Both the position numbers and the translations under genes were made by a program. Source: an uncultured Hormoscilla sp. (lineage in GTDB: Bacteria > Cyanobacteriota > Cyanobacteriia > Cyanobacteriales > Desertifilaceae). From it: 64,000 nt of DNA. Below the pieces are notes generated by a model. It was not told where the DNA came from. It searched no databases and worked only from the letters and a program-made list of their open reading frames with translations. Below, one piece after another: positions 1 through 64,000 of this stretch. The stretch lies in contig OZ001293.3 in assembly GCA_963921275.4 (NCBI GenBank), positions 5,120,001 to 5,184,000 on the forward strand, in the 5' to 3' direction. Within the stretch, counting starts at the first letter, position 1; each line of letters begins with the position of its first letter.

Positions 1-236
1 CCAGCGGGCTTAGTTCATGTAGCCTCACCCGGTGAGGGCTGAGTCTAGCCCGCGCCGGCGGGCTTAGTTCATGTAGCCCCACCCTTTAGAGTGAGGCGTA
101 GCCAGCGGGCTTAGTTCATGTAGCCCCACCTTTAGAGTGAGGCGTAGCCAGCGGGCTTAGTTCATGTAGCCCCACCCTTTAGGGTGAGGCGTAGCCAGCG
201 GACTTAGTTCATGTAGCCCCACCCTTTAGGGTGAGG
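1..236. repeat. Tandem ~47-nt hairpin (REP-like) repeats, about 5 units, truncated by the window start
   Basis: Unit GCCAGCGGGCTTAGTTCATGTAGCCCCACCCTTTAGGGTGAGGCGTA repeated head to tail with no unique spacers. Confidence 0.85.
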
Positions 237-258
237 GCATCTTGAAAAGCCCCAGCAG

Positions 259-867
259 TTACAAAATCACCCGAACAACATTGCTAGCGGTTCCAGCGCC
301 AGTTTTGTTAACAGGAATAACGCGATACCGTAAGGTTTCTTCCACAGGTTGATTCACTAACATAGTCCCGGGTTTAATCGCAGTTGCCACATTTAGCCAC
401 ATTTGATGAACCGCATCGAACCTTTGCACTTCATAAGCAGCGACTTTACCGCCATTCCGAGACTGTTTCCAGCTCAAGCTGACAACACCAGGACTAATGC
501 GGGTAGCTTCCAAAGTGTGAGTCGCCCCGGGAACCGCTAAAGTATTTCCTTGAGCACGTCCTCCCCAACCAAGCAGCTTCAACTTATTATCATCCCGTTT
601 AACTATCGATTCAGCATAGCGGATATCGGTCTTCAATTGCTCAACCATCTCTTTGAGGATAGCTTTTTTTTCAGCACAAGCAAGTTCAGCAGCAGCCTTT
701 GTAGCCACCTGCTGCTTTTGGGCCATTTTCAACTTATTAAGAGTAGTTTCGAGATCCGTTGTGGGAATTACTGGCGCAGGATATAACTCCTTGTTAGCAT
801 TCAACCCATCGATCATATTTTGAGCTAAAGCGACTATTTCAGATTCTCTTTCTGGAAACTTAACCAT
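259..867 (-). CDS. Fibronectin type III domain-containing protein with N-terminal helical/coiled-coil region
   Basis: 202-aa ORF; C-terminal LSW...V..YEVQR...W...YRV..VN..G.G..S pattern typical of Fn3. Confidence 0.7.
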   Translation of the reverse strand: MVKFPERESEIVALAQNMIDGLNANKELYPAPVIPTTDLETTLNKLKMAQKQQVATKAAAELACAEKKAILKEMVEQLKTDIRYAESIVKRDDNKLKLLGWGGRAQGNTLAVPGATHTLEATRISPGVVSLSWKQSRNGGKVAAYEVQRFDAVHQMWLNVATAIKPGTMLVNQPVEETLRYRVIPVNKTGAGTASNVVRVIL

Positions 868-1239
868 GACTTTCTATATTCTAAACGACCAGGAACTGCG
901 CGAGGGATGTCTGTGCCCTCTGGAACAATAGCAAGGCACAGAGATATCGAATCTTACATCGAGTAAAGCACCAATAGGTTCTAAGGTGGCTTCTTTATAG
1001 GCTTAGTTTGACTCATACCCGCTTCACTCATACTCGCTTCAGTTTTGCTCATACCTGCTTTAGTAGGTATAGCTTATATTTGCTTCATGTTTGCTTATAC
1101 CTGCCTTAGTTTGTTTCATACATAGTCAAGTATTTTGCTAACTAGGCTAAGTTTGTACAGAAACAGAGAGGGTATGGGCATCTTTTTGGTAGCGTCAGCA
1201 GAGAAGTTCGATATCTCTGCCAGAACTCTTATCCCAGGG

Positions 1240-1311
1240 CGGTGTCTGGAGCATGCCGTATCCCTTGCGGGAGCGCTGTTTGCAGCCTGGTCCTTCAGGA
1301 CAAGAGCATGC
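1240..1311. repeat. Dispersed ~80-nt element (family 3, GGYGTC...GACRCC ends), partial copy
   Basis: Near-identical reverse complement of 5251-5331. Confidence 0.75.
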
Positions 1312-1429
1312 ACTGGTAAATTGCAGACAGCATAAGGGCTTCAGCGATTTAACCAGAGAGCGCACGGACTTTGATGCTATAATCACACAGTCAAAAGTGA
1401 AATCGGACAGTTTGTCCAATAATTAAGTA

Positions 1430-1661
1430 TAGCGTTTCTTAAATTGATATGATACAGCCGCCCGAACCCGTGCATGGTCCGGACCCTAAAGGGTCCGGCT
1501 ACAGGAACAAACCCCGCTGGCGCGGGCTAGAAGACCGCCCGGACCCGTGCATGGTCCGGACCCTAAAGGGTCCGGCTACAGGAACAAACCCCGCCTGCGC
1601 GGGCTAGAAGTGAGATGCATCCATCTCCGACAGCAGATCACACAAAGGATGAGAACTGCTA
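1430..1661. mobile_element. IS630-type MITE carrying two ~77-nt REP-like hairpin repeats (1458-1610)
   Basis: TA|TAGCGTTTCT...AGAACTGCTA|TA ends resemble the IS630 ends at 32592/35310; internal direct repeat with GGACCCTAAAGGGTCC hairpins. Confidence 0.55.
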
Positions 1662-1704
1662 TAAGATTTTAATAGTAAATTAAAATCTTATAGCAGTTCT
1701 TCAG

Positions 1705-1960
1705 ATGTTTCTCCCTTCCCAGGTATGGATCCCTATTTAGAGTATCCTGAGCTGTGGCCAGAGGTGCATAATCGTTTGATTATCGCGATCGCGGATGCTG
1801 TAGCCCCCTCTCTACCGGCTAAATATCGAGTAGCGATCCAAAAGCGCACCTAATTTGAGCGAACCGGAAGATTCCGTCTTGGTGGGTATTCCCTCGGTAT
1901 TGTCGAAAACATCAACCCATCAGTCAACAACTCTAACCTCATCAACTATAGCGGTTGCCC
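1705..1960 (+). pseudogene. DUF4058 family protein fragment
   Basis: Reads SPFPGMDPYLEYPELWPEVHNRLIIAIAD...QKRT*; start out of frame, internal stop, 3' part lost. Confidence 0.75.
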
Positions 1961-2085
1961 CGGCGTCTTCCGCATGCTCTTATCCTGAAGGACACGGCTG
2001 GCGCTCGCGATCCGGTGCCAAGGCTGCAAGCAGAAGACGCTGCTTGGGCTGACGCCCTGTTACGCGATCGGGAACTTCGGTAGTG

Positions 2086-4323
2086 CTACCCATTACCATT
2101 ACCAGATTCGACATATCTTTGCCACATTTGTTCGTAAGCATTCTCCATCTCGCGGGTAAACTGCTTGGCATTCCACAGGGGTGCTGTCTGTCGTGACCGG
2201 CGCAGTCGCCAGGAGATTTGCTGTCGCAGCACGGGGTCTTCCCCCAAGCGAACGCCCCACTCTACATACTCTTCATCTGTCCAAGCAATACCCTCTGTGA
2301 TGCCCGCATTCATCATCATAGTATAGCTGTTACGAGCCGCAAATTGTTCTCCCACTCGCGTCACCAAGGGCACGCACATCCATAGGGTTTCCAGCGTCGT
2401 CGTGGCTCCATTATAGGGATAAGTATCTAGCACCACATCCGCAATCCCTAGGTTAGCCCGGTGAGTTGCTTCTGATGGCGCTGCTGACAAAAAGCGCAGG
2501 CGATCGGGACTCACGCCCTCTTCTTCTGCCAACTGGATAAAAAAGGTTTTAATTGTATCTCGATCGCCCAAACCCTTGATCGCGAAATAGCTATTCGGCA
2601 CCTCTTTAATAATCCTCAGTTGCAGTCGTGCTGTATCTGGATTACGCTTATACCCCCTCTGTGAACTAAAATACAACACAACATCGCTCTCCAGATCCAA
2701 CTGTTCGCGTCGCAGCGTTGGCACCGCCACCTCAAACCCATCTACCGCTACATAGGTTTTGGGCAGTCGCCAGATGGTTTCGCTATAGTAATCCTGAGCA
2801 TCCTCGGGCAACACATAGGGATCTGCGATCGTGTAATCAACCGTTGGTATGCCCGCAGCATCCCAACCCAACCACGTTACTTGAACTGAAGCAGGTTTCA
2901 TTGCCATCACCCCACAGGAAATGTCTAGGGTAAGGCTATTAAGATCGACCAAAATATCTATTTCATCCTCATAAATTTTTTCTGCTGCTTCCTCCCATGT
3001 CAGACCTAGTTTGCGGGCATAACTCACGTGCTCGACGAACCACTCCTGCAACGGGTCTTTGATCTTCGCTCTATAGTTGATAAAATAGCCATATATATCA
3101 TATTTTTCGCGATCGTGATACTCAAATAGCCATCTAGCTAGCCAGCCAACCGAATGAGACTTTAAGCAATGAGATAAATACCCAATTCTCAACGGTTTTG
3201 TACTATTAGTTGTTAAGCTAGATAAATATCTTTGGCGGTATCGATCAACTCTCTCTTGTTCGTGGAGTTCTACATAAGTTTGGCACAACTGTGCCACGTT
3301 ATTATGAAGCTGGCGATTATTTCTTGGATCGTCTCTAAAATAGGGGGAGAAATAGGTTGTCGTGTAGATGCGAAAACATATTGCTAAATCAGCAAGGTAA
3401 GTTTTTTCCTCGCACATGGGAATTACTAATGATAATTGTTGCTCCCAGGCATCAACTGCTTCGGACCAACGTCCACCAGCACTCATTAACCCCCGAATTA
3501 GTACATATTTGGCATACAGTTTACCTGGTAATGTTTTTACGAAGGGATAGCCATTTTTCGCCATTTCTATTCCCAGATCGTACTGACCAGCATTCTGATA
3601 GTAAGTCGATATCTGCATCCATATATCTGCCTCTTCAGGAGCTATTTTTAAACATAATTTTCCCAATGTTATTGCCACGTCAATTCTGCTCAGATTCTCA
3701 GAAATCCTGACGCTGCCCTCCATCAATATCCTAATTAAAGCTAGAGGTTCGCGGATCTGAGGTAAGCAGGCTTCGACAAACTCTATTAGTAGGGGATCCA
3801 GCGGGGCTTCTTCTAAAAAAACCTGCAAGACTTGCAACAATAAATCCGAGTTAACTTCTGCTTTTGCATCTGACTTGAGCGTCTCTATTACTCCCCACTC
3901 AGTCAACTGTTCTTCAGTTAACATCTTCTGCTTAAGGGAGATTTCAATAATTCTCAAAATATTATTTATATCATTGGGGATAATTTCCCGGATATGCTGC
4001 CTTATTGCCCAGGCTACTTCATAATCTAATAAACTTTCTCTACGTTCTGCTTCTGTCTGCAAAACCTCAACTAATTCCCCTGTCCAAGAGTCAATTTCTT
4101 CTCCCTCTGCCTCTCCTATGACTAGCATCCAGGTAATTTGGGCTTCTACTTCTTCACCTTCCAGTAGCAACGCCAATCCCAAATACCAATAATTTGATCT
4201 TACTTCTGGATCTGCTTCAATTGCCTGCTGATAAAGCTTGCAGGCTTTACTATATTCCCCTTTTATTATATATTCAATGAAAGGTGGCTGCTCTTGAGCT
4301 ATAATCGTGGCAACACTCATCAC
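2086..4323 (-). CDS. TPR-containing O-GlcNAc transferase (SPINDLY/GT41 family)
   Basis: N-terminal TPR-like helices; LRIGYLS...HSVGW, EIDILVDL, QVTWLG, DVVLDTYPYNGATTTLETLW motifs. Confidence 0.9.
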   Translation of the reverse strand: MMSVATIIAQEQPPFIEYIIKGEYSKACKLYQQAIEADPEVRSNYWYLGLALLLEGEEVEAQITWMLVIGEAEGEEIDSWTGELVEVLQTEAERRESLLDYEVAWAIRQHIREIIPNDINNILRIIEISLKQKMLTEEQLTEWGVIETLKSDAKAEVNSDLLLQVLQVFLEEAPLDPLLIEFVEACLPQIREPLALIRILMEGSVRISENLSRIDVAITLGKLCLKIAPEEADIWMQISTYYQNAGQYDLGIEMAKNGYPFVKTLPGKLYAKYVLIRGLMSAGGRWSEAVDAWEQQLSLVIPMCEEKTYLADLAICFRIYTTTYFSPYFRDDPRNNRQLHNNVAQLCQTYVELHEQERVDRYRQRYLSSLTTNSTKPLRIGYLSHCLKSHSVGWLARWLFEYHDREKYDIYGYFINYRAKIKDPLQEWFVEHVSYARKLGLTWEEAAEKIYEDEIDILVDLNSLTLDISCGVMAMKPASVQVTWLGWDAAGIPTVDYTIADPYVLPEDAQDYYSETIWRLPKTYVAVDGFEVAVPTLRREQLDLESDVVLYFSSQRGYKRNPDTARLQLRIIKEVPNSYFAIKGLGDRDTIKTFFIQLAEEEGVSPDRLRFLSAAPSEATHRANLGIADVVLDTYPYNGATTTLETLWMCVPLVTRVGEQFAARNSYTMMMNAGITEGIAWTDEEYVEWGVRLGEDPVLRQQISWRLRRSRQTAPLWNAKQFTREMENAYEQMWQRYVESGNGNG

Positions 4324-4575
4324 AATCCTCTATATCCTCTATCTGTATCAATTAGTAACCAATATTTTCTTGGTTTATTCGTAGCATTTAACTTAACTGC
4401 TATAGATAAAAAGCGAGCAAAGCAATCTGGGGTGCATCCCAGTTTTGCAATATAGCCCGCGCCAGCGGGCTTTGTATCTGTAGCCGGACCCTTTAGGGCG
4501 ACAACTGCCCGCTTCTAAAAACCTTGAAAATCTATGAACTGAAACCTCAGCCTCTAGGGTTTGGCAATTAGCTAG

Positions 4576-5097
4576 TTAAAGCTGTGAATAGTTTCTAGGG
4601 CAAGTTGGAGCAGCTGTGTTATATGTTTCCGTTGGTTTAGCTTGATTATTATTGTCGCTTTCGCACAAGGCAGAAAACGTGGTTGTGTCAGCAGAAGTGC
4701 TGGATACATTTACTACTCCTACATAGGACTTCAGGTTTGCATTACCTGCACTCGTACCCCAGTTCGTTACACCAGTCGATCGGCCAAGGATTCCATACAT
4801 GTAGTTCTCAGTTTTTGTCTGAATGTTAAGACCCAAATCACCAACATTGGCGATATCGGTAACAAACTCACTCTTTTCCACGTAGTAGGCTTGCTGTCCC
4901 CGGTTCATTGAACCGACATAGGTTTTCGCCTCGGACTGCCTGGCTTTGTTTGCTTGGTTGAGGAACGAGGGCAAGGCAATGGAGGACAGAATCCCGATGA
5001 TGATGATTACCACCAGCAGTTCAATCAGCGTAAAGCCCTTGTCTTGCCTCTTATCGATCAAGTGTTGCAGGAATTTGGTCTTAAATTCAGTCTTCAT
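4576..5097 (-). CDS. Type IV pilin (cyanobacterial PilA-like)
   Basis: Prepilin cleavage motif G|FTLIELLVVIIIIGIL; ALPSFLNQANKARQSEAK; C-terminal Cys pair. Confidence 0.9.
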   Translation of the reverse strand: MKTEFKTKFLQHLIDKRQDKGFTLIELLVVIIIIGILSSIALPSFLNQANKARQSEAKTYVGSMNRGQQAYYVEKSEFVTDIANVGDLGLNIQTKTENYMYGILGRSTGVTNWGTSAGNANLKSYVGVVNVSSTSADTTTFSALCESDNNNQAKPTETYNTAAPTCPRNYSQL

Positions 5098-5250
5098 GAG
5101 TAGTCTCTCCTTGAGGTGGGGGATACGTTGCTTCTAACTCCCTAATTTATCATACCAACTTTCTTCCCTGTTTAGATCACTTCCCATAAAAAAATCTCTA
5201 ACGCCCTCCCAGTCAGCGTTCCAGCAGAATATACCCTCAAGAACCGGGTG

Positions 5251-5331
5251 GGCGTCTTCCGCATGCTCTTGTCCTGAAGGACCAGGCTGCAAATAGCGCT
5301 CCCGCAAGGGATACGGCATGCTCCAGACACC
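5251..5331. repeat. Dispersed 81-nt element (family 3)
   Basis: GGCGTCTTCCGCATGC...GCATGCTCCAGACACC; related copies at 1240-1311, 1961-2042 and a fragment near 11412. Confidence 0.75.
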
Positions 5332-5488
5332 AGTCATTTGTTGGCAGTCAAATCACTACATCTCGATCGCTACCGTCTCTTGTTCTAGACAACTACGAGT
5401 TCTCTAGAGGCATTATCGCGTCTGGAATAATGGGAACAGCAGCGTCATACCGCTTGTTTCACGCTTCCCAGACTCTATGACTGAGTCG

Positions 5489-5986
5489 TCCGACTCAGTC
5501 AGGTACTTCCCCGACTGACTGCTGCATTTCGCCCCAGCAGTCAGGTACTTCCCCGACTGAGTGCTGCATTTCACCTCAGTAGTCAGATACCTCCCCGACT
5601 GAGTGCTGCATTTCACCTCAGCAGTCAGATACCTCCCCGACTGACTGCTACATTTCACCTCAGCAGTCAGGTACTTCCCCGACTGAGTGCGGCATTTCAC
5701 CTCAGCAGTCAGATACCTCCCCGACTGACTGCTACATTTCACCTCAGCAGTCAGGTACTTCCCCGACTGAGTGCGGCATTTCACCTCAGCAGTCAGATAC
5801 CTCCCCGACTGACTGCTGCATTTCACCTCAGCAGTCAGGTACTTCCCCGACTGAGTGCGGCATTTCACCTCAGCAGTCAGATACCTCCCCGACTGACTGC
5901 TGCATTTCCCTCAGCAGTCAGATACCTCCCCGACTGAGTGCGGCCTTTCACCCCAGCAGTCAGGTACTTCCCCGACTGAGTCGGGG
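5489..5986. repeat. Tandem 42-nt repeat array, about 12 units, partly alternating A/B units
   Basis: CATTTCACCTCAGCAGTCAG(G/A)TAC(T/C)TCCCCGACTGA... units; the minus-strand ORF 5413-5868 reads the repeat. Confidence 0.9.
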
Positions 5987-6218
5987 ACTCTATTCATTCA
6001 GTTAGAGAGTCTTCCAGAAGAAATTTACACGGCCAACTTTATTTATTCTCAAGCAAAATAGATATCGCACGTGCATATAATTCTTCAAGAATGACAAACG
6101 AGGAAGATCGCGTCGTGGGTCACAAGTAGTGATTTTAGCACCAGCAAACCCTTTACGACGTGCTGTTATCAACCCTACAACTGCCACCAAGCGGTGACAA
6201 TTGTCTTTTTTCACCAAT

Positions 6219-7053
<835 letters not shown>

Positions 7054-7090
7054 TGTACTATATTAGTCGTAATGGGTTAGGATAAGTGCT

Positions 7091-8524
7091 ATGGCAAGCC
7101 CGACAGTAGAAAACTTGGTAATCATTGGTTCTGGTCCTGCTGGCTACACGGCGGCGATCTACGCTGGCCGTGCTAACCTCAAACCAGCGGTCTTTGAAGG
7201 CTACCAAATGGGTGGTATTCCTGGCGGTCAACTGATGACCACAACGGAAGTGGAGAATTTTCCTGGCTTCCCCGACGGCATTACTGGCCCGCAACTGATG
7301 GACAGAATGAAGGCTCAAGCAGTGTACTGGGGGGCCCAGCTATATACTGAAGATGTTATAGCTGTTGACTTGATCCAGCCACGTCACCGTGTCGGAAAAA
7401 TCGGAAGTAGTGCGAATAGCCCTCTCCCGAGACATCCAAGTCCCTTTACTGTCCGATCGTCCGATCGGACATTACACACCCACAGCATTATCATCGCCAC
7501 CGGAGCCACAGCAAAGCGGTTAGGACTGCCCTCTGAGGAGAAATTCTGGAATCAGGGCATCTCTGCATGTGCTATATGTGATGGTGCCAGTCCCATATTT
7601 AAGGGAGTAGAGTTGGTGGTCATTGGTGCTGGCGACACAGCAGCAGAAGAAGCAGTCTATCTAACCAAGTATAGCGCCCACGTTCATATACTAGTGCGGC
7701 GGGACCAGATGCGAGCCTCTAAGGCGCTGCAAGACAGAGTCTTGGATAACCCCAAAATCACGGTCCACTGGCATACCGAGGCCGTGGACGTATTCGGTGC
7801 CAATGGTAAGATGCAAGGGGTGAAGGTGAAAAATAATCAGACAGGCGAAATGAGGGAGTTACCTGCTGGCGGTCTGTTCTATGCTATTGGTCACACCCCC
7901 AATACTCAACTTTTCCAAGGTCAACTAGAACTGGATGAGGTGGGTTACATTGTGACTAAGCCCGGTTCGGTAGAAACTAGCGTGGAGGGGGTCTATGCTG
8001 TGGGTGACGTACAAGACCGCGAGTTTCGTCAGGCCGTGACGGCTGCTGGTAGCGGCTGTATGGGGGCAATGTTAGCAGAAAAATGGCTTTCTGCCAATGG
8101 GTTGGCCCAGGAGTACCATCAAGAAGAAAGCAATAAAGCGCTGACTACAAACAATGTTCATAGTGAGGACTTGAGTTCTCAAAAATCTGATATCTTTGAC
8201 ATAGCAGCGACGCGACATCAGGGTGGTTATGCCTTGCGCAAGCTTTTCCATGAGAGCGATCGGCTGATCATGGTAAAATACTCTGCGCCTACCTGCGGCC
8301 CTTGTCACAGTCTCAAACCCATTTTAAGCAAGGTAGTAGACGAGTTCGATAACAAGATCCACTATGTAGAAATTGACATCGAACAAGATCCCGAGATTGC
8401 TGAGAATGCGAGTGTCACCGGTACTCCCACCGTACAGTTCTTCAGGGACAAGGAATTAATCCATCAATATCAAGGCGTCAAGCCAAAGAGTCATTACCGG
8501 GAAACGATCCAAAGCAATTTGTAA
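7091..8524 (+). CDS. trxB: NADPH-dependent thioredoxin reductase C (NTRC: TrxB fused to a thioredoxin domain), with a ~20-aa insertion
   Basis: GSGPAG FAD motif, CAIC active site, C-terminal CGPC thioredoxin domain. Confidence 0.95.
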
Positions 8525-8531
8525 TTGGCGA

Positions 8532-9410
8532 ATGGCTAATGGGCAATATACAATGAATGGTCATAAACCCCGACGCCCCAGCCTCTCAATGCAACTGATG
8601 GCTGTGGGGGCTGCTATTACTCTGGCCTTTGTGGCGATCGCCCTCTTGGTCTCCCTATTTCAAGCCTGGGGATGGATACAGGATCCGACGGAGTCTTTGA
8701 TCAACCCGGTACATGAATCACCCTCATGGTCTCATTGGTTTGGCACGACGCGCCAGGGTTACGATGTTTTCTCTCGTACTATGTTTGGCACCCTTGCTGC
8801 ATGGCGGGTCGTCCTGTTGGCGACAGCCCTGAGTCTAGCTGTTGGCGTCCCCCTCGGCTTAGTCAGCGGCTATCTGGGGGGTAGATTAGACTGGCTGTTA
8901 CTATTCTTGATGGATACCATCTATACCCTACCAGGGCTGCTGCTTTCCCTGACTCTGGCCTTTGTGGTGGGACGAGGAGTGTTTAATGCCGCGATCGCCC
9001 TCAGCATTTCCTACGTCCCCCAATACTACCGCGTCATCCGCAACCACACAGTCAGCGTCAAAACCGAACTCTTTATCGAAGCGGCCCAAGCAATGGGGGC
9101 CTCCACCTGGACAGTCCTGACTCGCCACCTATTACTGAATGTAATTCAAAGCATACCAGTTTTGTATACCCTGAACGCCGCTGATGCTATTCTCACCCTG
9201 GGAGGATTGGGATTTCTGGGACTAGGACTGCCCTCAGAAGTGCCAGAATGGGGACAGGATCTACGTCTGGCCCTGGATGCCTTGCCCACCGGCATTTGGT
9301 GGACCGCCTTCTTTCCGGGCATGACCATGACATTAATGATTGTGGGCTTATCTTTGCTGGGAGAAGGTTTAAATGAGTTTGTTAATCCCAAGCTGCGACA
9401 GCATTCCTAA
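8532..9410 (+). CDS. Peptide/nickel ABC transporter permease (DppC/OppC-like)
   Basis: HWFGT..G.DVFSR, EAA motif (FIEAAQAMGAS), LGFLGLG...PEWG. Confidence 0.9.
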   Translation: MANGQYTMNGHKPRRPSLSMQLMAVGAAITLAFVAIALLVSLFQAWGWIQDPTESLINPVHESPSWSHWFGTTRQGYDVFSRTMFGTLAAWRVVLLATALSLAVGVPLGLVSGYLGGRLDWLLLFLMDTIYTLPGLLLSLTLAFVVGRGVFNAAIALSISYVPQYYRVIRNHTVSVKTELFIEAAQAMGASTWTVLTRHLLLNVIQSIPVLYTLNAADAILTLGGLGFLGLGLPSEVPEWGQDLRLALDALPTGIWWTAFFPGMTMTLMIVGLSLLGEGLNEFVNPKLRQHS

Positions 9411-9441
9411 TTCCTAGTAATGGCTGCGCCACAAAACCAGC

Positions 9442-10395
9442 ATGGAAACAGATGTCTTATCAAACCCCGATAATCACCTAGAAGTGATTGGCATTGATAT
9501 TGGGGGAACGGCAGTTAAGCTAGGCAGATTTGGTCCGGATGGCAGTTGCCATCAGTCGATGACAGTGGCCACACCCAAACCCCAATTACCTGCCACAGTT
9601 CTGGAGGTGACAGTAGAGGCGATCGCCCAGTTGGATCCCGAACCGGAATGTTTGGCGATCGGGGTGGGCTTACCCGGTCCGGTGGATGGCCCTGGTAGAA
9701 CATCTCTGATCGCCATTAACCTAGTTTCTTGGCAGGACGTTCCTTTCGCAGACTGGCTAGAAGAAAAAACTGGACTGCCAGCAATTCTCGCCAACGATGC
9801 CAACTGTGCGGCTTTGGGAGAAGCATGGACCGGTGCCGGACGCCAGTTTCAGAATCTGATTATGCTTACCCTCGGTACGGGAGTGGGCGGTGCTATTATC
9901 CTGGATGGCAAGCTGTTTACAGGTCATAGCGGTGCCGCTGGGGAACTGGGGTTAATTACCATCGAACTTTACGGTCACAAGTGCAATAGTGGTAATCGGG
10001 GATCTTTAGAACAGCATGTTTCTGTGCCAGCGGTACGTCGGCGGACTGGCTTGACTCCTGCTGAACTCGCCCACATGGCGAAAGTGGGCAATAGGCAAGC
10101 ATTGGAATTCTGGAAAACCTACGGACATCATCTGGGTGCGGGGTTGGCTAACCTAATTTACATTCTCACCCCAGAGGCGATCGTCCTGGGCGGAGGCATT
10201 AGTGAAAGTGCCGAATATTTCTTGCCCGCGACATTATCAGAAATCAAACAGCGGGTACTGCCAATTTCTCGTGAAGGTTTGCAGGTGTTAGTCGCCCAGT
10301 TGGGCAACCGGGCGGGAATGGTAGGGGCAGCTAAGTTAGCATGGCAGATGATTTCCCAAAAATCTGCGAGTACCAGTCAGCATTTGTCCAGGTAG
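9442..10395 (+). CDS. ROK family sugar kinase
   Basis: GIDIGGT, NDANCAALGE, TLGTGVGG, C.SGNRGSLE motifs. Confidence 0.9.
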   Translation: METDVLSNPDNHLEVIGIDIGGTAVKLGRFGPDGSCHQSMTVATPKPQLPATVLEVTVEAIAQLDPEPECLAIGVGLPGPVDGPGRTSLIAINLVSWQDVPFADWLEEKTGLPAILANDANCAALGEAWTGAGRQFQNLIMLTLGTGVGGAIILDGKLFTGHSGAAGELGLITIELYGHKCNSGNRGSLEQHVSVPAVRRRTGLTPAELAHMAKVGNRQALEFWKTYGHHLGAGLANLIYILTPEAIVLGGGISESAEYFLPATLSEIKQRVLPISREGLQVLVAQLGNRAGMVGAAKLAWQMISQKSASTSQHLSR

Positions 10396-10459
10396 AACAG
10401 AATTGTCAGACTAGCGCTAAAGCATTAACAATCAAGCCTTAGCAAGAGTTCAGAAAAAA

Positions 10460-11368
10460 ATGATAGCATATAAGTGGCTAAAGGAAATCAAGAAAGAATT
10501 TTACTTGGTGATTGCAGGGGGGATATTGGCCTCAGCATTAGGCGGGGCAACCTTATCAATTATACTGTACAAATATCCTGCACCTTCACCACCGACCATA
10601 GAACCTGCTGCCAGCAACAGGAGACCGACTGAGTCAATATCAGCACCTGAAGCTTTCGCAGAAAAACCAGCTACGGATGAAGAACAAGAATTAGGACGGA
10701 AACCAATTGACCTGTCCGATGAAGTGGAACCGGGTAGCGAGTTCGATAGTTTTCGTCAAGAACTGCGGCAAGCTGTAACAGAACGAAATGCTTATTTTAT
10801 CCGTTCGATTTTACCAGCAGATGGCATATCCTTGGGGTTCAATACTCCGCGAGGGATCGAGGATATGGGCCTGGAAAACCCCGACGGACGCTTCTGGTCT
10901 TTGCTGGAAAAGGCGATCGCGAACAGTTGTGCCGCAGAAGCTGGCGATAACTATCCCCCCGTAGATCCAGGCACCAAAGTTTGGATTTGTTCTAACGTTG
11001 CCAAAGAATTTGACCGTCAGTACCCAGCACCCCCATTCTCAGGACAGGACTGGGAATTGAATCACGTGATCGTTGTCGGTAGAGGCGTTAACGTGCGATC
11101 GCGACCATCTTTAAACAGCAAAGTGATTAGCCGCCTTTTCAACGAAGTAGTCAAGCTTGACCGCGAGACGGCGGAAAAACAATGGCAAGAAGAGGTAGAA
11201 AAAGGCAGAGAGGTTGACCCGATCTACGGTTGGACTCCAGTGATTATACCCAATGGGGAAAAAGGTTACGTCTACAATCGTTATATATATGGTCCCTTAG
11301 AAAATCGGGCAGTATTTGGTAAAGTAGCAGGAGAGTGGCATTTGCTCTCGATGCCCGGAGGAGACTAA
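10460..11368 (+). CDS. Membrane-anchored protein with bacterial SH3-like domain
   Basis: N-terminal TM helix; VNVRSRPS...W..V....G.KGYV pattern. Confidence 0.7.
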   Translation: MIAYKWLKEIKKEFYLVIAGGILASALGGATLSIILYKYPAPSPPTIEPAASNRRPTESISAPEAFAEKPATDEEQELGRKPIDLSDEVEPGSEFDSFRQELRQAVTERNAYFIRSILPADGISLGFNTPRGIEDMGLENPDGRFWSLLEKAIANSCAAEAGDNYPPVDPGTKVWICSNVAKEFDRQYPAPPFSGQDWELNHVIVVGRGVNVRSRPSLNSKVISRLFNEVVKLDRETAEKQWQEEVEKGREVDPIYGWTPVIIPNGEKGYVYNRYIYGPLENRAVFGKVAGEWHLLSMPGGD

Positions 11369-11457
11369 AATCAGTTTAAGATCTGAGATTTCGATGTTCA
11401 TAGTGGAGAAAGCATGCTCCAGACACCGCGGATATGTTTGCAAAATAAGCAAAAATC

Positions 11458-13341
<1,884 letters not shown>

Positions 13342-13345
13342 ACTC

Positions 13346-13410
13346 GTAGGGTGGGCACCTGATTTTAACGGATTGTTTCCCGCAAATGGTGGGCACCGCC
13401 CACCTTACTT
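13346..13410. repeat. Cyanobacterial GTAG-type REP pair
   Basis: GTAGGGTGGGCAC...GCCCACCTTAC; similar GTAGGGCGGG hairpins at 47762-47826. Confidence 0.6.
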
Positions 13411-13448
13411 TAACGGATTGTTTCCCGCCAAATAGACAGGAGATAAAG

Positions 13449-13553
13449 ATGCTTGTAGATCTGAGTCGTTTGACTGTTGAAGAATATCATCGCCTCGGAG
13501 AAATGGGAATTATCGATCCAGACGAAAAGGTAGAATTAATTGAAGGACAGATG
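13449..13553 (+). pseudogene. Uma2 family endonuclease 5' remnant
   Basis: MLVDLSRLTVEEYHRLGEMGIIDPDEKVELIEGQ then lost. Confidence 0.75.
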
Positions 13554-13751
13554 CACCCTCCTTAATTCCTTAACCACCAAGAGCTTGAGCAATTACGGTT
13601 TTTTATTGTTAGTTGGTATAAATTTTTGGGTATTTTAAGGGACACAGTCTAAATATTTGTTTATATTTGTGATAGTGTAAGAGTTGAGAAGACCAATGTA
13701 ATGTATATAATACATTGGTATTGCAAAATGTAGGCATTAACAGGCTCCACC

Positions 13752-15023
13752 TTAAGTGCCAGTCAGCTGTACTTGCTGCTGTTGTAATATCTGGGCATAA
13801 AGCTTTTCCAGCTGAGAGATATTGCGAGTGAGGGTATAGCGTTCCAGTACGCGGCGTCGGGCTTTTTGCCCCAATAGCATAGTCAACTCCGGGTGGTCGT
13901 GAAACAGAGGCAGAAGAGTTCGCAGCTCAGAAGTAACGCGATTAGTATTTAAGATCACACCAGCGCCCCCCTCCAAGACTTCACCATCAGCACCAGCATC
14001 TGTAGCGATGCAGGCGACACCACAAGCCATTGCTTCCAGCAGAGATAGGGAAAGCCCTTCTACAAGAGAAGGCAAAATAAATACATCTGCACCCCGCAAT
14101 ATTTCTATCCGCCTTTGTTCGTCACCAATGAAACCCAACCAGATAATCCCCTGTTCTGGGCCATAAGACATTTTTAAAGAAGCCGCCAATGGTCCATTCC
14201 CGATAATTAAGAGCTTGCAGTCATCTCCCAAATCCGATTGCTTCCAAGCTTTAAGTAAGGACTCTACATTCTTTTCTGTAGCGATTCTGCCCTGATAGAC
14301 AAACAGACGGGAAGCAGCTATTGAATGCTTCACATCGGCAGGTCCGGGGGAGTATTTCTTTTCATCTACCCCATTGGGAATCACTGCTACCTTCTGGGCT
14401 GGGACACCCAGGCGCACCAAGAGGGTCCGCTGAATCTGAGAAAAGACGATTACACAATCGTAGTTCGCCAGACAGGGGGCATATAGCTGATAAGTCAGGT
14501 GTTGAGTGCCGGAACTCAGATTGCGCATTTTGTGGTCAAAGGGCGGGTGGAACGTCGCCACTAGGGGCAAAGAAAGCTCTTGACAGATTTCCGGTAGCAG
14601 GAAATCCAGAGGAGACAAGGTCAGGGAAGCATGTACTAAATCAGGCTGCAACTGCCAGAGCGCGCGGGCCAACACTTGGCTCGATTTGAGAGTGGGAATA
14701 GTGTAAATCGTGGATTTGTACAAACAGGGAAGAGAAACCTCCACCATCCAGTTTGGCCATCCGTGAACTTCCTTTTGATCGCGGTAGGGACGACCGTTAC
14801 CCTTGTATGAGGCAGTTTTTGGCAGCTGACTGGGCACCGTTCCGGAAAAATCGGCGCGAGCATAAGCATACCTGCTTGAGGTACTCCTACTAAGGGATTC
14901 TGACTGAGAAAAATGAAGAAAGCTCACCTGATATCCCCGATCTAGCAACGCATTGGTTACCTCTCGCGAATAGGTAACATTGCCACAGAAAGGTGATTTT
15001 TTTCCAAGCCAAGCTATATGCAT
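13752..15023 (-). CDS. Glycosyltransferase family 4, with an expanded N-terminal loop
   Basis: MHIAWLGKKSPFCGNVTY start, EGLSLSLLEAM GT4 motif; conserved deoC-recO-MFS-GT4 gene order. Confidence 0.92.
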   Translation of the reverse strand: MHIAWLGKKSPFCGNVTYSREVTNALLDRGYQVSFLHFSQSESLSRSTSSRYAYARADFSGTVPSQLPKTASYKGNGRPYRDQKEVHGWPNWMVEVSLPCLYKSTIYTIPTLKSSQVLARALWQLQPDLVHASLTLSPLDFLLPEICQELSLPLVATFHPPFDHKMRNLSSGTQHLTYQLYAPCLANYDCVIVFSQIQRTLLVRLGVPAQKVAVIPNGVDEKKYSPGPADVKHSIAASRLFVYQGRIATEKNVESLLKAWKQSDLGDDCKLLIIGNGPLAASLKMSYGPEQGIIWLGFIGDEQRRIEILRGADVFILPSLVEGLSLSLLEAMACGVACIATDAGADGEVLEGGAGVILNTNRVTSELRTLLPLFHDHPELTMLLGQKARRRVLERYTLTRNISQLEKLYAQILQQQQVQLTGT

Positions 15024-15091
15024 TCAGCTCTTGCCAGTTGCGCTAATTGCTAATACGTAGTGTGCGACGATAGGAGCGCTCTTATGCTAAC

Positions 15092-16510
15092 TTAAACAGC
15101 GGACTCTGTATTAACTCCTTTGGCAATATACCAGGTTGAGAGCCCTCCTGCGAGTACCAGGGCAGCCAAAGACAAAAACACCACATTTAATCCCAACCAG
15201 GTTTCTGCCACGCCGGACAGAGCTAAGGGCAGACTCAAGGCGATATTGACAGCATTATTCTGAAGTCCGAATACTTTCCCTCGCATAGCTTCAGGGGTTT
15301 GTGCCTGGATAGTGGTTTGCATCGGCACGCCCACCATAGCAGCAAAGACTCCCAAACAGGTAATTACAAGCAAGGCAGCCCACAGCTGTTGGGTACATAG
15401 AGAGAGGATAATTAAGGATGCTACCATACCTACCGAACCAATCAGACTCAGTTGAGCTCTTAGCCCCATGCCCTGACCAAAATTACCGAGTATGGCCGCA
15501 CCGAGCGAGATCCCGATCCCAGCAGCTGCTAGCAAGAAGCCAAACTGTTCGGCTTTTATCTCCGGGATTACCTCTGCCATCCGCACTGCTAAAACTGCTA
15601 AGGCCGCAAACACTGAAAACAAAATCACCAGTTGGAGTAGGGCGTTGCGGACGCGCTGGTTTTCTCCCAAATAGCGCACGCCCTCGCGGATATCTTGCCA
15701 AACATGGGGATGTTCCTGTTCTGTTGGGGCCAGTTTTTCCCCCGTCTTCAGCAGCAACAGCAGCAGACCTGCGACACAATAAAAGCCACCCACCACCAGT
15801 TCTTTACCAATATCAATGTTACCAGTAATTTTGTCCATGACAGTATCGGCGATCGCCAGGACTGGTTCTCCCAGGGCAAAGCCAACGATCACAGAGGCCA
15901 TCATGGTTGTAGTGTACAGGGAGTTTGCTGGCAGCAAATGACGGCGTTCTACAATCAGTGGAATTGCAGACTGTTCTGCGGGTGCGAAAAACTGCGTCAG
16001 GGTGGAAACCAAAAACGTGATCGAAAGCAGAAGGTAGAATCCTACTGGCAGTCCGAAAGCCCCTGTTGCCCCCTGGGAAAACCATAGCAACAATGGCACT
16101 ATCAACACAAATATCCCTCGCAGGATATTTGTCAATACCAGCACAGCCTTTTTCGACCAGCGATCGACAAACACTCCTGCGAGGGAACCAAACAGCACCG
16201 CTGGGATGGTAAAAGCAATCATAATCGCTGATACCCAGCCGCTGATTGTCTGATTTTCGTTTTGAAAGCGGCTGGCAATCAGAGCAATCATCAGCACTAG
16301 ATACAATTTATCTGCTAGCTGGGAAAATACTTGACCACTCCAGAGTGTGAGGAAATTCCGGTTTTTCAGTGCAGTACCGAACCCAGTCGGAGGTTCTGGC
16401 TCTGGGGGATTATCATGTTTTTCATCATCAGAGTCCAATTCCAGAGTGGATAGTTGTGCTTCCCTCATATCTAGAGGTGTCAATCGTTCTTCGGTCCCAT
16501 AATTAGGCAT
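15092..16510 (-). CDS. MFS transporter (start probably 16510 or 16468 rather than the ORF-track 16633)
   Basis: NRNFLTLWSGQVFSQLAD, GVFVDRW, RGKVFG motifs; about 12 TM segments. Confidence 0.9.
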   Translation of the reverse strand: MPNYGTEERLTPLDMREAQLSTLELDSDDEKHDNPPEPEPPTGFGTALKNRNFLTLWSGQVFSQLADKLYLVLMIALIASRFQNENQTISGWVSAIMIAFTIPAVLFGSLAGVFVDRWSKKAVLVLTNILRGIFVLIVPLLLWFSQGATGAFGLPVGFYLLLSITFLVSTLTQFFAPAEQSAIPLIVERRHLLPANSLYTTTMMASVIVGFALGEPVLAIADTVMDKITGNIDIGKELVVGGFYCVAGLLLLLLKTGEKLAPTEQEHPHVWQDIREGVRYLGENQRVRNALLQLVILFSVFAALAVLAVRMAEVIPEIKAEQFGFLLAAAGIGISLGAAILGNFGQGMGLRAQLSLIGSVGMVASLIILSLCTQQLWAALLVITCLGVFAAMVGVPMQTTIQAQTPEAMRGKVFGLQNNAVNIALSLPLALSGVAETWLGLNVVFLSLAALVLAGGLSTWYIAKGVNTESAV

Positions 16511-16521
16511 TATCACAAACG

Positions 16522-17406
16522 CTATATAGTAGGCGATATTGGAAAACAAGTATCTATTAAGGCCGCAGCGCGGATCTGTCGATCGAAATGATATTCGGCA
16601 TACTGGCGCAGAATTTGTTCTAACCTGCGCCATGTATTGCTGGTTACTATCTTTTGCTTAGGCAATTCCGGAGCAGCTAGCTGCTGGAGCAAGGCTAATT
16701 CGGTGGCATTGATGCACGCATGTAACGCCCTTTGGCTTGACATTTTTTGGCCACTTTGGTTACCATACTCTAACTTAGCCGCAGCTTGAGCCCCTTCCTC
16801 CTCCGATGGTAGTGCGATCGCAGCAGGAAGCCGATCTGCGATCACTGATGCCATGACAGTACCACCCGCTAGCACGTTAAAGCCAACGTACCAGTTAGGG
16901 TTAGTAAAATCTGGGGTGAGGGGCTGTTTGGTAATGCAGCACAACTGCACTTGGGGACCGATACCTGCGATCGCTAGTAGGTGAAAGACCGCCTGGGTTA
17001 AGTGGGCCATGACAGTATGTAGTGGTGCATTCTCCAAGCGTCGGAGATGTTCGCTGAGTAACTCATAGAGTTCCCCTTGGGGCTGGCCACTCAAAGCTTG
17101 AAGCAGCACCAGTTCTGCCAAGTATTGACTAGCGGTCAACTTAGTCAGATTTGCAGACAAACCTGGATAGGATTCCAGCGTTTGGGCTTGAGTAATTTTA
17201 TCGAGGTTACGTCCCTGAGCAATCAGCAGCTGATTGACCACAAATAACCCACTCCGGCCAGCGAATTGAGATTTGTGCTTCCGGGCCCCCGGTGCTACGG
17301 CCCGAATTACACCAAACTCAGGGGTTAAAATCGTTAACAGCCGGTCATACTCTCCCAGGGGCATCCCTTTGAGATTAATTCCAGTTGCTTTGTAAGTACG
17401 ACTCAT
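16522..17406 (-). CDS. recO: DNA repair protein RecO
   Basis: GINLK...GEYDRLLTILT.EFG.IRAVAPGARK N-terminal OB fold. Confidence 0.93.
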   Translation of the reverse strand: MSRTYKATGINLKGMPLGEYDRLLTILTPEFGVIRAVAPGARKHKSQFAGRSGLFVVNQLLIAQGRNLDKITQAQTLESYPGLSANLTKLTASQYLAELVLLQALSGQPQGELYELLSEHLRRLENAPLHTVMAHLTQAVFHLLAIAGIGPQVQLCCITKQPLTPDFTNPNWYVGFNVLAGGTVMASVIADRLPAAIALPSEEEGAQAAAKLEYGNQSGQKMSSQRALHACINATELALLQQLAAPELPKQKIVTSNTWRRLEQILRQYAEYHFDRQIRAAALIDTCFPISPTI

Positions 17407-17448
17407 GTTAATTATTGCTAATGGTTCATTGTTAATCGTGCATTACTA

Positions 17449-18135
17449 TTAGCCATCAGTCTCTGAAGCGAGTCGTGAGCCCTGAGTCAGCAAATCAGGA
17501 CCGCGTGAGGTTCCCAATCGGGTAGCACCGGCCATAACTAGGTTATAGGCTTGCTCTAGATTCCGAATACCCCCCGATGCTTTAATCCCTACTTGTCCCT
17601 TAGTTAATTGCTGGAGAAGTCGCACATCTGCCACTGTGGCCCCTTTATTCCAGCCAGTGCAGGTTTTCAAGAAAGCCACGCCAGCATCTAAACAAATTTC
17701 CGCTGCCAGTCGTTTTTCCGCGTCTGTCAGCAAAGTTGTTTCCAAAATAGCCTTGACAGTTTGACCAGTTTCCTCACAGATTTGGGCAATTTCCCGGTGG
17801 ACTGCTTCAGTTTTCCCGGCTTTCAACAATCCTAGGTTGAGCATGACATCTAGCTCAACTGCCCCATGTTCTACAGCCTCCATAGCTTCGTATAGCTTGA
17901 CTGCTGCGGTAGTAGCGCCAGCGGGAAAGCCAATCACAGTACAGACTTTGGGTGCTTTACCGTGGAGGATATCGGCAGCTTGACGCACATAGGCAGGAGT
18001 TACACAGACTGTGATAAAATTCATCTGCTCTGCTTCTTCACACCACTGAACTACCTGTTGGGGGGTAGCGGTAGGATGCAGCAGCGAGTGCTCAATATAC
18101 TGGGTAATGTCAATATCGGGATAGTCTAGCTCCAT
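17449..18135 (-). CDS. deoC: Deoxyribose-phosphate aldolase
   Basis: [33 protein letters not shown]. Confidence 0.95.
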
Positions 18136-18162
18136 TACTACCTCACAAAAGTGACTGCTTAT

Positions 18163-18233
18163 CGGGACTTTGAGAAAAAATAGGCGTGAAAGGGTTTGAT
18201 GCCATTTTACGCCTATTTTTTCTCAAAGTCCCG
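18163..18233. mobile_element. 71-bp MITE with IS701-type ends (perfect 25-bp inverted repeat)
   Basis: CGGGACTTTGAGAAAAAATAGGCGT / ACGCCTATTTTTTCTCAAAGTCCCG; shares its right half with 41658-41841. Confidence 0.75.
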
Positions 18234-18547
18234 TTAAGTATCCTCATCTGGTCAGAACAGATCCGAAAAAAATGGCTGTTTGGGCTCTCCCGAGGCTCTG
18301 GCCACAAAAAAACCCCAGCCCGGAGGCTGAGGATAATTTTTCAGGGTGCATCTACTTTTTAACCTACATTCCGCACGACAAAATGTATTACGGAATGATT
18401 ACAAAAAACTTGTGATTTTACGAACCGAAAAGTTCATATCTGTATAAATAAATATACGTCCTGTTTACTAAATTCTCAGAGCTAGTACCGATTAAAAAAA
18501 GTAGTGCAATAGTAATCTAACCGATAAATTAATTACTTAGCATGTTA

Positions 18548-21113
18548 GAGCCTGTTTTAAAAGTTTATGAAGGTATAAATTAAGCCAAGGGCCGAAGCAT
18601 GAGTCTAATCATAGCAATATAGACCATCATTTCTGAATTTTCTCTCAGGTGCTCGTAGTCTTTACTTAGTCTGCGAAACCAATTAAGCCAGCCAAAAGTT
18701 CGTTCAACAACGAGCGCGTTTTTTCAATAAAACAAAACATGAAAGTTTGTTTCGGTCGCAACACAACCTGAATAACGAGCGCGTAATTTATCCATCGCCC
18801 ATTGCATAAAAGGATTACCACTATAGCCGCCATCCACCCAAACCAAATAAAGACGACTGACTTTTGGGCCCATAAGCTTTACTTTTTCCAATACCTGTTG
18901 TTCCCCTTCTCGCTCTGGAACACGCTTCTGCCGTCACCAATACGCGCGTAAAACCAGACGATAATTACTCAATCAGTCCCTTGACCTTTTTAGCCGCATC
19001 AAAGCCTAATGCTACTAAGAAATCAATTTACGCTCCCCAACTGTAGCTCTTATATAACTTGCTTGCGAGCCCGATCGCGTGAGCCTTTGAGAGCTGGGAA
19101 AACTTGAGGTCGTCTCCTTACTTTACGAGGTTCATGTTTTACTTTATTTGGCTGGTGAGGTAATCGGCACGATCGCTAATCTCGTTATCAGCCAATCTTC
19201 TAATTTATTTTCTGTTATCACCCATTGAGGAACACCCTGGGTCAAAATATCTCGCAATCGTCTCCAACAGCAACTAAAGCTTAATTGATTAGGTTTGATA
19301 TCTGCTTTGATTTCGGCTTTTAACATTAAAGCGCAAATCAAATTATAAGTTAATAAACCTGCTGCTAATTCCTTACGAAACATTTCTGCTGTTTTGACAT
19401 CAAACTCTTCCATCTCCAATCTCCAAGGTAGTTTTTATATAGCGGTAATCTACTTCTACTTGCCACTTCTGTCCATATAGTTCCACCAATTCATCAATTG
19501 AGTATACTTACTTATCCATCAAATTTGTAAATAAATATAAATCTATCGGTCTAAATCCCTTCTGGCGTAACTGCACGTAAATTATTCGCCCAGTTAGAGG
19601 AGATTTTGCAAGTCCAGGCTCAACTTTTGTTGTTGGCTCTGCTTTCCATATTACCTGGGACTCTTGGCCACTAGATAAGGAACCTTTCTGTGATGATGTT
19701 TTTAGTAGTTTACGAGCTGTTCGTTGTTCTAATCGTAGCAATACTTTCTTGCCATAAAAATTAGTTACCTGAACAACTCTGTAGACTCCGAATGCTCTAT
19801 CTCCCATATAGATGCTGTCAGCTTCTGGGTCTTGTTCCATAATCTGACCAACCATTGCTGGTTCACTAATTCCCTCTTCTACAAAAGCAATTACGGTTTG
19901 ACTAAATAGACAGCAGGCTATCAAAGACTTAACAACCACCCAATGACTCATTCCTTTTCCATTGCTTGCTTGGCGATAGGTTGACAGTAAATCCGGAGTG
20001 GGTTGAAGTCTAAAAGTTGTTCCATCAAGTAATCTAACTGAATGACATTTCCATAGCTTCATCATCATCAGCTTCTCTTATCCAGTTTAATATAGTCTCT
20101 ATTACCTTATTTAACGCACTCATTATTACTAATAGTAGCATTCGTAATCTTCCTTGTATATAACTAGATGTACTTTCGGATTTTAATCAGCGCGAAACAG
20201 GAAACTGGTTAGGGTCTTCTTTGTCTAAACCATCAACTGCGCCCGTGTAAATAATGACTAATGACCGCATCACAGGTCGCTGTTTAAACGTTGATATATT
20301 AATCCCCATAAAATTATTAATGGGGTTAGCACTCGCCAGTATAGCCTGACTTTAGAGTTTTTTACCCATTGTTTAATAACTGTGCGTGAAAAGATTTCGC
20401 CAAAAATGGCTAATAAGTCTTCAATTGATGCTTTGACGGTTGTAGTTTGTCGTTGTACCCAAGCGGGCTCGCGATCGCATGCCATAATAGTTGATTCCAA
20501 ACGTTCCTTTACCTATATTCTATCAGAGGTAGTTCACCAACGTCAAGTGTTTTAGTTAAAATTATTAACTGGCATAGGTTAGAGAGCTTTTTAAGTAATA
20601 ATACTCATGAGTATACCATAATTTGCTCAAAATTACCATAAAAATTGATTTCTTAGTAGCATTACATCAAAGCCCACTTCGGAATGCACTATTGTATCGG
20701 TAGCAACACTTTGGCTATCAAGAATTGCCTTAGAAGGGCTGATCTAACGACCGGCAGCAACGCGGGTCCAACTGTGTAATAGATCCCTAATAGCGTAGTG
20801 CCTAAGAGGCGCCAATGGAGAAAATAAGTGTAAACCCTTTGCCAAGCCGGAAAACCCCCAGGCAAGTCCCGCCATTTACACCCTTGAGTAACCAGATAAA
20901 AAATGGCATTAAGGACGGACAACATACAGACTTCTCGGGGACGACCTCCCGGTTTCGCCGGTGAAATCAGCGGTTTAATCAATTCATACTGGTCTTGAGT
21001 CAGATCACTGGAATATACTTTAGTCATGGCTCATATGGGACTACAGATTTCCGTATCTTTAGTATAAACCCTGTGGGCTTTTTTACTCCCCTTGTTACTT
21101 TTAAGACATCCTC
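18548..21113 (-). mobile_element. IS5 family (IS1031-like) element, degraded, split by an IS4 insertion
   Basis: MTKVYSSDLT...GGRPR...GCKWRDLP; imperfect IRs GAGCCTGTTTTAAAAGT/ACTTTTAAGACATCCTC; TTA duplication. Confidence 0.85.
19007..20664 (-). mobile_element. IS4 family element, frameshifted transposase
   Basis: Perfect 23-bp IR TAATGCTACTAAGAAATCAATTT; 10-bp target duplication CATCAAAGCC; LLDGTT and MGDRAF DDE fragments. Confidence 0.88.
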
Positions 21114-21313
21114 TTACAACTTGTCGTGCGGAAAGTGGGTTTTAAGTATCCTCATCTGGTCAGAACAGATCCGGAAAAAATGGCTGTTTGGGCTTTTTCG
21201 GGACGCTCGCAGGCAAAAAAAACCTCAGCGAGGGGTGTATAACAGTTAAAAATTTGGCGTTGCACTTCGGACGGGATGATAGACATAGTTGCAATAGTTT
21301 TAAACCTACACTA

Positions 21314-23165
<1,852 letters not shown>

Positions 23166-23169
23166 TAAA

Positions 23170-24290
<1,121 letters not shown>

Positions 24291-24364
24291 AATTCCGGAA
24301 AAGTCTCAGCCTCTCTATGATCATCTATAATTCATAGAGGGCAAGCCTTTGGGCTATCCTGTTC

Positions 24365-24520
24365 AGCGGAACCAGTGCCCAAGTGGAGTAATGGAAGGAA
24401 TTAACAATATTCTTAAGCTGATTAAGCGTCAAGGATACGGATTTACAAACTTTGAGAACTTCCGTTTACGTTTATTAGCTTGCTTCTCTGATAAGAAAAA
24501 CTTATCACCATAAGTACAGG
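24365..24520 (+). pseudogene. ISL3 transposase 3' remnant
   Basis: SGVMEGINNILKLIKRQGYGFTNFENFRLRLL. Confidence 0.8.
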
Positions 24521-24724
24521 AGACCCATATGGATTGACTGAAAACATTGAAATATCCAAGGTAGGGTCGGTCTATCCGTCAGCGGACCTAACTGATTTTT
24601 TACTCCTGAACCTGTTCCTTTAAGTGTTTGCCTTATCTGTCGCTCTGCTACTTTATACACTAACAAAGATCAAGCCATAATTAAACATAAAACTTCAATT
24701 CGTTTTGGAGATTTAATAAATACA

Positions 24725-26608
24725 CTATCCGCTGGATTTATTACTGGGTTTGATAAGGGTTTTGAATCCTAGCGGTTTCCCGTGTCCGTTCTTGCCCGTG
24801 TAATATTTTCCTACCTCATATTGCCTTACATTGAACCCTAGGAAGTCAAACCCCGGGTTTTCGCCGTGTAGCGTATGAGTTATTTTTGTCTTTTCAGGCT
24901 TGAGTTCTAGTCCAATCCCTTTTAGCCACTCTGCTATAACCTCCTGCGCTTCTTCTATCTTTTCTCTTTTGTCATGCATCACCACAAAGTCATCAGCATA
25001 TCTGACTACCGCCAGCTTTTGTTTTTCTCTTTGTGTTTCTGCTAGTTTCATTACCACTTCTTCTAGCCCATGTAGGGCTACATTCGCTAGTAATGGTGAT
25101 ATGACTCCTCCCGTACCCTCTTCGGTTGCATACCATTCTTTCTTGTCTATCACCCCGGCTTTTAACCATGCCCGTATTTGTCTACGGATTGGTGATGTTG
25201 TATTCAATTTTTTCATTAGCGCTTTATGGTCAATTTTGTCGAAGCGTCGAAGCATTTCGCTATGTCAGCATCTCGGATGGGGTCGAGCCGGGAATCGCTT
25301 CCCGACCCTCCCTTGAGGAACCGGACTTGCGATTTTCACCGCATCCGGCTACTGGGTACTAGGCCCTTTTCATAGGTAGACTTAATAGGAATTACTTCCG
25401 TTAGCCCTTGCCGCCTGTCTTTTCTTCCCTTTCCTGGTTTAGCGAGTGGTTGTTCTGATAACCGTTAGTATCACCATTTTCAAGTCAGTTTTACCAGTTA
25501 TCCATACCTTATCCTCCACTTGCGTTTCGGATTAGTTCCGTGGCTTTTTAGGATTACTCATTCCAGCAGCTTCCTAGTATCACCGACCCACGTCAGCGCT
25601 GGCTACCCAGCATCATCTACATTACTGTAGATGTTATCCCAGGAATTACCCCGGGCATTCGCTTCTTGGGCCATCCCTCCCCCCGTGGCTTGCGCTTAAC
25701 ATCTAACTTGTCCTGATGGACAGCACACGAGAGGTTACTTCGTTCCCTAACAACATTTCGCGATACCTTTAGGTCCACACTATACCCCGGGAGCTATTTG
25801 AGTACTATATTAGCCAGAGTCTAAAACTAATACTAGCTACCATTTCCTTTTTAGGCCAGCGCATATAGCCTTATTTCGCTGGTTCCTTATAACGAGGCTT
25901 GCACATGTTTGCCTGCTCTAACCTTGGATATCTTTCCTAGCGGCGTCACCGGCTTAGGCTGCCAGTTATCCTACATTTGAGTCCTCGCTTAGCACCACGA
26001 TGATGTCGCTTCGTAGCACCGAGGACCGGTGTCACCCCCGTACCTGGGGGGAGGGGAATTTAACCCTCATGCGGTCAGAGTTCCCGGCTAATGAAACCGG
26101 GCTAGCGTTCCGTGTTTGACCACGTTAGGCTAGAACGAATCGCACAGACCCACTTAGGTTTTCATTTGATGCTGAGAAATATTGCTCCGATTGCATCGTG
26201 GCATCCTCTTCCCGGTCTGAACCCCTAGGAGTTTCCTTCCATATACGCTTCCCATTCAGGATAACTGCGCAATCTTTAGTAACCCCTGTGTCGCACGGTC
26301 GTACATCGTCGGTATCCCCCAATGGACGCTTTTCGTCTCTTCCAGGCTTCGGTATCCACACTCGTCGTGCTGGTTTGGCCTTGTTTGAGATTTCTATCCG
26401 TCCTACCAGTTCTGTCCTTTGCTTTGGTGTCAGTGATTTCACACCATCCACTCCGGCAGTTTTCTTTCCCTGGTTGTCTTGTGTTACCTGTCTTACCGCT
26501 AGACTTTTGGCTGCCCGGGATTTTCACCAGTAACCTCTGGAGTCTGCGAACTGTCCGCTTATCACCAAGTTGTGCCGCTCTGTAAATTCTCAGAAGCAAC
26601 TTAAAGAC
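24725..26608 (-). pseudogene. ltrA: Group II intron reverse transcriptase remnant (frameshifted, truncated at both ends, interrupted by an ORF-less intron)
   Basis: RT0/RT1 (GVKSLTPKQR, RRVWIPKPG), YADD, FDFLGF; closely similar to 32742-34352 and 61905-63359. Confidence 0.9.
25275..26145 (-). mobile_element. ORF-less group II intron, variant B (871 nt), in sense within the RT remnant
   Basis: Near-identical to 60973-61843; ends ...CTCGACCCCATCC. Confidence 0.95.
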
Positions 26609-27625
26609 ACGTGAGTTCGACGGACTGGACAAAAAAAAAAGGCGGAGACTGGGTTTGAACCATTCCACCCCAGTCTGAACCCACCATGAGTCAAATTGTA
26701 TCGCGCCTGGATGTCACCCGCATCTTCTGTGAACTAGACGACTTCTGCCAAATGTTCGATTTTTCCGGAACGGTGCGCCACTGGGAAGAACAACCGCAAC
26801 TGCCCTCCATGCCTGGGGAACGATGCTGTCGTTCGCGCATGAGCCTCTCAGAAATTATGACGATTGCCATCGCTTTTCATGGCTCGGGCTTCCGTACGTT
26901 CAAAGAGTTTTACACCCTGTGTGTTCTCCCCCATTGGCGCGGAGCCTTTCCCAACTTGGTCAGCTATAATCGCTTTGTGGAATTGATGCCGTGGTGTCTA
27001 ATGCTATGAAGTTGTTTTCTTCATACTCGAAAAGGAGAAGTTACAGGCATTTCCTTTGTTGATTCTACACCCATAGAAGTTTGTCACCCTCGTCGTGCTC
27101 ATAACCATAAGGTGTTCAAAGGGCTAGTCCACTGGGGGAAAAGCTCAACTGGCTGGCATTTCGGATTTAAATTGCATTTGATTATCAACGAGCGCGGAGA
27201 GTTACTAGCCTTCAAGCTCACGCCAGCCAACACTGACGACCGTAAACCTGTACCAGAGATGGCTCAAGACTTGTTTGGAAAACTGTTTGGAGACCGGGGA
27301 TATGTCTTGAGAGACCTATTCGAGAAATTATACGAACAAGGTCTCAAATTGCTAAATCGAAGCGAAATATGAAAAATCGCTTGATGAAAACGAGCGATAA
27401 AATCCAGCTCCGAAAGCGGGCCGTCATTGAATCAGTCAACGACCAACTCAAGAACATCTGTCAAATCGAGCATTCTCGCCACCGGAGTGTCTTCAACTTC
27501 TTGGTCAACCTGCTGGCCGGCTTGGTGGCCTACACCGACGCCGATAAAAAACCTCGCCTCGATCTGGAGGTCAAAGGCTTACCAGCACTACCTCCTGCCA
27601 TTTTATAGTTTCGTCGAATTCACGT
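26609..27625 (+). mobile_element. IS982 family element (defective; stop plus frameshift)
   Basis: IRs ACGTGAGTTCGACG/CGTCGAATTCACGT; three transposase fragments. Confidence 0.92.
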
Positions 27626-27761
27626 GATTTTAAGGCGATCGCCTGACTTAATCCACCAGTGAGAACCCGAAAGCTGACATTCCTGGCGCCATCGTCTTCA
27701 CCAATTTATCCCACCATTACCTGACCTGCAAGTAATTAGGGACACAAAAGCCAGAAATCTT

Positions 27762-28889
27762 TCAGGCTGCTAATAGCTGCTGCCCCATTATCCCTTGATA
27801 GTACCGGCGCAACTGCCTAGTCGCGGCATCCCAACCCCAGCGTTCTGCTTCGGATCGGGCATTGCGCCGCAGGGTTTCTCGTTGTTCCCCATTTTCTAGG
27901 AGACGCACTGTGGCGGCGATCGCCCCTTGTGCGTCCGTTGGATCGAATAGATAACTGTTCACCCCATCGGTGACAATATCGATTATCCCACCAGTACCGG
28001 CGGCCACCACGGGACACCCAGCGGCCATTGCTTCTAATAGCACTAATCCTAAGGTTTCCGTGCGGGAGGGAAAGATAAAGGCGTCTGCTGAGGCAAAGGC
28101 TGAGGCCAGTTCCACACCGTGGAGATAACCGACGAAATGAGTGGGCGTATCGGCAAAATGGGCTTCCAGGGCCAGGCGATGGGGGCCATCTCCGACTAAT
28201 GCCAGTCTGGCCTGAGGAATTGCTTCTAAGACTGGTTTGATCCGATCGATTTCTTTTTCCGCACCCAGACGTCCCACATATAGTAGCAAGGGACTTTCGG
28301 GATGTCCTTGGCTGAGGCGCGATCGCATTTCCTTTGATGCCAGTTCCGGATCGAACAATTCTGTATCCACGCCCCGCTGCCATAGGTCTACTCGTTCTAT
28401 CCCGTGCGATCGCAGTTCTGATACCATTGCCATTGAGGTACATAAATTCAGGTCAGCTTGATTATGGGCCCTTTTGAGCATTTCCCATAGCACTGATTCT
28501 AGCATTCCTAAACCATAATGCTGTAAATATTTTGGTAGATGGGTATGGTAGGATGCTACCAGGGGAATATTCAGGGTCTTGGCATAATATATCCCGCCTA
28601 ATCCCAATATTGCTGGGTTGGCTACATGCACGATATCTGGCTGAAACTTCTCCAGGACTTCGCCAATTTCTGGGCGCGGAAACGCCATTTTTAACTCCGG
28701 ATACCAGGGTAGGGGCCTCCAGGATAATCCATGAACTTGGGCCCCTTTGTATTCCGTCAGCCCTCCTTCGGGACAGAATATCAGTACCCGATCACCGTTA
28801 CGTTGTAAGTGGTCTACTGTATGACGCAGGCGCGTCACTATGCCGTCTACTTTGGGCAGAAATGTTTCAGTAAAAAGAGCGATGCGCAT
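27762..28889 (-). CDS. sqdX: Sulfoquinovosyltransferase (SQDG synthase)
   Basis: MRIALFTETFLPKVDGIV GT4 protein immediately downstream of sqdB. Confidence 0.9.
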   Translation of the reverse strand: MRIALFTETFLPKVDGIVTRLRHTVDHLQRNGDRVLIFCPEGGLTEYKGAQVHGLSWRPLPWYPELKMAFPRPEIGEVLEKFQPDIVHVANPAILGLGGIYYAKTLNIPLVASYHTHLPKYLQHYGLGMLESVLWEMLKRAHNQADLNLCTSMAMVSELRSHGIERVDLWQRGVDTELFDPELASKEMRSRLSQGHPESPLLLYVGRLGAEKEIDRIKPVLEAIPQARLALVGDGPHRLALEAHFADTPTHFVGYLHGVELASAFASADAFIFPSRTETLGLVLLEAMAAGCPVVAAGTGGIIDIVTDGVNSYLFDPTDAQGAIAATVRLLENGEQRETLRRNARSEAERWGWDAATRQLRRYYQGIMGQQLLAA

Positions 28890-28958
28890 AATTGGTTATA
28901 GGTCATTTTCGGTTGGTCATTTGTCAGTTAACCAGGACAAATGACCAAATACAAAGGA

Positions 28959-30146
<1,188 letters not shown>

Positions 30147-30510
30147 TTAATGTTGCTTGCCAATCTTCGGTCAATTTAGCAGGTTTGGGTCACCTTTGGC
30201 AAAACTTGCTTTTCCTTTTATAGCATAAATGCCTATAAATTTAGCAGCTTCTCTTTTCTGCAACTGCTTCAGTATGACCGGCGTCCTTTTGGGTCTGCTT
30301 CTACCGGTGACATATTTAATTTATACCAGTGATATATGGATTAACTACCGGCAGTAGCATGATTAAGACTGTCGGTGGGATTATTCCTACTGTCGGGTTT
30401 GGTGGGAACAAAAGGCGGACGATAGCATTTATTCGGTGCGGGCAAATTACCCTGACGATCGCATTGTACTGCTTTCAATAGTTAGATTACATCAGTATAA
30501 TTGACCTTAA

Positions 30511-32590
30511 CGGGACTTAGACAAAATCTAAGCCCACACATCGCGCCCGACTCGCGCAAGTGAGCAGCAAATACATCAACATTGTTACCTAGCCAACCCA
30601 CAAACCGCGCTTGAGACGGCTGTACGAAAGGATCTTGACGCTCCAACAAATGTTTTTAATGGTCCCGCCGCCTATTGTCGCGCTAGACCACCGGTTAACC
30701 AATGCCACAGAATAAAAGTATAAGCACAAAAAACGCTCGTTTTCATGACGCTCAATACTTTTTTTACCTCTAAGTTGGCATTCTCAAAAAAACAACCAGC
30801 CTTTTACCGTTCCGTAAAAAACTTCAACCCAATTACCTTGTGAATAGGTGGTAACTATCCATTCTGCCGTAGCTTTTTCTATGGGAGCATTGGTTATTAA
30901 ATAATCAATTTCCGTTGCCAAGTCAACAGTTTTGGCATTCATTACGATAGCTATTGTTCCTTGACTTGACATCTGTATCACTTGAAGTGATACAAAAAAT
31001 CTCTACTTTTATTGTTGCTACCCAAACTGGACGAGGTTTTGGTAAATCTAGCTGGACTGAAAGCTTCTTCTGGTAATATAGCTGTCAGTTAATCTAATCT
31101 CCGGAACTGATGAGAGGCCCTGTCTTTATTTCAACTTCTACCTTTCTCTTCTTAGGACATCCAATATAAATTAATCCTCTTTTTTCTAATTCTTTTAACA
31201 AAGGACCGTTATTACCATAACCTCCATCTAATCTATCAAGGTTACTTCCGGAGGATAACCTCGAGTTAAACACTTATCAATTAGTTCTAAGGTCGGGTTT
31301 TTTCTTGAATTCTGGATCTTATGCATCCTTCTTATAAAGAACTTGCCGGTAAATATTGGGCAAAATCTAACGGTAAACTTCTTACTCCGCGTTGTTACCA
31401 TTACAAGACCGTTATCAGTTTAGTCGGGGTCGAGCCTATTGTCGCCTCCCGACCCTCCCTTTCGGAACCGTGCATGCGACTGGAGCCGCACACGGCTACT
31501 GGGTAGATAGCCCTTGTCCTGGGTAGAATTACTCAGGATTACTCCCTTTGTTCCTTTCCTCATGCAATGGAACCCCTTATGGTTAGTCTCAGACTAGATA
31601 AATGCCTAACTCCGGAAGGTTCGCGGAGGCTAACAAGAAAACCCTTCATTATCCGCTCTTTACTCACGTTCACCTACTTAGCTAGGCTTCTCGACGTTTT
31701 TACCCGGTTAGGTCTTTAGTCCAACATTATCTACCTTGGATTTCTCCTGGTTTAGAACATTAAGGCTACTTTTTCCCAAAGATTCTATCTATCACCGACC
31801 CACGTCAGCATATCCATAGGAGTTACCCTAGGCATTGGCTTCTTGGGCCATCTCTCCCCTCGTGGCTTACGCCTTACATCTAACTTGTCCAAATGAGGAC
31901 AGCACACGAGAGGTTACTTCGTTCCCTGATATCATTTCATGCGAGGCTTTTAGGTCTCCCCTATACACCGGCAGTCATTTCGGGTACGATATCAGTGAGT
32001 AGCAAGCACTGATACGCGGACTACATGCACATTTTGTACCAAGCGTGTCAGCCTCTTTCGCTTGTTTGGAGTTACGATGCTTACAGGGATTCGCTTGTTC
32101 TAACCATGAACCTCTTTCCTAGCGGCGTCGGTCTCTAGGCTGAGACCTTATCCTTCATTTAAGTCCTCGCTCCACACCACGGCGATGTGGCTCCGCAGCA
32201 CCTTCGACCGGTGTCACCCCCGCACCTGGGGAAGGGGAATTTAACCCCCATGATGACCAGAGTTATCTGGCTAATGGAACCAGACCCGACTTTCACCATT
32301 ACTGGTTTATGCCGGAACGAATCGCACTGCCAACTTCTCCAATATATTGTCGTCCCGGTGCCTACCCCTTTAGTTATTGTTCCGCTTTTTCCATGACCTG
32401 TATCGTCCACTATTAAGCTAAATATATCCCTAGGTTTTGTTTGACGACAGATTGACATTATTTCTAATCGTCTTTCATTCAAATAATCAGCATCCCAAGT
32501 CGGTTATAAAATGATGTAATTTATGCTCGTCAACACCCACAACATACGAGTGATATTTGGGTAACATTTTTTCCTTCACTAACTCCATAT
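30511..32590 (-). mobile_element. IS701 family element, highly degraded, hosting an intron and abutting an IS630
   Basis: CGGGACTT end; IVDDTGH.K.G, QYIGEVGKTDNG, YLITN; paralog at 49362-50830. Confidence 0.8.
31422..32327 (-). mobile_element. ORF-less group II intron, variant D (906 nt)
   Basis: GTGCGATTCG start, domains V and VI; removal restores GEVG-K-TDNG of IS701. Confidence 0.92.
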
Positions 32591-32655
32591 ATAGCGTTTC
32601 TCAAATAGTTATCATGGAGCCAGACAGTATGAATTGAAAAGTGGGGTAGATTATG

Positions 32656-34371
32656 GTGCGATTCGTTTAGTGTAAACATACTTGACACAAGTCAAGTATG
32701 GGGACCACTAGCTAGGTATCATTAGCCTAGACAACTTATGGATGATGGTGGTGAAAGTCCACCCCTCCAGGTGCAGGAGTGAAAGCATAACCCCTACGGT
32801 AGCGATGGCATCAATCCGTAAAGCGGGGTCACTAACCCCAAAGCAGCGTCTGGAACTGGTAGGACAAATAGAAATCTCAGGCAAAGCCAAACCAGCTCGT
32901 AGAGTGTGGATACCAAAGCCAGGGAGGAACGAAAAACGTCCACTAGGAATACCGACAATGTACGACCGCGCAACACAAGGGTTACTAAAAATTGCGTTAG
33001 AACCGGAGTGGGAAGCGTATATGGAAGGTAACTCATACGGGTTCAGACCGGGAAGAGGATGTCACGACGCAATCGAAGCAATATTCATCAGCATTAACAA
33101 AAAACCAAAGTGGGTATTAGATGCCGATATTGCCAAATGCTTCGATAAGATTGACCATAAAGCGCTGATGGAAAAATTGAATACGACATCACCAATCCGT
33201 AAACAAATACGGGCATGGTTAAAAGCCGGGGTGATAGACAGGAAAGAATGGTATGCAACCAATGAGGGGACACCCCAAGGTGGAGTCATATCACCGTTAC
33301 TGGCAAACATAGCTCTACATGGGCTAGAAGAAGTCGTAATGGAAATTGCAAAAACACGAAGCGATAAAAGCAAACTGACAGTAGTCAGATATGCCGACGA
33401 ATTTGTGGTAATGCATGATGATAGGAAAAAGATAGAAGAAGCGCAAGCGGTCATAGCAGAGTGGCTAAAAGGGGTTGGACTAGAACTCAAGCCTGAAAAG
33501 ACGAAGATAGCTCATACGCTACGCGGAGACAAACCAGGATTTGATTTCCTAGGATTCAACGTCAGGCAATATGAGGTAAGTAAAAACAGAAGCGGTAAGC
33601 GCAGAAATGGACAACCCCTAGGCTATAAAACCTTCATAAAACCCAGTAAAAAATCCATAGGTAAGCACAAAGAACGGTTACTAGAAATAGTAACCAGGCA
33701 TAAAGCGGCCTCACAAGCTGCCCTGATAATTAAACTCAACCCGGTAATACGTGGATGGGTCAACTACTTCAGGACTGGAGTAAGCAAGGAAATTTACTCA
33801 GAGATGGATAATTACCTATGGGAAATCCTGTGGAATTGGGCAAAAAGAAGACACCCCAACAAGTCAAGACATTGGATAGCCGAGAAATATTGGTCAGTTG
33901 ACCAGAACAAAAAATGGCAATTCCAAGATGGGACAGAAAAAGGGGAAGTCAAGCTATACCGACACAGAAGTGTAGAGATAGTAAGACACATAAAGGTCAA
34001 AGGAACAGCGAGCCCATACGACGGAAACCTCATATACTGGAGCACAAAGCTAGGTAGGAACCCCGAGTTAAATAACAAAGTAGCAAAGCTGCTCAAAAGG
34101 CAAAAGGGGAAATGCCAACATTGCGGATTAACGTTTAAGGATAGCGATAGTTGGGAACTGGACCACATTAAGCCACTTTCATTAGGTGGTAAGGACTGGT
34201 GGGATAACCTACAACTGTTGCACAAACACTGCCACGATACAAAGACTGCCAGCGATGGCAGTAGCCGTATCCATGACAAGGATGGCATTACTGAGGAGCC
34301 GGATGAGGTGAAAAGCAGATCGTCCGGTTTTGAAGACGAGTCAGGAAGGTGACTCCCTGGCTTAGTTTAAT
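32656..34371 (+). mobile_element. RT-encoding group II intron (chloroplast-like class) with a large internal deletion
   Basis: GTGCGATTCG start, domains V/VI ending GTTTAAT; domain I fused directly to RT0 near 32829. Confidence 0.9.
32742..34352 (+). pseudogene. ltrA: Group II intron RT/maturase/HNH, N-terminally deleted, YADE instead of YADD
   Basis: RT domains, X domain and C-terminal HNH (CQHCG...DHI...LLHKHCH); the first ~29 aa are read from intron RNA sequence. Confidence 0.85.
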
Positions 34372-36310
34372 AAAATTCAGTAGATTTACGGCAAAAAATT
34401 TTGGAGACTTATCAAAATGAAAAAATCACCCAGAAAGACCTAGCCAGGGTTTCTCTGGGCTTTATAATTAAACTATTCCGGCAATATCGAGAAACAGGAG
34501 ACATAGCTCCAAAACCTTTTAGGTGAGGTGTCAAACTGAAATTGAATCCCGAGCAACTGGTAATTTTAGCAGAATTGATAGAAAAAAAAAGATGCTACTT
34601 TAGAAGAACTGTGCGAATTACTGAAAGAAAAAACGGGAGTGTTGATTAGTAGATATACAATGGGAAGGATGACAAAAAAGCTAAATTTTACATGGAAGCA
34701 AAAAACTTTGCACCCTAATGAAAAAGAGAGCGACAGAGTGCTTTCTTTGAGAGTATAGTTCTGGGAAAAAATGCGCTCTATCCCAGTCAAGGACTTGGTT
34801 TTCATTGATGAGTATGGAGTGAATTTAGGTTTTGTCAGATTTTTGGCTCGGGCATTGTGCGGTCAAAGAGCTCGGGGAAATCGTCCTCATAAACGAGGTA
34901 AAAATGTCTCAATGGGGCTATTGCTAAAAAAATAATTGTCGCATCTACTAAGATTTTAGGAGCAGCCGATGGTTTAGTTTTTGAAGCTTTTATTATCAAT
35001 AAGCTAGTTCCTAAAGCCAAGTGCTCATGTAGTGCTAGATAATAGTAGCACTCATAAAGGAAAAGAGATTGAAAAAGCAATTGAAGAAGCCGGATCATCA
35101 TTAGTATTTTTACCTCCTTATTCTCCTGAATTTAATCCAATAGAAAAATTTTTGTTCTTCGTAAAATTAATTATTCGTTCCCTCAAACCGAGAACTTATC
35201 TTGAGTTACAATCAGCTATAAAAAAAACTTTTGATCTCGTCTCGCTAAAAGATATTGAGAACTGGTTTGTACATTGCTGTTATGGTACTACAGTAATTTG
35301 AGAAACGCTATATCATCTTCTAGAGTTATTAACTGTATCCTCTTTCCCCATATGGGTGGTTTCCCACGTCTGAGCTTGGTTGGTGTCTTTAGTTTTTCGC
35401 CACCTTTGAGCGGTTGTGTAAGGCATGATCTCGTTGGACGACAAGGAAAAATAACGTCAGACAGCTGCGCTCATTCGGGAAAGCTCCTATTTCATCAGAC
35501 TTCCTGGGAAACTCTTCTTTCCAAGCGTTCGAGTAAGTTAGAGGTTCTCATCCTACAATGTAACTCAGGCTACGGTGGCATAAGCTATATCAGTCAACTA
35601 ATGGGTTGCCATGCCCACACCATTCCCCTTGGGCTTAAAGAGTTGTCCGATGACCAAGCGATGAGCACTAGGGGCATTCGTCGCCCTGGGGGTGGAGGCA
35701 AAAAAGCATTGGAGCAGATAGAGAGATTATATGAGGCATTCCTTCGAGTTGTTGAGGCTCATACAGCGGGTTCGCCAATGGATGAATCGCTCAAATGGAC
35801 GCATCTGACTCGTCAGCAAATTGCCGACTTACTCGCCCAAGAAGAAGAGATTAACGTGAGTGTGACCGTGGTAGATAAATTGTTGAAACAGCATAATTTT
35901 CGTCGCCGTAAGGCATTCAAGACCAAGGCCACTGGAGACCACCCGGAGCGCAAGGAGCAATTTGAGAAGATTGCTGCCTTGGTGGAAGACTATCAAGGCG
36001 CAGGCAATCCGGTTATGAGTGTGGATACAAAAAAAAAAGAGTTAATCGGTAAGTTGTTTCGCGATGGCCATGCTTATACCCAGAAACCGATCGAGGTGTA
36101 TGACTACGACTGGCCATCTTTAGCAACGGGTGTGGTGATTCCCCACGGTCTCTATGACATGACTCATAATATTGGGTATGTGCGGCACGTCTCGATATAC
36201 AAGTGAATTTGCCTGCGATTCCATTCATTATTGGTGGCTCACCTACGGATGCGTACTTTATCCATTGGCTACCTCCATCTTGCTTTTGTGTGATGGTGGT
36301 GGTAGTAATA

Positions 36311-36466
36311 ACTCAAGTTGCGACCTACAGAACCTCAACCCCAAAATTAGGTCGGCAAAATTAGCTAAAATTACCTTGTGATTTACCCAAAAAAGGCATA
36401 GTTTTGAATTTTTTTAGCAAAAATGTTGTCTCAGATGTCAAAATTTTTATAGGTAGCAACTTAGGT
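36311..36466. mobile_element. MITE with IS982-type ends
   Basis: ACTCAAGTTGCGACCT...AGGTAGCAACTTAGGT, matching the ends of 37870-38881. Confidence 0.8.
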
Positions 36467-36596
36467 TAATATAGGAAATTAAGAAGTAAAAATGGAAAAT
36501 AGAAAGTAGGGTATGCCGTGCCCACTGTCATCCGCTACAAAATAACTCGAAAGTAGGGCAAGAGCCACTGCAAAAATAGTAGAAGGAGGTGGAAAA

Positions 36597-37869
36597 ATGG
36601 CAACGATCGCAGGCACGCCGGGGAACGATTTCCTATTGGGAACCCTAGAGTCGGATATCATTCTGGCAGCACAAGGGAATGACAATATAGATGGGAGTTT
36701 GAGTAACGATACCATCTTCGGCGGCAAAGATAATGACTTTGTGCGCGGTGGGGAAGGCTTTGATGAGCTTTATGGAGACCTGGGCGATGACACTGTCTTG
36801 GGAGAGAATGGGTTAGACCTGATCTATGGTGGAGAGGGTAACGACTTCCTGGAAGGAAATGAGCAAAACGATGTTCTGTTTGGGAACCAAGGCAATGATA
36901 CGATCTCGGCTGGAGAAAGTAATGACCGGGTGCGTGCAGGCAAAAACAACGACCTGGTGCTTGGCGGTACTGGTAGAGATACTCTCTTCGGCGACCTGGG
37001 AGACGATATCATCCACGGCGGTAAAGACAATGACAGCATTAGAGGTGGCAAAGGGGATGACCAGTTGTGTGGCGACCTCGGTGATGATTCCATACTGGGG
37101 GATCTGGGTGACGATACCGTCTCTGGTGGGGATGGAGATGACTCGATCGGAGGAGGTAGCGACAGCACCAGAGAAGATGGTAACGATCGGCTGTTTGGCG
37201 AAGCGGGGGATGATACCATCTTTGGTCAGGCCGGAGATGACATCCTCTCCGGCGGTGATGACAATGACCTGTTGCTGGGAGGCAATGGCAGGGACGAAGT
37301 TTCTGGGGATGCCGGTAATGACACGCTCTTTGGTGGTAGCGGCGTAGATACTTTCACAGGAGGTGCTGGCTCTGACAGCTTCACAGTCACCGCAACATCT
37401 GAGGCGGATGTTGTGCTTGACTTCCAAGATGGTCAGGATTTAATTGGTCTAGCAGAGGGACTCGCCTTTGCGGATCTGGAGATTACTCAGGGTACAGGAG
37501 CAAATGCCAATGACGTAATTATTGAAGACACCCTCCAAGGCAATGTTTTATTAGTGATCGAGAATGTCAATTTTGACTCGATAGACGATACAGATTTCAT
37601 AGATGTTGCACTCCCCGAAGAACCGATACCACCAACACCAACACCAACACCAACACCAACACCGACCCCAACACCAACAGGTAATGGTCCCAGCATCGTC
37701 GGCGCAGAGGTACTGGTTGCCAATAGTTCAACGCCGATCGGGAATTTAGCCCAACTGACAGGGACTGGCGCTTCCAGTTTTACGATTAACAATGCTACTG
37801 GTAACACTGGTCAAGAGGTATCGGCAGCTTTTGAGATTCAGGGTAGTAACCTCAGACTGGTAAATAGTA
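36597..37869 (+). pseudogene. RTX/hemolysin-type calcium-binding repeat protein, truncated by IS982
   Basis: Many GGxGxDxL nonapeptides, PT linker; ORF runs into the IS end. Confidence 0.85.
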
Positions 37870-38881
37870 ACTCAAGTTGCGACCTATAAAAATTGGATAC
37901 AAAAAGCTATGATAAAGAGAATTATTTTCAACTCTAATCCCTTAGATGTAACAGCATGAATTGACTTGGGAAACAAATTGGTGATTCGACTAAAACAGGT
38001 TTCAACTTGTTTTCTTGTTACTTTTTGTATATATTCAAAACAAGAATATTCTTTTCTTTTTGAGTTCTTTTTTCGCAAAGGTTTTAACATTATACTTGAC
38101 GACTCTTTTAGTAAATTCTCTAATTGATAATCATTATAAGCTTTATCTCCATAAACTATTGAATTTGATGGTAAGTCAAAGCCAAAAGATTGCAAAACTT
38201 TAACATCATTATAACTACCAGGATCTAGATAAAATTCTATTGGCTTTCCATTTTTGTTTACCAACATATGAACTCTTAATCCATAAAAATAACGTTTTTT
38301 ACTGGCAATATACCCTCGATATTCTTCCTTGTTATAAATTTGGCATCTATCAATCCTAATATTATCACATACTGGCACCGGGAAACTATCAAGAATATAT
38401 TCTTGACCCGGATTGAGCTCTTTAAATGTTTGAGCTATAACTTGGAAGAAAAACATCCAAATTGGTTCCTCAATATTGTGTAATCGACGATTGAACCTAC
38501 TTTTACTTAACAGATTTTTTATATACTTGTGTTGGACCATAAATTGACAAGAGCGATCGTGGTGTCCTCCGAAAAAATATGCAGCAACTAATCCGACTGT
38601 CATCACTTCGGCATTGTTCATTTTTACTTGTGGATCTTCTTTTATATTTAACGCTTTTAGTAGCTCGTCACAAAGAACAAAAATTGTTGTAATCATATCT
38701 TCCATCATCTACATCCCCCAGCAATTAACTATTATTTTAGTACATTATAACCTATAAACAGCCAACCCGCCGTCTAGCACAAAAAAAATATAATTTTGTA
38801 TCAAAAGCTACGAAATATCCCAAATATCTGTAAAGTCTAAGTGGGTAATTCATATTTTTTTTAATAGGTCGCAACTTAGGT
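37870..38881 (-). mobile_element. IS982 family element with apparently intact transposase (37884-38708)
   Basis: 274-aa ORF with LDSFP, YFYGLRVH, YGDKAY, RKQVET; terminal IRs. Confidence 0.92.
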
Positions 38882-39386
38882 TAATAGTTCTCGAGCCTAC
38901 CTGTTCAAGGAATGTCTTCAAGCCCTCAGCAATAAGTTGGGCATTGAGATTCGCATTGCCCATTATCCCCCCTATACCTCCAAGTACAATCCCATTGAGC
39001 ATCGGTTGTTTCCCCATGTCGTGAAGGTGTGATTTTTGAAAGGGTGGAAACAGCCAAAGACTTGATGGCTACAGCTACAACCAAAAGGGGACTACAGGTG
39101 TTTACCAAGGTGATTCCCAGAGTTTACCAAACAGGTAAGAAAGTGGCAGTAAGCAAAATATGAAAGTCGTGAACGTGTCATTTTTGAAAGGGTGGAAACA
39201 GCCAAAGACTTGATGGCTACAGCTACAACCAAAAGGGGACTACAGGTGTTTACCAAGGTGATTCCCAGAGTTTACCAAACAGGTAAGAAAGTGGCAGTAA
39301 GCAAAATATGAAAATTGTCTTCCATGAGGTTCTGCCTCAATGGAACTACACCGCGAAGCCACAGCCAGGTTAACTTTGATAAGTTA

Positions 39387-39774
39387 TTAAATCCTCATTC
39401 CTAAATGAGCTTCGGCTTCTCCATCAATACGCCGTAACTGAGATGAGGGTTGGGGACGGGGGGTTATCGCTTTTTCTAAACCCTCTTCTACAAAGCTTTG
39501 TCTTACTCTTTCAATGGTTCTAGTACTAATGTTCAAAGCTTGGCTAATTTCACTATCTGTCCACCCTCCATCGATTTGATTAATATCGGCTTTGAGTAAG
39601 ATGCGAGCATGATTAATTTTCCTCGCCGCAGCTTTTCCTGTTGTGGTTAGCTTTTCTAGACTTTGGCGTTCTTCTTCCGTTAGGGAGACTATATATCGTT
39701 TGGCTGGCATGGTTTCTCTCTCTTTGTTCTCTTTCCTTCTCTTATCCGTCATCATTGCCTTGACATACCACTAG
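39387..39774 (-). pseudogene. IS630 family OrfA (HTH) fragment
   Basis: YIVSLTEEER...ARILLKAD...WTDSEI; end CTAGTGGTATGTCAAG. Confidence 0.8.
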
Positions 39775-40109
39775 TGTAGCTAGAGCATCGGTCCAGTACA
39801 ACTTCTTTATGGCTGCGCCACGCTACGCGATGGGTAAAATCATGAGGGGGAGAGGGAGGACATGGGGGGGGAGGCGAGAAGATGTTGATTTTTCGTTGAT
39901 TCACAGATGTTTTAATTTGTCAAGTATTATTAATGGACCGACGCTCTAGGTGTTAATCAATGACCAGCATGCCGCAGGCGCTCCCGATGTCACTTGAGAC
40001 AGGTGATTTAATATGGTATCACCTGCGTCAAGTGACATCAGCGGGACATCTCCACCTGATGCAAAAACACTGGTAACCGATCGCCGATCACTAATCACTG
40101 ACACTAGCG

Positions 40110-41474
40110 ATGGCTCGCACCCCGACTTTATCATTCGATCGCGGCACGTTAATCCTGCATCCACCACCCAGGGGGAAAGCCTGGATAGATTATGCTACCT
40201 GGGATAACAGAATCGAGAAGTTTCGCATTTTGGGCCTTCACTATCGCCCGCTGGTGGAAGCCTTGCAAGCGGAAGGGGCGAATTTTATCGATGAGGCCAG
40301 GGATTTTCATCCAGTGGAACTGGTTCGGGCTGTGGAAATGGAACCTTACCCCCATCAGCAAGAAGCACTGGCAGCTTGGAAGCAGGCCAAGCGTCAAGGG
40401 GTGGTGGTATTACCCACGGCGGCGGGGAAGACTTATCTGGCCCAACTGGCCATGCAAGCGACTCCCCGCACTACCCTGATTGTCGTGCCTACCCTAGATT
40501 TGATGCATCAATGGTATGCTCACCTGAAGGCGGCTTTTCCAGATGCTGAAGTCGGGTTACTGGGCGGCGGTTCCCGAGACAGAACCCCCATTTTAGTGGC
40601 TACTTACGATAGTGCGGCTATTCATGTCGAGGCCCTGGGAGCTAAATATGCCCTGTTAATCTGTGATGAATGTCATCACTTGCCTACAGAGTTTAGCCGC
40701 GCGATCGCTGAATATGCTATTGCTCCCTATCGCCTGGGGTTGACTGCTACTCCCGATCGATCGGATGGACGCGATCGGGATCTGACAAGTCTGTTGGGAA
40801 AAATAGTATATCATAAAACTGTTGAAGACTTGGCTGGCATAGCCCTCGCCTCACATCAGGTGGTGCAGATGAAGGTGAAGTTGTCCAAACAAGAGCGCGA
40901 TCGCTATAATAGGGCTATCGCCCTACGCAACGACTTTCTCCAACAAGCAAACATTTCCCTAGGTAGCATCAAAGGTTGGCAGCTGTTCGTGCAAGCCAGT
41001 TGTCGTTCTGTAGAGGGACGTAGAGCCATGTTAGCGCATCGGGAAGCCAAGGAAATTGCCTTGGGTACTGATGCAAAACTGCGGTTGCTAACGGACTTAC
41101 TCGCCCAGCATTTTACAGAACGTATCCTAATTTTTACTGCTGATAACGCCGCTGTTTATCGCATTTCTCAGGAATTACTCATTCCCGCCATTACCCATCA
41201 CACTCCTGTCAAAGAACGCCACGAAATCTTAACTCGCTTTCGCCAGGGAGAATACAAAACCCTGGTAGCTTCCCATGTTTTGAATGAAGGTGTTAATGTT
41301 CCCGACGCCAGGATCGCCATTATTTTATCGGGTACGGGATCCCAGCGAGAATATATTCAGCGTTTGGGAAGGGTTTTGCGCAAAGGTTCTCACGACAATA
41401 AACAGGCGATTTTATATGAAGTTGTGGCCGAAAACACGGCGGAAGAACGCACCTCCCAGCGCCGACGCGGGTAA
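40110..41474 (+). CDS. Superfamily II (XPB/Ssl2-like) DEAD/DEAH-box helicase
   Basis: LPTAAGKT, DECH, LGLTATP, QRLGRVLR. Confidence 0.9.
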   Translation: MARTPTLSFDRGTLILHPPPRGKAWIDYATWDNRIEKFRILGLHYRPLVEALQAEGANFIDEARDFHPVELVRAVEMEPYPHQQEALAAWKQAKRQGVVVLPTAAGKTYLAQLAMQATPRTTLIVVPTLDLMHQWYAHLKAAFPDAEVGLLGGGSRDRTPILVATYDSAAIHVEALGAKYALLICDECHHLPTEFSRAIAEYAIAPYRLGLTATPDRSDGRDRDLTSLLGKIVYHKTVEDLAGIALASHQVVQMKVKLSKQERDRYNRAIALRNDFLQQANISLGSIKGWQLFVQASCRSVEGRRAMLAHREAKEIALGTDAKLRLLTDLLAQHFTERILIFTADNAAVYRISQELLIPAITHHTPVKERHEILTRFRQGEYKTLVASHVLNEGVNVPDARIAIILSGTGSQREYIQRLGRVLRKGSHDNKQAILYEVVAENTAEERTSQRRRG

Positions 41475-41574
41475 CTGCTCACCGCAATAGAGACAGTTTA
41501 TTGAGAATGTATAGCGAGCCATGATCTATGGTATAAACATTGCTGGAGGGGAAATCGCACCAAACTATTGCAGG

Positions 41575-42215
41575 ATAAGGATTTCAGCCCTCACAGACTT
41601 GGTACAACTTTCAGCAGGCTGACTTATTTGAGCTGCGCTTGGGGTATACTTGCTTATCGGGACTTTGAGATTTTCTCAGGCAAAAAACGGCTTCTTAGCT
41701 TACGGGGTGTGGGTTTTACGTCGAAGGGAATTCATAGGCAGCAAACCCGCTCGCCTGGGTCCCTCGAGACCAGCTCGACCCTTATGTGGCTCTGTGAAAG
41801 GGTTTGATGCCATTTTACGCCTATTTTTTCTCAAAGTCCCGTTATATGACCTTTACTACTGCACTACAGACCTCACAGATGACCTTCGCCATCTCTGCTG
41901 ACGAGATGACGACATCAGTGCTGCTGGTCGAGCGGTGGCTCGTGCAGCAGCAACTATTCAAACAACAGCAGGGCCTGATTGAGAAGCGGGAGAAAGAACT
42001 GGAGGCTCTCAAAAAAGAAAACTTACAACTCTCCGATGAGCTGGACAAACTGAAAAAACGGTCGTCTCAAAACAGTTCTGTCCCCCCCTCACAAGACCTT
42101 CTGAAGAAACCTTCAGACAAAAGCAAGCGCAAAAAAGGTAAAAAGCGCGGTCCCAAATATAATCACATTGGTAAGACACGCAATGGATTTGGAGAGCCCG
42201 ATCGCATAGAACAGC
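41575..42215 (+). pseudogene. IS66-family transposase 5' fragment
   Basis: Coiled coil plus SSQNSSVPPSQD...KKRG; homologous left end at 59746-59814 and 63960-64000. Confidence 0.7.
41658..41841. mobile_element. 184-bp IS701-type MITE
   Basis: CGGGACTTTGAGA IRs, TTAT duplication; empty site visible at 63961-63980. Confidence 0.85.
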
Positions 42216-42227
42216 TATGGCGTATAT

Positions 42228-42695
42228 GTGCTGTCCGGGAAGACGGAGTCGGCCATGTTTAGCCTCAAGGATGCTGAAAACAATGATGTTTACCATACAA
42301 AGGTGGAAGTACCACAAAATGGCGGTATAGTAGAAATAAAAATTCCCTCGGACGCTCCACCATTGGCGGTGGGTCAGAAGTATGTTTGGTCCTTTGGGAT
42401 GATCTGCGCCACGCAAGGGCCAGAAGATTTCTCGCCAGCGGTGTTCGTCGCTGGCGAGGTGCAGCGTACGGAAGCTAGCTCAAGGATGAAAAGCCAGCTA
42501 GCGGAGGCAACACCGCTCGATCAGGCAGCTATATACGCGCAAAATGGCATATGGGTAGAGGCGATCGCCTCCCTGGCCCAGCTGCGACAGATGCAACCAG
42601 AGAACACCTTGATAACCGCTGGATGGGAACAACTGTTGAATTCAGTCGGGTTAGAGGAGATCGCATCCCAGCCCCTAGTGCCAAGGCCGCAGTGA
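42228..42695 (+). pseudogene. DUF928 family protein C-terminal fragment
   Basis: PPLAVGQKYVWSF..IC, YAQNGIW.EA, WEQLLNSVGL; 5' end replaced by the IS66 fragment. Confidence 0.8.
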
Positions 42696-43329
42696 TTGGC
42701 GACCAGAGCGATCGAGCTAAAAATCAAGGCGTTGCGCGGGGACGGGATGATCGGGTACCACGCCCAACAGGCATTATGACCTAACCAGGCTAGGGTTTCA
42801 GGCGATATATATTTATATCTGGTTATATAGATCCTTGAGCGCAATCAGCAAATCGCAATTGGCAATTTGCGGCCATCATCCCCAAAATGCGCAACTTGAA
42901 TTTTTTGCTTTTTAAAGAGCAGTTGCAATGAGTGTATTTGTCGCTGGGTATATTCATCTGAGATCATAAACCGGTTTGCGGTCAGCGGTTAGTTGTCAGT
43001 TGTTCGAGTCTCGCCTGGCAGTTGCTGCTGCTGTCGGGATGCAGAGGTGGGACTGGCGATCGCACCGCAATAGTCAGATTATCACCCCTACAAGGCATTG
43101 ACTGCTCTGGGAAAATATGCTATTTGGGGATGATGGTTGCAACGAAGCCGATTCTTTCCCCAAAAGGTGGTGATAAACATGTGGTGATGACACAACTAAC
43201 CCGACAAAGATTTATTATATTCATGCGCAAAATACCAAATAGCGCCTATATTATTTTCCAGGTTTTTTGAAAATGATAATGTTTGACGAACCAATCGCCC
43301 TTACATCGCCCTTACCTTTGCCTCAAAGT

Positions 43330-45345
43330 GTTATTTAACCTTTCAATATGATTAGTTTTTCCACATGATTAGTTTTTCCACTTTCTTTGACTACGGCTTT
43401 GTGACGTTTACTAGGGATTACTGTTTTGTATGCTTCCTGTGGATCTTGACAGGGGTGATAATATATTAAATCACCCCTGTCAAGATCCACAGCCCAAAAT
43501 CTGTGTAACAAACTGCGTCTATAAACAGGAGGCAAAGATTTCCATAATTCTCCTGCCGATTCACGACTGCTTCGATGTCTCCGGAGAGCTGGATGTCTCC
43601 TGACAGGGCGAGCGGTCTCTCGGGAGCGCTAATCGCACTAGACATCTCCAAAAACTAAACCATTGTCAGCTATGGGTTTCAAGCTCAGCCTCACTTTCTC
43701 ACATATGTTACTCAAACAGCAGCATCGGGGTTTGATAGATTTCCTGTTAATAACGCGCTCCAAAAATGATATTGATTAATCTCAATTTTTTCAGTCACCA
43801 GATTCTAATACTTCTAAAATTAATGCACCAATGCGCAATCTAACTAACCCACAAATTGTCTAAATTACCGACTCGTATTTATCTATATTTAAGCGAAATC
43901 GATCGCTGGCAACTCGAAAATTTTCCACTAATCTTATGACGTGTTCAACGAAAACTCTCAGAGAAGAAAAATATTGATTTTCTTCTTTTTGTTTGGCAGT
44001 TAATTCCTGTTTTTTCTGCTTTTTATGATGTGTTTTGTTGTTCTCCAATATAGGCTTTATCTCCTGCAAATTTTTGCTCTGGATGAAAAAAATATTGATG
44101 ATCGCGCCAAATATTTATGTCGCTTTTTGGACCTCTTTCTCCAGAAATTATATCGACAATATCTGCACACGCTATCGCTACTAGGTAACACATTGATTTT
44201 TTCTCCTATGATATTTCTTCTTGCCTGAGTAAAAATTTTTCTGTCCTTCATAGTCTTTAGATCTTGGTATCCCTTGCTCTGCGCTATCTACAATCAATTC
44301 ATATTCCCTTAAAATTTTTGATAAAACTTCTTCGTTTTCTCCATTAATTTTCACCTGTTCAAGCAAGCTTGACCGCAAAGAGTCTCGAAATATTTTTTGC
44401 CAATAATTAAAAACATCATTTGCTTTAGATTCACTGACTTCAAACATCAAACCTAATATTTGAAATGTTACTCCTTGACGGAGATAAATCAAGGTTAAAA
44501 CTATTTAATCTTCCACCGATAATTTAGGCTTAGCACCTCCACCAGCACCTATCAATCTAGTTTTCTGCTTTTCAACTTTTTCTTGATAATCTGCATCTAA
44601 CTTTTTGGCTAAGCTTATAAGTTGTATTAGGTTTTCATAACTGATACCGACAAGCCGCTTTACTTCTTGATGATTTTTTTGCTGTCCAAGTATAACTCAT
44701 GGCTTTCAGTCCCAAAATTAAAGTTGTCAAATCTTATTATAGCATAAATTTCTATTTTGGAGAGGTCTACTACCCGGGAAACACCTCGCGCTAATCGCAC
44801 TACCCAGGAGACATCGTATTCGCACTACTCCGGAGACATTGATCCCCAACATAAATTCCAACGATTTCTCAGTTTTTCGTATCGATCGCTAACCTTATCC
44901 ATTGTTGATTCTCCTTGTTTTTTACGAAAGATCACATTTCGTCACATTCAATTGTTAATTTCCTCTTCGGCTTGCCTGAAACCTTTATTTCACGGGGGGT
45001 TTCGGCATATTTCTTATTGACATATTTTCGATCGCGCAGCGTAGCGCAGCCATAACCGGGCCTGGAAACTCCTGTTATTCTGGCAATACCTACCAAAGGA
45101 ATTTTTTCGAGTAAGAGAATATCTATATTATTTTTCGTTTCTTCTGGTATCTGCTTTTTGGTAGGGTTTTCAACAAATTGCTGCCACATTCAAAACACTT
45201 ATATTTTTGCTTCTTGTTGTGAATACTGCCATTTTTAAAAATTCGCTTACTTTTACAGTTAGGGCAATCTGGTCGCCAACATAAATCTGATGGTGCGTTC
45301 ATAACTTTATAAATTGTTTTTCCCAATAACAATATAGCATTTTGA
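43330..45345 (-). mobile_element. IS1 family element, degraded, containing hairpin elements and an IS5-family insertion
   Basis: CPNCKS...KNG...QKYKC, ECDEM, VCYTDF, KESGKTNHVE fragments. Confidence 0.82.
43640..44768 (-). mobile_element. IS5 family (ISL2-like) element, degraded
   Basis: IR AGACATCTCCAAAA/TTTTGGAGAGGTCT, ACT duplication; YLRQGVTF, IVDSAEQ, YSGKKK, RVFVEHVI. Confidence 0.8.
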
Positions 45346-45878
45346 AAATCACTTATTATAAGAATATTTTATGGTTTCAATAGATAAGCTGCCGCGCATT
45401 TAAATTGCATAGGTCGAAAAGCTGAGATCCTTATTTCATAAGGGTTTCCGAATTTTGAATGAGAAAGAAAGAATTTTGAATGGCTTATTGCTTATGCATG
45501 GTAAAATTGTTATATTATCCCTTTGAAAAAGGCTAATAAATAGAGGGATGTAATGTTGTATCACTACATATTTATCACTACCAGCACATTGTCTATCCTT
45601 TTGCTAATGGTCTTGCTACTCATCGTCTTAAGAGTATATTTGCTTATTGCATTAGTGGGATGCTCTCATTGGCAACGGATGCGATCGCGGCTTAGAAGTA
45701 GTCCAGGGCAAAAAAAACCGAGGGCGACCTAGATTGTCGGTCTATTAATAAAACGCATTTTAACAACTCAAAGATAGACTATAATCGATCTGATATCCTC
45801 TGGTCCCTCTCTAGGCGCTGAGCGCCTGGGAAGCCGTAAAGTGTGTCGTCACGTAGAACCGATCCCAGCTTAACCCTC

Positions 45879-47756
45879 ATGAGTGATATAGTATTAGAAG
45901 TACGCAATCTGCGAGTCCAATTCCAAACTGACGAAAAACTGATTAAAGCAGTTGACGATATCTCCCTGAAAGTAGCACGAGGACAAACCTTGGGAATTGT
46001 GGGAGAATCAGGATCGGGCAAATCCGTTACCTCCCTAGCAGTGATGGATCTGGTGCCTAGGCCGGAGGGTACGATCGCCGAGGGCGAAATTTGGTTTCGC
46101 GAGACAGGGGACGCCGAACCGGTCAACCTTCGGCAACTTTCACCCCAACAAATGCAGCAACTTCGGGGTGGCAAGATGGGGATGATCTTCCAGGAACCGA
46201 TGAGTTCCATCAATCCAGTTTATAGCATCGGCTTCCAACTGACCGAAGCAATTATACAGCATCAAAATGTTTCCTCCCCAGAGGCCAGACGCCGGGCGAT
46301 CGGGCTTTTGCAAGAAGTGAAACTCCTGCCATCAGACGAAGCATTGAAGGAACAACTGCTAGCAGAATGGCCCCAGCAGAGGGAAGAACCAAGGGACAAA
46401 GAACTCCAGCGTCTAGTAAATAGCCAAAAACAGGAGATCCTCAAACGCTATCCCCACCAACTCTCCGGGGGGCAAATTCAGCGCGTGATGATCGCCATGG
46501 CAATTTCAAGCGATCCGGTGCTATTGATTGCCGACGAACCCACCACAGCCCTGGATGTTACAGTCCAAGCTACCATTCTCGACCTGTTGCGGCAACTAAC
46601 GCGACAGGGCATATCGATGATTTTCATTAGTCACGATCTGTGCGTGATTGGCGAAATTGCCGATACCGTAGCAGTCATGTATCAGGGTAAAATTGTCGAG
46701 GTCGGGTCAGTCTTGGACATCTTCTCCAACCCGCAGCATCCTTACACCAAAGGTTTGCTCGCCTGCCGTCCCCAACCAACAGTACGCCTGGAATATCTGC
46801 CCACCATCTGTGAGTTTATGGAAGTGGTGACTACTGCTACGGGAATCCAGGAGATGCCAGAGAAAGCTGACACGGCCGCTATCAAGGAAGTGAGTCCAAC
46901 TCAGCTAGAAGAACGCTTAACAGCACTCCAGCAGAAAGCGGCGCTTTTATCTGTACAAAACCTAAAAGTTGGCTTTCCAGTCAAGGGCATGTTTAGCCAA
47001 ACCAATCGTTATTTTATGGCCGTGAATAATGTCTCCTTTGAAGTCTATCCCGGGGAAACCCTGGGATTGGTAGGAGAATCGGGCTGTGGTAAAACTACAT
47101 TGGCACGCAGTTTGCTGCAATTGGTGCCACCTCTGAGTGGCAAGCTGCTATTTGCAGGTGAAGATATCACTCATCTTAACAAAAGGAGCCTGCGACAGTT
47201 GCGGCGGGAAATGCAAATGGTGTTTCAAGACCCTTTTAGTTCCCTGGATCCGCGCATGTCCATTGGCACAACTATCATGGAACCCCTGGAAATTCATAGC
47301 CGGGGTAATGCTAAAGAACGACACACGCGCTGTGCCTATCTGTTAGAAAGGGTAGGACTCTCACCTGACTGGATGAGTCGCAGGCCCCACGAATTTTCCG
47401 GCGGACAGCGCCAACGGGTATGTATTGCCCGTGCTTTGGCACTCAATCCTCAGTTTATTATCTGTGATGAGTCGGTTTCAGCTTTAGATGTCTCGGTACA
47501 GGCCCAAGTTTTGAACCTCCTCAAGGAATTACAGTCCGAGTTTGAACTGACTTATATCTTTATTTCTCACGACTTGAGTGTGGTTAAGTTTATGAGCGAT
47601 CGGATCGCGGTGATGAACAAAGGTAAAATTGTCGAAATTGCCAGCGCGGAGAATATTTACAACCAACCACAACAGGAGTACACTCGCCAACTCATTGCTG
47701 CTATTCCTACCGCCAGCATCGAACGCATTCAAAAGCGGGTTCTGGCGATCGCCTGA
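45879..47756 (+). CDS. Fused double-ATPase subunit of a peptide/nickel ABC transporter
   Basis: Two Walker A motifs (GESGSGKS, GESGCGKT) and two signature motifs. Confidence 0.93.
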   Translation: MSDIVLEVRNLRVQFQTDEKLIKAVDDISLKVARGQTLGIVGESGSGKSVTSLAVMDLVPRPEGTIAEGEIWFRETGDAEPVNLRQLSPQQMQQLRGGKMGMIFQEPMSSINPVYSIGFQLTEAIIQHQNVSSPEARRRAIGLLQEVKLLPSDEALKEQLLAEWPQQREEPRDKELQRLVNSQKQEILKRYPHQLSGGQIQRVMIAMAISSDPVLLIADEPTTALDVTVQATILDLLRQLTRQGISMIFISHDLCVIGEIADTVAVMYQGKIVEVGSVLDIFSNPQHPYTKGLLACRPQPTVRLEYLPTICEFMEVVTTATGIQEMPEKADTAAIKEVSPTQLEERLTALQQKAALLSVQNLKVGFPVKGMFSQTNRYFMAVNNVSFEVYPGETLGLVGESGCGKTTLARSLLQLVPPLSGKLLFAGEDITHLNKRSLRQLRREMQMVFQDPFSSLDPRMSIGTTIMEPLEIHSRGNAKERHTRCAYLLERVGLSPDWMSRRPHEFSGGQRQRVCIARALALNPQFIICDESVSALDVSVQAQVLNLLKELQSEFELTYIFISHDLSVVKFMSDRIAVMNKGKIVEIASAENIYNQPQQEYTRQLIAAIPTASIERIQKRVLAIA

Positions 47757-48065
47757 GCGATCGTAGGGCGGGTCGCCTGCCCACCTGCCCGGGGACCGTA
47801 GGGCGGGCGGATCGCCTGCCCGCCCGGGTAATTGCTGCTCATCGCCAGTATGAATGCACTATATCTGACTAGACTTAAGCTGACGCCGCTGCCAACCGTT
47901 ACCATACGTAATCAATATTTATTTTTGATAAAAAATATCCAAATTTAAACAGTATTGATTTTAATAAAAGCTATACATGACTAGACACAAGGAGAACAAA
48001 GTCTTTAGACAAAGTAAAAATTATAACTTTTTGTAAAAAACAGAGAAACTTTCCGGAATTGGGTC

Positions 48066-49051
48066 TTGGAGCATCGGATGGAAAAGGCGGGCTACAGCTT
48101 TACTGGCAGCTGGACTTGGGGCGAGAACATTGCATGGAACGGTACAACGGGAACACCAGATGTGACTCAGTCGGTTGCCACCCAACACGAGAATCTGTTT
48201 GTCGATCTCAACATCCCTGGTAGAGGTCATCGGATCAATCTGATGAACGAGAACTTCCGAGAGATTGGCCTTGGTACAGTAACTGGCTTATTTACTAGCA
48301 ACGGCACTGACTTTAATGCTGTGATGACCACCCAGGACTTTGCCAAGTCTGGATCGGGGTCGTTTTTGACTGGTGTTGCCTACGATGACCAGGACAACGA
48401 TGAAGGACTTGGTGGAGTAACAGTGCAAGCGGTGCGTCAGTCCGACGGTCAAACCTTCACCACTAACACGATGGATGCTGGTGGGTATCAGATTCAGTTA
48501 GAGTCTGGCAATTACACCGTGACTTTCTCTGGCGGCGGACTCGACGAGACTATCCGCCAGACGATCGCGATCGGCGACTATAATGTCAAGCTTGATGCTA
48601 TCCTGGATGATGACTCCGATGGTAACTCCGACGGGAACGGACCACTCCCACTCCCATTCCGGGAACCCGAGGCAATCACGATCTGACTGGCACAGCTGGC
48701 AACGATAGCATTATTGGTGGTACAGGTAATGACACTCTCTCTGGTGGCGAAGGTAATGACTTTCTCACTGGTGGTGAGGGTCGAGATCTTCCCCTTGGTG
48801 GGGGTGGTCGAGATACCTTCGTGCTGGAAATTGATACAGCAAGCACCAGATCAGGGTCAACCGATCGAATCTCGGACTTCCAGCCCGGGACGGATCGCAT
48901 AGGACTAACAACAACGGGAGGATCAATCTCCTTGAGCTTGATTGTGAGCGGCAGTCAGATTTCCATCAAGGATGTTAGCTCAGATAAACTCTTGGCCACC
49001 GTTGCAAATGTCACCCCCGTTCAGCTGATTAGTAGTCTTGTCCTACTGTAG
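48066..49051 (+). pseudogene. CAP/SCP domain plus RTX repeat secreted protein, 5'-truncated and frameshifted
   Basis: WGENIAW, GHRINLMN..FREIG; GG.GND repeats in a different frame. Confidence 0.75.
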
Positions 49052-49765
49052 ATTCCAAGTTTAGATATCGCTTCATCCCGTTTGGTGTTCTCCTTTCCAG
49101 TCTGAGACTGGAAAGGATTTTCTTATCGATAATCACTCACTAAGCAATTCCAAATTAAAAATTAAAAATTATTGCATTGGGAAACCCATTGAGAACTTGG
49201 CTCTCAGCTTTTGCCCTTATGCGATTTAATAGCGCGACAGCTTATAGCGTCGGTCGATAAACCGGATTTCTTTTTGGAAAAATACTGATATTTCGTTGAG
49301 TTAAGGTAAATAGAAAAAATCGTTTAGGATGAAAGGGGCGTCACGGTGGAAGGTCCCATAGCGGGACTTAAACAAAATCTAAGCCCACACATCGCGCCCG
49401 ACTCGCGCAAGTGAACGGCAAATACATCAACATTGTTACCTAGCCAACGCACAAACCGCGCTTGAGACGGCTGTACGAAAAGCTAAGAACGCGCCCAACT
49501 TATGTTTTTAATGGTCGATTAGCCCATTGTCGTGCTAGACCACCGGTTAACCAATGCCAGAGAATAAAAGTATACGTACAAAATACCAAGATCCAATGAC
49601 GTTCAATGCTTTTTTTCCCTCGAATTTGGGATTCTCAAAAAACCAACCAACCTTTGATTGTTCGGTAAAAAACTTCAATCCAATTGCGTTGTCAATAGGT
49701 AGTAACTATCCATTGTGCTGTTGCTTTTCCAGCGGGATCATTAGTGATTAAATAATCAATTTCCG

Positions 49766-49854
49766 CTGTGTCCCCCGGTGCTGCGTCTCCTGGGAGCGCT
49801 ACTCGTACTACCCAGGAGACGCAGCGCGCTACTCGCACTACCCGGGGGACACAG
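49766..49854. repeat. Self-nested ~42-45-nt hairpin mini-elements (family 1)
   Basis: Absent from the IS701 paralog near 30910; inner and outer stems each enclose a GCGCTACTCGYACTA loop. Confidence 0.85.
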
Positions 49855-50386
49855 ATCGCCGATTCAAGGTTTTTGGCATTCATGACGATAGCCACTGTAC
49901 GTTGACCTGACGGAAATTTCTACTTTTATTGTTGCCACCCAAACTGTCCGAGTTTTTTGTAATTCGAGATTAATAGAACGATTCTTCTGGTAATATTGCT
50001 GCCAGTTCATCTAATCTCCGGAACTTTTTTTTGACCCGCTTCTATTTTTCCCTCTACATTTCGATTTTTCGCCGACAATATAAATTAACCATCTTTTTTC
50101 TAGTTCTGTTAAAAAAGGACCATTATTTCCATAACCTCCATCAAAAACACGTTACTCCCGGACGATACCCTCTACTTAAACATTTATCAATTAGTTATCA
50201 AGCTAATTCTGGTTTTTTCTTGAATTCTGGAGCTTATGCATCCTTTCTCTAAAGAATCAGCGTGTACACGCCTTCGGCTATTGAGCTACATCTAATGGTA
50301 AACTTCTTAATCCAACGCATGTGATGAGTTGTTACCATAACAATCCCGTTATCAACTTGGCCAATTTACCCAATAGATTGTCGCCC

Positions 50387-50442
50387 CGGTGTCACTTGAC
50401 AGGCATGAGAAGATAGTATCTCATGCCTGTCAAGTGACACCG
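50387..50442. repeat. 56-nt hairpin element (family 2), perfect 24-bp stem
   Basis: CGGTGTCACTTGACAGGCATGAGA / TCTCATGCCTGTCAAGTGACACCG; relatives at 39986-40040 and 43441-43488. Confidence 0.85.
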
Positions 50443-51052
50443 CCAATTCCTTCAGTTAATGTTCCACTTCTTCCATGACCCGTGTCGTAAACTATTAAAT
50501 TAAAATCCTTATTAGATGGCTTGGTTTGACCACAATAATTCATTATCTCTAATCGCCTTTCATTTACATAATCAGCATCCCAAGGAGAGTCAGTTATAAA
50601 GTGATGCAATTTATGATCTTGAACCCCGACAGTATTTCTAGCTATTTGAGAAAGATTTTTGCGCTCGATTTCTCCTAATAGTCCCGTAAAATAATGACGG
50701 AACTCTCTTTCTTGGGCTTTATGGATAAATAAATCGTCTTTCGCGACGGCACCATCTGTAAAAACAAGGTGGCATGGCCTGAGCAGTTGTTTCTTTCATT
50801 TTTTTGTCCATTAAGTAAGAGTCCAACAACAGGTAGCAAATAAAATATTACTATCAGTAGTTTACCAGAGAAACGAGAGCCAACAAACTCCATACATTTG
50901 TATGATATCATAAAACCGTGCGCGTTGACGTATAATGCCCATTATACATGGATTTGAGCTGCTTTAGTCAGAAATTTTTGTTCCAAAGGTGGCAATCTGA
51001 ACTTAAAAGTGCCAACCTCGACCACGTAAAACTCACGGCATTGTATTTCTGA

Positions 51053-51914
<862 letters not shown>

Positions 51915-52166
51915 TAGCCGTCATCTCCGAGTCGTGGTCGGGCGAATTGAACCGCCCTAAACTGTCAATTAATCTAGGGGTCGGAACGAAGAGAAACGTT
52001 GTCGGGGTCTGTGGACAGGTCGAAACCACAGTAGGCTGGACGAGCAGCGGAAATCTCAGCAGCGGGTAGGACTTTTGTGTCTTCTGGGAGCGCTAGTCGC
52101 ACAAAAGAGAAGACACAGGAGCGTAACTGCTCCGAGGTAATCAGAACATTCTTGACAGAGTAGAGT

Positions 52167-53584
52167 ATGGTTAGGCGCGTGAGGAAAACTCATAGTGAAT
52201 CTTGGAAGAATTTGCCCTGGAAGAAATTCCGGCGCAATCTTTTTCGCCTGCAATGTCGAGTGTGGAAAGCTATTAGAGCGGGAGACAAGGCCCGAGGGAA
52301 GATCCTGCAAAAGCTAATTCTGAAGTCCCGGAGTGCAAGATACATAGCCATCCGTCAGGTAACGCAGCTCAACGCCGGGAAGAAAACGGCGGGGGTAGAT
52401 GGCAAAACATGCCTCACTTTCCCAGAAAGACAAGAGCTAGAGAAACTGCTAAAAGAACAAGCCAAAACTTGGTCACATAGCCGTTTACGGTCCCTCCCAA
52501 TTCCCAAAAAGGACGGGACGACCCAAATGCTCAAAATCCCAACGATTAAAGATAGGGCATGGCAATGTCTTGTCAAATATGTCATCGAACCTGCCCATGA
52601 AGCACTTTTCTACGCTAGAAGCTACGGGTTCAGACCCGGACGCTCAACGCACGACTGCCAGAAAAACCTATATCTATGTCTGAGGTCATTCGCCCACGGA
52701 CTGGATAAAAGAGTTCTGGAATTGGATATCGAGAAGTGTTTTGATCGTATAGACCATAACTTCCTGATGAAACACACTATAGCCCCTCAATGCGTGAAGC
52801 TAGGGCTATGGAAATGTCTCAAGGCAGGAGTTAATCCGGAGTTCCCCTCGCAGGGAACTCCACAGGGAGGCGTGGTAAGTCCGGTACTGGCGAACATTGT
52901 CTTAGATGGCATCGAAAACATCCACCTCAAGCCAGAAGATGATGCTGATGTTATCCGGCAACAGGTCAAGGAATTCTTAGCGCTAAGAGGGTTGAATATA
53001 AAAGCACTTCATACGAGGCTCGTGGCCGCGACAGATGGGTTTTATTTTCTCGGCTGGCATTTCAAAGTGCAACAGAACTGGAAGTTCAGATGCGTCCCTT
53101 CAGAGGACAATTATGAGGCTTTCCGCCAAAAGGTCAAGCACATTGTCAACAACTCTAATTATGGTGATCTCACCAAAGCGCAAAAGCTATCTCGCCTAGT
53201 AAGAGGATGGAGGAACTACCACCGCTACTGTAAGTTAAGTGGCGCCAGGTTCTCACTGTACTTCATTGCACACAGGGCGCAGATGCCTTAATCAAAAAGG
53301 CATTCCCAAGCGTACCCTATCACGAACACAAGCACGTCAAGGTCATAGGTGATAAATCGCCTTTCGACGGGGACATAACTTACTGGTGTCAAAGAAACTC
53401 CAAATATTACGAAGGTCTCACGGCAACAGCGCTAAAGAGACAGGACTATACATGTGGACACTGCGGAATGAAACTACTAGATGGAGAGAAGGTACAGCTC
53501 CATCACATCGATGGAAACCACGACAATTGGAAGCTGACAAACTTGATGGCAGTACATAAGTCGTGTCATGATTATATCCACATG
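52167..53584 (+). pseudogene. ltrA: Group II intron RT/maturase/HNH lacking the YADD segment, frameshifted near 53285; last codons at 55393-55410
   Basis: GKKTAGVDG, SYGFRPGRS, GTPQGG present; ENIH directly followed by LKPEDD; HNH CGHCG...LHHIDGNH in the next frame. Confidence 0.88.
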
Positions 53585-55392
53585 GTGCGATTCGTTCAGG
53601 CGTAAACTGGCGACGGTGAAGTCTGGTCTGGTTTCATTTGCCGGATAACTCTGGTTATCATGGGGGTTAAATTCCCTCTCCCCAGGTGTGGGGGGTCGAG
53701 GGTACTACCGGTCCTTAGTGCTGCGGGGTCACATCGCCGTGGTGCTCCGCTAGGACTTAAATGTAGGATAGCTGGCAGCCTAACCCAGTGACGCCGCTAG
53801 GAAAGATGCTCATGGTTAGAACAAGCGAACCTGTTAAAGCCTCGTTACATAGAACCAGCGGAATAAGGCTTATACGCTGGCCCAAAAGGGAAAATGGTAG
53901 TTAGTGTTGGTAGTCATCTATTGCCAGCATCGCACCCAAAGAACTCCCGGGGTATAGCAGGGGCCTACAAGCATCGAGAAATGATACCAGGGAACGAAGT
54001 AACCTCACGTGAGCTGTCCCCATTTGGACCAGTTAGATGTAAAGCGCAAGCCGCGAAGAGGAAGGATGTTCTAAGAAGCCAACGCCTGGGGTAATGCCTG
54101 GGATATGCAGACGTAGGACGGATATGGTAAGAAGCCTTTGGTGAAAGTAGCCCTAACACGTCGCAAAACTTAGGAGAAATCCAAAAGTATGAATATGGAC
54201 TAGGGCGTGTCATCAATTAAGCCATATTACAGCTGCCGCGAGGTAGATGGCACCCAAGAAATTGCGAGCCGTTTTATCGTAGCGTGTCGCCAGAGCCCTG
54301 TATTGCTTGAGTTTTTGGAATAGATTTTCAATTAGATGCCGCCACTTGTACATTTCTTCATCGTATTCTCTGTGTTCTGTGCGGTTACTTTTTGGAGGAA
54401 TGACAGCCATCCAATCCGCCTCTTTCAGGCGCTCGAGCACACGTTGTTCCGCATCATAGGCTTTATCTGCAAGCAGCGCGCCAATCTCACCGATTTTATC
54501 CAATAGCACGTCAGCGCCTTTCCCGTCGTGGGCTTGGCCAGGGGTAAGATGAAATCCTGTGGGATTGCCTTGGGCAATCGCAAGTGGCATGAATCTTTGT
54601 CGATAGTCCCCCTTTACTACGGCCTATGGCTTGGGTTTCGCACGTATCTGAGGGTGTTTTTTTTTGCACCCGCACGCTCGTTGATGGGCACGCAGGATGG
54701 TGGCATCAATCGCGGCGTATTCGTTATCGGCGTCTGAGGCCAAGACATCGAATACCTGCTTCCAAACTCCCTTTTCAGACCAACGGGATGGCGGGTATGA
54801 ACAACCCGAAAATCCCCAAAACACTCCGGTAAATCCCGCCAGGGAATGCCAGCACGATATCGATATAACACGGCAGAACACGAATAATCTATTGTTCTTG
54901 GCTGTAGCGCCTGGGTCACCCTCTTTACCAGGTAAAAGGTGTTCGATCCGTTCCCACTGGTCGTCTCGCAAGCCATAGCGTCTCATATCATGCCCTCTTG
55001 ATTGTTATTGCTGGATAAGGACTCCATACCGTATCCATCTACTTCTGTCAAGCAATTTGATTGATGACACACCCTAGAGTCTCAGCCGGGTAAAGTTCAG
55101 AGCCCCGATAAATTGCCAGAATGGGGAAATGTTAGAGAAGAGCGGCTAGAATGGTTTGCTGAACTACCCTCCGCGATCGCGCAGCGTGCGCGCAGCGCAT
55201 ACCTTCCGGAGCTGAAATCATTAACGGTCCAATAGGATTGACCATAAGGGGTAAAATTACAGAGGGTAAGGGGAAACGGGGTGACCTAATTATTGATGAT
55301 GATATGCCTAAGGACAAGCCCCAGCGGTGAAAGTCGCAAGTCCGGTTCCGCTCTTGGAGGGTTGGGGAGTGATTCCCAGCTCGACCCCGACC
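53585..55392 (+). mobile_element. ORF-less group II intron, variant E, interrupted by IS5, domain V degenerate
   Basis: GTGCGATTCG start, ...CTCGACCCCGACC end; removal gives HDYIHM|SKSID*. Confidence 0.88.
54203..55074 (-). mobile_element. IS5 family (IS427-like) element, frameshifted
   Basis: IR GGGYGTGTCATCAAT with TA duplication; LRDDQW, IDAT, LADKAYD, RHLIENLF..LK.YR..ATRYDK. Confidence 0.9.
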
Positions 55393-55583
55393 AGCAAGTC
55401 AATTGACTAGGTTATCGGGAGCCGGATGCGGGGAAACTCGCACGTCCGAATCTAAGAGGGAGGTGCGGGGTATAACAGCCCCATCGACCCTACCAAGGCG
55501 ATCGCCTGGGAAAACTCCGCTCCCAGATGCTGGTACTGGTCCGTGACTTGCTCAAAAGCTTTCAAGTCCTGAAAATCCAGCTG

Positions 55584-55717
55584 CGGTGTCCCCCGGGTAG
55601 TGCGAATACGATGTTTCCCCTTTTGTGCGATTAGCGCTCTGTATCTCCTGGGTAGTGCGATTAGCGCTCCCAGGAGATACCTCGTCCCAGGAAACATTGA
55701 GCTCTCGGGGGACACCG
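55584..55717. repeat. Multiply nested hairpin mini-elements (family 1)
   Basis: CGGTGTCCCCC...GGGGGACACCG outer stem with repeated GTGCGATTAGCGCT loop motifs. Confidence 0.8.
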
Positions 55718-56081
55718 AAGGAGAGAGGGGATGGTTTGTGCTTGGGTTAGCTTGGGGTTATGGCCCTCACGGGCCTGTTCAGAAGATAACCAGTGATAAA
55801 ATCCAGTTTCTGACGACAATGACATAACTACTCCAGATGCACCAATTCAGCTCTAATTGCAGCATCGGGAAAATTTCCCCTTAAGATTAGGGTGGTTGTG
55901 TCAGTTCCTCGACTGTAGCGACATCTTCGGCAACTGAAGCCCCTTCAGTCCGGGAAACGCCGTGACAATTTTCTAACTGTCCTCGCCTGTCCGTGGTGGG
56001 CTTCCTGCCGGACCGATCCCGGTTCGGATACAATAGCTTGGTAGCTATCAAGCTCACAGTTCGCTGCTCACACCAAGGGTC

Positions 56082-57182
56082 ATAAATAAGTTGCACAGTG
56101 GTTTTACTGTATTTCTCAGTTTGCTCGTAGAGGCCATACCCTTCCTGCTGCTAGGGGTGTTGCTTTCAGGCTTACTGCTATTTTTTGTCGATGAGCGCAA
56201 ACTGGCCGCACTCATCCCCAAAAACCCCCTACTGGGTGCCTTAGCAGGAAGTTTGATTGGTTTTTTGTTCCCCGTCTGCGAGTGCGGCAATGTACCGGTA
56301 GCTCGTCGCCTGCTGATGCAGGGGTTGCCTGCGTCGGTGGCCGTGGGTTTTTTACTGGCGGCCCCGACAATTAATCCGATCGTAATTTGGTCCACCTGGA
56401 CTGCGTTCCGAGACCAGCCCGAAATTGTCGTCCTGCGAGTCCTATTTTCTCTGGCGAGCGCGACCATCGTGGCCTGGGTCTTCAGTTTTCAAACTGACTT
56501 GCGAGATTTACTGCAACCGAGTATGGTGCGTTCTCTGCCTGAACGCTACAGTGCGGTGTCTCCTGGGATCTTTCGGTGTCCCCCGGGAGCGCTAAAAGCA
56601 CAAAAGGGGGAACACCGAACTCGCACTGCCCAGGAGACACCGAAAGCTACTTTTATATCTCCGGCAACAGCACGGTCGCCCTTGTTACAGTCCGGCACAT
56701 TTATCCTCGATCGACCTGGTAAACCTCTGGGCGTCAATCAGTTACAAATGGAAGCTGGAGTGAAGAGCAAACCTTTACCAGAACGCTGGCGTTTGTTCCT
56801 GGACAATACTATAGAGGAAACCCGGGAGTTGGGAGGCATGTTGGTGATCGGAAGTGCGATCGCCGCCGGCCTTCAAGTCGCCGTGCCCCGGGAGGTCATA
56901 CTCTCGATCGGCAATAGTCCCGTCACCTCGATTCTGGCTATGATGATCTTAGCAGCCCTGGTATCCATTTGCTCTACTGTAGATGCCTTTTTTGCCCTAT
57001 CTTTCGCCTCCACCTTTACCAGTGGTTCTCTGCTCGCTTTCCTCGTCTTTGGCCCGATGATTGACCTGAAAGGCATTGGTCTGATGTTGTCAATCTTCAA
57101 GCAAAGAGCTATATTTTACTTATTTGCCTTGGCGGCGCAGTTAACCTTTGTGTTCGCGTTGATTTATCAAATGCTATATTAG
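56082..57182 (+). CDS. Permease (DUF318/UPF0718 family) with an in-frame hairpin insertion; start uncertain (ATA 56082 or TTG 56091)
   Basis: LVEAIPFLL, FPVCECG, SICSTVDAF, GPMIDLK motifs. Confidence 0.9.
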   Translation: MNKLHSGFTVFLSLLVEAIPFLLLGVLLSGLLLFFVDERKLAALIPKNPLLGALAGSLIGFLFPVCECGNVPVARRLLMQGLPASVAVGFLLAAPTINPIVIWSTWTAFRDQPEIVVLRVLFSLASATIVAWVFSFQTDLRDLLQPSMVRSLPERYSAVSPGIFRCPPGALKAQKGEHRTRTAQETPKATFISPATARSPLLQSGTFILDRPGKPLGVNQLQMEAGVKSKPLPERWRLFLDNTIEETRELGGMLVIGSAIAAGLQVAVPREVILSIGNSPVTSILAMMILAALVSICSTVDAFFALSFASTFTSGSLLAFLVFGPMIDLKGIGLMLSIFKQRAIFYLFALAAQLTFVFALIYQMLY

Positions 57183-57195
57183 CACAGGAGTGATT

Positions 57196-57945
57196 ATGGT
57201 CAAAAGGTCAAAATCCCTGAGGCCGTGGCTAGATATTTTCAGTATCGCAGCTTGGGGTGTTTTGCTGCTGAAATTATGGTTGACTAACAAGTTAAATCTG
57301 CTGATTCACCCAGCTTATCATTGGCTGACGCTCGTGGCGGGATTGGGTCTGCTGCTAGTAAGTGGGTTGCAGGGCAGGGAACTGCTGCGCAAACGGCGTT
57401 ATCGGTTCGCAAACTCTCAACATTTGAGCGCATTTCCTCCGGGCTGGAGTAGCACAATATTATTAGCAACCGCCATTGCGGGTTTCTCGATCAAACCGAC
57501 AGTGTTTTCCAGTCAAACAGCCCTACAGCGAGGCGTAAACGATTTCTTGCCCGTGACAGAATCTCAACCTCAAGCATTTATAAATGCGACTCCACCAGAA
57601 GGGCGATCGCTGATCGATTGGGTCCGGACTCTCAATGTCTATCCCGAACCTGACGCCTATGCTGGCCAAAAGGTGAAAGTGAATGGTTTTGTCATCCATC
57701 TTCCGACCTTGCCAGCAGAATATCTGTTGATTTCTCGCTTTGTGATTACTTGCTGTGCTGCGGATGCTTACCCAGTAGGATTACCTGTTAAGCTGAATTC
57801 CGATCGCAATGATTACCCCCCAGATACCTGGTGGGAAATAGAAGGTAAAATGATTGCTGAAACTTTAGATGGGAAACGCCAACTGACGATCGCCGCTGAC
57901 TCTCTGAAACCAATTTCCGAACCAGAAAATCCTTATAATTATTAG
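57196..57945 (+). CDS. TIGR03943 family putative permease subunit (DUF1980)
   Basis: LLIHP, RFVITCCAADA, PENPY; follows the DUF318 permease. Confidence 0.88.
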   Translation: MVKRSKSLRPWLDIFSIAAWGVLLLKLWLTNKLNLLIHPAYHWLTLVAGLGLLLVSGLQGRELLRKRRYRFANSQHLSAFPPGWSSTILLATAIAGFSIKPTVFSSQTALQRGVNDFLPVTESQPQAFINATPPEGRSLIDWVRTLNVYPEPDAYAGQKVKVNGFVIHLPTLPAEYLLISRFVITCCAADAYPVGLPVKLNSDRNDYPPDTWWEIEGKMIAETLDGKRQLTIAADSLKPISEPENPYNY

Positions 57946-57964
57946 GAAGGATGGAAAAGGGAAA

Positions 57965-59491
57965 ATGGACATATCGGAAATTGACAACTTTCAATTCGCA
58001 ATAAAAAAATTAGCAATGATCGATCAAAAATCACTTCAACCGCTAGACAGGGTGGCGATCGCCATAATGACAACTCTGAGTATTGTAATAGTAATTCTGT
58101 TAATGAATGGGGTGTATACAGCACCGCGAGTGCGGAATTTCAGCTGGCAGGATAAAACAGTGAGTGCTGAGGATACTGCTTTTATCTTGACATTCAATCG
58201 GCCTATGGATCGTGAAAGCGTAGAGAATAACATGAAAATCGAGCCGCTGCTGCCGGGAAAAATTAGTTGGGCGGGACGGAAAATGGCTTATACTTTAACT
58301 AATCCCGTTCCCTATGGTACAAGTTTTAATTTGCAGCTGTTGGGGGCTAAAGATAGGCTGATAGGCCAGGAAAAAACTGTAGCAAACCAGCCATTTCTGG
58401 GAAAATTTAAGAGCCGAGATCGGGCTTTGGCCTACATCGGGGTTGATGGGGAAGAAGCAGGACGGTTAGTATTATATAATCTGACTAAGCAGTCAAAAGA
58501 AATTATGACTCCAGAAAAGCTGGTAGTGATGGATTTTCAGCCCTACCCAAGTCGAGATCGGATCCTGTTTGCAGCCAGCGATCGCCCCTTAGCAGACCAA
58601 GGGTTCCTGGAACAAAAATTATATACCGCGACCACAGGTATAACTCCAACATCGAGTCGGCAGAAAGATAAACAAAGGCAGGCAGAAGCTGGGATAATCG
58701 AAACAGTATTAGATAATCAGGATTACCGCAACCTCAAGTTTGACCTGTCTCCAGACGGACAGACAATTGTGGTGCAACGCATTAACCGGCGAGATTCAGG
58801 AGATATGAGTTTGTGGGTAGTTCGTCCAGGGACAAAACCCCAACCTCTCAACAGCAAACCCGGAGGAGAGTTTACCATCACTCCCGATAGTCGGGCGATC
58901 GCCATGACCCAAGGACAAGGTATCGCTATTCTGCCACTTGACCCTGACTTGGAAGAGGTACAACCGATCGATTTTCTACCCAAATTTGGCATGGTACTGG
59001 ACTTCGCCCCAGATGGCTCTGCAGCAATGGTAAAATTTAATCCAGATTACACCAGATCGCTCTTTTTACTGACTAACTCCGAGCAGAAAAAACTCTTAGA
59101 TACTACAGGGTCCATTACTAGCTGCCAGTTTGACCCGAGTAAAACCACCCTCTATTGTCTGCTATCTCAACTGTTCCAGTCTGATGAAATCTACCAGGAG
59201 TTGCCTTATATCGCCGCCATTGACCTGAAAACTGGCAATCAGATACCCCTACTAGCACTACCGACCGATCGGCGAGATATGCAAATCTCTCTGTCGCCAG
59301 ATGGTCTGGCATTGCTATTCGATCAAACTATTACTAACCCTAATGCTGCTCAGGCCATCGGTCAGAATCAAGGCCCGAATAGCAGTCGTCTCTGGCTGCT
59401 ACCTCTGGTAAACATCGCACCACAACAGGGTCAGCAACTGCAACCCCAACAACTGCCCTGGAGAGGCTTTCGCCCCCGCTGGCTGCCCTAA
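57965..59491 (+). CDS. Membrane-anchored Ig-like domain plus beta-propeller protein
   Basis: TM helix, LTFNRPMDRESVE Ig-like start, repeated SPDG turns. Confidence 0.78.
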   Translation: MDISEIDNFQFAIKKLAMIDQKSLQPLDRVAIAIMTTLSIVIVILLMNGVYTAPRVRNFSWQDKTVSAEDTAFILTFNRPMDRESVENNMKIEPLLPGKISWAGRKMAYTLTNPVPYGTSFNLQLLGAKDRLIGQEKTVANQPFLGKFKSRDRALAYIGVDGEEAGRLVLYNLTKQSKEIMTPEKLVVMDFQPYPSRDRILFAASDRPLADQGFLEQKLYTATTGITPTSSRQKDKQRQAEAGIIETVLDNQDYRNLKFDLSPDGQTIVVQRINRRDSGDMSLWVVRPGTKPQPLNSKPGGEFTITPDSRAIAMTQGQGIAILPLDPDLEEVQPIDFLPKFGMVLDFAPDGSAAMVKFNPDYTRSLFLLTNSEQKKLLDTTGSITSCQFDPSKTTLYCLLSQLFQSDEIYQELPYIAAIDLKTGNQIPLLALPTDRRDMQISLSPDGLALLFDQTITNPNAAQAIGQNQGPNSSRLWLLPLVNIAPQQGQQLQPQQLPWRGFRPRWLP

Positions 59492-59559
59492 GAGGTTAAT
59501 GGATAGGACAGGGCAGGGGCGGTTCTACTTCCCTCACCGCAAGCAGATATCGATAGACT

Positions 59560-59745
59560 GGTAGTGTGTCAAGATTTAATTGATAGGTAAAGACTCTTGA
59601 GCTTTATCCGAGCATCAGTTGTCGTAAATGGCCAGGATATCTGTAACTGCTCACAGCAATAAATAAAGCTTATTGAGAATGGATAACTGGCGATGCTCAT
59701 TGCTATAAACATCCACTGTGTAAAATCGCTCCTTACCATTGCCAT
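59560..59745 (-). pseudogene. IS630 transposase 3' remnant
   Basis: FTTTDARIKLKSLY C-terminal motif plus terminal repeat. Confidence 0.7.
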
Positions 59746-60204
59746 ATAAGAATTTCAGCTCTCAGGACTACTGTACAACTTCCCCTCGGCTGACAGAGAT
59801 AGGCTTTCCTTGGGATTAAACTAAGCCAACGGGTCACCCCGCCGACTCGTCTTCAGAACCGGACGTGAGACTTTCACCTCATCCGGCTCCTCAGTTTCGC
59901 CATCCTTGTCATGGATACGGCCTTTGTCACCATCTCTGGCAGACTTTACATCATGGCAATAATCATGCAGCAACTGTAGGTTGGTATACCAGTCTTTACC
60001 TCCTTTAGAAACTGGTAGAATATGGTCAACCTCCCATTTGTCGCCATCTTTGAATTTCAGTCCGCAGTGCACACACTTACCATCCTGCTCTTTTAGCAGT
60101 CTGATAACTCTAGCGCTCACATCCGGGCTTTTTCTCAGTCTTTTGCTCCAATAAACCAGATTACCGTCAAACGGGCTAGCTGTCCCCTTAACCTTTACGT
60201 GTCT

Positions 60205-61946
60205 GTGCGATTCGTTCTAGCCTAACGTGGTCAAACACGGAACGCTAGCCCGGTTTCATTAGCCAGGAACTCTGACCGCATGGGGGTTAAATTCCCCTCC
60301 CCCCAGGTACGGGGGTGACACCGGTCCTCGGTGCTACGAAGCGACATCATCGTGGTGCTAAGCGAGGACTCAAATGTAGGATAACTGGCAGCCTAAGCCG
60401 GTGACGCCGCTAGGAAAGATATCCAAGGTTAGAGCAGGCAAACATGTGCAAGCCTCGTTATAAGGAACCAGCGAAATAAGGCTATATGCGCTGGCCTAAA
60501 AAGGAAATGGTAGCTAGTATTAGTTTTAGACTCTGGCTAATATAGTACTCAAATAGCTCCCGGGGTATAGTGTGGACCTAAAGGTATCGCGAAATGTTGT
60601 TAGGGAACGAAGTAACCTCTCGTGTGCTGTCCATCAGGACAAGTTAGATGTTAAGCGCAAGCCACGGGGGGAGGGATGGCCCAAGAAGCGAATGCCCGGG
60701 GTAATTCCTGGGATAACATCTACAGTAATGTAGATGATGCTGGGTAGCCAGCGCTGACGTGGGTCGGTGATACTAGGAAGCTGCTGGAATGAGTAATCCT
60801 AAAAAGCCACGGAACTAATCCGAAACGCAAGTGGAGGATAAGGTATGGATAACTGGTAAAACTGACTTGAAAATGGTGATACTAACGGTTATCAGAACAA
60901 CCACTCGCTAAACCAGGAAAGGGAAGAAAAGACAGGCGGCAAGGGCTAACGGAAGTAATTCCTATTAAGTCTGTGCGATTCGTTCTAGCCTAACGTGGTC
61001 AAACACGGAACGCTAGCCCGGTTTCATTAGCCGGGAACTCTGACCGCATGGGGGTTAAATTCCCCTCCCCCCAGGTACGGGGGTGACACCGGTCCTCGGT
61101 GCTACGAAGCGACATCATCGTGGTGCTAAGCGAGGACTCAAATGTAGGATAACTGGCAGCCTAAGCCGGTGACGCCGCTAGGAAAGATATCCAAGGTTAG
61201 AGCAGGCAAACATGTGCAAGCCTCGTTATAAGGAACCAGCGAAATAAGGCTATATGCGCTGGCCTAAAAAGGAAATGGTAGCTAGTATTAGTTTTAGACT
61301 CTGGCTAATATAGTACTCAAATAGCTCCCGGGGTATAGTGTGGACCTAAAGGTATCGCGAAATGTTGTTAGGGAACGAAGTAACCTCTCGTGTGCTGTCC
61401 ATCAGGACAAGTTAGATGTTAAGCGCAAGCCACGGGGGGAGGGATGGCCCAAGAAGCGAATGCCCGGGGTAATTCCTGGGATAACATCTACAGTAATGTA
61501 GATGATGCTGGGTAGCCAGCGCTGACGTGGGTCGGTGATACTAGGAAGCTGCTGGAATGAGTAATCCTAAAAAGCCACGGAACTAATCCGAAACGCAAGT
61601 GGAGGATAAGGTATGGATAACTGGTAAAACTGACTTGAAAATGGTGATACTAACGGTTATCAGAACAACCACTCGCTAAACCAGGAAAGGGAAGAAAAGA
61701 CAGGCGGCAAGGGCTAACGGAAGTAATTCCTATTAAGTCTACCTATGAAAAGGGCCTAGTACCCAGTAGCCGGATGCGGTGAAAATCGCAAGTCCGGTTC
61801 CTCAAGGGAGGGTCGGGAAGCGATTCCCGGCTCGACCCCATCCACCTATGAAAAGGGCCTAGTACCCAGTAGCCGGATGCGGTGAAAATCGCAAGTCCGG
61901 TTCCTCAAGGGAGGGTCGGGAAGCGATTCCCGGCTCGACCCCATCC
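60205..61946 (+). mobile_element. ORF-less group II intron variant B, outer copy (768 nt + 103 nt)
   Basis: Span 1742 = 2 x 871. Confidence 0.95.
60973..61843 (+). mobile_element. ORF-less group II intron variant B, inner copy (871 nt)
   Basis: Inserted at TATTAAGTCT|ACCTATG of the outer copy. Confidence 0.95.
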
Positions 61947-64000
61947 GATTATTTCAGTTTCAGAGTATCGGTTTAGCTTCATTCCTCCATCTTCTTTAGA
62001 CTTGCCAGCGAACCTCCACCGGTCTTTCCCGGTCATACCCCAGTACTTACTAGCAATCCATTTGCCCGTTTTGTTAGGATGTCTTCTCTTTGCCCATCGC
62101 CATAACAACTTCCATAAGTAGTTATCCATAGAGCTGTAAGTTTCTTTACTTACCACCGTCCTATAATAGTTGCTCCATCCCCTTATCATCGGGTTTAGTC
62201 TTGCTATTAAGGCCGTTTGCGGTGCCCCTTTATGGCGGCGAACTATCTCTGATAGCTGCTCTTTATGATTCCTTATGGATTTATCGCTAGGCTTGATTAG
62301 GGTCTTGAATCCTAGGGGGGTTCCGTTACAGAGTTTGCCGCTTCTGTGTTTCCCTACTTTATATTGTCGGATATTGAACCCTAAGAAGTCAAATCCAGGG
62401 CTCTCTCCTTCCAATGTGTGGGATATCTTCGTTTTCTCGGCTTTTTGCTCCAGCCCTATTCCCTTCAACCACTCCTCAATCACTCCTTGAGCTTCCTCAA
62501 TCATCGACCGGTCATTATGTATTACCACAAAGTCATCCGCATATCTTACTACGGTTAACTTCTCCTTCTCTCTTTTTGTGTGAGCGAGACCCATTACTAC
62601 CCCTTCCAGCCCATGTAAAGCTATATTGGCTAGTAATGGAGATATAACCCCACCTTGGGGAGTTCCGGCTTCTGTGGATTCCATCCTTCCCCGGTCCATC
62701 ACCCCAGCTTTTAGCCATGCTCGTATTTGTTTACGGATTGGTGACGTAGTATTCAATTTCTTTAGGAGCGCGGAATGGTCAATTTCGTCGAAACACTTCG
62801 CAATATCCGCATCTAACACCCATTTCGATTTTTGACTGATGCTAGCGAATATCGCTGCAACTGCATCATGACATCCCCTACCTGGTCTAAACCCGTAGGA
62901 ATTGGCTTCCATATACGCTTCCCATTCAGGCTCTAGCGCTTCTTTAACCAATCCCTGAAGTGCGCGGTCGTGCATCGTTGGTATTCCTAATGGCCGCTTC
63001 TCCTCCCTTCGTGGCTTCGGTATCCACACTCTTCGTGTGGCTTTTGCCTTCGCCTTTCGAGTAACTTTAATTTGACCTACCAGTTCGATACGTTCTTTTG
63101 GGGTCAGTGCTTTCACACCATCCACACCAGCCGTCTTCTTTCCCTGGTTTTGTTGTGTTACCTGCCGTACCGCTATCATCTTCGCGGACCATGACCTATT
63201 TAGTAATCCTTGGAGCTTACGAACCTTCTGCTTATTACCTTCCAGTGCCGCTCTGTAAATTCGCTTTTGCAGCTTAAAAACTATCCTTTCCAGCTTTCGC
63301 CAGGCGACAGTCTTCCATTCATACTCTTGTCTTTCGACTAAGTTCCGTGACATATTCACTACTACTTACAACTTCACAATTGACGAGACCGTGAGGGCGT
63401 CAGCTTATCCTATCCATTACAGACAGGCATTTGCTTCTCCACTCAATCTCCCCCAGTTGCGTCCTGCCTTCCGGAGAGCAGATGTTACGCCTGTGGTGGC
63501 TACTCCATCTATCGACCGGTGATGGAGAGTGCTACAACCGGGTTACTTCGTTCCTACAGATGATTGGTCGTAACCTTAGACGGGTTCTCTACGCCGGGTT
63601 TATTGTCAGTGCTTATTGGTCGGGTATACATCCGCCAATGACCAGTATCCTTTCCCTTTTTGGGCCAGTGTATCAGCCTTATTACACTGGATAGGCTTTA
63701 CGACGTTGCAAACCTTCGCTTTACGCTCATCATAGTTACTTGCTCGACGATGACCGGTCTAGGCTCCCAGCCATAGCGCCTTTCCTTCCCGCTTCACGGA
63801 TTGATGCCATCGCTACCGTGGGGAGGGTGCTGTCACTCCTGCACCTGGAGGGGCGGGCTTTCACCACCATCACCTGTAAGTTCTCGGGACTTACGAAATC
63901 CCGGTAGCGGTCCCCCTCCTTGACTTGTGTCAAGTTAGTTTACGCTAAACGAATCGCACGTATACTAGCTTATATGACCTTTACTGCTGCACTACAGACC

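What the first reader, a model, noticed from the sequence alone, without database searches (positions are those of the whole stretch)
43574..56642. Tiny 42-45-nt hairpin mobile element that nests in itself (family 1)
Seen: consensus GTGTCYCCYGGG-AGCGCTAMTCGCACTA-CCCRGGRGACAC, with variable but self-complementary stems and a conserved loop. Copies: 52076-52117 (single, 42 nt), 49766-49854 (double), 55584-55717 (multiple), 56554-56642, and 43574-44840 (split by an IS in the loop, with ACT duplication). The 49766 copy is absent from the IS701 paralog, adds exactly 29 codons and splits a reconstructed HIP1 site (GC^GATCGC). Known: 21-27-nt short dispersed repeats, some targeting HIP1, exist in Nostoc; I do not recognise this larger class. 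The mobilising enzyme is unknown.
Basis: partly seen in the sequence, partly recalled or inferred. Interest (0 to 1): 0.75.

Follow-up and report, generated by a model that had tools for sequence, protein, structure and literature searches.

The report
45-base mobile DNA hairpin, self-nesting
This is a family of tiny DNA hairpins in Hormoscilla-type cyanobacteria that copy themselves into new places, adding exactly 15 codons even inside working genes and often landing inside one another; it resembles the very small mobile repeats known from Nostoc, and the enzyme that moves it is still unknown.

Summary
The hairpins are real at all five stated loci: one single, two doubles and two triples, one triple split by an IS. 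A decayed sixth copy lies at 7391-7440.

**Anatomy.** A 14-bp stem of variable but compensated sequence closes a conserved 16-nt asymmetric loop.

**Distribution.** In a scan of 185,579 species genomes, 71 of the 80 loci that carry a record title come from Hormoscilla assemblies. The 9 others lack stems.

**Mobility.** It is shown by filled and empty sites.
- A permease carries 30 extra codons in the window and its closest relative only.
- A flavoprotein and RodZ each carry exactly 15 extra codons in some Hormoscilla lineages only.
- An IS701-like paralog in the window differs by 90 nt.

Each event therefore adds 45 nt, with no target duplication.

**Self-nesting.** Six of the 11 units in the window sit in the 5' part of another unit's loop, all co-oriented with the host.

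**Mechanism (inferred).** The stems are Watson-Crick with few G·T pairs, which favours a DNA hairpin recognised by a trans-acting enzyme. No such gene was found.

**Closest known.** The Nostocaceae SDR elements (Elhai 2008, not readable here) and the in-frame Rickettsia palindromic elements.

**Verdict.** A new member of a known kind, of moderate to high interest.

The parts
52075..52118 (+). Single unit. The right arm is partly decayed (…CACAAAAGAG… in place of …CACTACCCAG…). It lies about 50 nt upstream of a group II intron RT ORF (52167-53291).
   Evidence: Sequence; covariance-model score 52.7 bits; DNA fold -9.7 kcal/mol, z = -3.9.
49766..49854 (+). Double nest of 89 nt; the inner 44-nt unit is at 49781-49824. 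It sits inside a decayed IS701-like transposase gene on the minus strand. With one adjoining base it makes 90 nt that are absent from the paralog at about 30914/30915.
   Evidence: 67.6 bits; fold -38.5 kcal/mol, z = -9.6. The same composite architecture is seen at L065/L072 and L019/L059, with compensated stem changes.
55584..55717 (-). Triple nest of 134 nt, with all three units in minus orientation. The innermost stem is at 55641-55680; the middle unit spans about 55609-55699. It lies 90 nt downstream of a group II intron D5/D6.
   Evidence: 62.3 bits; z = -6.5.
56553..56642 (+). Double nest of 90 nt (30 codons), in frame inside the ArsP_1-type permease gene 56091-57182. The inner unit is at 56574-56617. 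It encodes AVSPGIFRCPPGALKAQKGEHRTRTAQETP.
   Evidence: The alignment shows the insert in the window protein and in P0004 only; the 5 Hormoscilla-type orthologs aligned (91-94% identity) and 5 outgroups lack it.
43573..43640 (+). Left part of a triple nest: three left arms and the innermost loop up to ...GCACT(A).
   Evidence: loop matched by the covariance model at 43625-43640.
43641..44768 (-). IS of about 1.13 kb inserted in the innermost loop. It is not part of the hairpin family. It has imperfect terminal inverted repeats and a 3-nt duplication (ACT), and its transposase is broken.
   Evidence: Sequence; HTH_Tnp_4 (44181-44492, minus strand) and DDE_Tnp_4 (43860-44069, minus strand).
44769..44841 (+). 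Right part of the same triple nest: three right arms, each preceded by the 3' part of its loop (...TCGCACTA).
7391..7440 (-). Decayed relic copy. The left arm and loop are recognisable; the right arm is lost.
   Evidence: (25.6 bits, E about 7e-5); the fold is not better than shuffles (z = -1.9).

Best explanation
**What is shown.** This is a non-autonomous mobile DNA family of the Hormoscilla lineage.
- Each unit is a 44-nt hairpin: a 14-bp stem closed by C...G and a conserved 16-nt loop, A-GCGCTAMTCGCACTA. Within the loop, GCG/CGC can form a 3-bp mini-helix.
- Each event adds 45 nt (15 codons) without a target-site duplication. Copies therefore never shift a reading frame, and they persist inside housekeeping genes.
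- New copies land in many kinds of sites. They land far more often than chance in the 5' part of the loop of an existing copy, in the same orientation, which builds double and triple nests.
- Whole nests can then move as one unit.

**What is inferred.** The element is recognised as a folded single DNA strand by an enzyme encoded elsewhere in the genome. That enzyme would read the asymmetric loop and need only an intact stem. It would cut at the foot of the stem and paste the 45-mer into single-stranded DNA, most easily into the loop of another copy that it already binds. A HUH/Y1-type (RAYT or IS200/IS605-like) enzyme is the best guess. Selection for a paired stem in the copies that still move would explain the variable but compensated arms.
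For: **Mobility**
- A 30-codon insert sits in the permease of the window and of P0004 only.
- A 15-codon insert sits in the flavoprotein of L047 and is absent from the 4 closest Hormoscilla proteins, at 90-95% identity.
- A 15-codon insert sits in RodZ of L066, P0243 and P0244 and is absent from P0245-P0250.
- The IS701-like paralogs in the window differ by 90 nt.
- Nest lengths of 89, 89 and 134 nt equal 44 + 45n.
- No direct repeat of 3 nt or more flanks any of the four inserts; the only match is a 2-nt CG at L047 (read).

**Structure**
- 95.7% of 461 stem cells pair.
- 90 cells changed on both sides, against 21.9 in shuffles. 10 of the 14 pairs covary.
- Three copies of one composite differ by 4 compensated pairs against 1 uncompensated stem change (read).

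**DNA rather than RNA**
- Of 490 stem cells, 450 are Watson-Crick, 7 are G·T, 14 are A·C and 19 are other.
- Copies inside long ORFs lie in both orientations.

**Self-targeting**
- 6 of the 11 window units lie in another unit's loop, although loops make up about 0.3% of the window.
- All 6 are co-oriented with their host.
- Elsewhere, 9 of 10 adjacent loop pairs are co-oriented.

**Precise ends whatever the target** argue for structure-defined cutting.
Against: - No candidate enzyme was seen. There is no Y1_Tnp, RAYT or recombinase in 76 window ORFs or in 103 flanking ORFs. Whole genomes could not be scanned.
- The left flank carries no conserved target word of the kind IS200/IS605 elements leave.
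- REP features are missing or misplaced.
- The insert boundaries are fixed only to within about 2 nt.
- Some nested units measure 43 or 47 nt (L020; the middle unit at 55609-55699).
- Only 1 family-type indel was found in 18 orthologous locus pairs at 54-100% identity. Recent activity in those lineages is therefore low.
- Orientation along the two longest contigs shows no clear replication-strand pattern (positions).
Confidence: 0.5

Rival explanations
1. **RNA-mediated spread.** The hairpin is transcribed and trimmed to a 45-nt RNA, then copied back into DNA by one of the many reverse transcriptases of this genome (group II intron RTs). As I recall, Elhai et al. proposed an RNA intermediate for the Nostoc SDR elements.
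For: - The window holds 10 group II intron D5/D6 hits and 4 RT ORFs.
- Insertion leaves no target duplication.
- The stem shows compensated changes.
- The RNA-intermediate proposal for SDRs is recalled from the Elhai 2008 abstract, which I could not read here.
Against: - G·T pairs are rare and no commoner than A·C on the loop strand (7 against 14 of 490 cells). A selected RNA stem would tolerate many G·U pairs.
- Copies inside ORFs lie in both orientations relative to the gene (the permease copy is sense, the IS701 copy antisense).
- No Rfam family matches the hairpins.
- The hairpins are not consistently next to introns.
Confidence: 0.2
2. **No dedicated enzyme.** Copies arise by replication or repair template switching at hairpins. 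Quasi-palindrome correction then keeps the arms complementary.
For: - The stems are Watson-Crick only and show near-automatic compensation.
- Nested copies share the orientation of their host.
- No enzyme gene was found.
Against: - The inserted block has the same precise 45-nt extent in unrelated genes that share no homology with it.
- A switch would have to start and end exactly at the foot of a donor hairpin.
- Inner and outer units of a nest have different stems, so the donor is distant.
- Right flanks do not resemble the loop once nested cases are set aside.
Confidence: 0.12
3. **MITE of a DDE transposon.** The arms act as terminal inverted repeats, and the element is moved by an IS transposase, for example the IS that sits in the loop at 43641-44768.
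For: - The element has inverted-repeat ends.
- The TIR of that IS matches the hairpin arm at 7 of 10 positions (by-eye count).
- That IS makes a 3-nt duplication, and 42 + 3 = 45.
Against: - No 3-nt direct repeat flanks the unit in any of the four filled sites (read).
- The arms vary while the loop is conserved, the reverse of a MITE.
- The element is far below usual MITE size.
Confidence: 0.05
4. **Not selfish.** The hairpin is a functional motif, such as a protein-binding or RNA-stability hairpin in the manner of REP. It would be kept by selection and spread by recombination.
For: - The loop is strongly conserved.
- One larger repeat carries the hairpin in 5 of 5 copies seen.
Against: - Copies sit in frame inside unrelated coding regions, in pseudogenes and in each other.
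- Presence is lineage-specific at orthologous sites.
- Copies occur in either orientation.
Confidence: 0.08

Closest known systems
Small dispersed repeats SDR1-SDR8 of Nostocaceae (Elhai et al. 2008, Genome Res 18:1484). The paper is not held here, and its features are recalled from the abstract. One passage about it was read in PMC5861425.
   Same: Both are very small dispersed repeats that behave as mobile DNA. Both have hairpin families with compensatory stem changes. Some families insert into copies of themselves and build nests. In both cases the enzyme is unknown.
   Different: - Size: SDRs are 21-27 nt, against a 44-nt hairpin that adds 45 nt here.
- Lineage: this family is in Hormoscilla (Gomontiellales). 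[quoted passage not shown]
- HIP1 targeting, reported for SDR5, is not seen here.
- Sequence relatedness to SDR1-8 could not be tested.
There is also no hit in 72,556 plasmids.
Rickettsia palindromic elements (RPE). Passages were read in the review PMC10969869.
   Same: Both are palindromic repeats that insert in frame into unrelated protein-coding genes and are tolerated there as extra peptide segments.
   Different: RPEs are about 150 bp and belong to Rickettsia. They encode a conserved peptide. Self-nesting is not a known feature of them.
REP / REPIN elements with RAYT transposases. Passages were read in PMC3116915.
   Same: Both are short, non-autonomous palindromic repeats thought to act as single-stranded hairpins moved in trans. 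That paper lists a cyanobacterium (Nostoc punctiforme) among RAYT-containing genomes.
   Different: - In REPs the arms are conserved and the spacer is variable; here it is the reverse.
- REPs are extragenic, and the replicating unit is an inverted doublet.
- The GTAG/CTAC word lies outside the palindrome in REPs (recalled). Here CTAC lies inside the loop.
- No RAYT was found near any copy.
Integron attC sites (recalled knowledge)
   Same: In both, structure is conserved while stem sequence varies. Both are recognised as a folded single strand with unpaired bases.
   Different: attC sites have conserved core sites at their ends and lie in cassette arrays beside an integrase. They are not dispersed 45-nt insertions.
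Cyanobacterial MITEs such as Nezha (seen in the reference list of PMC10969869)
   Same: Both are non-autonomous repeats in cyanobacterial genomes.
   Different: MITEs have conserved terminal inverted repeats and target-site duplications, and as a rule exceed 100 bp. This family meets none of these.

Membership tests
SDR elements (Elhai 2008) | Length of 21-27 nt | tested here: not met
   The hairpin is 44 nt and the net insert is 45 nt. The conserved core (GGG + loop + CCC) is 22 nt, so a word-based survey might have reported only that core.
SDR elements (Elhai 2008) | Hairpin with compensatory stem mutations (SDR4/5/6) | tested here: met
   10 of 14 pairs covary. 90 cells changed on both sides, against 21.9 in shuffles.
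SDR elements (Elhai 2008) | Insertion into copies of itself (SDR1, SDR4) | tested here: met
   The window holds four nests, and there are more in L011, L020, L024, L032, L046 and L071.
SDR elements (Elhai 2008) | Sequence identity to one of SDR1-8 | not testable with these tools
   The paper is not held. The loop string occurs in no paper of the library.
SDR elements (Elhai 2008) | Confined to Nostocaceae | tested here: not met
REP / REPIN-RAYT | Conserved arms, with a GTAG-type word outside the palindrome | tested here: not met
   The arms vary and the loop is conserved. CTAC lies at the 3' end of the loop.
REP / REPIN-RAYT | Extragenic location | tested here: not met
   24 of 67 loci have an ORF of at least 150 codons reading through the unit. 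Hosts include SMC, ARC6, RodZ, Ycf66 and a flavoprotein.
REP / REPIN-RAYT | A RAYT (Y1 transposase) gene flanked by the repeats | tested here: inconclusive
   None was found in 76 window ORFs or 103 flanking ORFs. Whole genomes were not searchable.
MITE | Target-site duplication and conserved terminal inverted repeats | tested here: not met
   No direct repeat of 3 nt or more was found at the four filled sites; the only match is a 2-nt CG at L047. The arm sequence is variable.
Rickettsia palindromic elements | In-frame insertion into protein-coding genes | tested here: met
   Inserts are exactly 15 or 30 codons. This is a likeness in behaviour only; the size and the host lineage differ.

The most novel reading that the evidence does not exclude
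The family may stand for an undescribed way of moving DNA. An enzyme would read only a 16-nt asymmetric loop on a folded single strand and excise a 45-nt hairpin at the foot of its stem. It would paste that hairpin without any duplication, preferring the loop of another copy ('loop homing'). One arm would be re-made from the other at each round, which would explain near-perfect Watson-Crick compensation at every stem position. The length, fixed at 15 codons, would be an adaptation that lets the element colonise the genes of an obligate symbiont.
Probability: 0.15. Interest if true: 0.85.

Novelty: new member of a known kind. Interest (0 to 1): 0.6.

Why it matters
- **An open mechanism.** Elements this small cannot encode anything. 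How they move has stayed open since the Nostoc SDRs were described.
- **A tractable case.** This family gains a sharply defined 45 nt. Its loop is conserved enough to serve as a probe. Several close genomes differ in filled and empty sites. A comparative search for the co-occurring enzyme, followed by a test with a 45-mer oligonucleotide, is therefore feasible.
- **Effect on proteins.** The element rewrites proteins of a sponge symbiont in 15-residue steps, as seen in the permease, RodZ and a flavoprotein, with long ORFs also reading through copies in SMC and ARC6. This affects gene annotation and protein evolution.
- **Practical use.** The copies could serve as lineage markers. A hairpin-specific DNA inserting enzyme, if found, could become a tool.

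Tried and rejected
1. **HIP1 as target.** Rejected for the 49766 copy on the paralog alignment, and in general on the flank composition of 30 units. One copy (L033) does sit in a 7-of-8 HIP1-like word.
2. **Outer stem pairs as halves of a palindromic target** (CTG/CAG and the like). Rejected, because the paralog lacks them.
3. **Link to group II intron 5' ends** (shared GTGCGATT). The 5' exons of six intron copies differ and are not hairpin arms. I treat this as chance.
4. **Filled/empty test of the 52076 copy** against the intron at 63.3 kb. The two are too diverged to tell.
5. **Similarity of the right flank to the loop as a target signal.** The mean score is slightly above control (P about 0.02), but nested cases drive it. 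Not retained.
6. **Empty copies of the larger host repeat.** None was found among the held loci.
7. **Orthologous locus pairs.** 18 pairs were aligned. They gave only one family-type indel of 34 nt (L046 vs L068) plus other tiny hairpin indels.
8. **Replication-strand bias.** The strands of hits along the two longest contigs give no clear pattern.
9. **Rfam.** No family matches the hairpins.
10. **Elhai 2008.** It could not be opened by DOI, PMC id or PubMed id.
11. **Literature searches with too loose term settings.** Searches returned irrelevant lists.
Full report

Yes. The sequence at all five stated places shows the hairpin.
- A single unit lies at 52075-52118.
- Doubles lie at 49766-49854 and 56553-56642.
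- A triple in minus orientation lies at 55584-55717.
- A second triple lies at 43573-44841. A roughly 1.13-kb IS with a 3-nt ACT duplication interrupts its innermost loop. That IS carries broken HTH_Tnp_4 and DDE_Tnp_4 reading frames.

The loop motif with up to 3 mismatches occurs 11 times against 1.94 expected, and none of 100 shuffles reaches 11.

I built a covariance model from 33 units and ran it unfiltered over the whole window. It finds these loci, one decayed copy at 7391-7440 and nothing else of the family. As single-stranded DNA the units and nests fold far better than shuffles, with z from -3.9 to -9.6.

**2. Anatomy**

- The stem is 14 bp, closed by C...G, with consensus CGRTGTCYCCYGGG.
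- The loop is 16 nt and nearly invariant: A-GCGCTAMTCGCACTA. Inside it, GCG and CGC can pair around a 5-nt loop, so the loop is asymmetric.
- The stem varies at most positions, and the changes are compensated.
  - On 33 units, 95.7% of 461 cells pair.
  - 10 of 14 pairs show changes on both sides.
  - 90 cells carry such changes, against 21.9 in shuffles and 9-25 when the partner column is slid by 1-3.
  - These seeds were chosen for at least 12 of 14 pairs, so the percentage paired is biased. The covariation counts are not.
- In the unbiased set picked by the loop pattern alone, 47 of 75 Hormoscilla-type units have at least 11 of 14 pairs in simple register. None of the 9 hits in other phyla does; their best is 10. 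The units that fail are mostly outer members of nests or have rearranged left arms.

**3. Where the family lives**

- Of the 80 loci with titles, 71 come from four Hormoscilla assemblies.
- The other 9 come from unrelated phyla and have no stems, so they are chance hits.
- Hormoscilla belongs to the Gomontiellales.

The window itself shares no flanks with these loci. Its permease is 85-95% identical to Hormoscilla proteins, and it shares their group II introns. It therefore comes from that lineage.

Other checks:
- No Nostocales genome appears among the hits.
- No plasmid of 72,556 holds the unit.
- No paper in the library holds the loop string.
- In the two Hormoscilla genome papers held, a term search found no passage on hairpin, palindromic or pseudogene features, and the few 'repeat' and 'transpos' hits concern other matters; passages only were read.

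**4. It moves, and each move adds 45 nt**

There are four independent comparisons.

(a) *Permease, 56091-57182.*
- The window and its closest relative P0004 (95% identity) carry a 30-residue block that is exactly the double nest.
- The five Hormoscilla-type orthologs I aligned (91-94% identity) lack it, as do five outgroups.
- P0004 has a further 8 residues inside the block.

(b) *A HI0933-like flavoprotein in locus L047.*
- It carries exactly 15 extra residues, which are the translated unit.
- The four closest Hormoscilla proteins (90-95% identity) and two of the three more distant proteins aligned (P0128, P0165) lack them.
- One outgroup, P0133, has an unrelated stretch in the same surface loop. 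The site is therefore a variable loop.

(c) *RodZ in locus L066.*
- L066, P0243 and P0244 carry 15 extra residues that are the translated unit.
- P0245-P0250 lack them.

(d) *IS701-like paralogs in the window.*
- They differ by 90 nt at the double nest.
- A DDE_5 domain supports the IS701 assignment.

The nests measure 89, 89 and 134 nt, which is 44 + 45n. I found no direct repeat of 3 nt or more at an offset of 45 or 90 nt; the only match is a 2-nt CG at L047. The protein alignments leave the exact boundaries open by about 2 nt. The reading 'one base plus the 44-nt hairpin' fits the permease and RodZ best.

Not every nested unit measures 45 nt: 43 nt in L020 and 47 nt in the middle unit at 55.6 kb. 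Small later indels do occur.

The flanks of 30 clean units show only a weak T-rich preference 5' of the hairpin and no HIP1.

**5. Genes tolerate it**

- In 24 of 67 loci an open frame of at least 150 codons reads through the unit. Random positions in the same loci give 179 of 335.
- Hosts include SMC, ARC6/Ftn2, RodZ, Ycf66, an AMIN-domain protein, a TPR protein and the flavoprotein.
- Both orientations relative to the gene occur.

**6. Self-nesting**

- Six of the 11 units in the window lie inside the loop of another unit, although loops make up about 0.3% of the window.
- The insertion point is always in the 5' part of the host loop, 0-6 nt into it. The host's ...TCGCACTA part stays intact on the 3' side.
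- All six are co-oriented with their host. Among clusters with two or more recognisable loop halves, 9 of 10 adjacent pairs are co-oriented, and L011 is the exception. L032 is a second exception, seen by eye.
- Inner and outer stems differ, so nests are not local duplications.
- A whole double nest also behaves as a unit. The architecture at 49766 recurs at two other loci (L065/L072 and L019/L059). Between these copies there are 4 compensated stem-pair changes and 1 uncompensated change.

**7. How it most likely works**

*Shown:*
- precise 45-nt gains without duplication;
- a conserved asymmetric loop;
- a stem that needs only to pair;
- a preference for the loop of another copy, in the same orientation.

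*Inferred:* a trans-acting enzyme recognises the folded single DNA strand, cuts at the foot of the stem and pastes the 45-mer into single-stranded DNA. I favour DNA over RNA for two reasons.
- Among 490 stem cells there are 450 Watson-Crick pairs, 7 G·T, 14 A·C and 19 others. A selected RNA helix would be rich in G·U pairs.
- There is no bias towards the sense strand of host genes.

A HUH/Y1-type enzyme is the best guess by analogy. No such gene was seen in 76 window ORFs or in 103 flanking ORFs, and there is no conserved left-flank word.

*Rivals:* an RNA intermediate with reverse transcription, template switching with quasi-palindrome correction, a DDE-type MITE, and a functional motif. Each is given with its evidence in its own section.

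**8. Comparison with what is known**

- *Nearest kind: the SDR elements of Nostocaceae.* From my recollection of the Elhai 2008 abstract, these are 21-27 nt. Three families share a hairpin with compensatory changes, two nest in themselves, one sits in HIP1, and an RNA intermediate was suggested. I could not read that paper. A later paper states that no SDR-like repeat was found outside Nostocaceae (passage read). The present family shares the behaviour but differs in size, lineage and target.
- *Rickettsia palindromic elements.* They share in-frame life inside genes (passages read).
- *REP/REPIN, MITEs, attC.* The family fails defining features of REP/REPIN and of MITEs. It resembles attC only in that structure is conserved while sequence varies.

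**9. Verdict**

The mobile, self-nesting reading is supported. The HIP1 and 29-codon details are not. This is a new member, in a new lineage and of about twice the size, of the known kind 'very small mobile hairpin repeats'. Its 15-codon step is unusually clean, and the mover is still unknown.

*What stayed unchecked:*
- whole-genome copy numbers;
- any co-occurring enzyme;
- DNA-level empty sites in orthologs;
- the SDR sequences themselves.

Noticed in passing
window 50387-50442, 43437-43492, about 39986-40039: A second hairpin family of 56 nt with a 23-24-bp stem. Its outermost stem (CGGTGTCAC, CTGTGGATC, CGATGTCAC) resembles the outer stem of family 1. The two families may share a mover or an origin.
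   Followed up: partly
window 30971-30994: A 24-nt insert holding a perfect 10-bp hairpin sits in the IS701-like paralog. It is absent from the copy near 49912. This is a third tiny insert type, of 8 codons.
   Followed up: partly
proteins P0123 and P0004: Other Hormoscilla-type proteins carry extra blocks of 8 residues. P0123 has RSADGPKN in the flavoprotein. P0004 has 8 more residues inside the permease nest. This suggests further tiny in-frame insert families.
   Followed up: no
L011 vs L054; L046 vs L068: Orthologous loci differ by a 22-nt hairpin-forming indel (around TCGTTCCCAGGC...). They also differ by a 34-nt indel made of a family-1-type arm and loop.
   Followed up: no
L009, L016, L040, L050, L067: A larger repeat (...ggcccgcctt / agggttcaaacccacggctaatagc...) carries a family-1 hairpin at the same spot in 5 of 5 copies seen. 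Four of them show a readable left arm, each with a different compensated stem; the fifth, L016, has its left arm truncated. No empty copy was found.
   Followed up: partly
window 6220-6297, 22785-22862, 23476-23553, 25277-25353, 51836-51913, 55417-55493, 59815-59891, 61765-61841, 61868-61944: Nine loci give group II intron domain V/VI hits, and two of them lie only about 100 nt apart. There are also four RT ORFs, several of them truncated. This stretch is an intron and IS graveyard. The six-copy repeat starting GTGCGATTCGTTCTAG is the intron 5' end.
   Followed up: partly
window 18304-18357 (-): Rfam reports NsiR1, a nitrogen-stress sRNA of heterocyst formers, at 42.7 bits against a cut-off of 39. 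The lineage is not known for heterocysts, so the hit may be marginal.
   Followed up: no
window 43641-44768: The terminal repeat of the IS in the hairpin loop (AGAC[A/C]TCTCCAAAA) matches the hairpin arm at 7 of 10 positions (by-eye count). I judge this to be chance, because the hairpin units have no 3-nt duplication.
   Followed up: partly
L038, contig end: The hairpin's right arm runs straight into adapter-like sequence at the end of the contig. This is an assembly artefact in that public record.
   Followed up: no
window 52118-52145: Directly 3' of the single unit lies a small separate hairpin, GGAGC-GTAACT-GCTCC.
   Followed up: no

Follow-up and report, generated by a model that had tools for sequence, protein, structure and literature searches.

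The present analysis shows that positions 60205-61946 of the window, by which we mean the whole 64,000-nucleotide stretch of DNA from an uncultured Hormoscilla sp. that was analysed, hold a group II intron lying inside a copy of itself. The finding is real, and the core reading of an earlier note on this DNA is correct. Sequence comparison resolves the segment into parts of a single ORF-less element of 871 nt, here called B. With X for B positions 1-768 and Y for positions 769-871, the layout is X (768 nt), XY (871 nt) and Y (103 nt), all on the forward strand. The 5' part of the outer copy (60205..60972), whose left boundary is taken from the empty site in a paralogous intron, H4, comprises domains I-III and the 5' part of domain IV, and is identical to the inner copy at 767/768 positions. 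It is followed by the complete inner copy (60973..61843, GTGCG...ATCC) and then by the 3' part of the outer copy (61844..61946), which supplies the remainder of domain IV together with domains V and VI and is identical at 103/103 positions. The sole difference between the copies lies at B position 61 (A at 60265 in the outer, G at 61033 in the inner copy; 870/871 identical), and the A at 60265 is private to the outer copy. A repeat search returned the matching spacings, 768 and 103. The junctions read AAGTCT|GTGCG and ATCC|ACCTATG, and neither can be slid, since the flanking bases differ on each side. A complete intron with its own ends is thus found between B 768 and B 769 of the outer copy, which makes the arrangement a twintron; as the outer and the inner intron represent the same element and the insertion falls within domain IV (B 567-789), it is a homo-twintron. 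The earlier note had read it as such, proposing the layout B[1-768]+B[1-871]+B[769-871], a single substitution between the copies, and inner-copy ends GTGCG and ATCC within AAGTCT|ACCTATG. Each of these claims is borne out: the layout by exact matches (768 + 871 + 103 nt), the substitution at 60265 versus 61033, the ends by the fixed junctions together with empty-site comparisons, and the homo-twintron reading by the exact ends, the domain IV position, a unique EBS match and covarying EBS.

Only the insertion of B into B at 768|769 gives X-XY-Y in one step. A rearrangement at the DNA level that involved no retromobility, by two separate tandem duplications or by unequal recombination, would be in line with the 103-nt and 768-nt units each being present as direct repeats. 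However, a single tandem duplication leads to XYXY and not to XXYY, and two duplications would need exact intron termini as well as one shared internal point, and we regard this explanation as hardly credible. It could also be argued that reads from several near-identical B copies were misjoined during assembly, insofar as the 64 kb contain at least three copies at ∼99.9% identity and such repeats confuse assemblers. Misassembly joins homologous positions, whereas here an intron end meets an internal point with homology no longer than GTCT; this internal point coincides with the single site that EBS1 and EBS2 predict, and the window holds many other near-identical repeats without breaks. An artefact is in our judgement very unlikely.

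The ends of B were defined by comparison with two independent empty sites. For the outer copy, the paralogue H4 is continuous through GTGTCT|TACTAT, and for a third, solo copy (25275..26145, reverse strand) both H4 and the host intron of the twintron, H, are continuous at the site. Both comparisons give precise boundaries and no target duplication. Consequently, B is delimited as GTGCG...ATCC, 871 nt, inserted free of duplication, which is the outcome expected of reverse splicing. The three B copies all start with GTGCG, in keeping with the conserved 5' end GUGYG, and the solo copy differs from the inner copy by 1 base, at B position 79. Domains V and VI are intact in both copies of the twintron, and both domain V/VI segments score 44.4 bits with Rfam RF00029, above its gathering score of 40 (61765-61841 in the inner copy, 61868-61944 in the outer copy, forward strand). 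Mapped from the inner copy, domain V of the outer copy occupies 61869-61904 and its domain VI 61909-61941. At E<=0.1, Rfam returned domain V families only over 59700-64000, with no D1-D4 family. The branch-point A of group II introns is bulged in domain VI, 7-8 nt from the 3' end. In the consensus fold presented below, domain VI contains an unpaired GA (columns 372-373), with the bulged A at B 863, 8 nt before the 3' end. An ORF scan found no frame of >=60 aa on B's strand inside B, and so no RT/maturase encoded by the intron. Judged by these features B is a non-autonomous, ORF-less group II intron, and both copies in the twintron may be competent to splice. The plasmid collection, searched in near and distant modes, gave no match.

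The host intron H (59813..63949, reverse strand) measures ∼2.39 kb without the insert and 4.1 kb with it. It has its 5' end, GTGCG, at 63949 and its domain V at 59852-59892 (RF00029, 57.6 bits); by analogy with B, its exact 3' end would fall at 59813-59815. The twintron is antisense to H (+ versus −) and interrupts H's reverse-transcriptase gene, separating an N-terminal part of 471 codons (61947..63359, reverse strand; RVT_N, RVT_1 and GIIM, Pfam E 1.6e-32, 7.1e-42 and 8.4e-25) from a C-terminal part with the HNH endonuclease domain (59821..60204, reverse strand; Pfam HNH, 5.2e-14). When the twintron is removed by its coordinates, the IEP frame of H runs through 598 codons to a stop, with the junction exactly after codon 471. 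The B insertion is the only lesion in this gene, which argues for a recent event. Because of its antisense orientation, B cannot restore the H transcript by being spliced out. The earlier note makes no mention of this setting. The solo copy, whose self-site is free, has inserted in sense orientation into the RT gene of another, H-like intron (24733-27625), at a position other than in H. Thus, all three B insertions in the window are inside group II introns. Introns amount to ∼17.5 kb, or ∼27% of the 64-kb window, by rough coordinates.

With regard to the enzyme that could act on B, the IEP of H matches PDB chain 6me0_C (E=1.9e-95), which we take to be the T.el4h protein of Thermosynechococcus. 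A T.el4h-type IEP, related through this match, is the candidate partner for mobilisation in trans, yet the IEP genes of the window are all either broken or truncated. H and H2 have interrupted genes, and a truncated ORF lies at 52167-53291. H4 (32657-34371) has, in comparison with H, lost ∼680 nt that span most of domains I-III and the RVT_N part; an open frame of 536 aa remains, which begins within the domain I remnant and includes RVT_1, GIIM and HNH. As the window codes for no intact IEP, the helper enzyme of B must be coded elsewhere in the genome.

Related introns were sought with a domain V 22-mer common to the B and C families, which identified at least 14 loci from two Hormoscilla MAGs. 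B itself is not among the matches listed; the nearest of them, B', shares 91.4% identity with it and is found at L007 2442-3315, with a second copy in L010. We then compared the recognition elements of 17 introns, from the window and these loci, that begin GTGCGATTCGTT, by setting the aligned hexamer of each against the 6 bases upstream of it. H4 was dropped for its deleted domain I and the intron at 51053 for a gap in the hexamer alignment, and a split intron in L010 was entered with the hexamer of its 3' half. Over the remaining 15 introns, the cognate mean for EBS1 was 5.33/6 as opposed to 2.22 in 198 non-cognate pairings, only 2.5% of which reach 5. The signal for EBS2 was weaker, with a cognate mean of 3.73/6 (range 0-6) versus 2.26 (198 non-cognate pairings). 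In B, EBS1 is AGACTC (B 324-329; 60528..60533 in the outer and 61296-61301 in the inner copy, forward strand), which lies in a hairpin loop and covaries with the 6 nt upstream of each intron. EBS2 is TAAGGA (B 257-262; 60461..60466 and 61229-61234, forward strand), situated in a variable block between conserved flanks. That EBS1 lies at 60528-60533 and pairs 5/6 with AAGTCT had been suggested in the earlier note. The pairing is as described, and the assignment is now backed by the covariation over 15 introns.

From these assignments, EBS1-IBS1 and EBS2-IBS2 pairing with the 5' exon is predicted at each of the three B insertions, less strongly for EBS2. Scored on IBS1 and IBS2, the solo site has 6/6 (one G-U) and 4/6, the outer site 5/6 and 4/6, and the self-site 5/6 and 5/6 (one G-U). 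The self-site consists of IBS2 TTCCTA (-14..-9) and IBS1 AAGTCT (-6..-1). It is occupied in the outer domain IV (60959..60972, forward strand; insertion point 60972|60973), and free and intact in the inner domain IV (61727..61740, forward strand; IBS1 61735-61740, point 61740|61741).

The setting of this site was examined in a fold derived from seven aligned family members, comprising B, one relative from Hormoscilla, three introns of C type found in the window and two that came from other loci. The consensus structure has 70 pairs, with 96.5% of cells paired and compensatory changes in 25 pairs, values that none of 500 shuffles equalled, and sliding the partners by 1-3 columns reduced pairing to 31-51%. 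This control should be interpreted with some caution since the structure was derived from the very sequences tested. The domain directly 5' of domain V is closed by a seven-pair helix, TACTAGG (B 567-573)/CCTAGTA (B 783-789), which is 100% paired and has compensatory changes in 3/7 pairs. Domain IV so delimited by the covariation-supported fold is 223 nt long, and that of the inner copy corresponds to 61539..61761 (forward strand). The insertion point 768|769 is inside it, directly 3' of a four-pair helix, GGGC 739-742/GTCT 765-768 (helix 8), which is paired in 7/7 sequences with compensatory changes in 2/4 pairs; at the free self-site of the inner copy, GTCT 61737-61740 pairs with GGGC 61711-61714 in this conserved helix. 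The domain IV of B aligns with the start of H's IEP reading frame and with its final codons, which argues that B is a deletion derivative of an IEP-coding intron and makes “vestigial”, the term used in the earlier note, a fair description. Domain IV is the usual place of the ∼1.8 kb ORF of group II introns, and the outer ribozyme should accordingly tolerate the inserted copy.

Of the 854 positions of B that were scanned, 768 alone reaches IBS1 >=5 and IBS2 >=4, and GTCT occurs nowhere else in the element. The insertion point thus agrees with the prediction from base pairing, and the role that the earlier note assigned to a self target site is supported: this position alone fits both EBS1 and EBS2, and it is inside domain IV. 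The same threshold, however, is reached by 297 of 127,966 positions on both strands of the window (0.23%). At this background ∼2 such sites would be expected by chance in 854 positions, and the self-site needs no special explanation. Moreover, with ∼297 equally good sites in the window and 3 of them used, base pairing alone does not explain the choice of site.

The relative B' is informative in this respect. It keeps AAGTCT|ACCT in domain IV but carries EBS1 TCTAGA and EBS2 AGTAAA, a set that matches the flanks of B' itself (AGTAAA pairs 6/6 with the L007 flank) and not the AAGTCT|ACCT site, whereas the EBS set of B would match the B' site with 5+5. Since the sequence is kept in B' despite a different EBS set, the self-site is an old structural sequence, and the self-match depends on the EBS set that is carried. 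The “built-in” homing site of the earlier note is accordingly overstated, although the match is indeed unique within B.

According to a stronger hypothesis, self-homing would have been selected: EBS1 and EBS2 would be tuned to the conserved helix of B's own domain IV, and the copies would serve as harmless landing pads for ever deeper nests. The site is the unique best match in B, it belongs to a structurally conserved and hence stable helix, insertion into domain IV should be harmless, and the EBS set of B fits the site while that of B' does not. If the hypothesis were true, the family would multiply through deeper nests (X...X Y...Y) that leave host genes untouched, nests with identical splice sites and catalytic domains would yield alternative splice products, and B would exemplify a self-propagating safe-harbour strategy of a non-autonomous bacterial retroelement. 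Apart from the number of sites expected by chance, it is opposed by the match itself, which has a mismatch in each of IBS1 and IBS2 and is no better than those at B's other two sites, and by the scarcity of nests. In the window one of the three B self-sites is occupied and no nest of depth 3 was seen, and among the matches listed each of the 14 related loci has a single domain V match, with none doubled. Nothing in the data requires selection for self-homing, and we consider it unlikely. The self-match is most simply a by-product of recognition that is short (∼12 nt) and tolerant of mismatches. Deeper nests are nevertheless possible, as an insertion destroys the outer site and the inner copy supplies a new one. 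Of the repeatable nesting envisaged in the earlier note, the fresh target at 61740|61741 is therefore present, but its repeated use is not seen in these loci.

We hypothesize, and consider it likely, that B was mobilised in trans and reverse-spliced into H, and that a later copy then entered domain IV of the resident B. An RT/maturase supplied in trans, probably from related H-type (T.el4h-like) introns, would splice and mobilise B, which would enter DNA by reverse splicing where EBS1 (AGACUC) and EBS2 (UAAGGA) can pair. One B copy would first have landed antisense in the otherwise intact IEP gene of H. A second copy would then have reverse-spliced at B 768|769, the single fit to its own EBS1 and EBS2 and part of domain IV, producing X-XY-Y in which the innermost copy again presents a free site. 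The clustering of such insertions inside other introns may reflect survival in dispensable DNA. With respect to the order of events, two positions vary among the three B copies, and at each of them the inner copy agrees with B'. The outer and solo copies have one private change each, and these single substitutions may hint at the proposed order.

A variant of this account would have the twintron form elsewhere and move into H as one 1742-nt intron by means of the outer ends, a possibility raised for the twintrons of T. elongatus (PMC2882425). In favour of it, the outer copy keeps domains I-III, V and VI. Its private substitution, on the other hand, changes a C-G pair to C-A in a domain I hairpin, as read from the sequence, and the window contains no second composite copy. 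Although nothing in the present data distinguishes the two, which fit alike, joint movement appears to us distinctly improbable, and we retain the successive insertion of two B copies as the main model.

Nested introns are of course not new. Nested arrays in Methanosarcina acetivorans, reportedly described by Dai and Zimmerly in 2003, are archaeal and said to consist of related rather than identical introns; the outer and solo copies of B, too, sit in IEP ORFs. Such Methanosarcina arrays are also cited in the report on Thermosynechococcus elongatus by Mohr, Ghanem & Lambowitz (2010, PMC2882425). That system resembles ours in that it is cyanobacterial and has an ORF-less inner intron in domain IV, TeI3 (F3) inside TeI4 (F1). 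As described there, the inner copies are identical while the outer ones have diverged, related IEPs mobilise the introns in trans, and the introns prefer other mobile elements as targets. The outer intron of T. elongatus belongs to a different, IEP-coding family and is entered between the first two ATGs of the ORF, whereas in our twintron the outer and the inner intron are the same ORF-less element and the site is in a remnant of the 3' end of the ORF.

A close parallel comes from the mitochondria of lycophytes (Lycopodiaceae), where the ‘zombie’ twintron cox1i1149g2 holds an inner intron, cox1i1149g2ii652g2, in its own domain IV, according to Zumkeller, Gerke & Knoop (2020, PMC7049729). There, as here, a group II intron is found in domain IV of a copy of itself and the outer intron is expected to tolerate the insert. 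Unlike B, the lycophyte case is one of a plant organelle, it is old, the copies have diverged, and the inner intron is described as being devoid of the bulged A and having weakened EBS-IBS pairing (PMC7049729). The twintron reported here is in a bacterium, its copies are 870/871 identical and both look intact, and it is ORF-less and antisense within a third intron.

A plastid inner intron (2015, PMC4476101) occupies a domain IV target of related outer introns; there, the inner intron is itself IEP-coding, and its hosts are different introns with IEP remnants. The group II twintron in Tery_4732 of Trichodesmium erythraeum is cyanobacterial like that of B, and sequential splicing has been demonstrated for it (Pfreundt & Hess 2015, PMC4649490). 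It differs in being made up of two different IEP-coding introns, with the inner one in domain I, within a protein-coding host gene. A survey mentions nested introns in T. elongatus and Wolbachia (PMC8919778). In a literature search that covered mainly open texts, we found no bacterial intron inside an identical copy of itself and no paper joining Hormoscilla with a group II intron, and the search for introns inserted into themselves returned plant-mitochondrial work and a review only.

Self-invaded and nested twintrons have thus already been published (PMC7049729, PMC2882425), and the B twintron leaves present views of group II intron mobility unaltered. It illustrates cleanly, in a bacterium, a behaviour of which other genomes had already provided examples. 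Its value lies in that it is a very young and fully legible case of a group II intron entering itself, with recognition elements and target that can be read directly. It is also a natural substrate for asking whether an outer intron can splice with a whole intron in its domain IV, how one transcript sorts identical splice sites, and whether insertion into introns represents targeting or mere survival in dispensable DNA. Furthermore, Hormoscilla becomes a third cyanobacterial lineage with dense nested introns, alongside Thermosynechococcus and Trichodesmium.

Several further nests were observed in the window and in the related loci. An inverted duplication of part of an H-like intron (21314-23165 and 26609-27625) is 98.9-99.3% identical between its copies, one of which holds a C-type ORF-less intron (22029-22863) while the other is uninterrupted at 26910|26911; this C-type intron is 99.8% identical to the intron at 6218-7054. 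In the nest at 51937-55493, the truncated RT gene at 52167-53291, with RVT_N and a portion of RVT_1, precedes an ORF-less intron (53585-55392). This intron is broken by an IS (DDE transposase pieces 54213-54976, reverse strand), has lost half of its domain V, and stops 27 nt short of the AGCCGG in domain V of the host (55417-55493). In Hormoscilla sp. GUM202 (L010 783-2581), the copy of a B relative is split in its EBS1 loop by a ∼930-nt ORF-less intron that is antisense and has exact ends, GTGCG...GACC. Two arrangements come from Hormoscilla sp. SP12CHS1. In one, an H-like intron adjoins with its 3' end the final 25-27 nt before domain V of a C-like intron (L013 1-180); in the other, a C-like intron ends and the terminal 190 nt of an H-like intron follow after ∼10 nt (L012 2245-2663). 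From these two arrangements nesting goes both ways between the H-like and C-like families. A recurrent hot spot ∼27 nt upstream of domain V, as might be suspected from B in B, the intron at 53585-55392 and L013, was rejected, for the homologous coordinates differ by several bases.

The surroundings of the introns also include other mobile and repeated DNA. Transposase genes or fragments occur at 20689-21027, 35274-36206 and 37884-38708 (DUF4096, ISAZ013-type DDE and DDE_Tnp_1). They lie among housekeeping genes (FtsH, RecO and an NTRC-like thioredoxin reductase); this part of the genome belongs to the chromosome but is heavily colonised by mobile DNA. Tandem repeats were found at 5496-5981 (∼84-nt units, 89-95% identical) and at 39018-39313 (two 148-nt units, 98.6% identical). 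The cyanobacterial sRNA family NsiR1 is matched at 18304-18357 (reverse strand) with 42.7 bits, only just over its threshold of 39, and 21142-21229 resembles this region, being 85% identical to 18234-18319. Finally, a Hormoscilla contig among the related loci (L003 1345-1368) has a CRISPR-DR28 match of 36.6 bits, against a threshold of 35, ∼1 kb from an intron.
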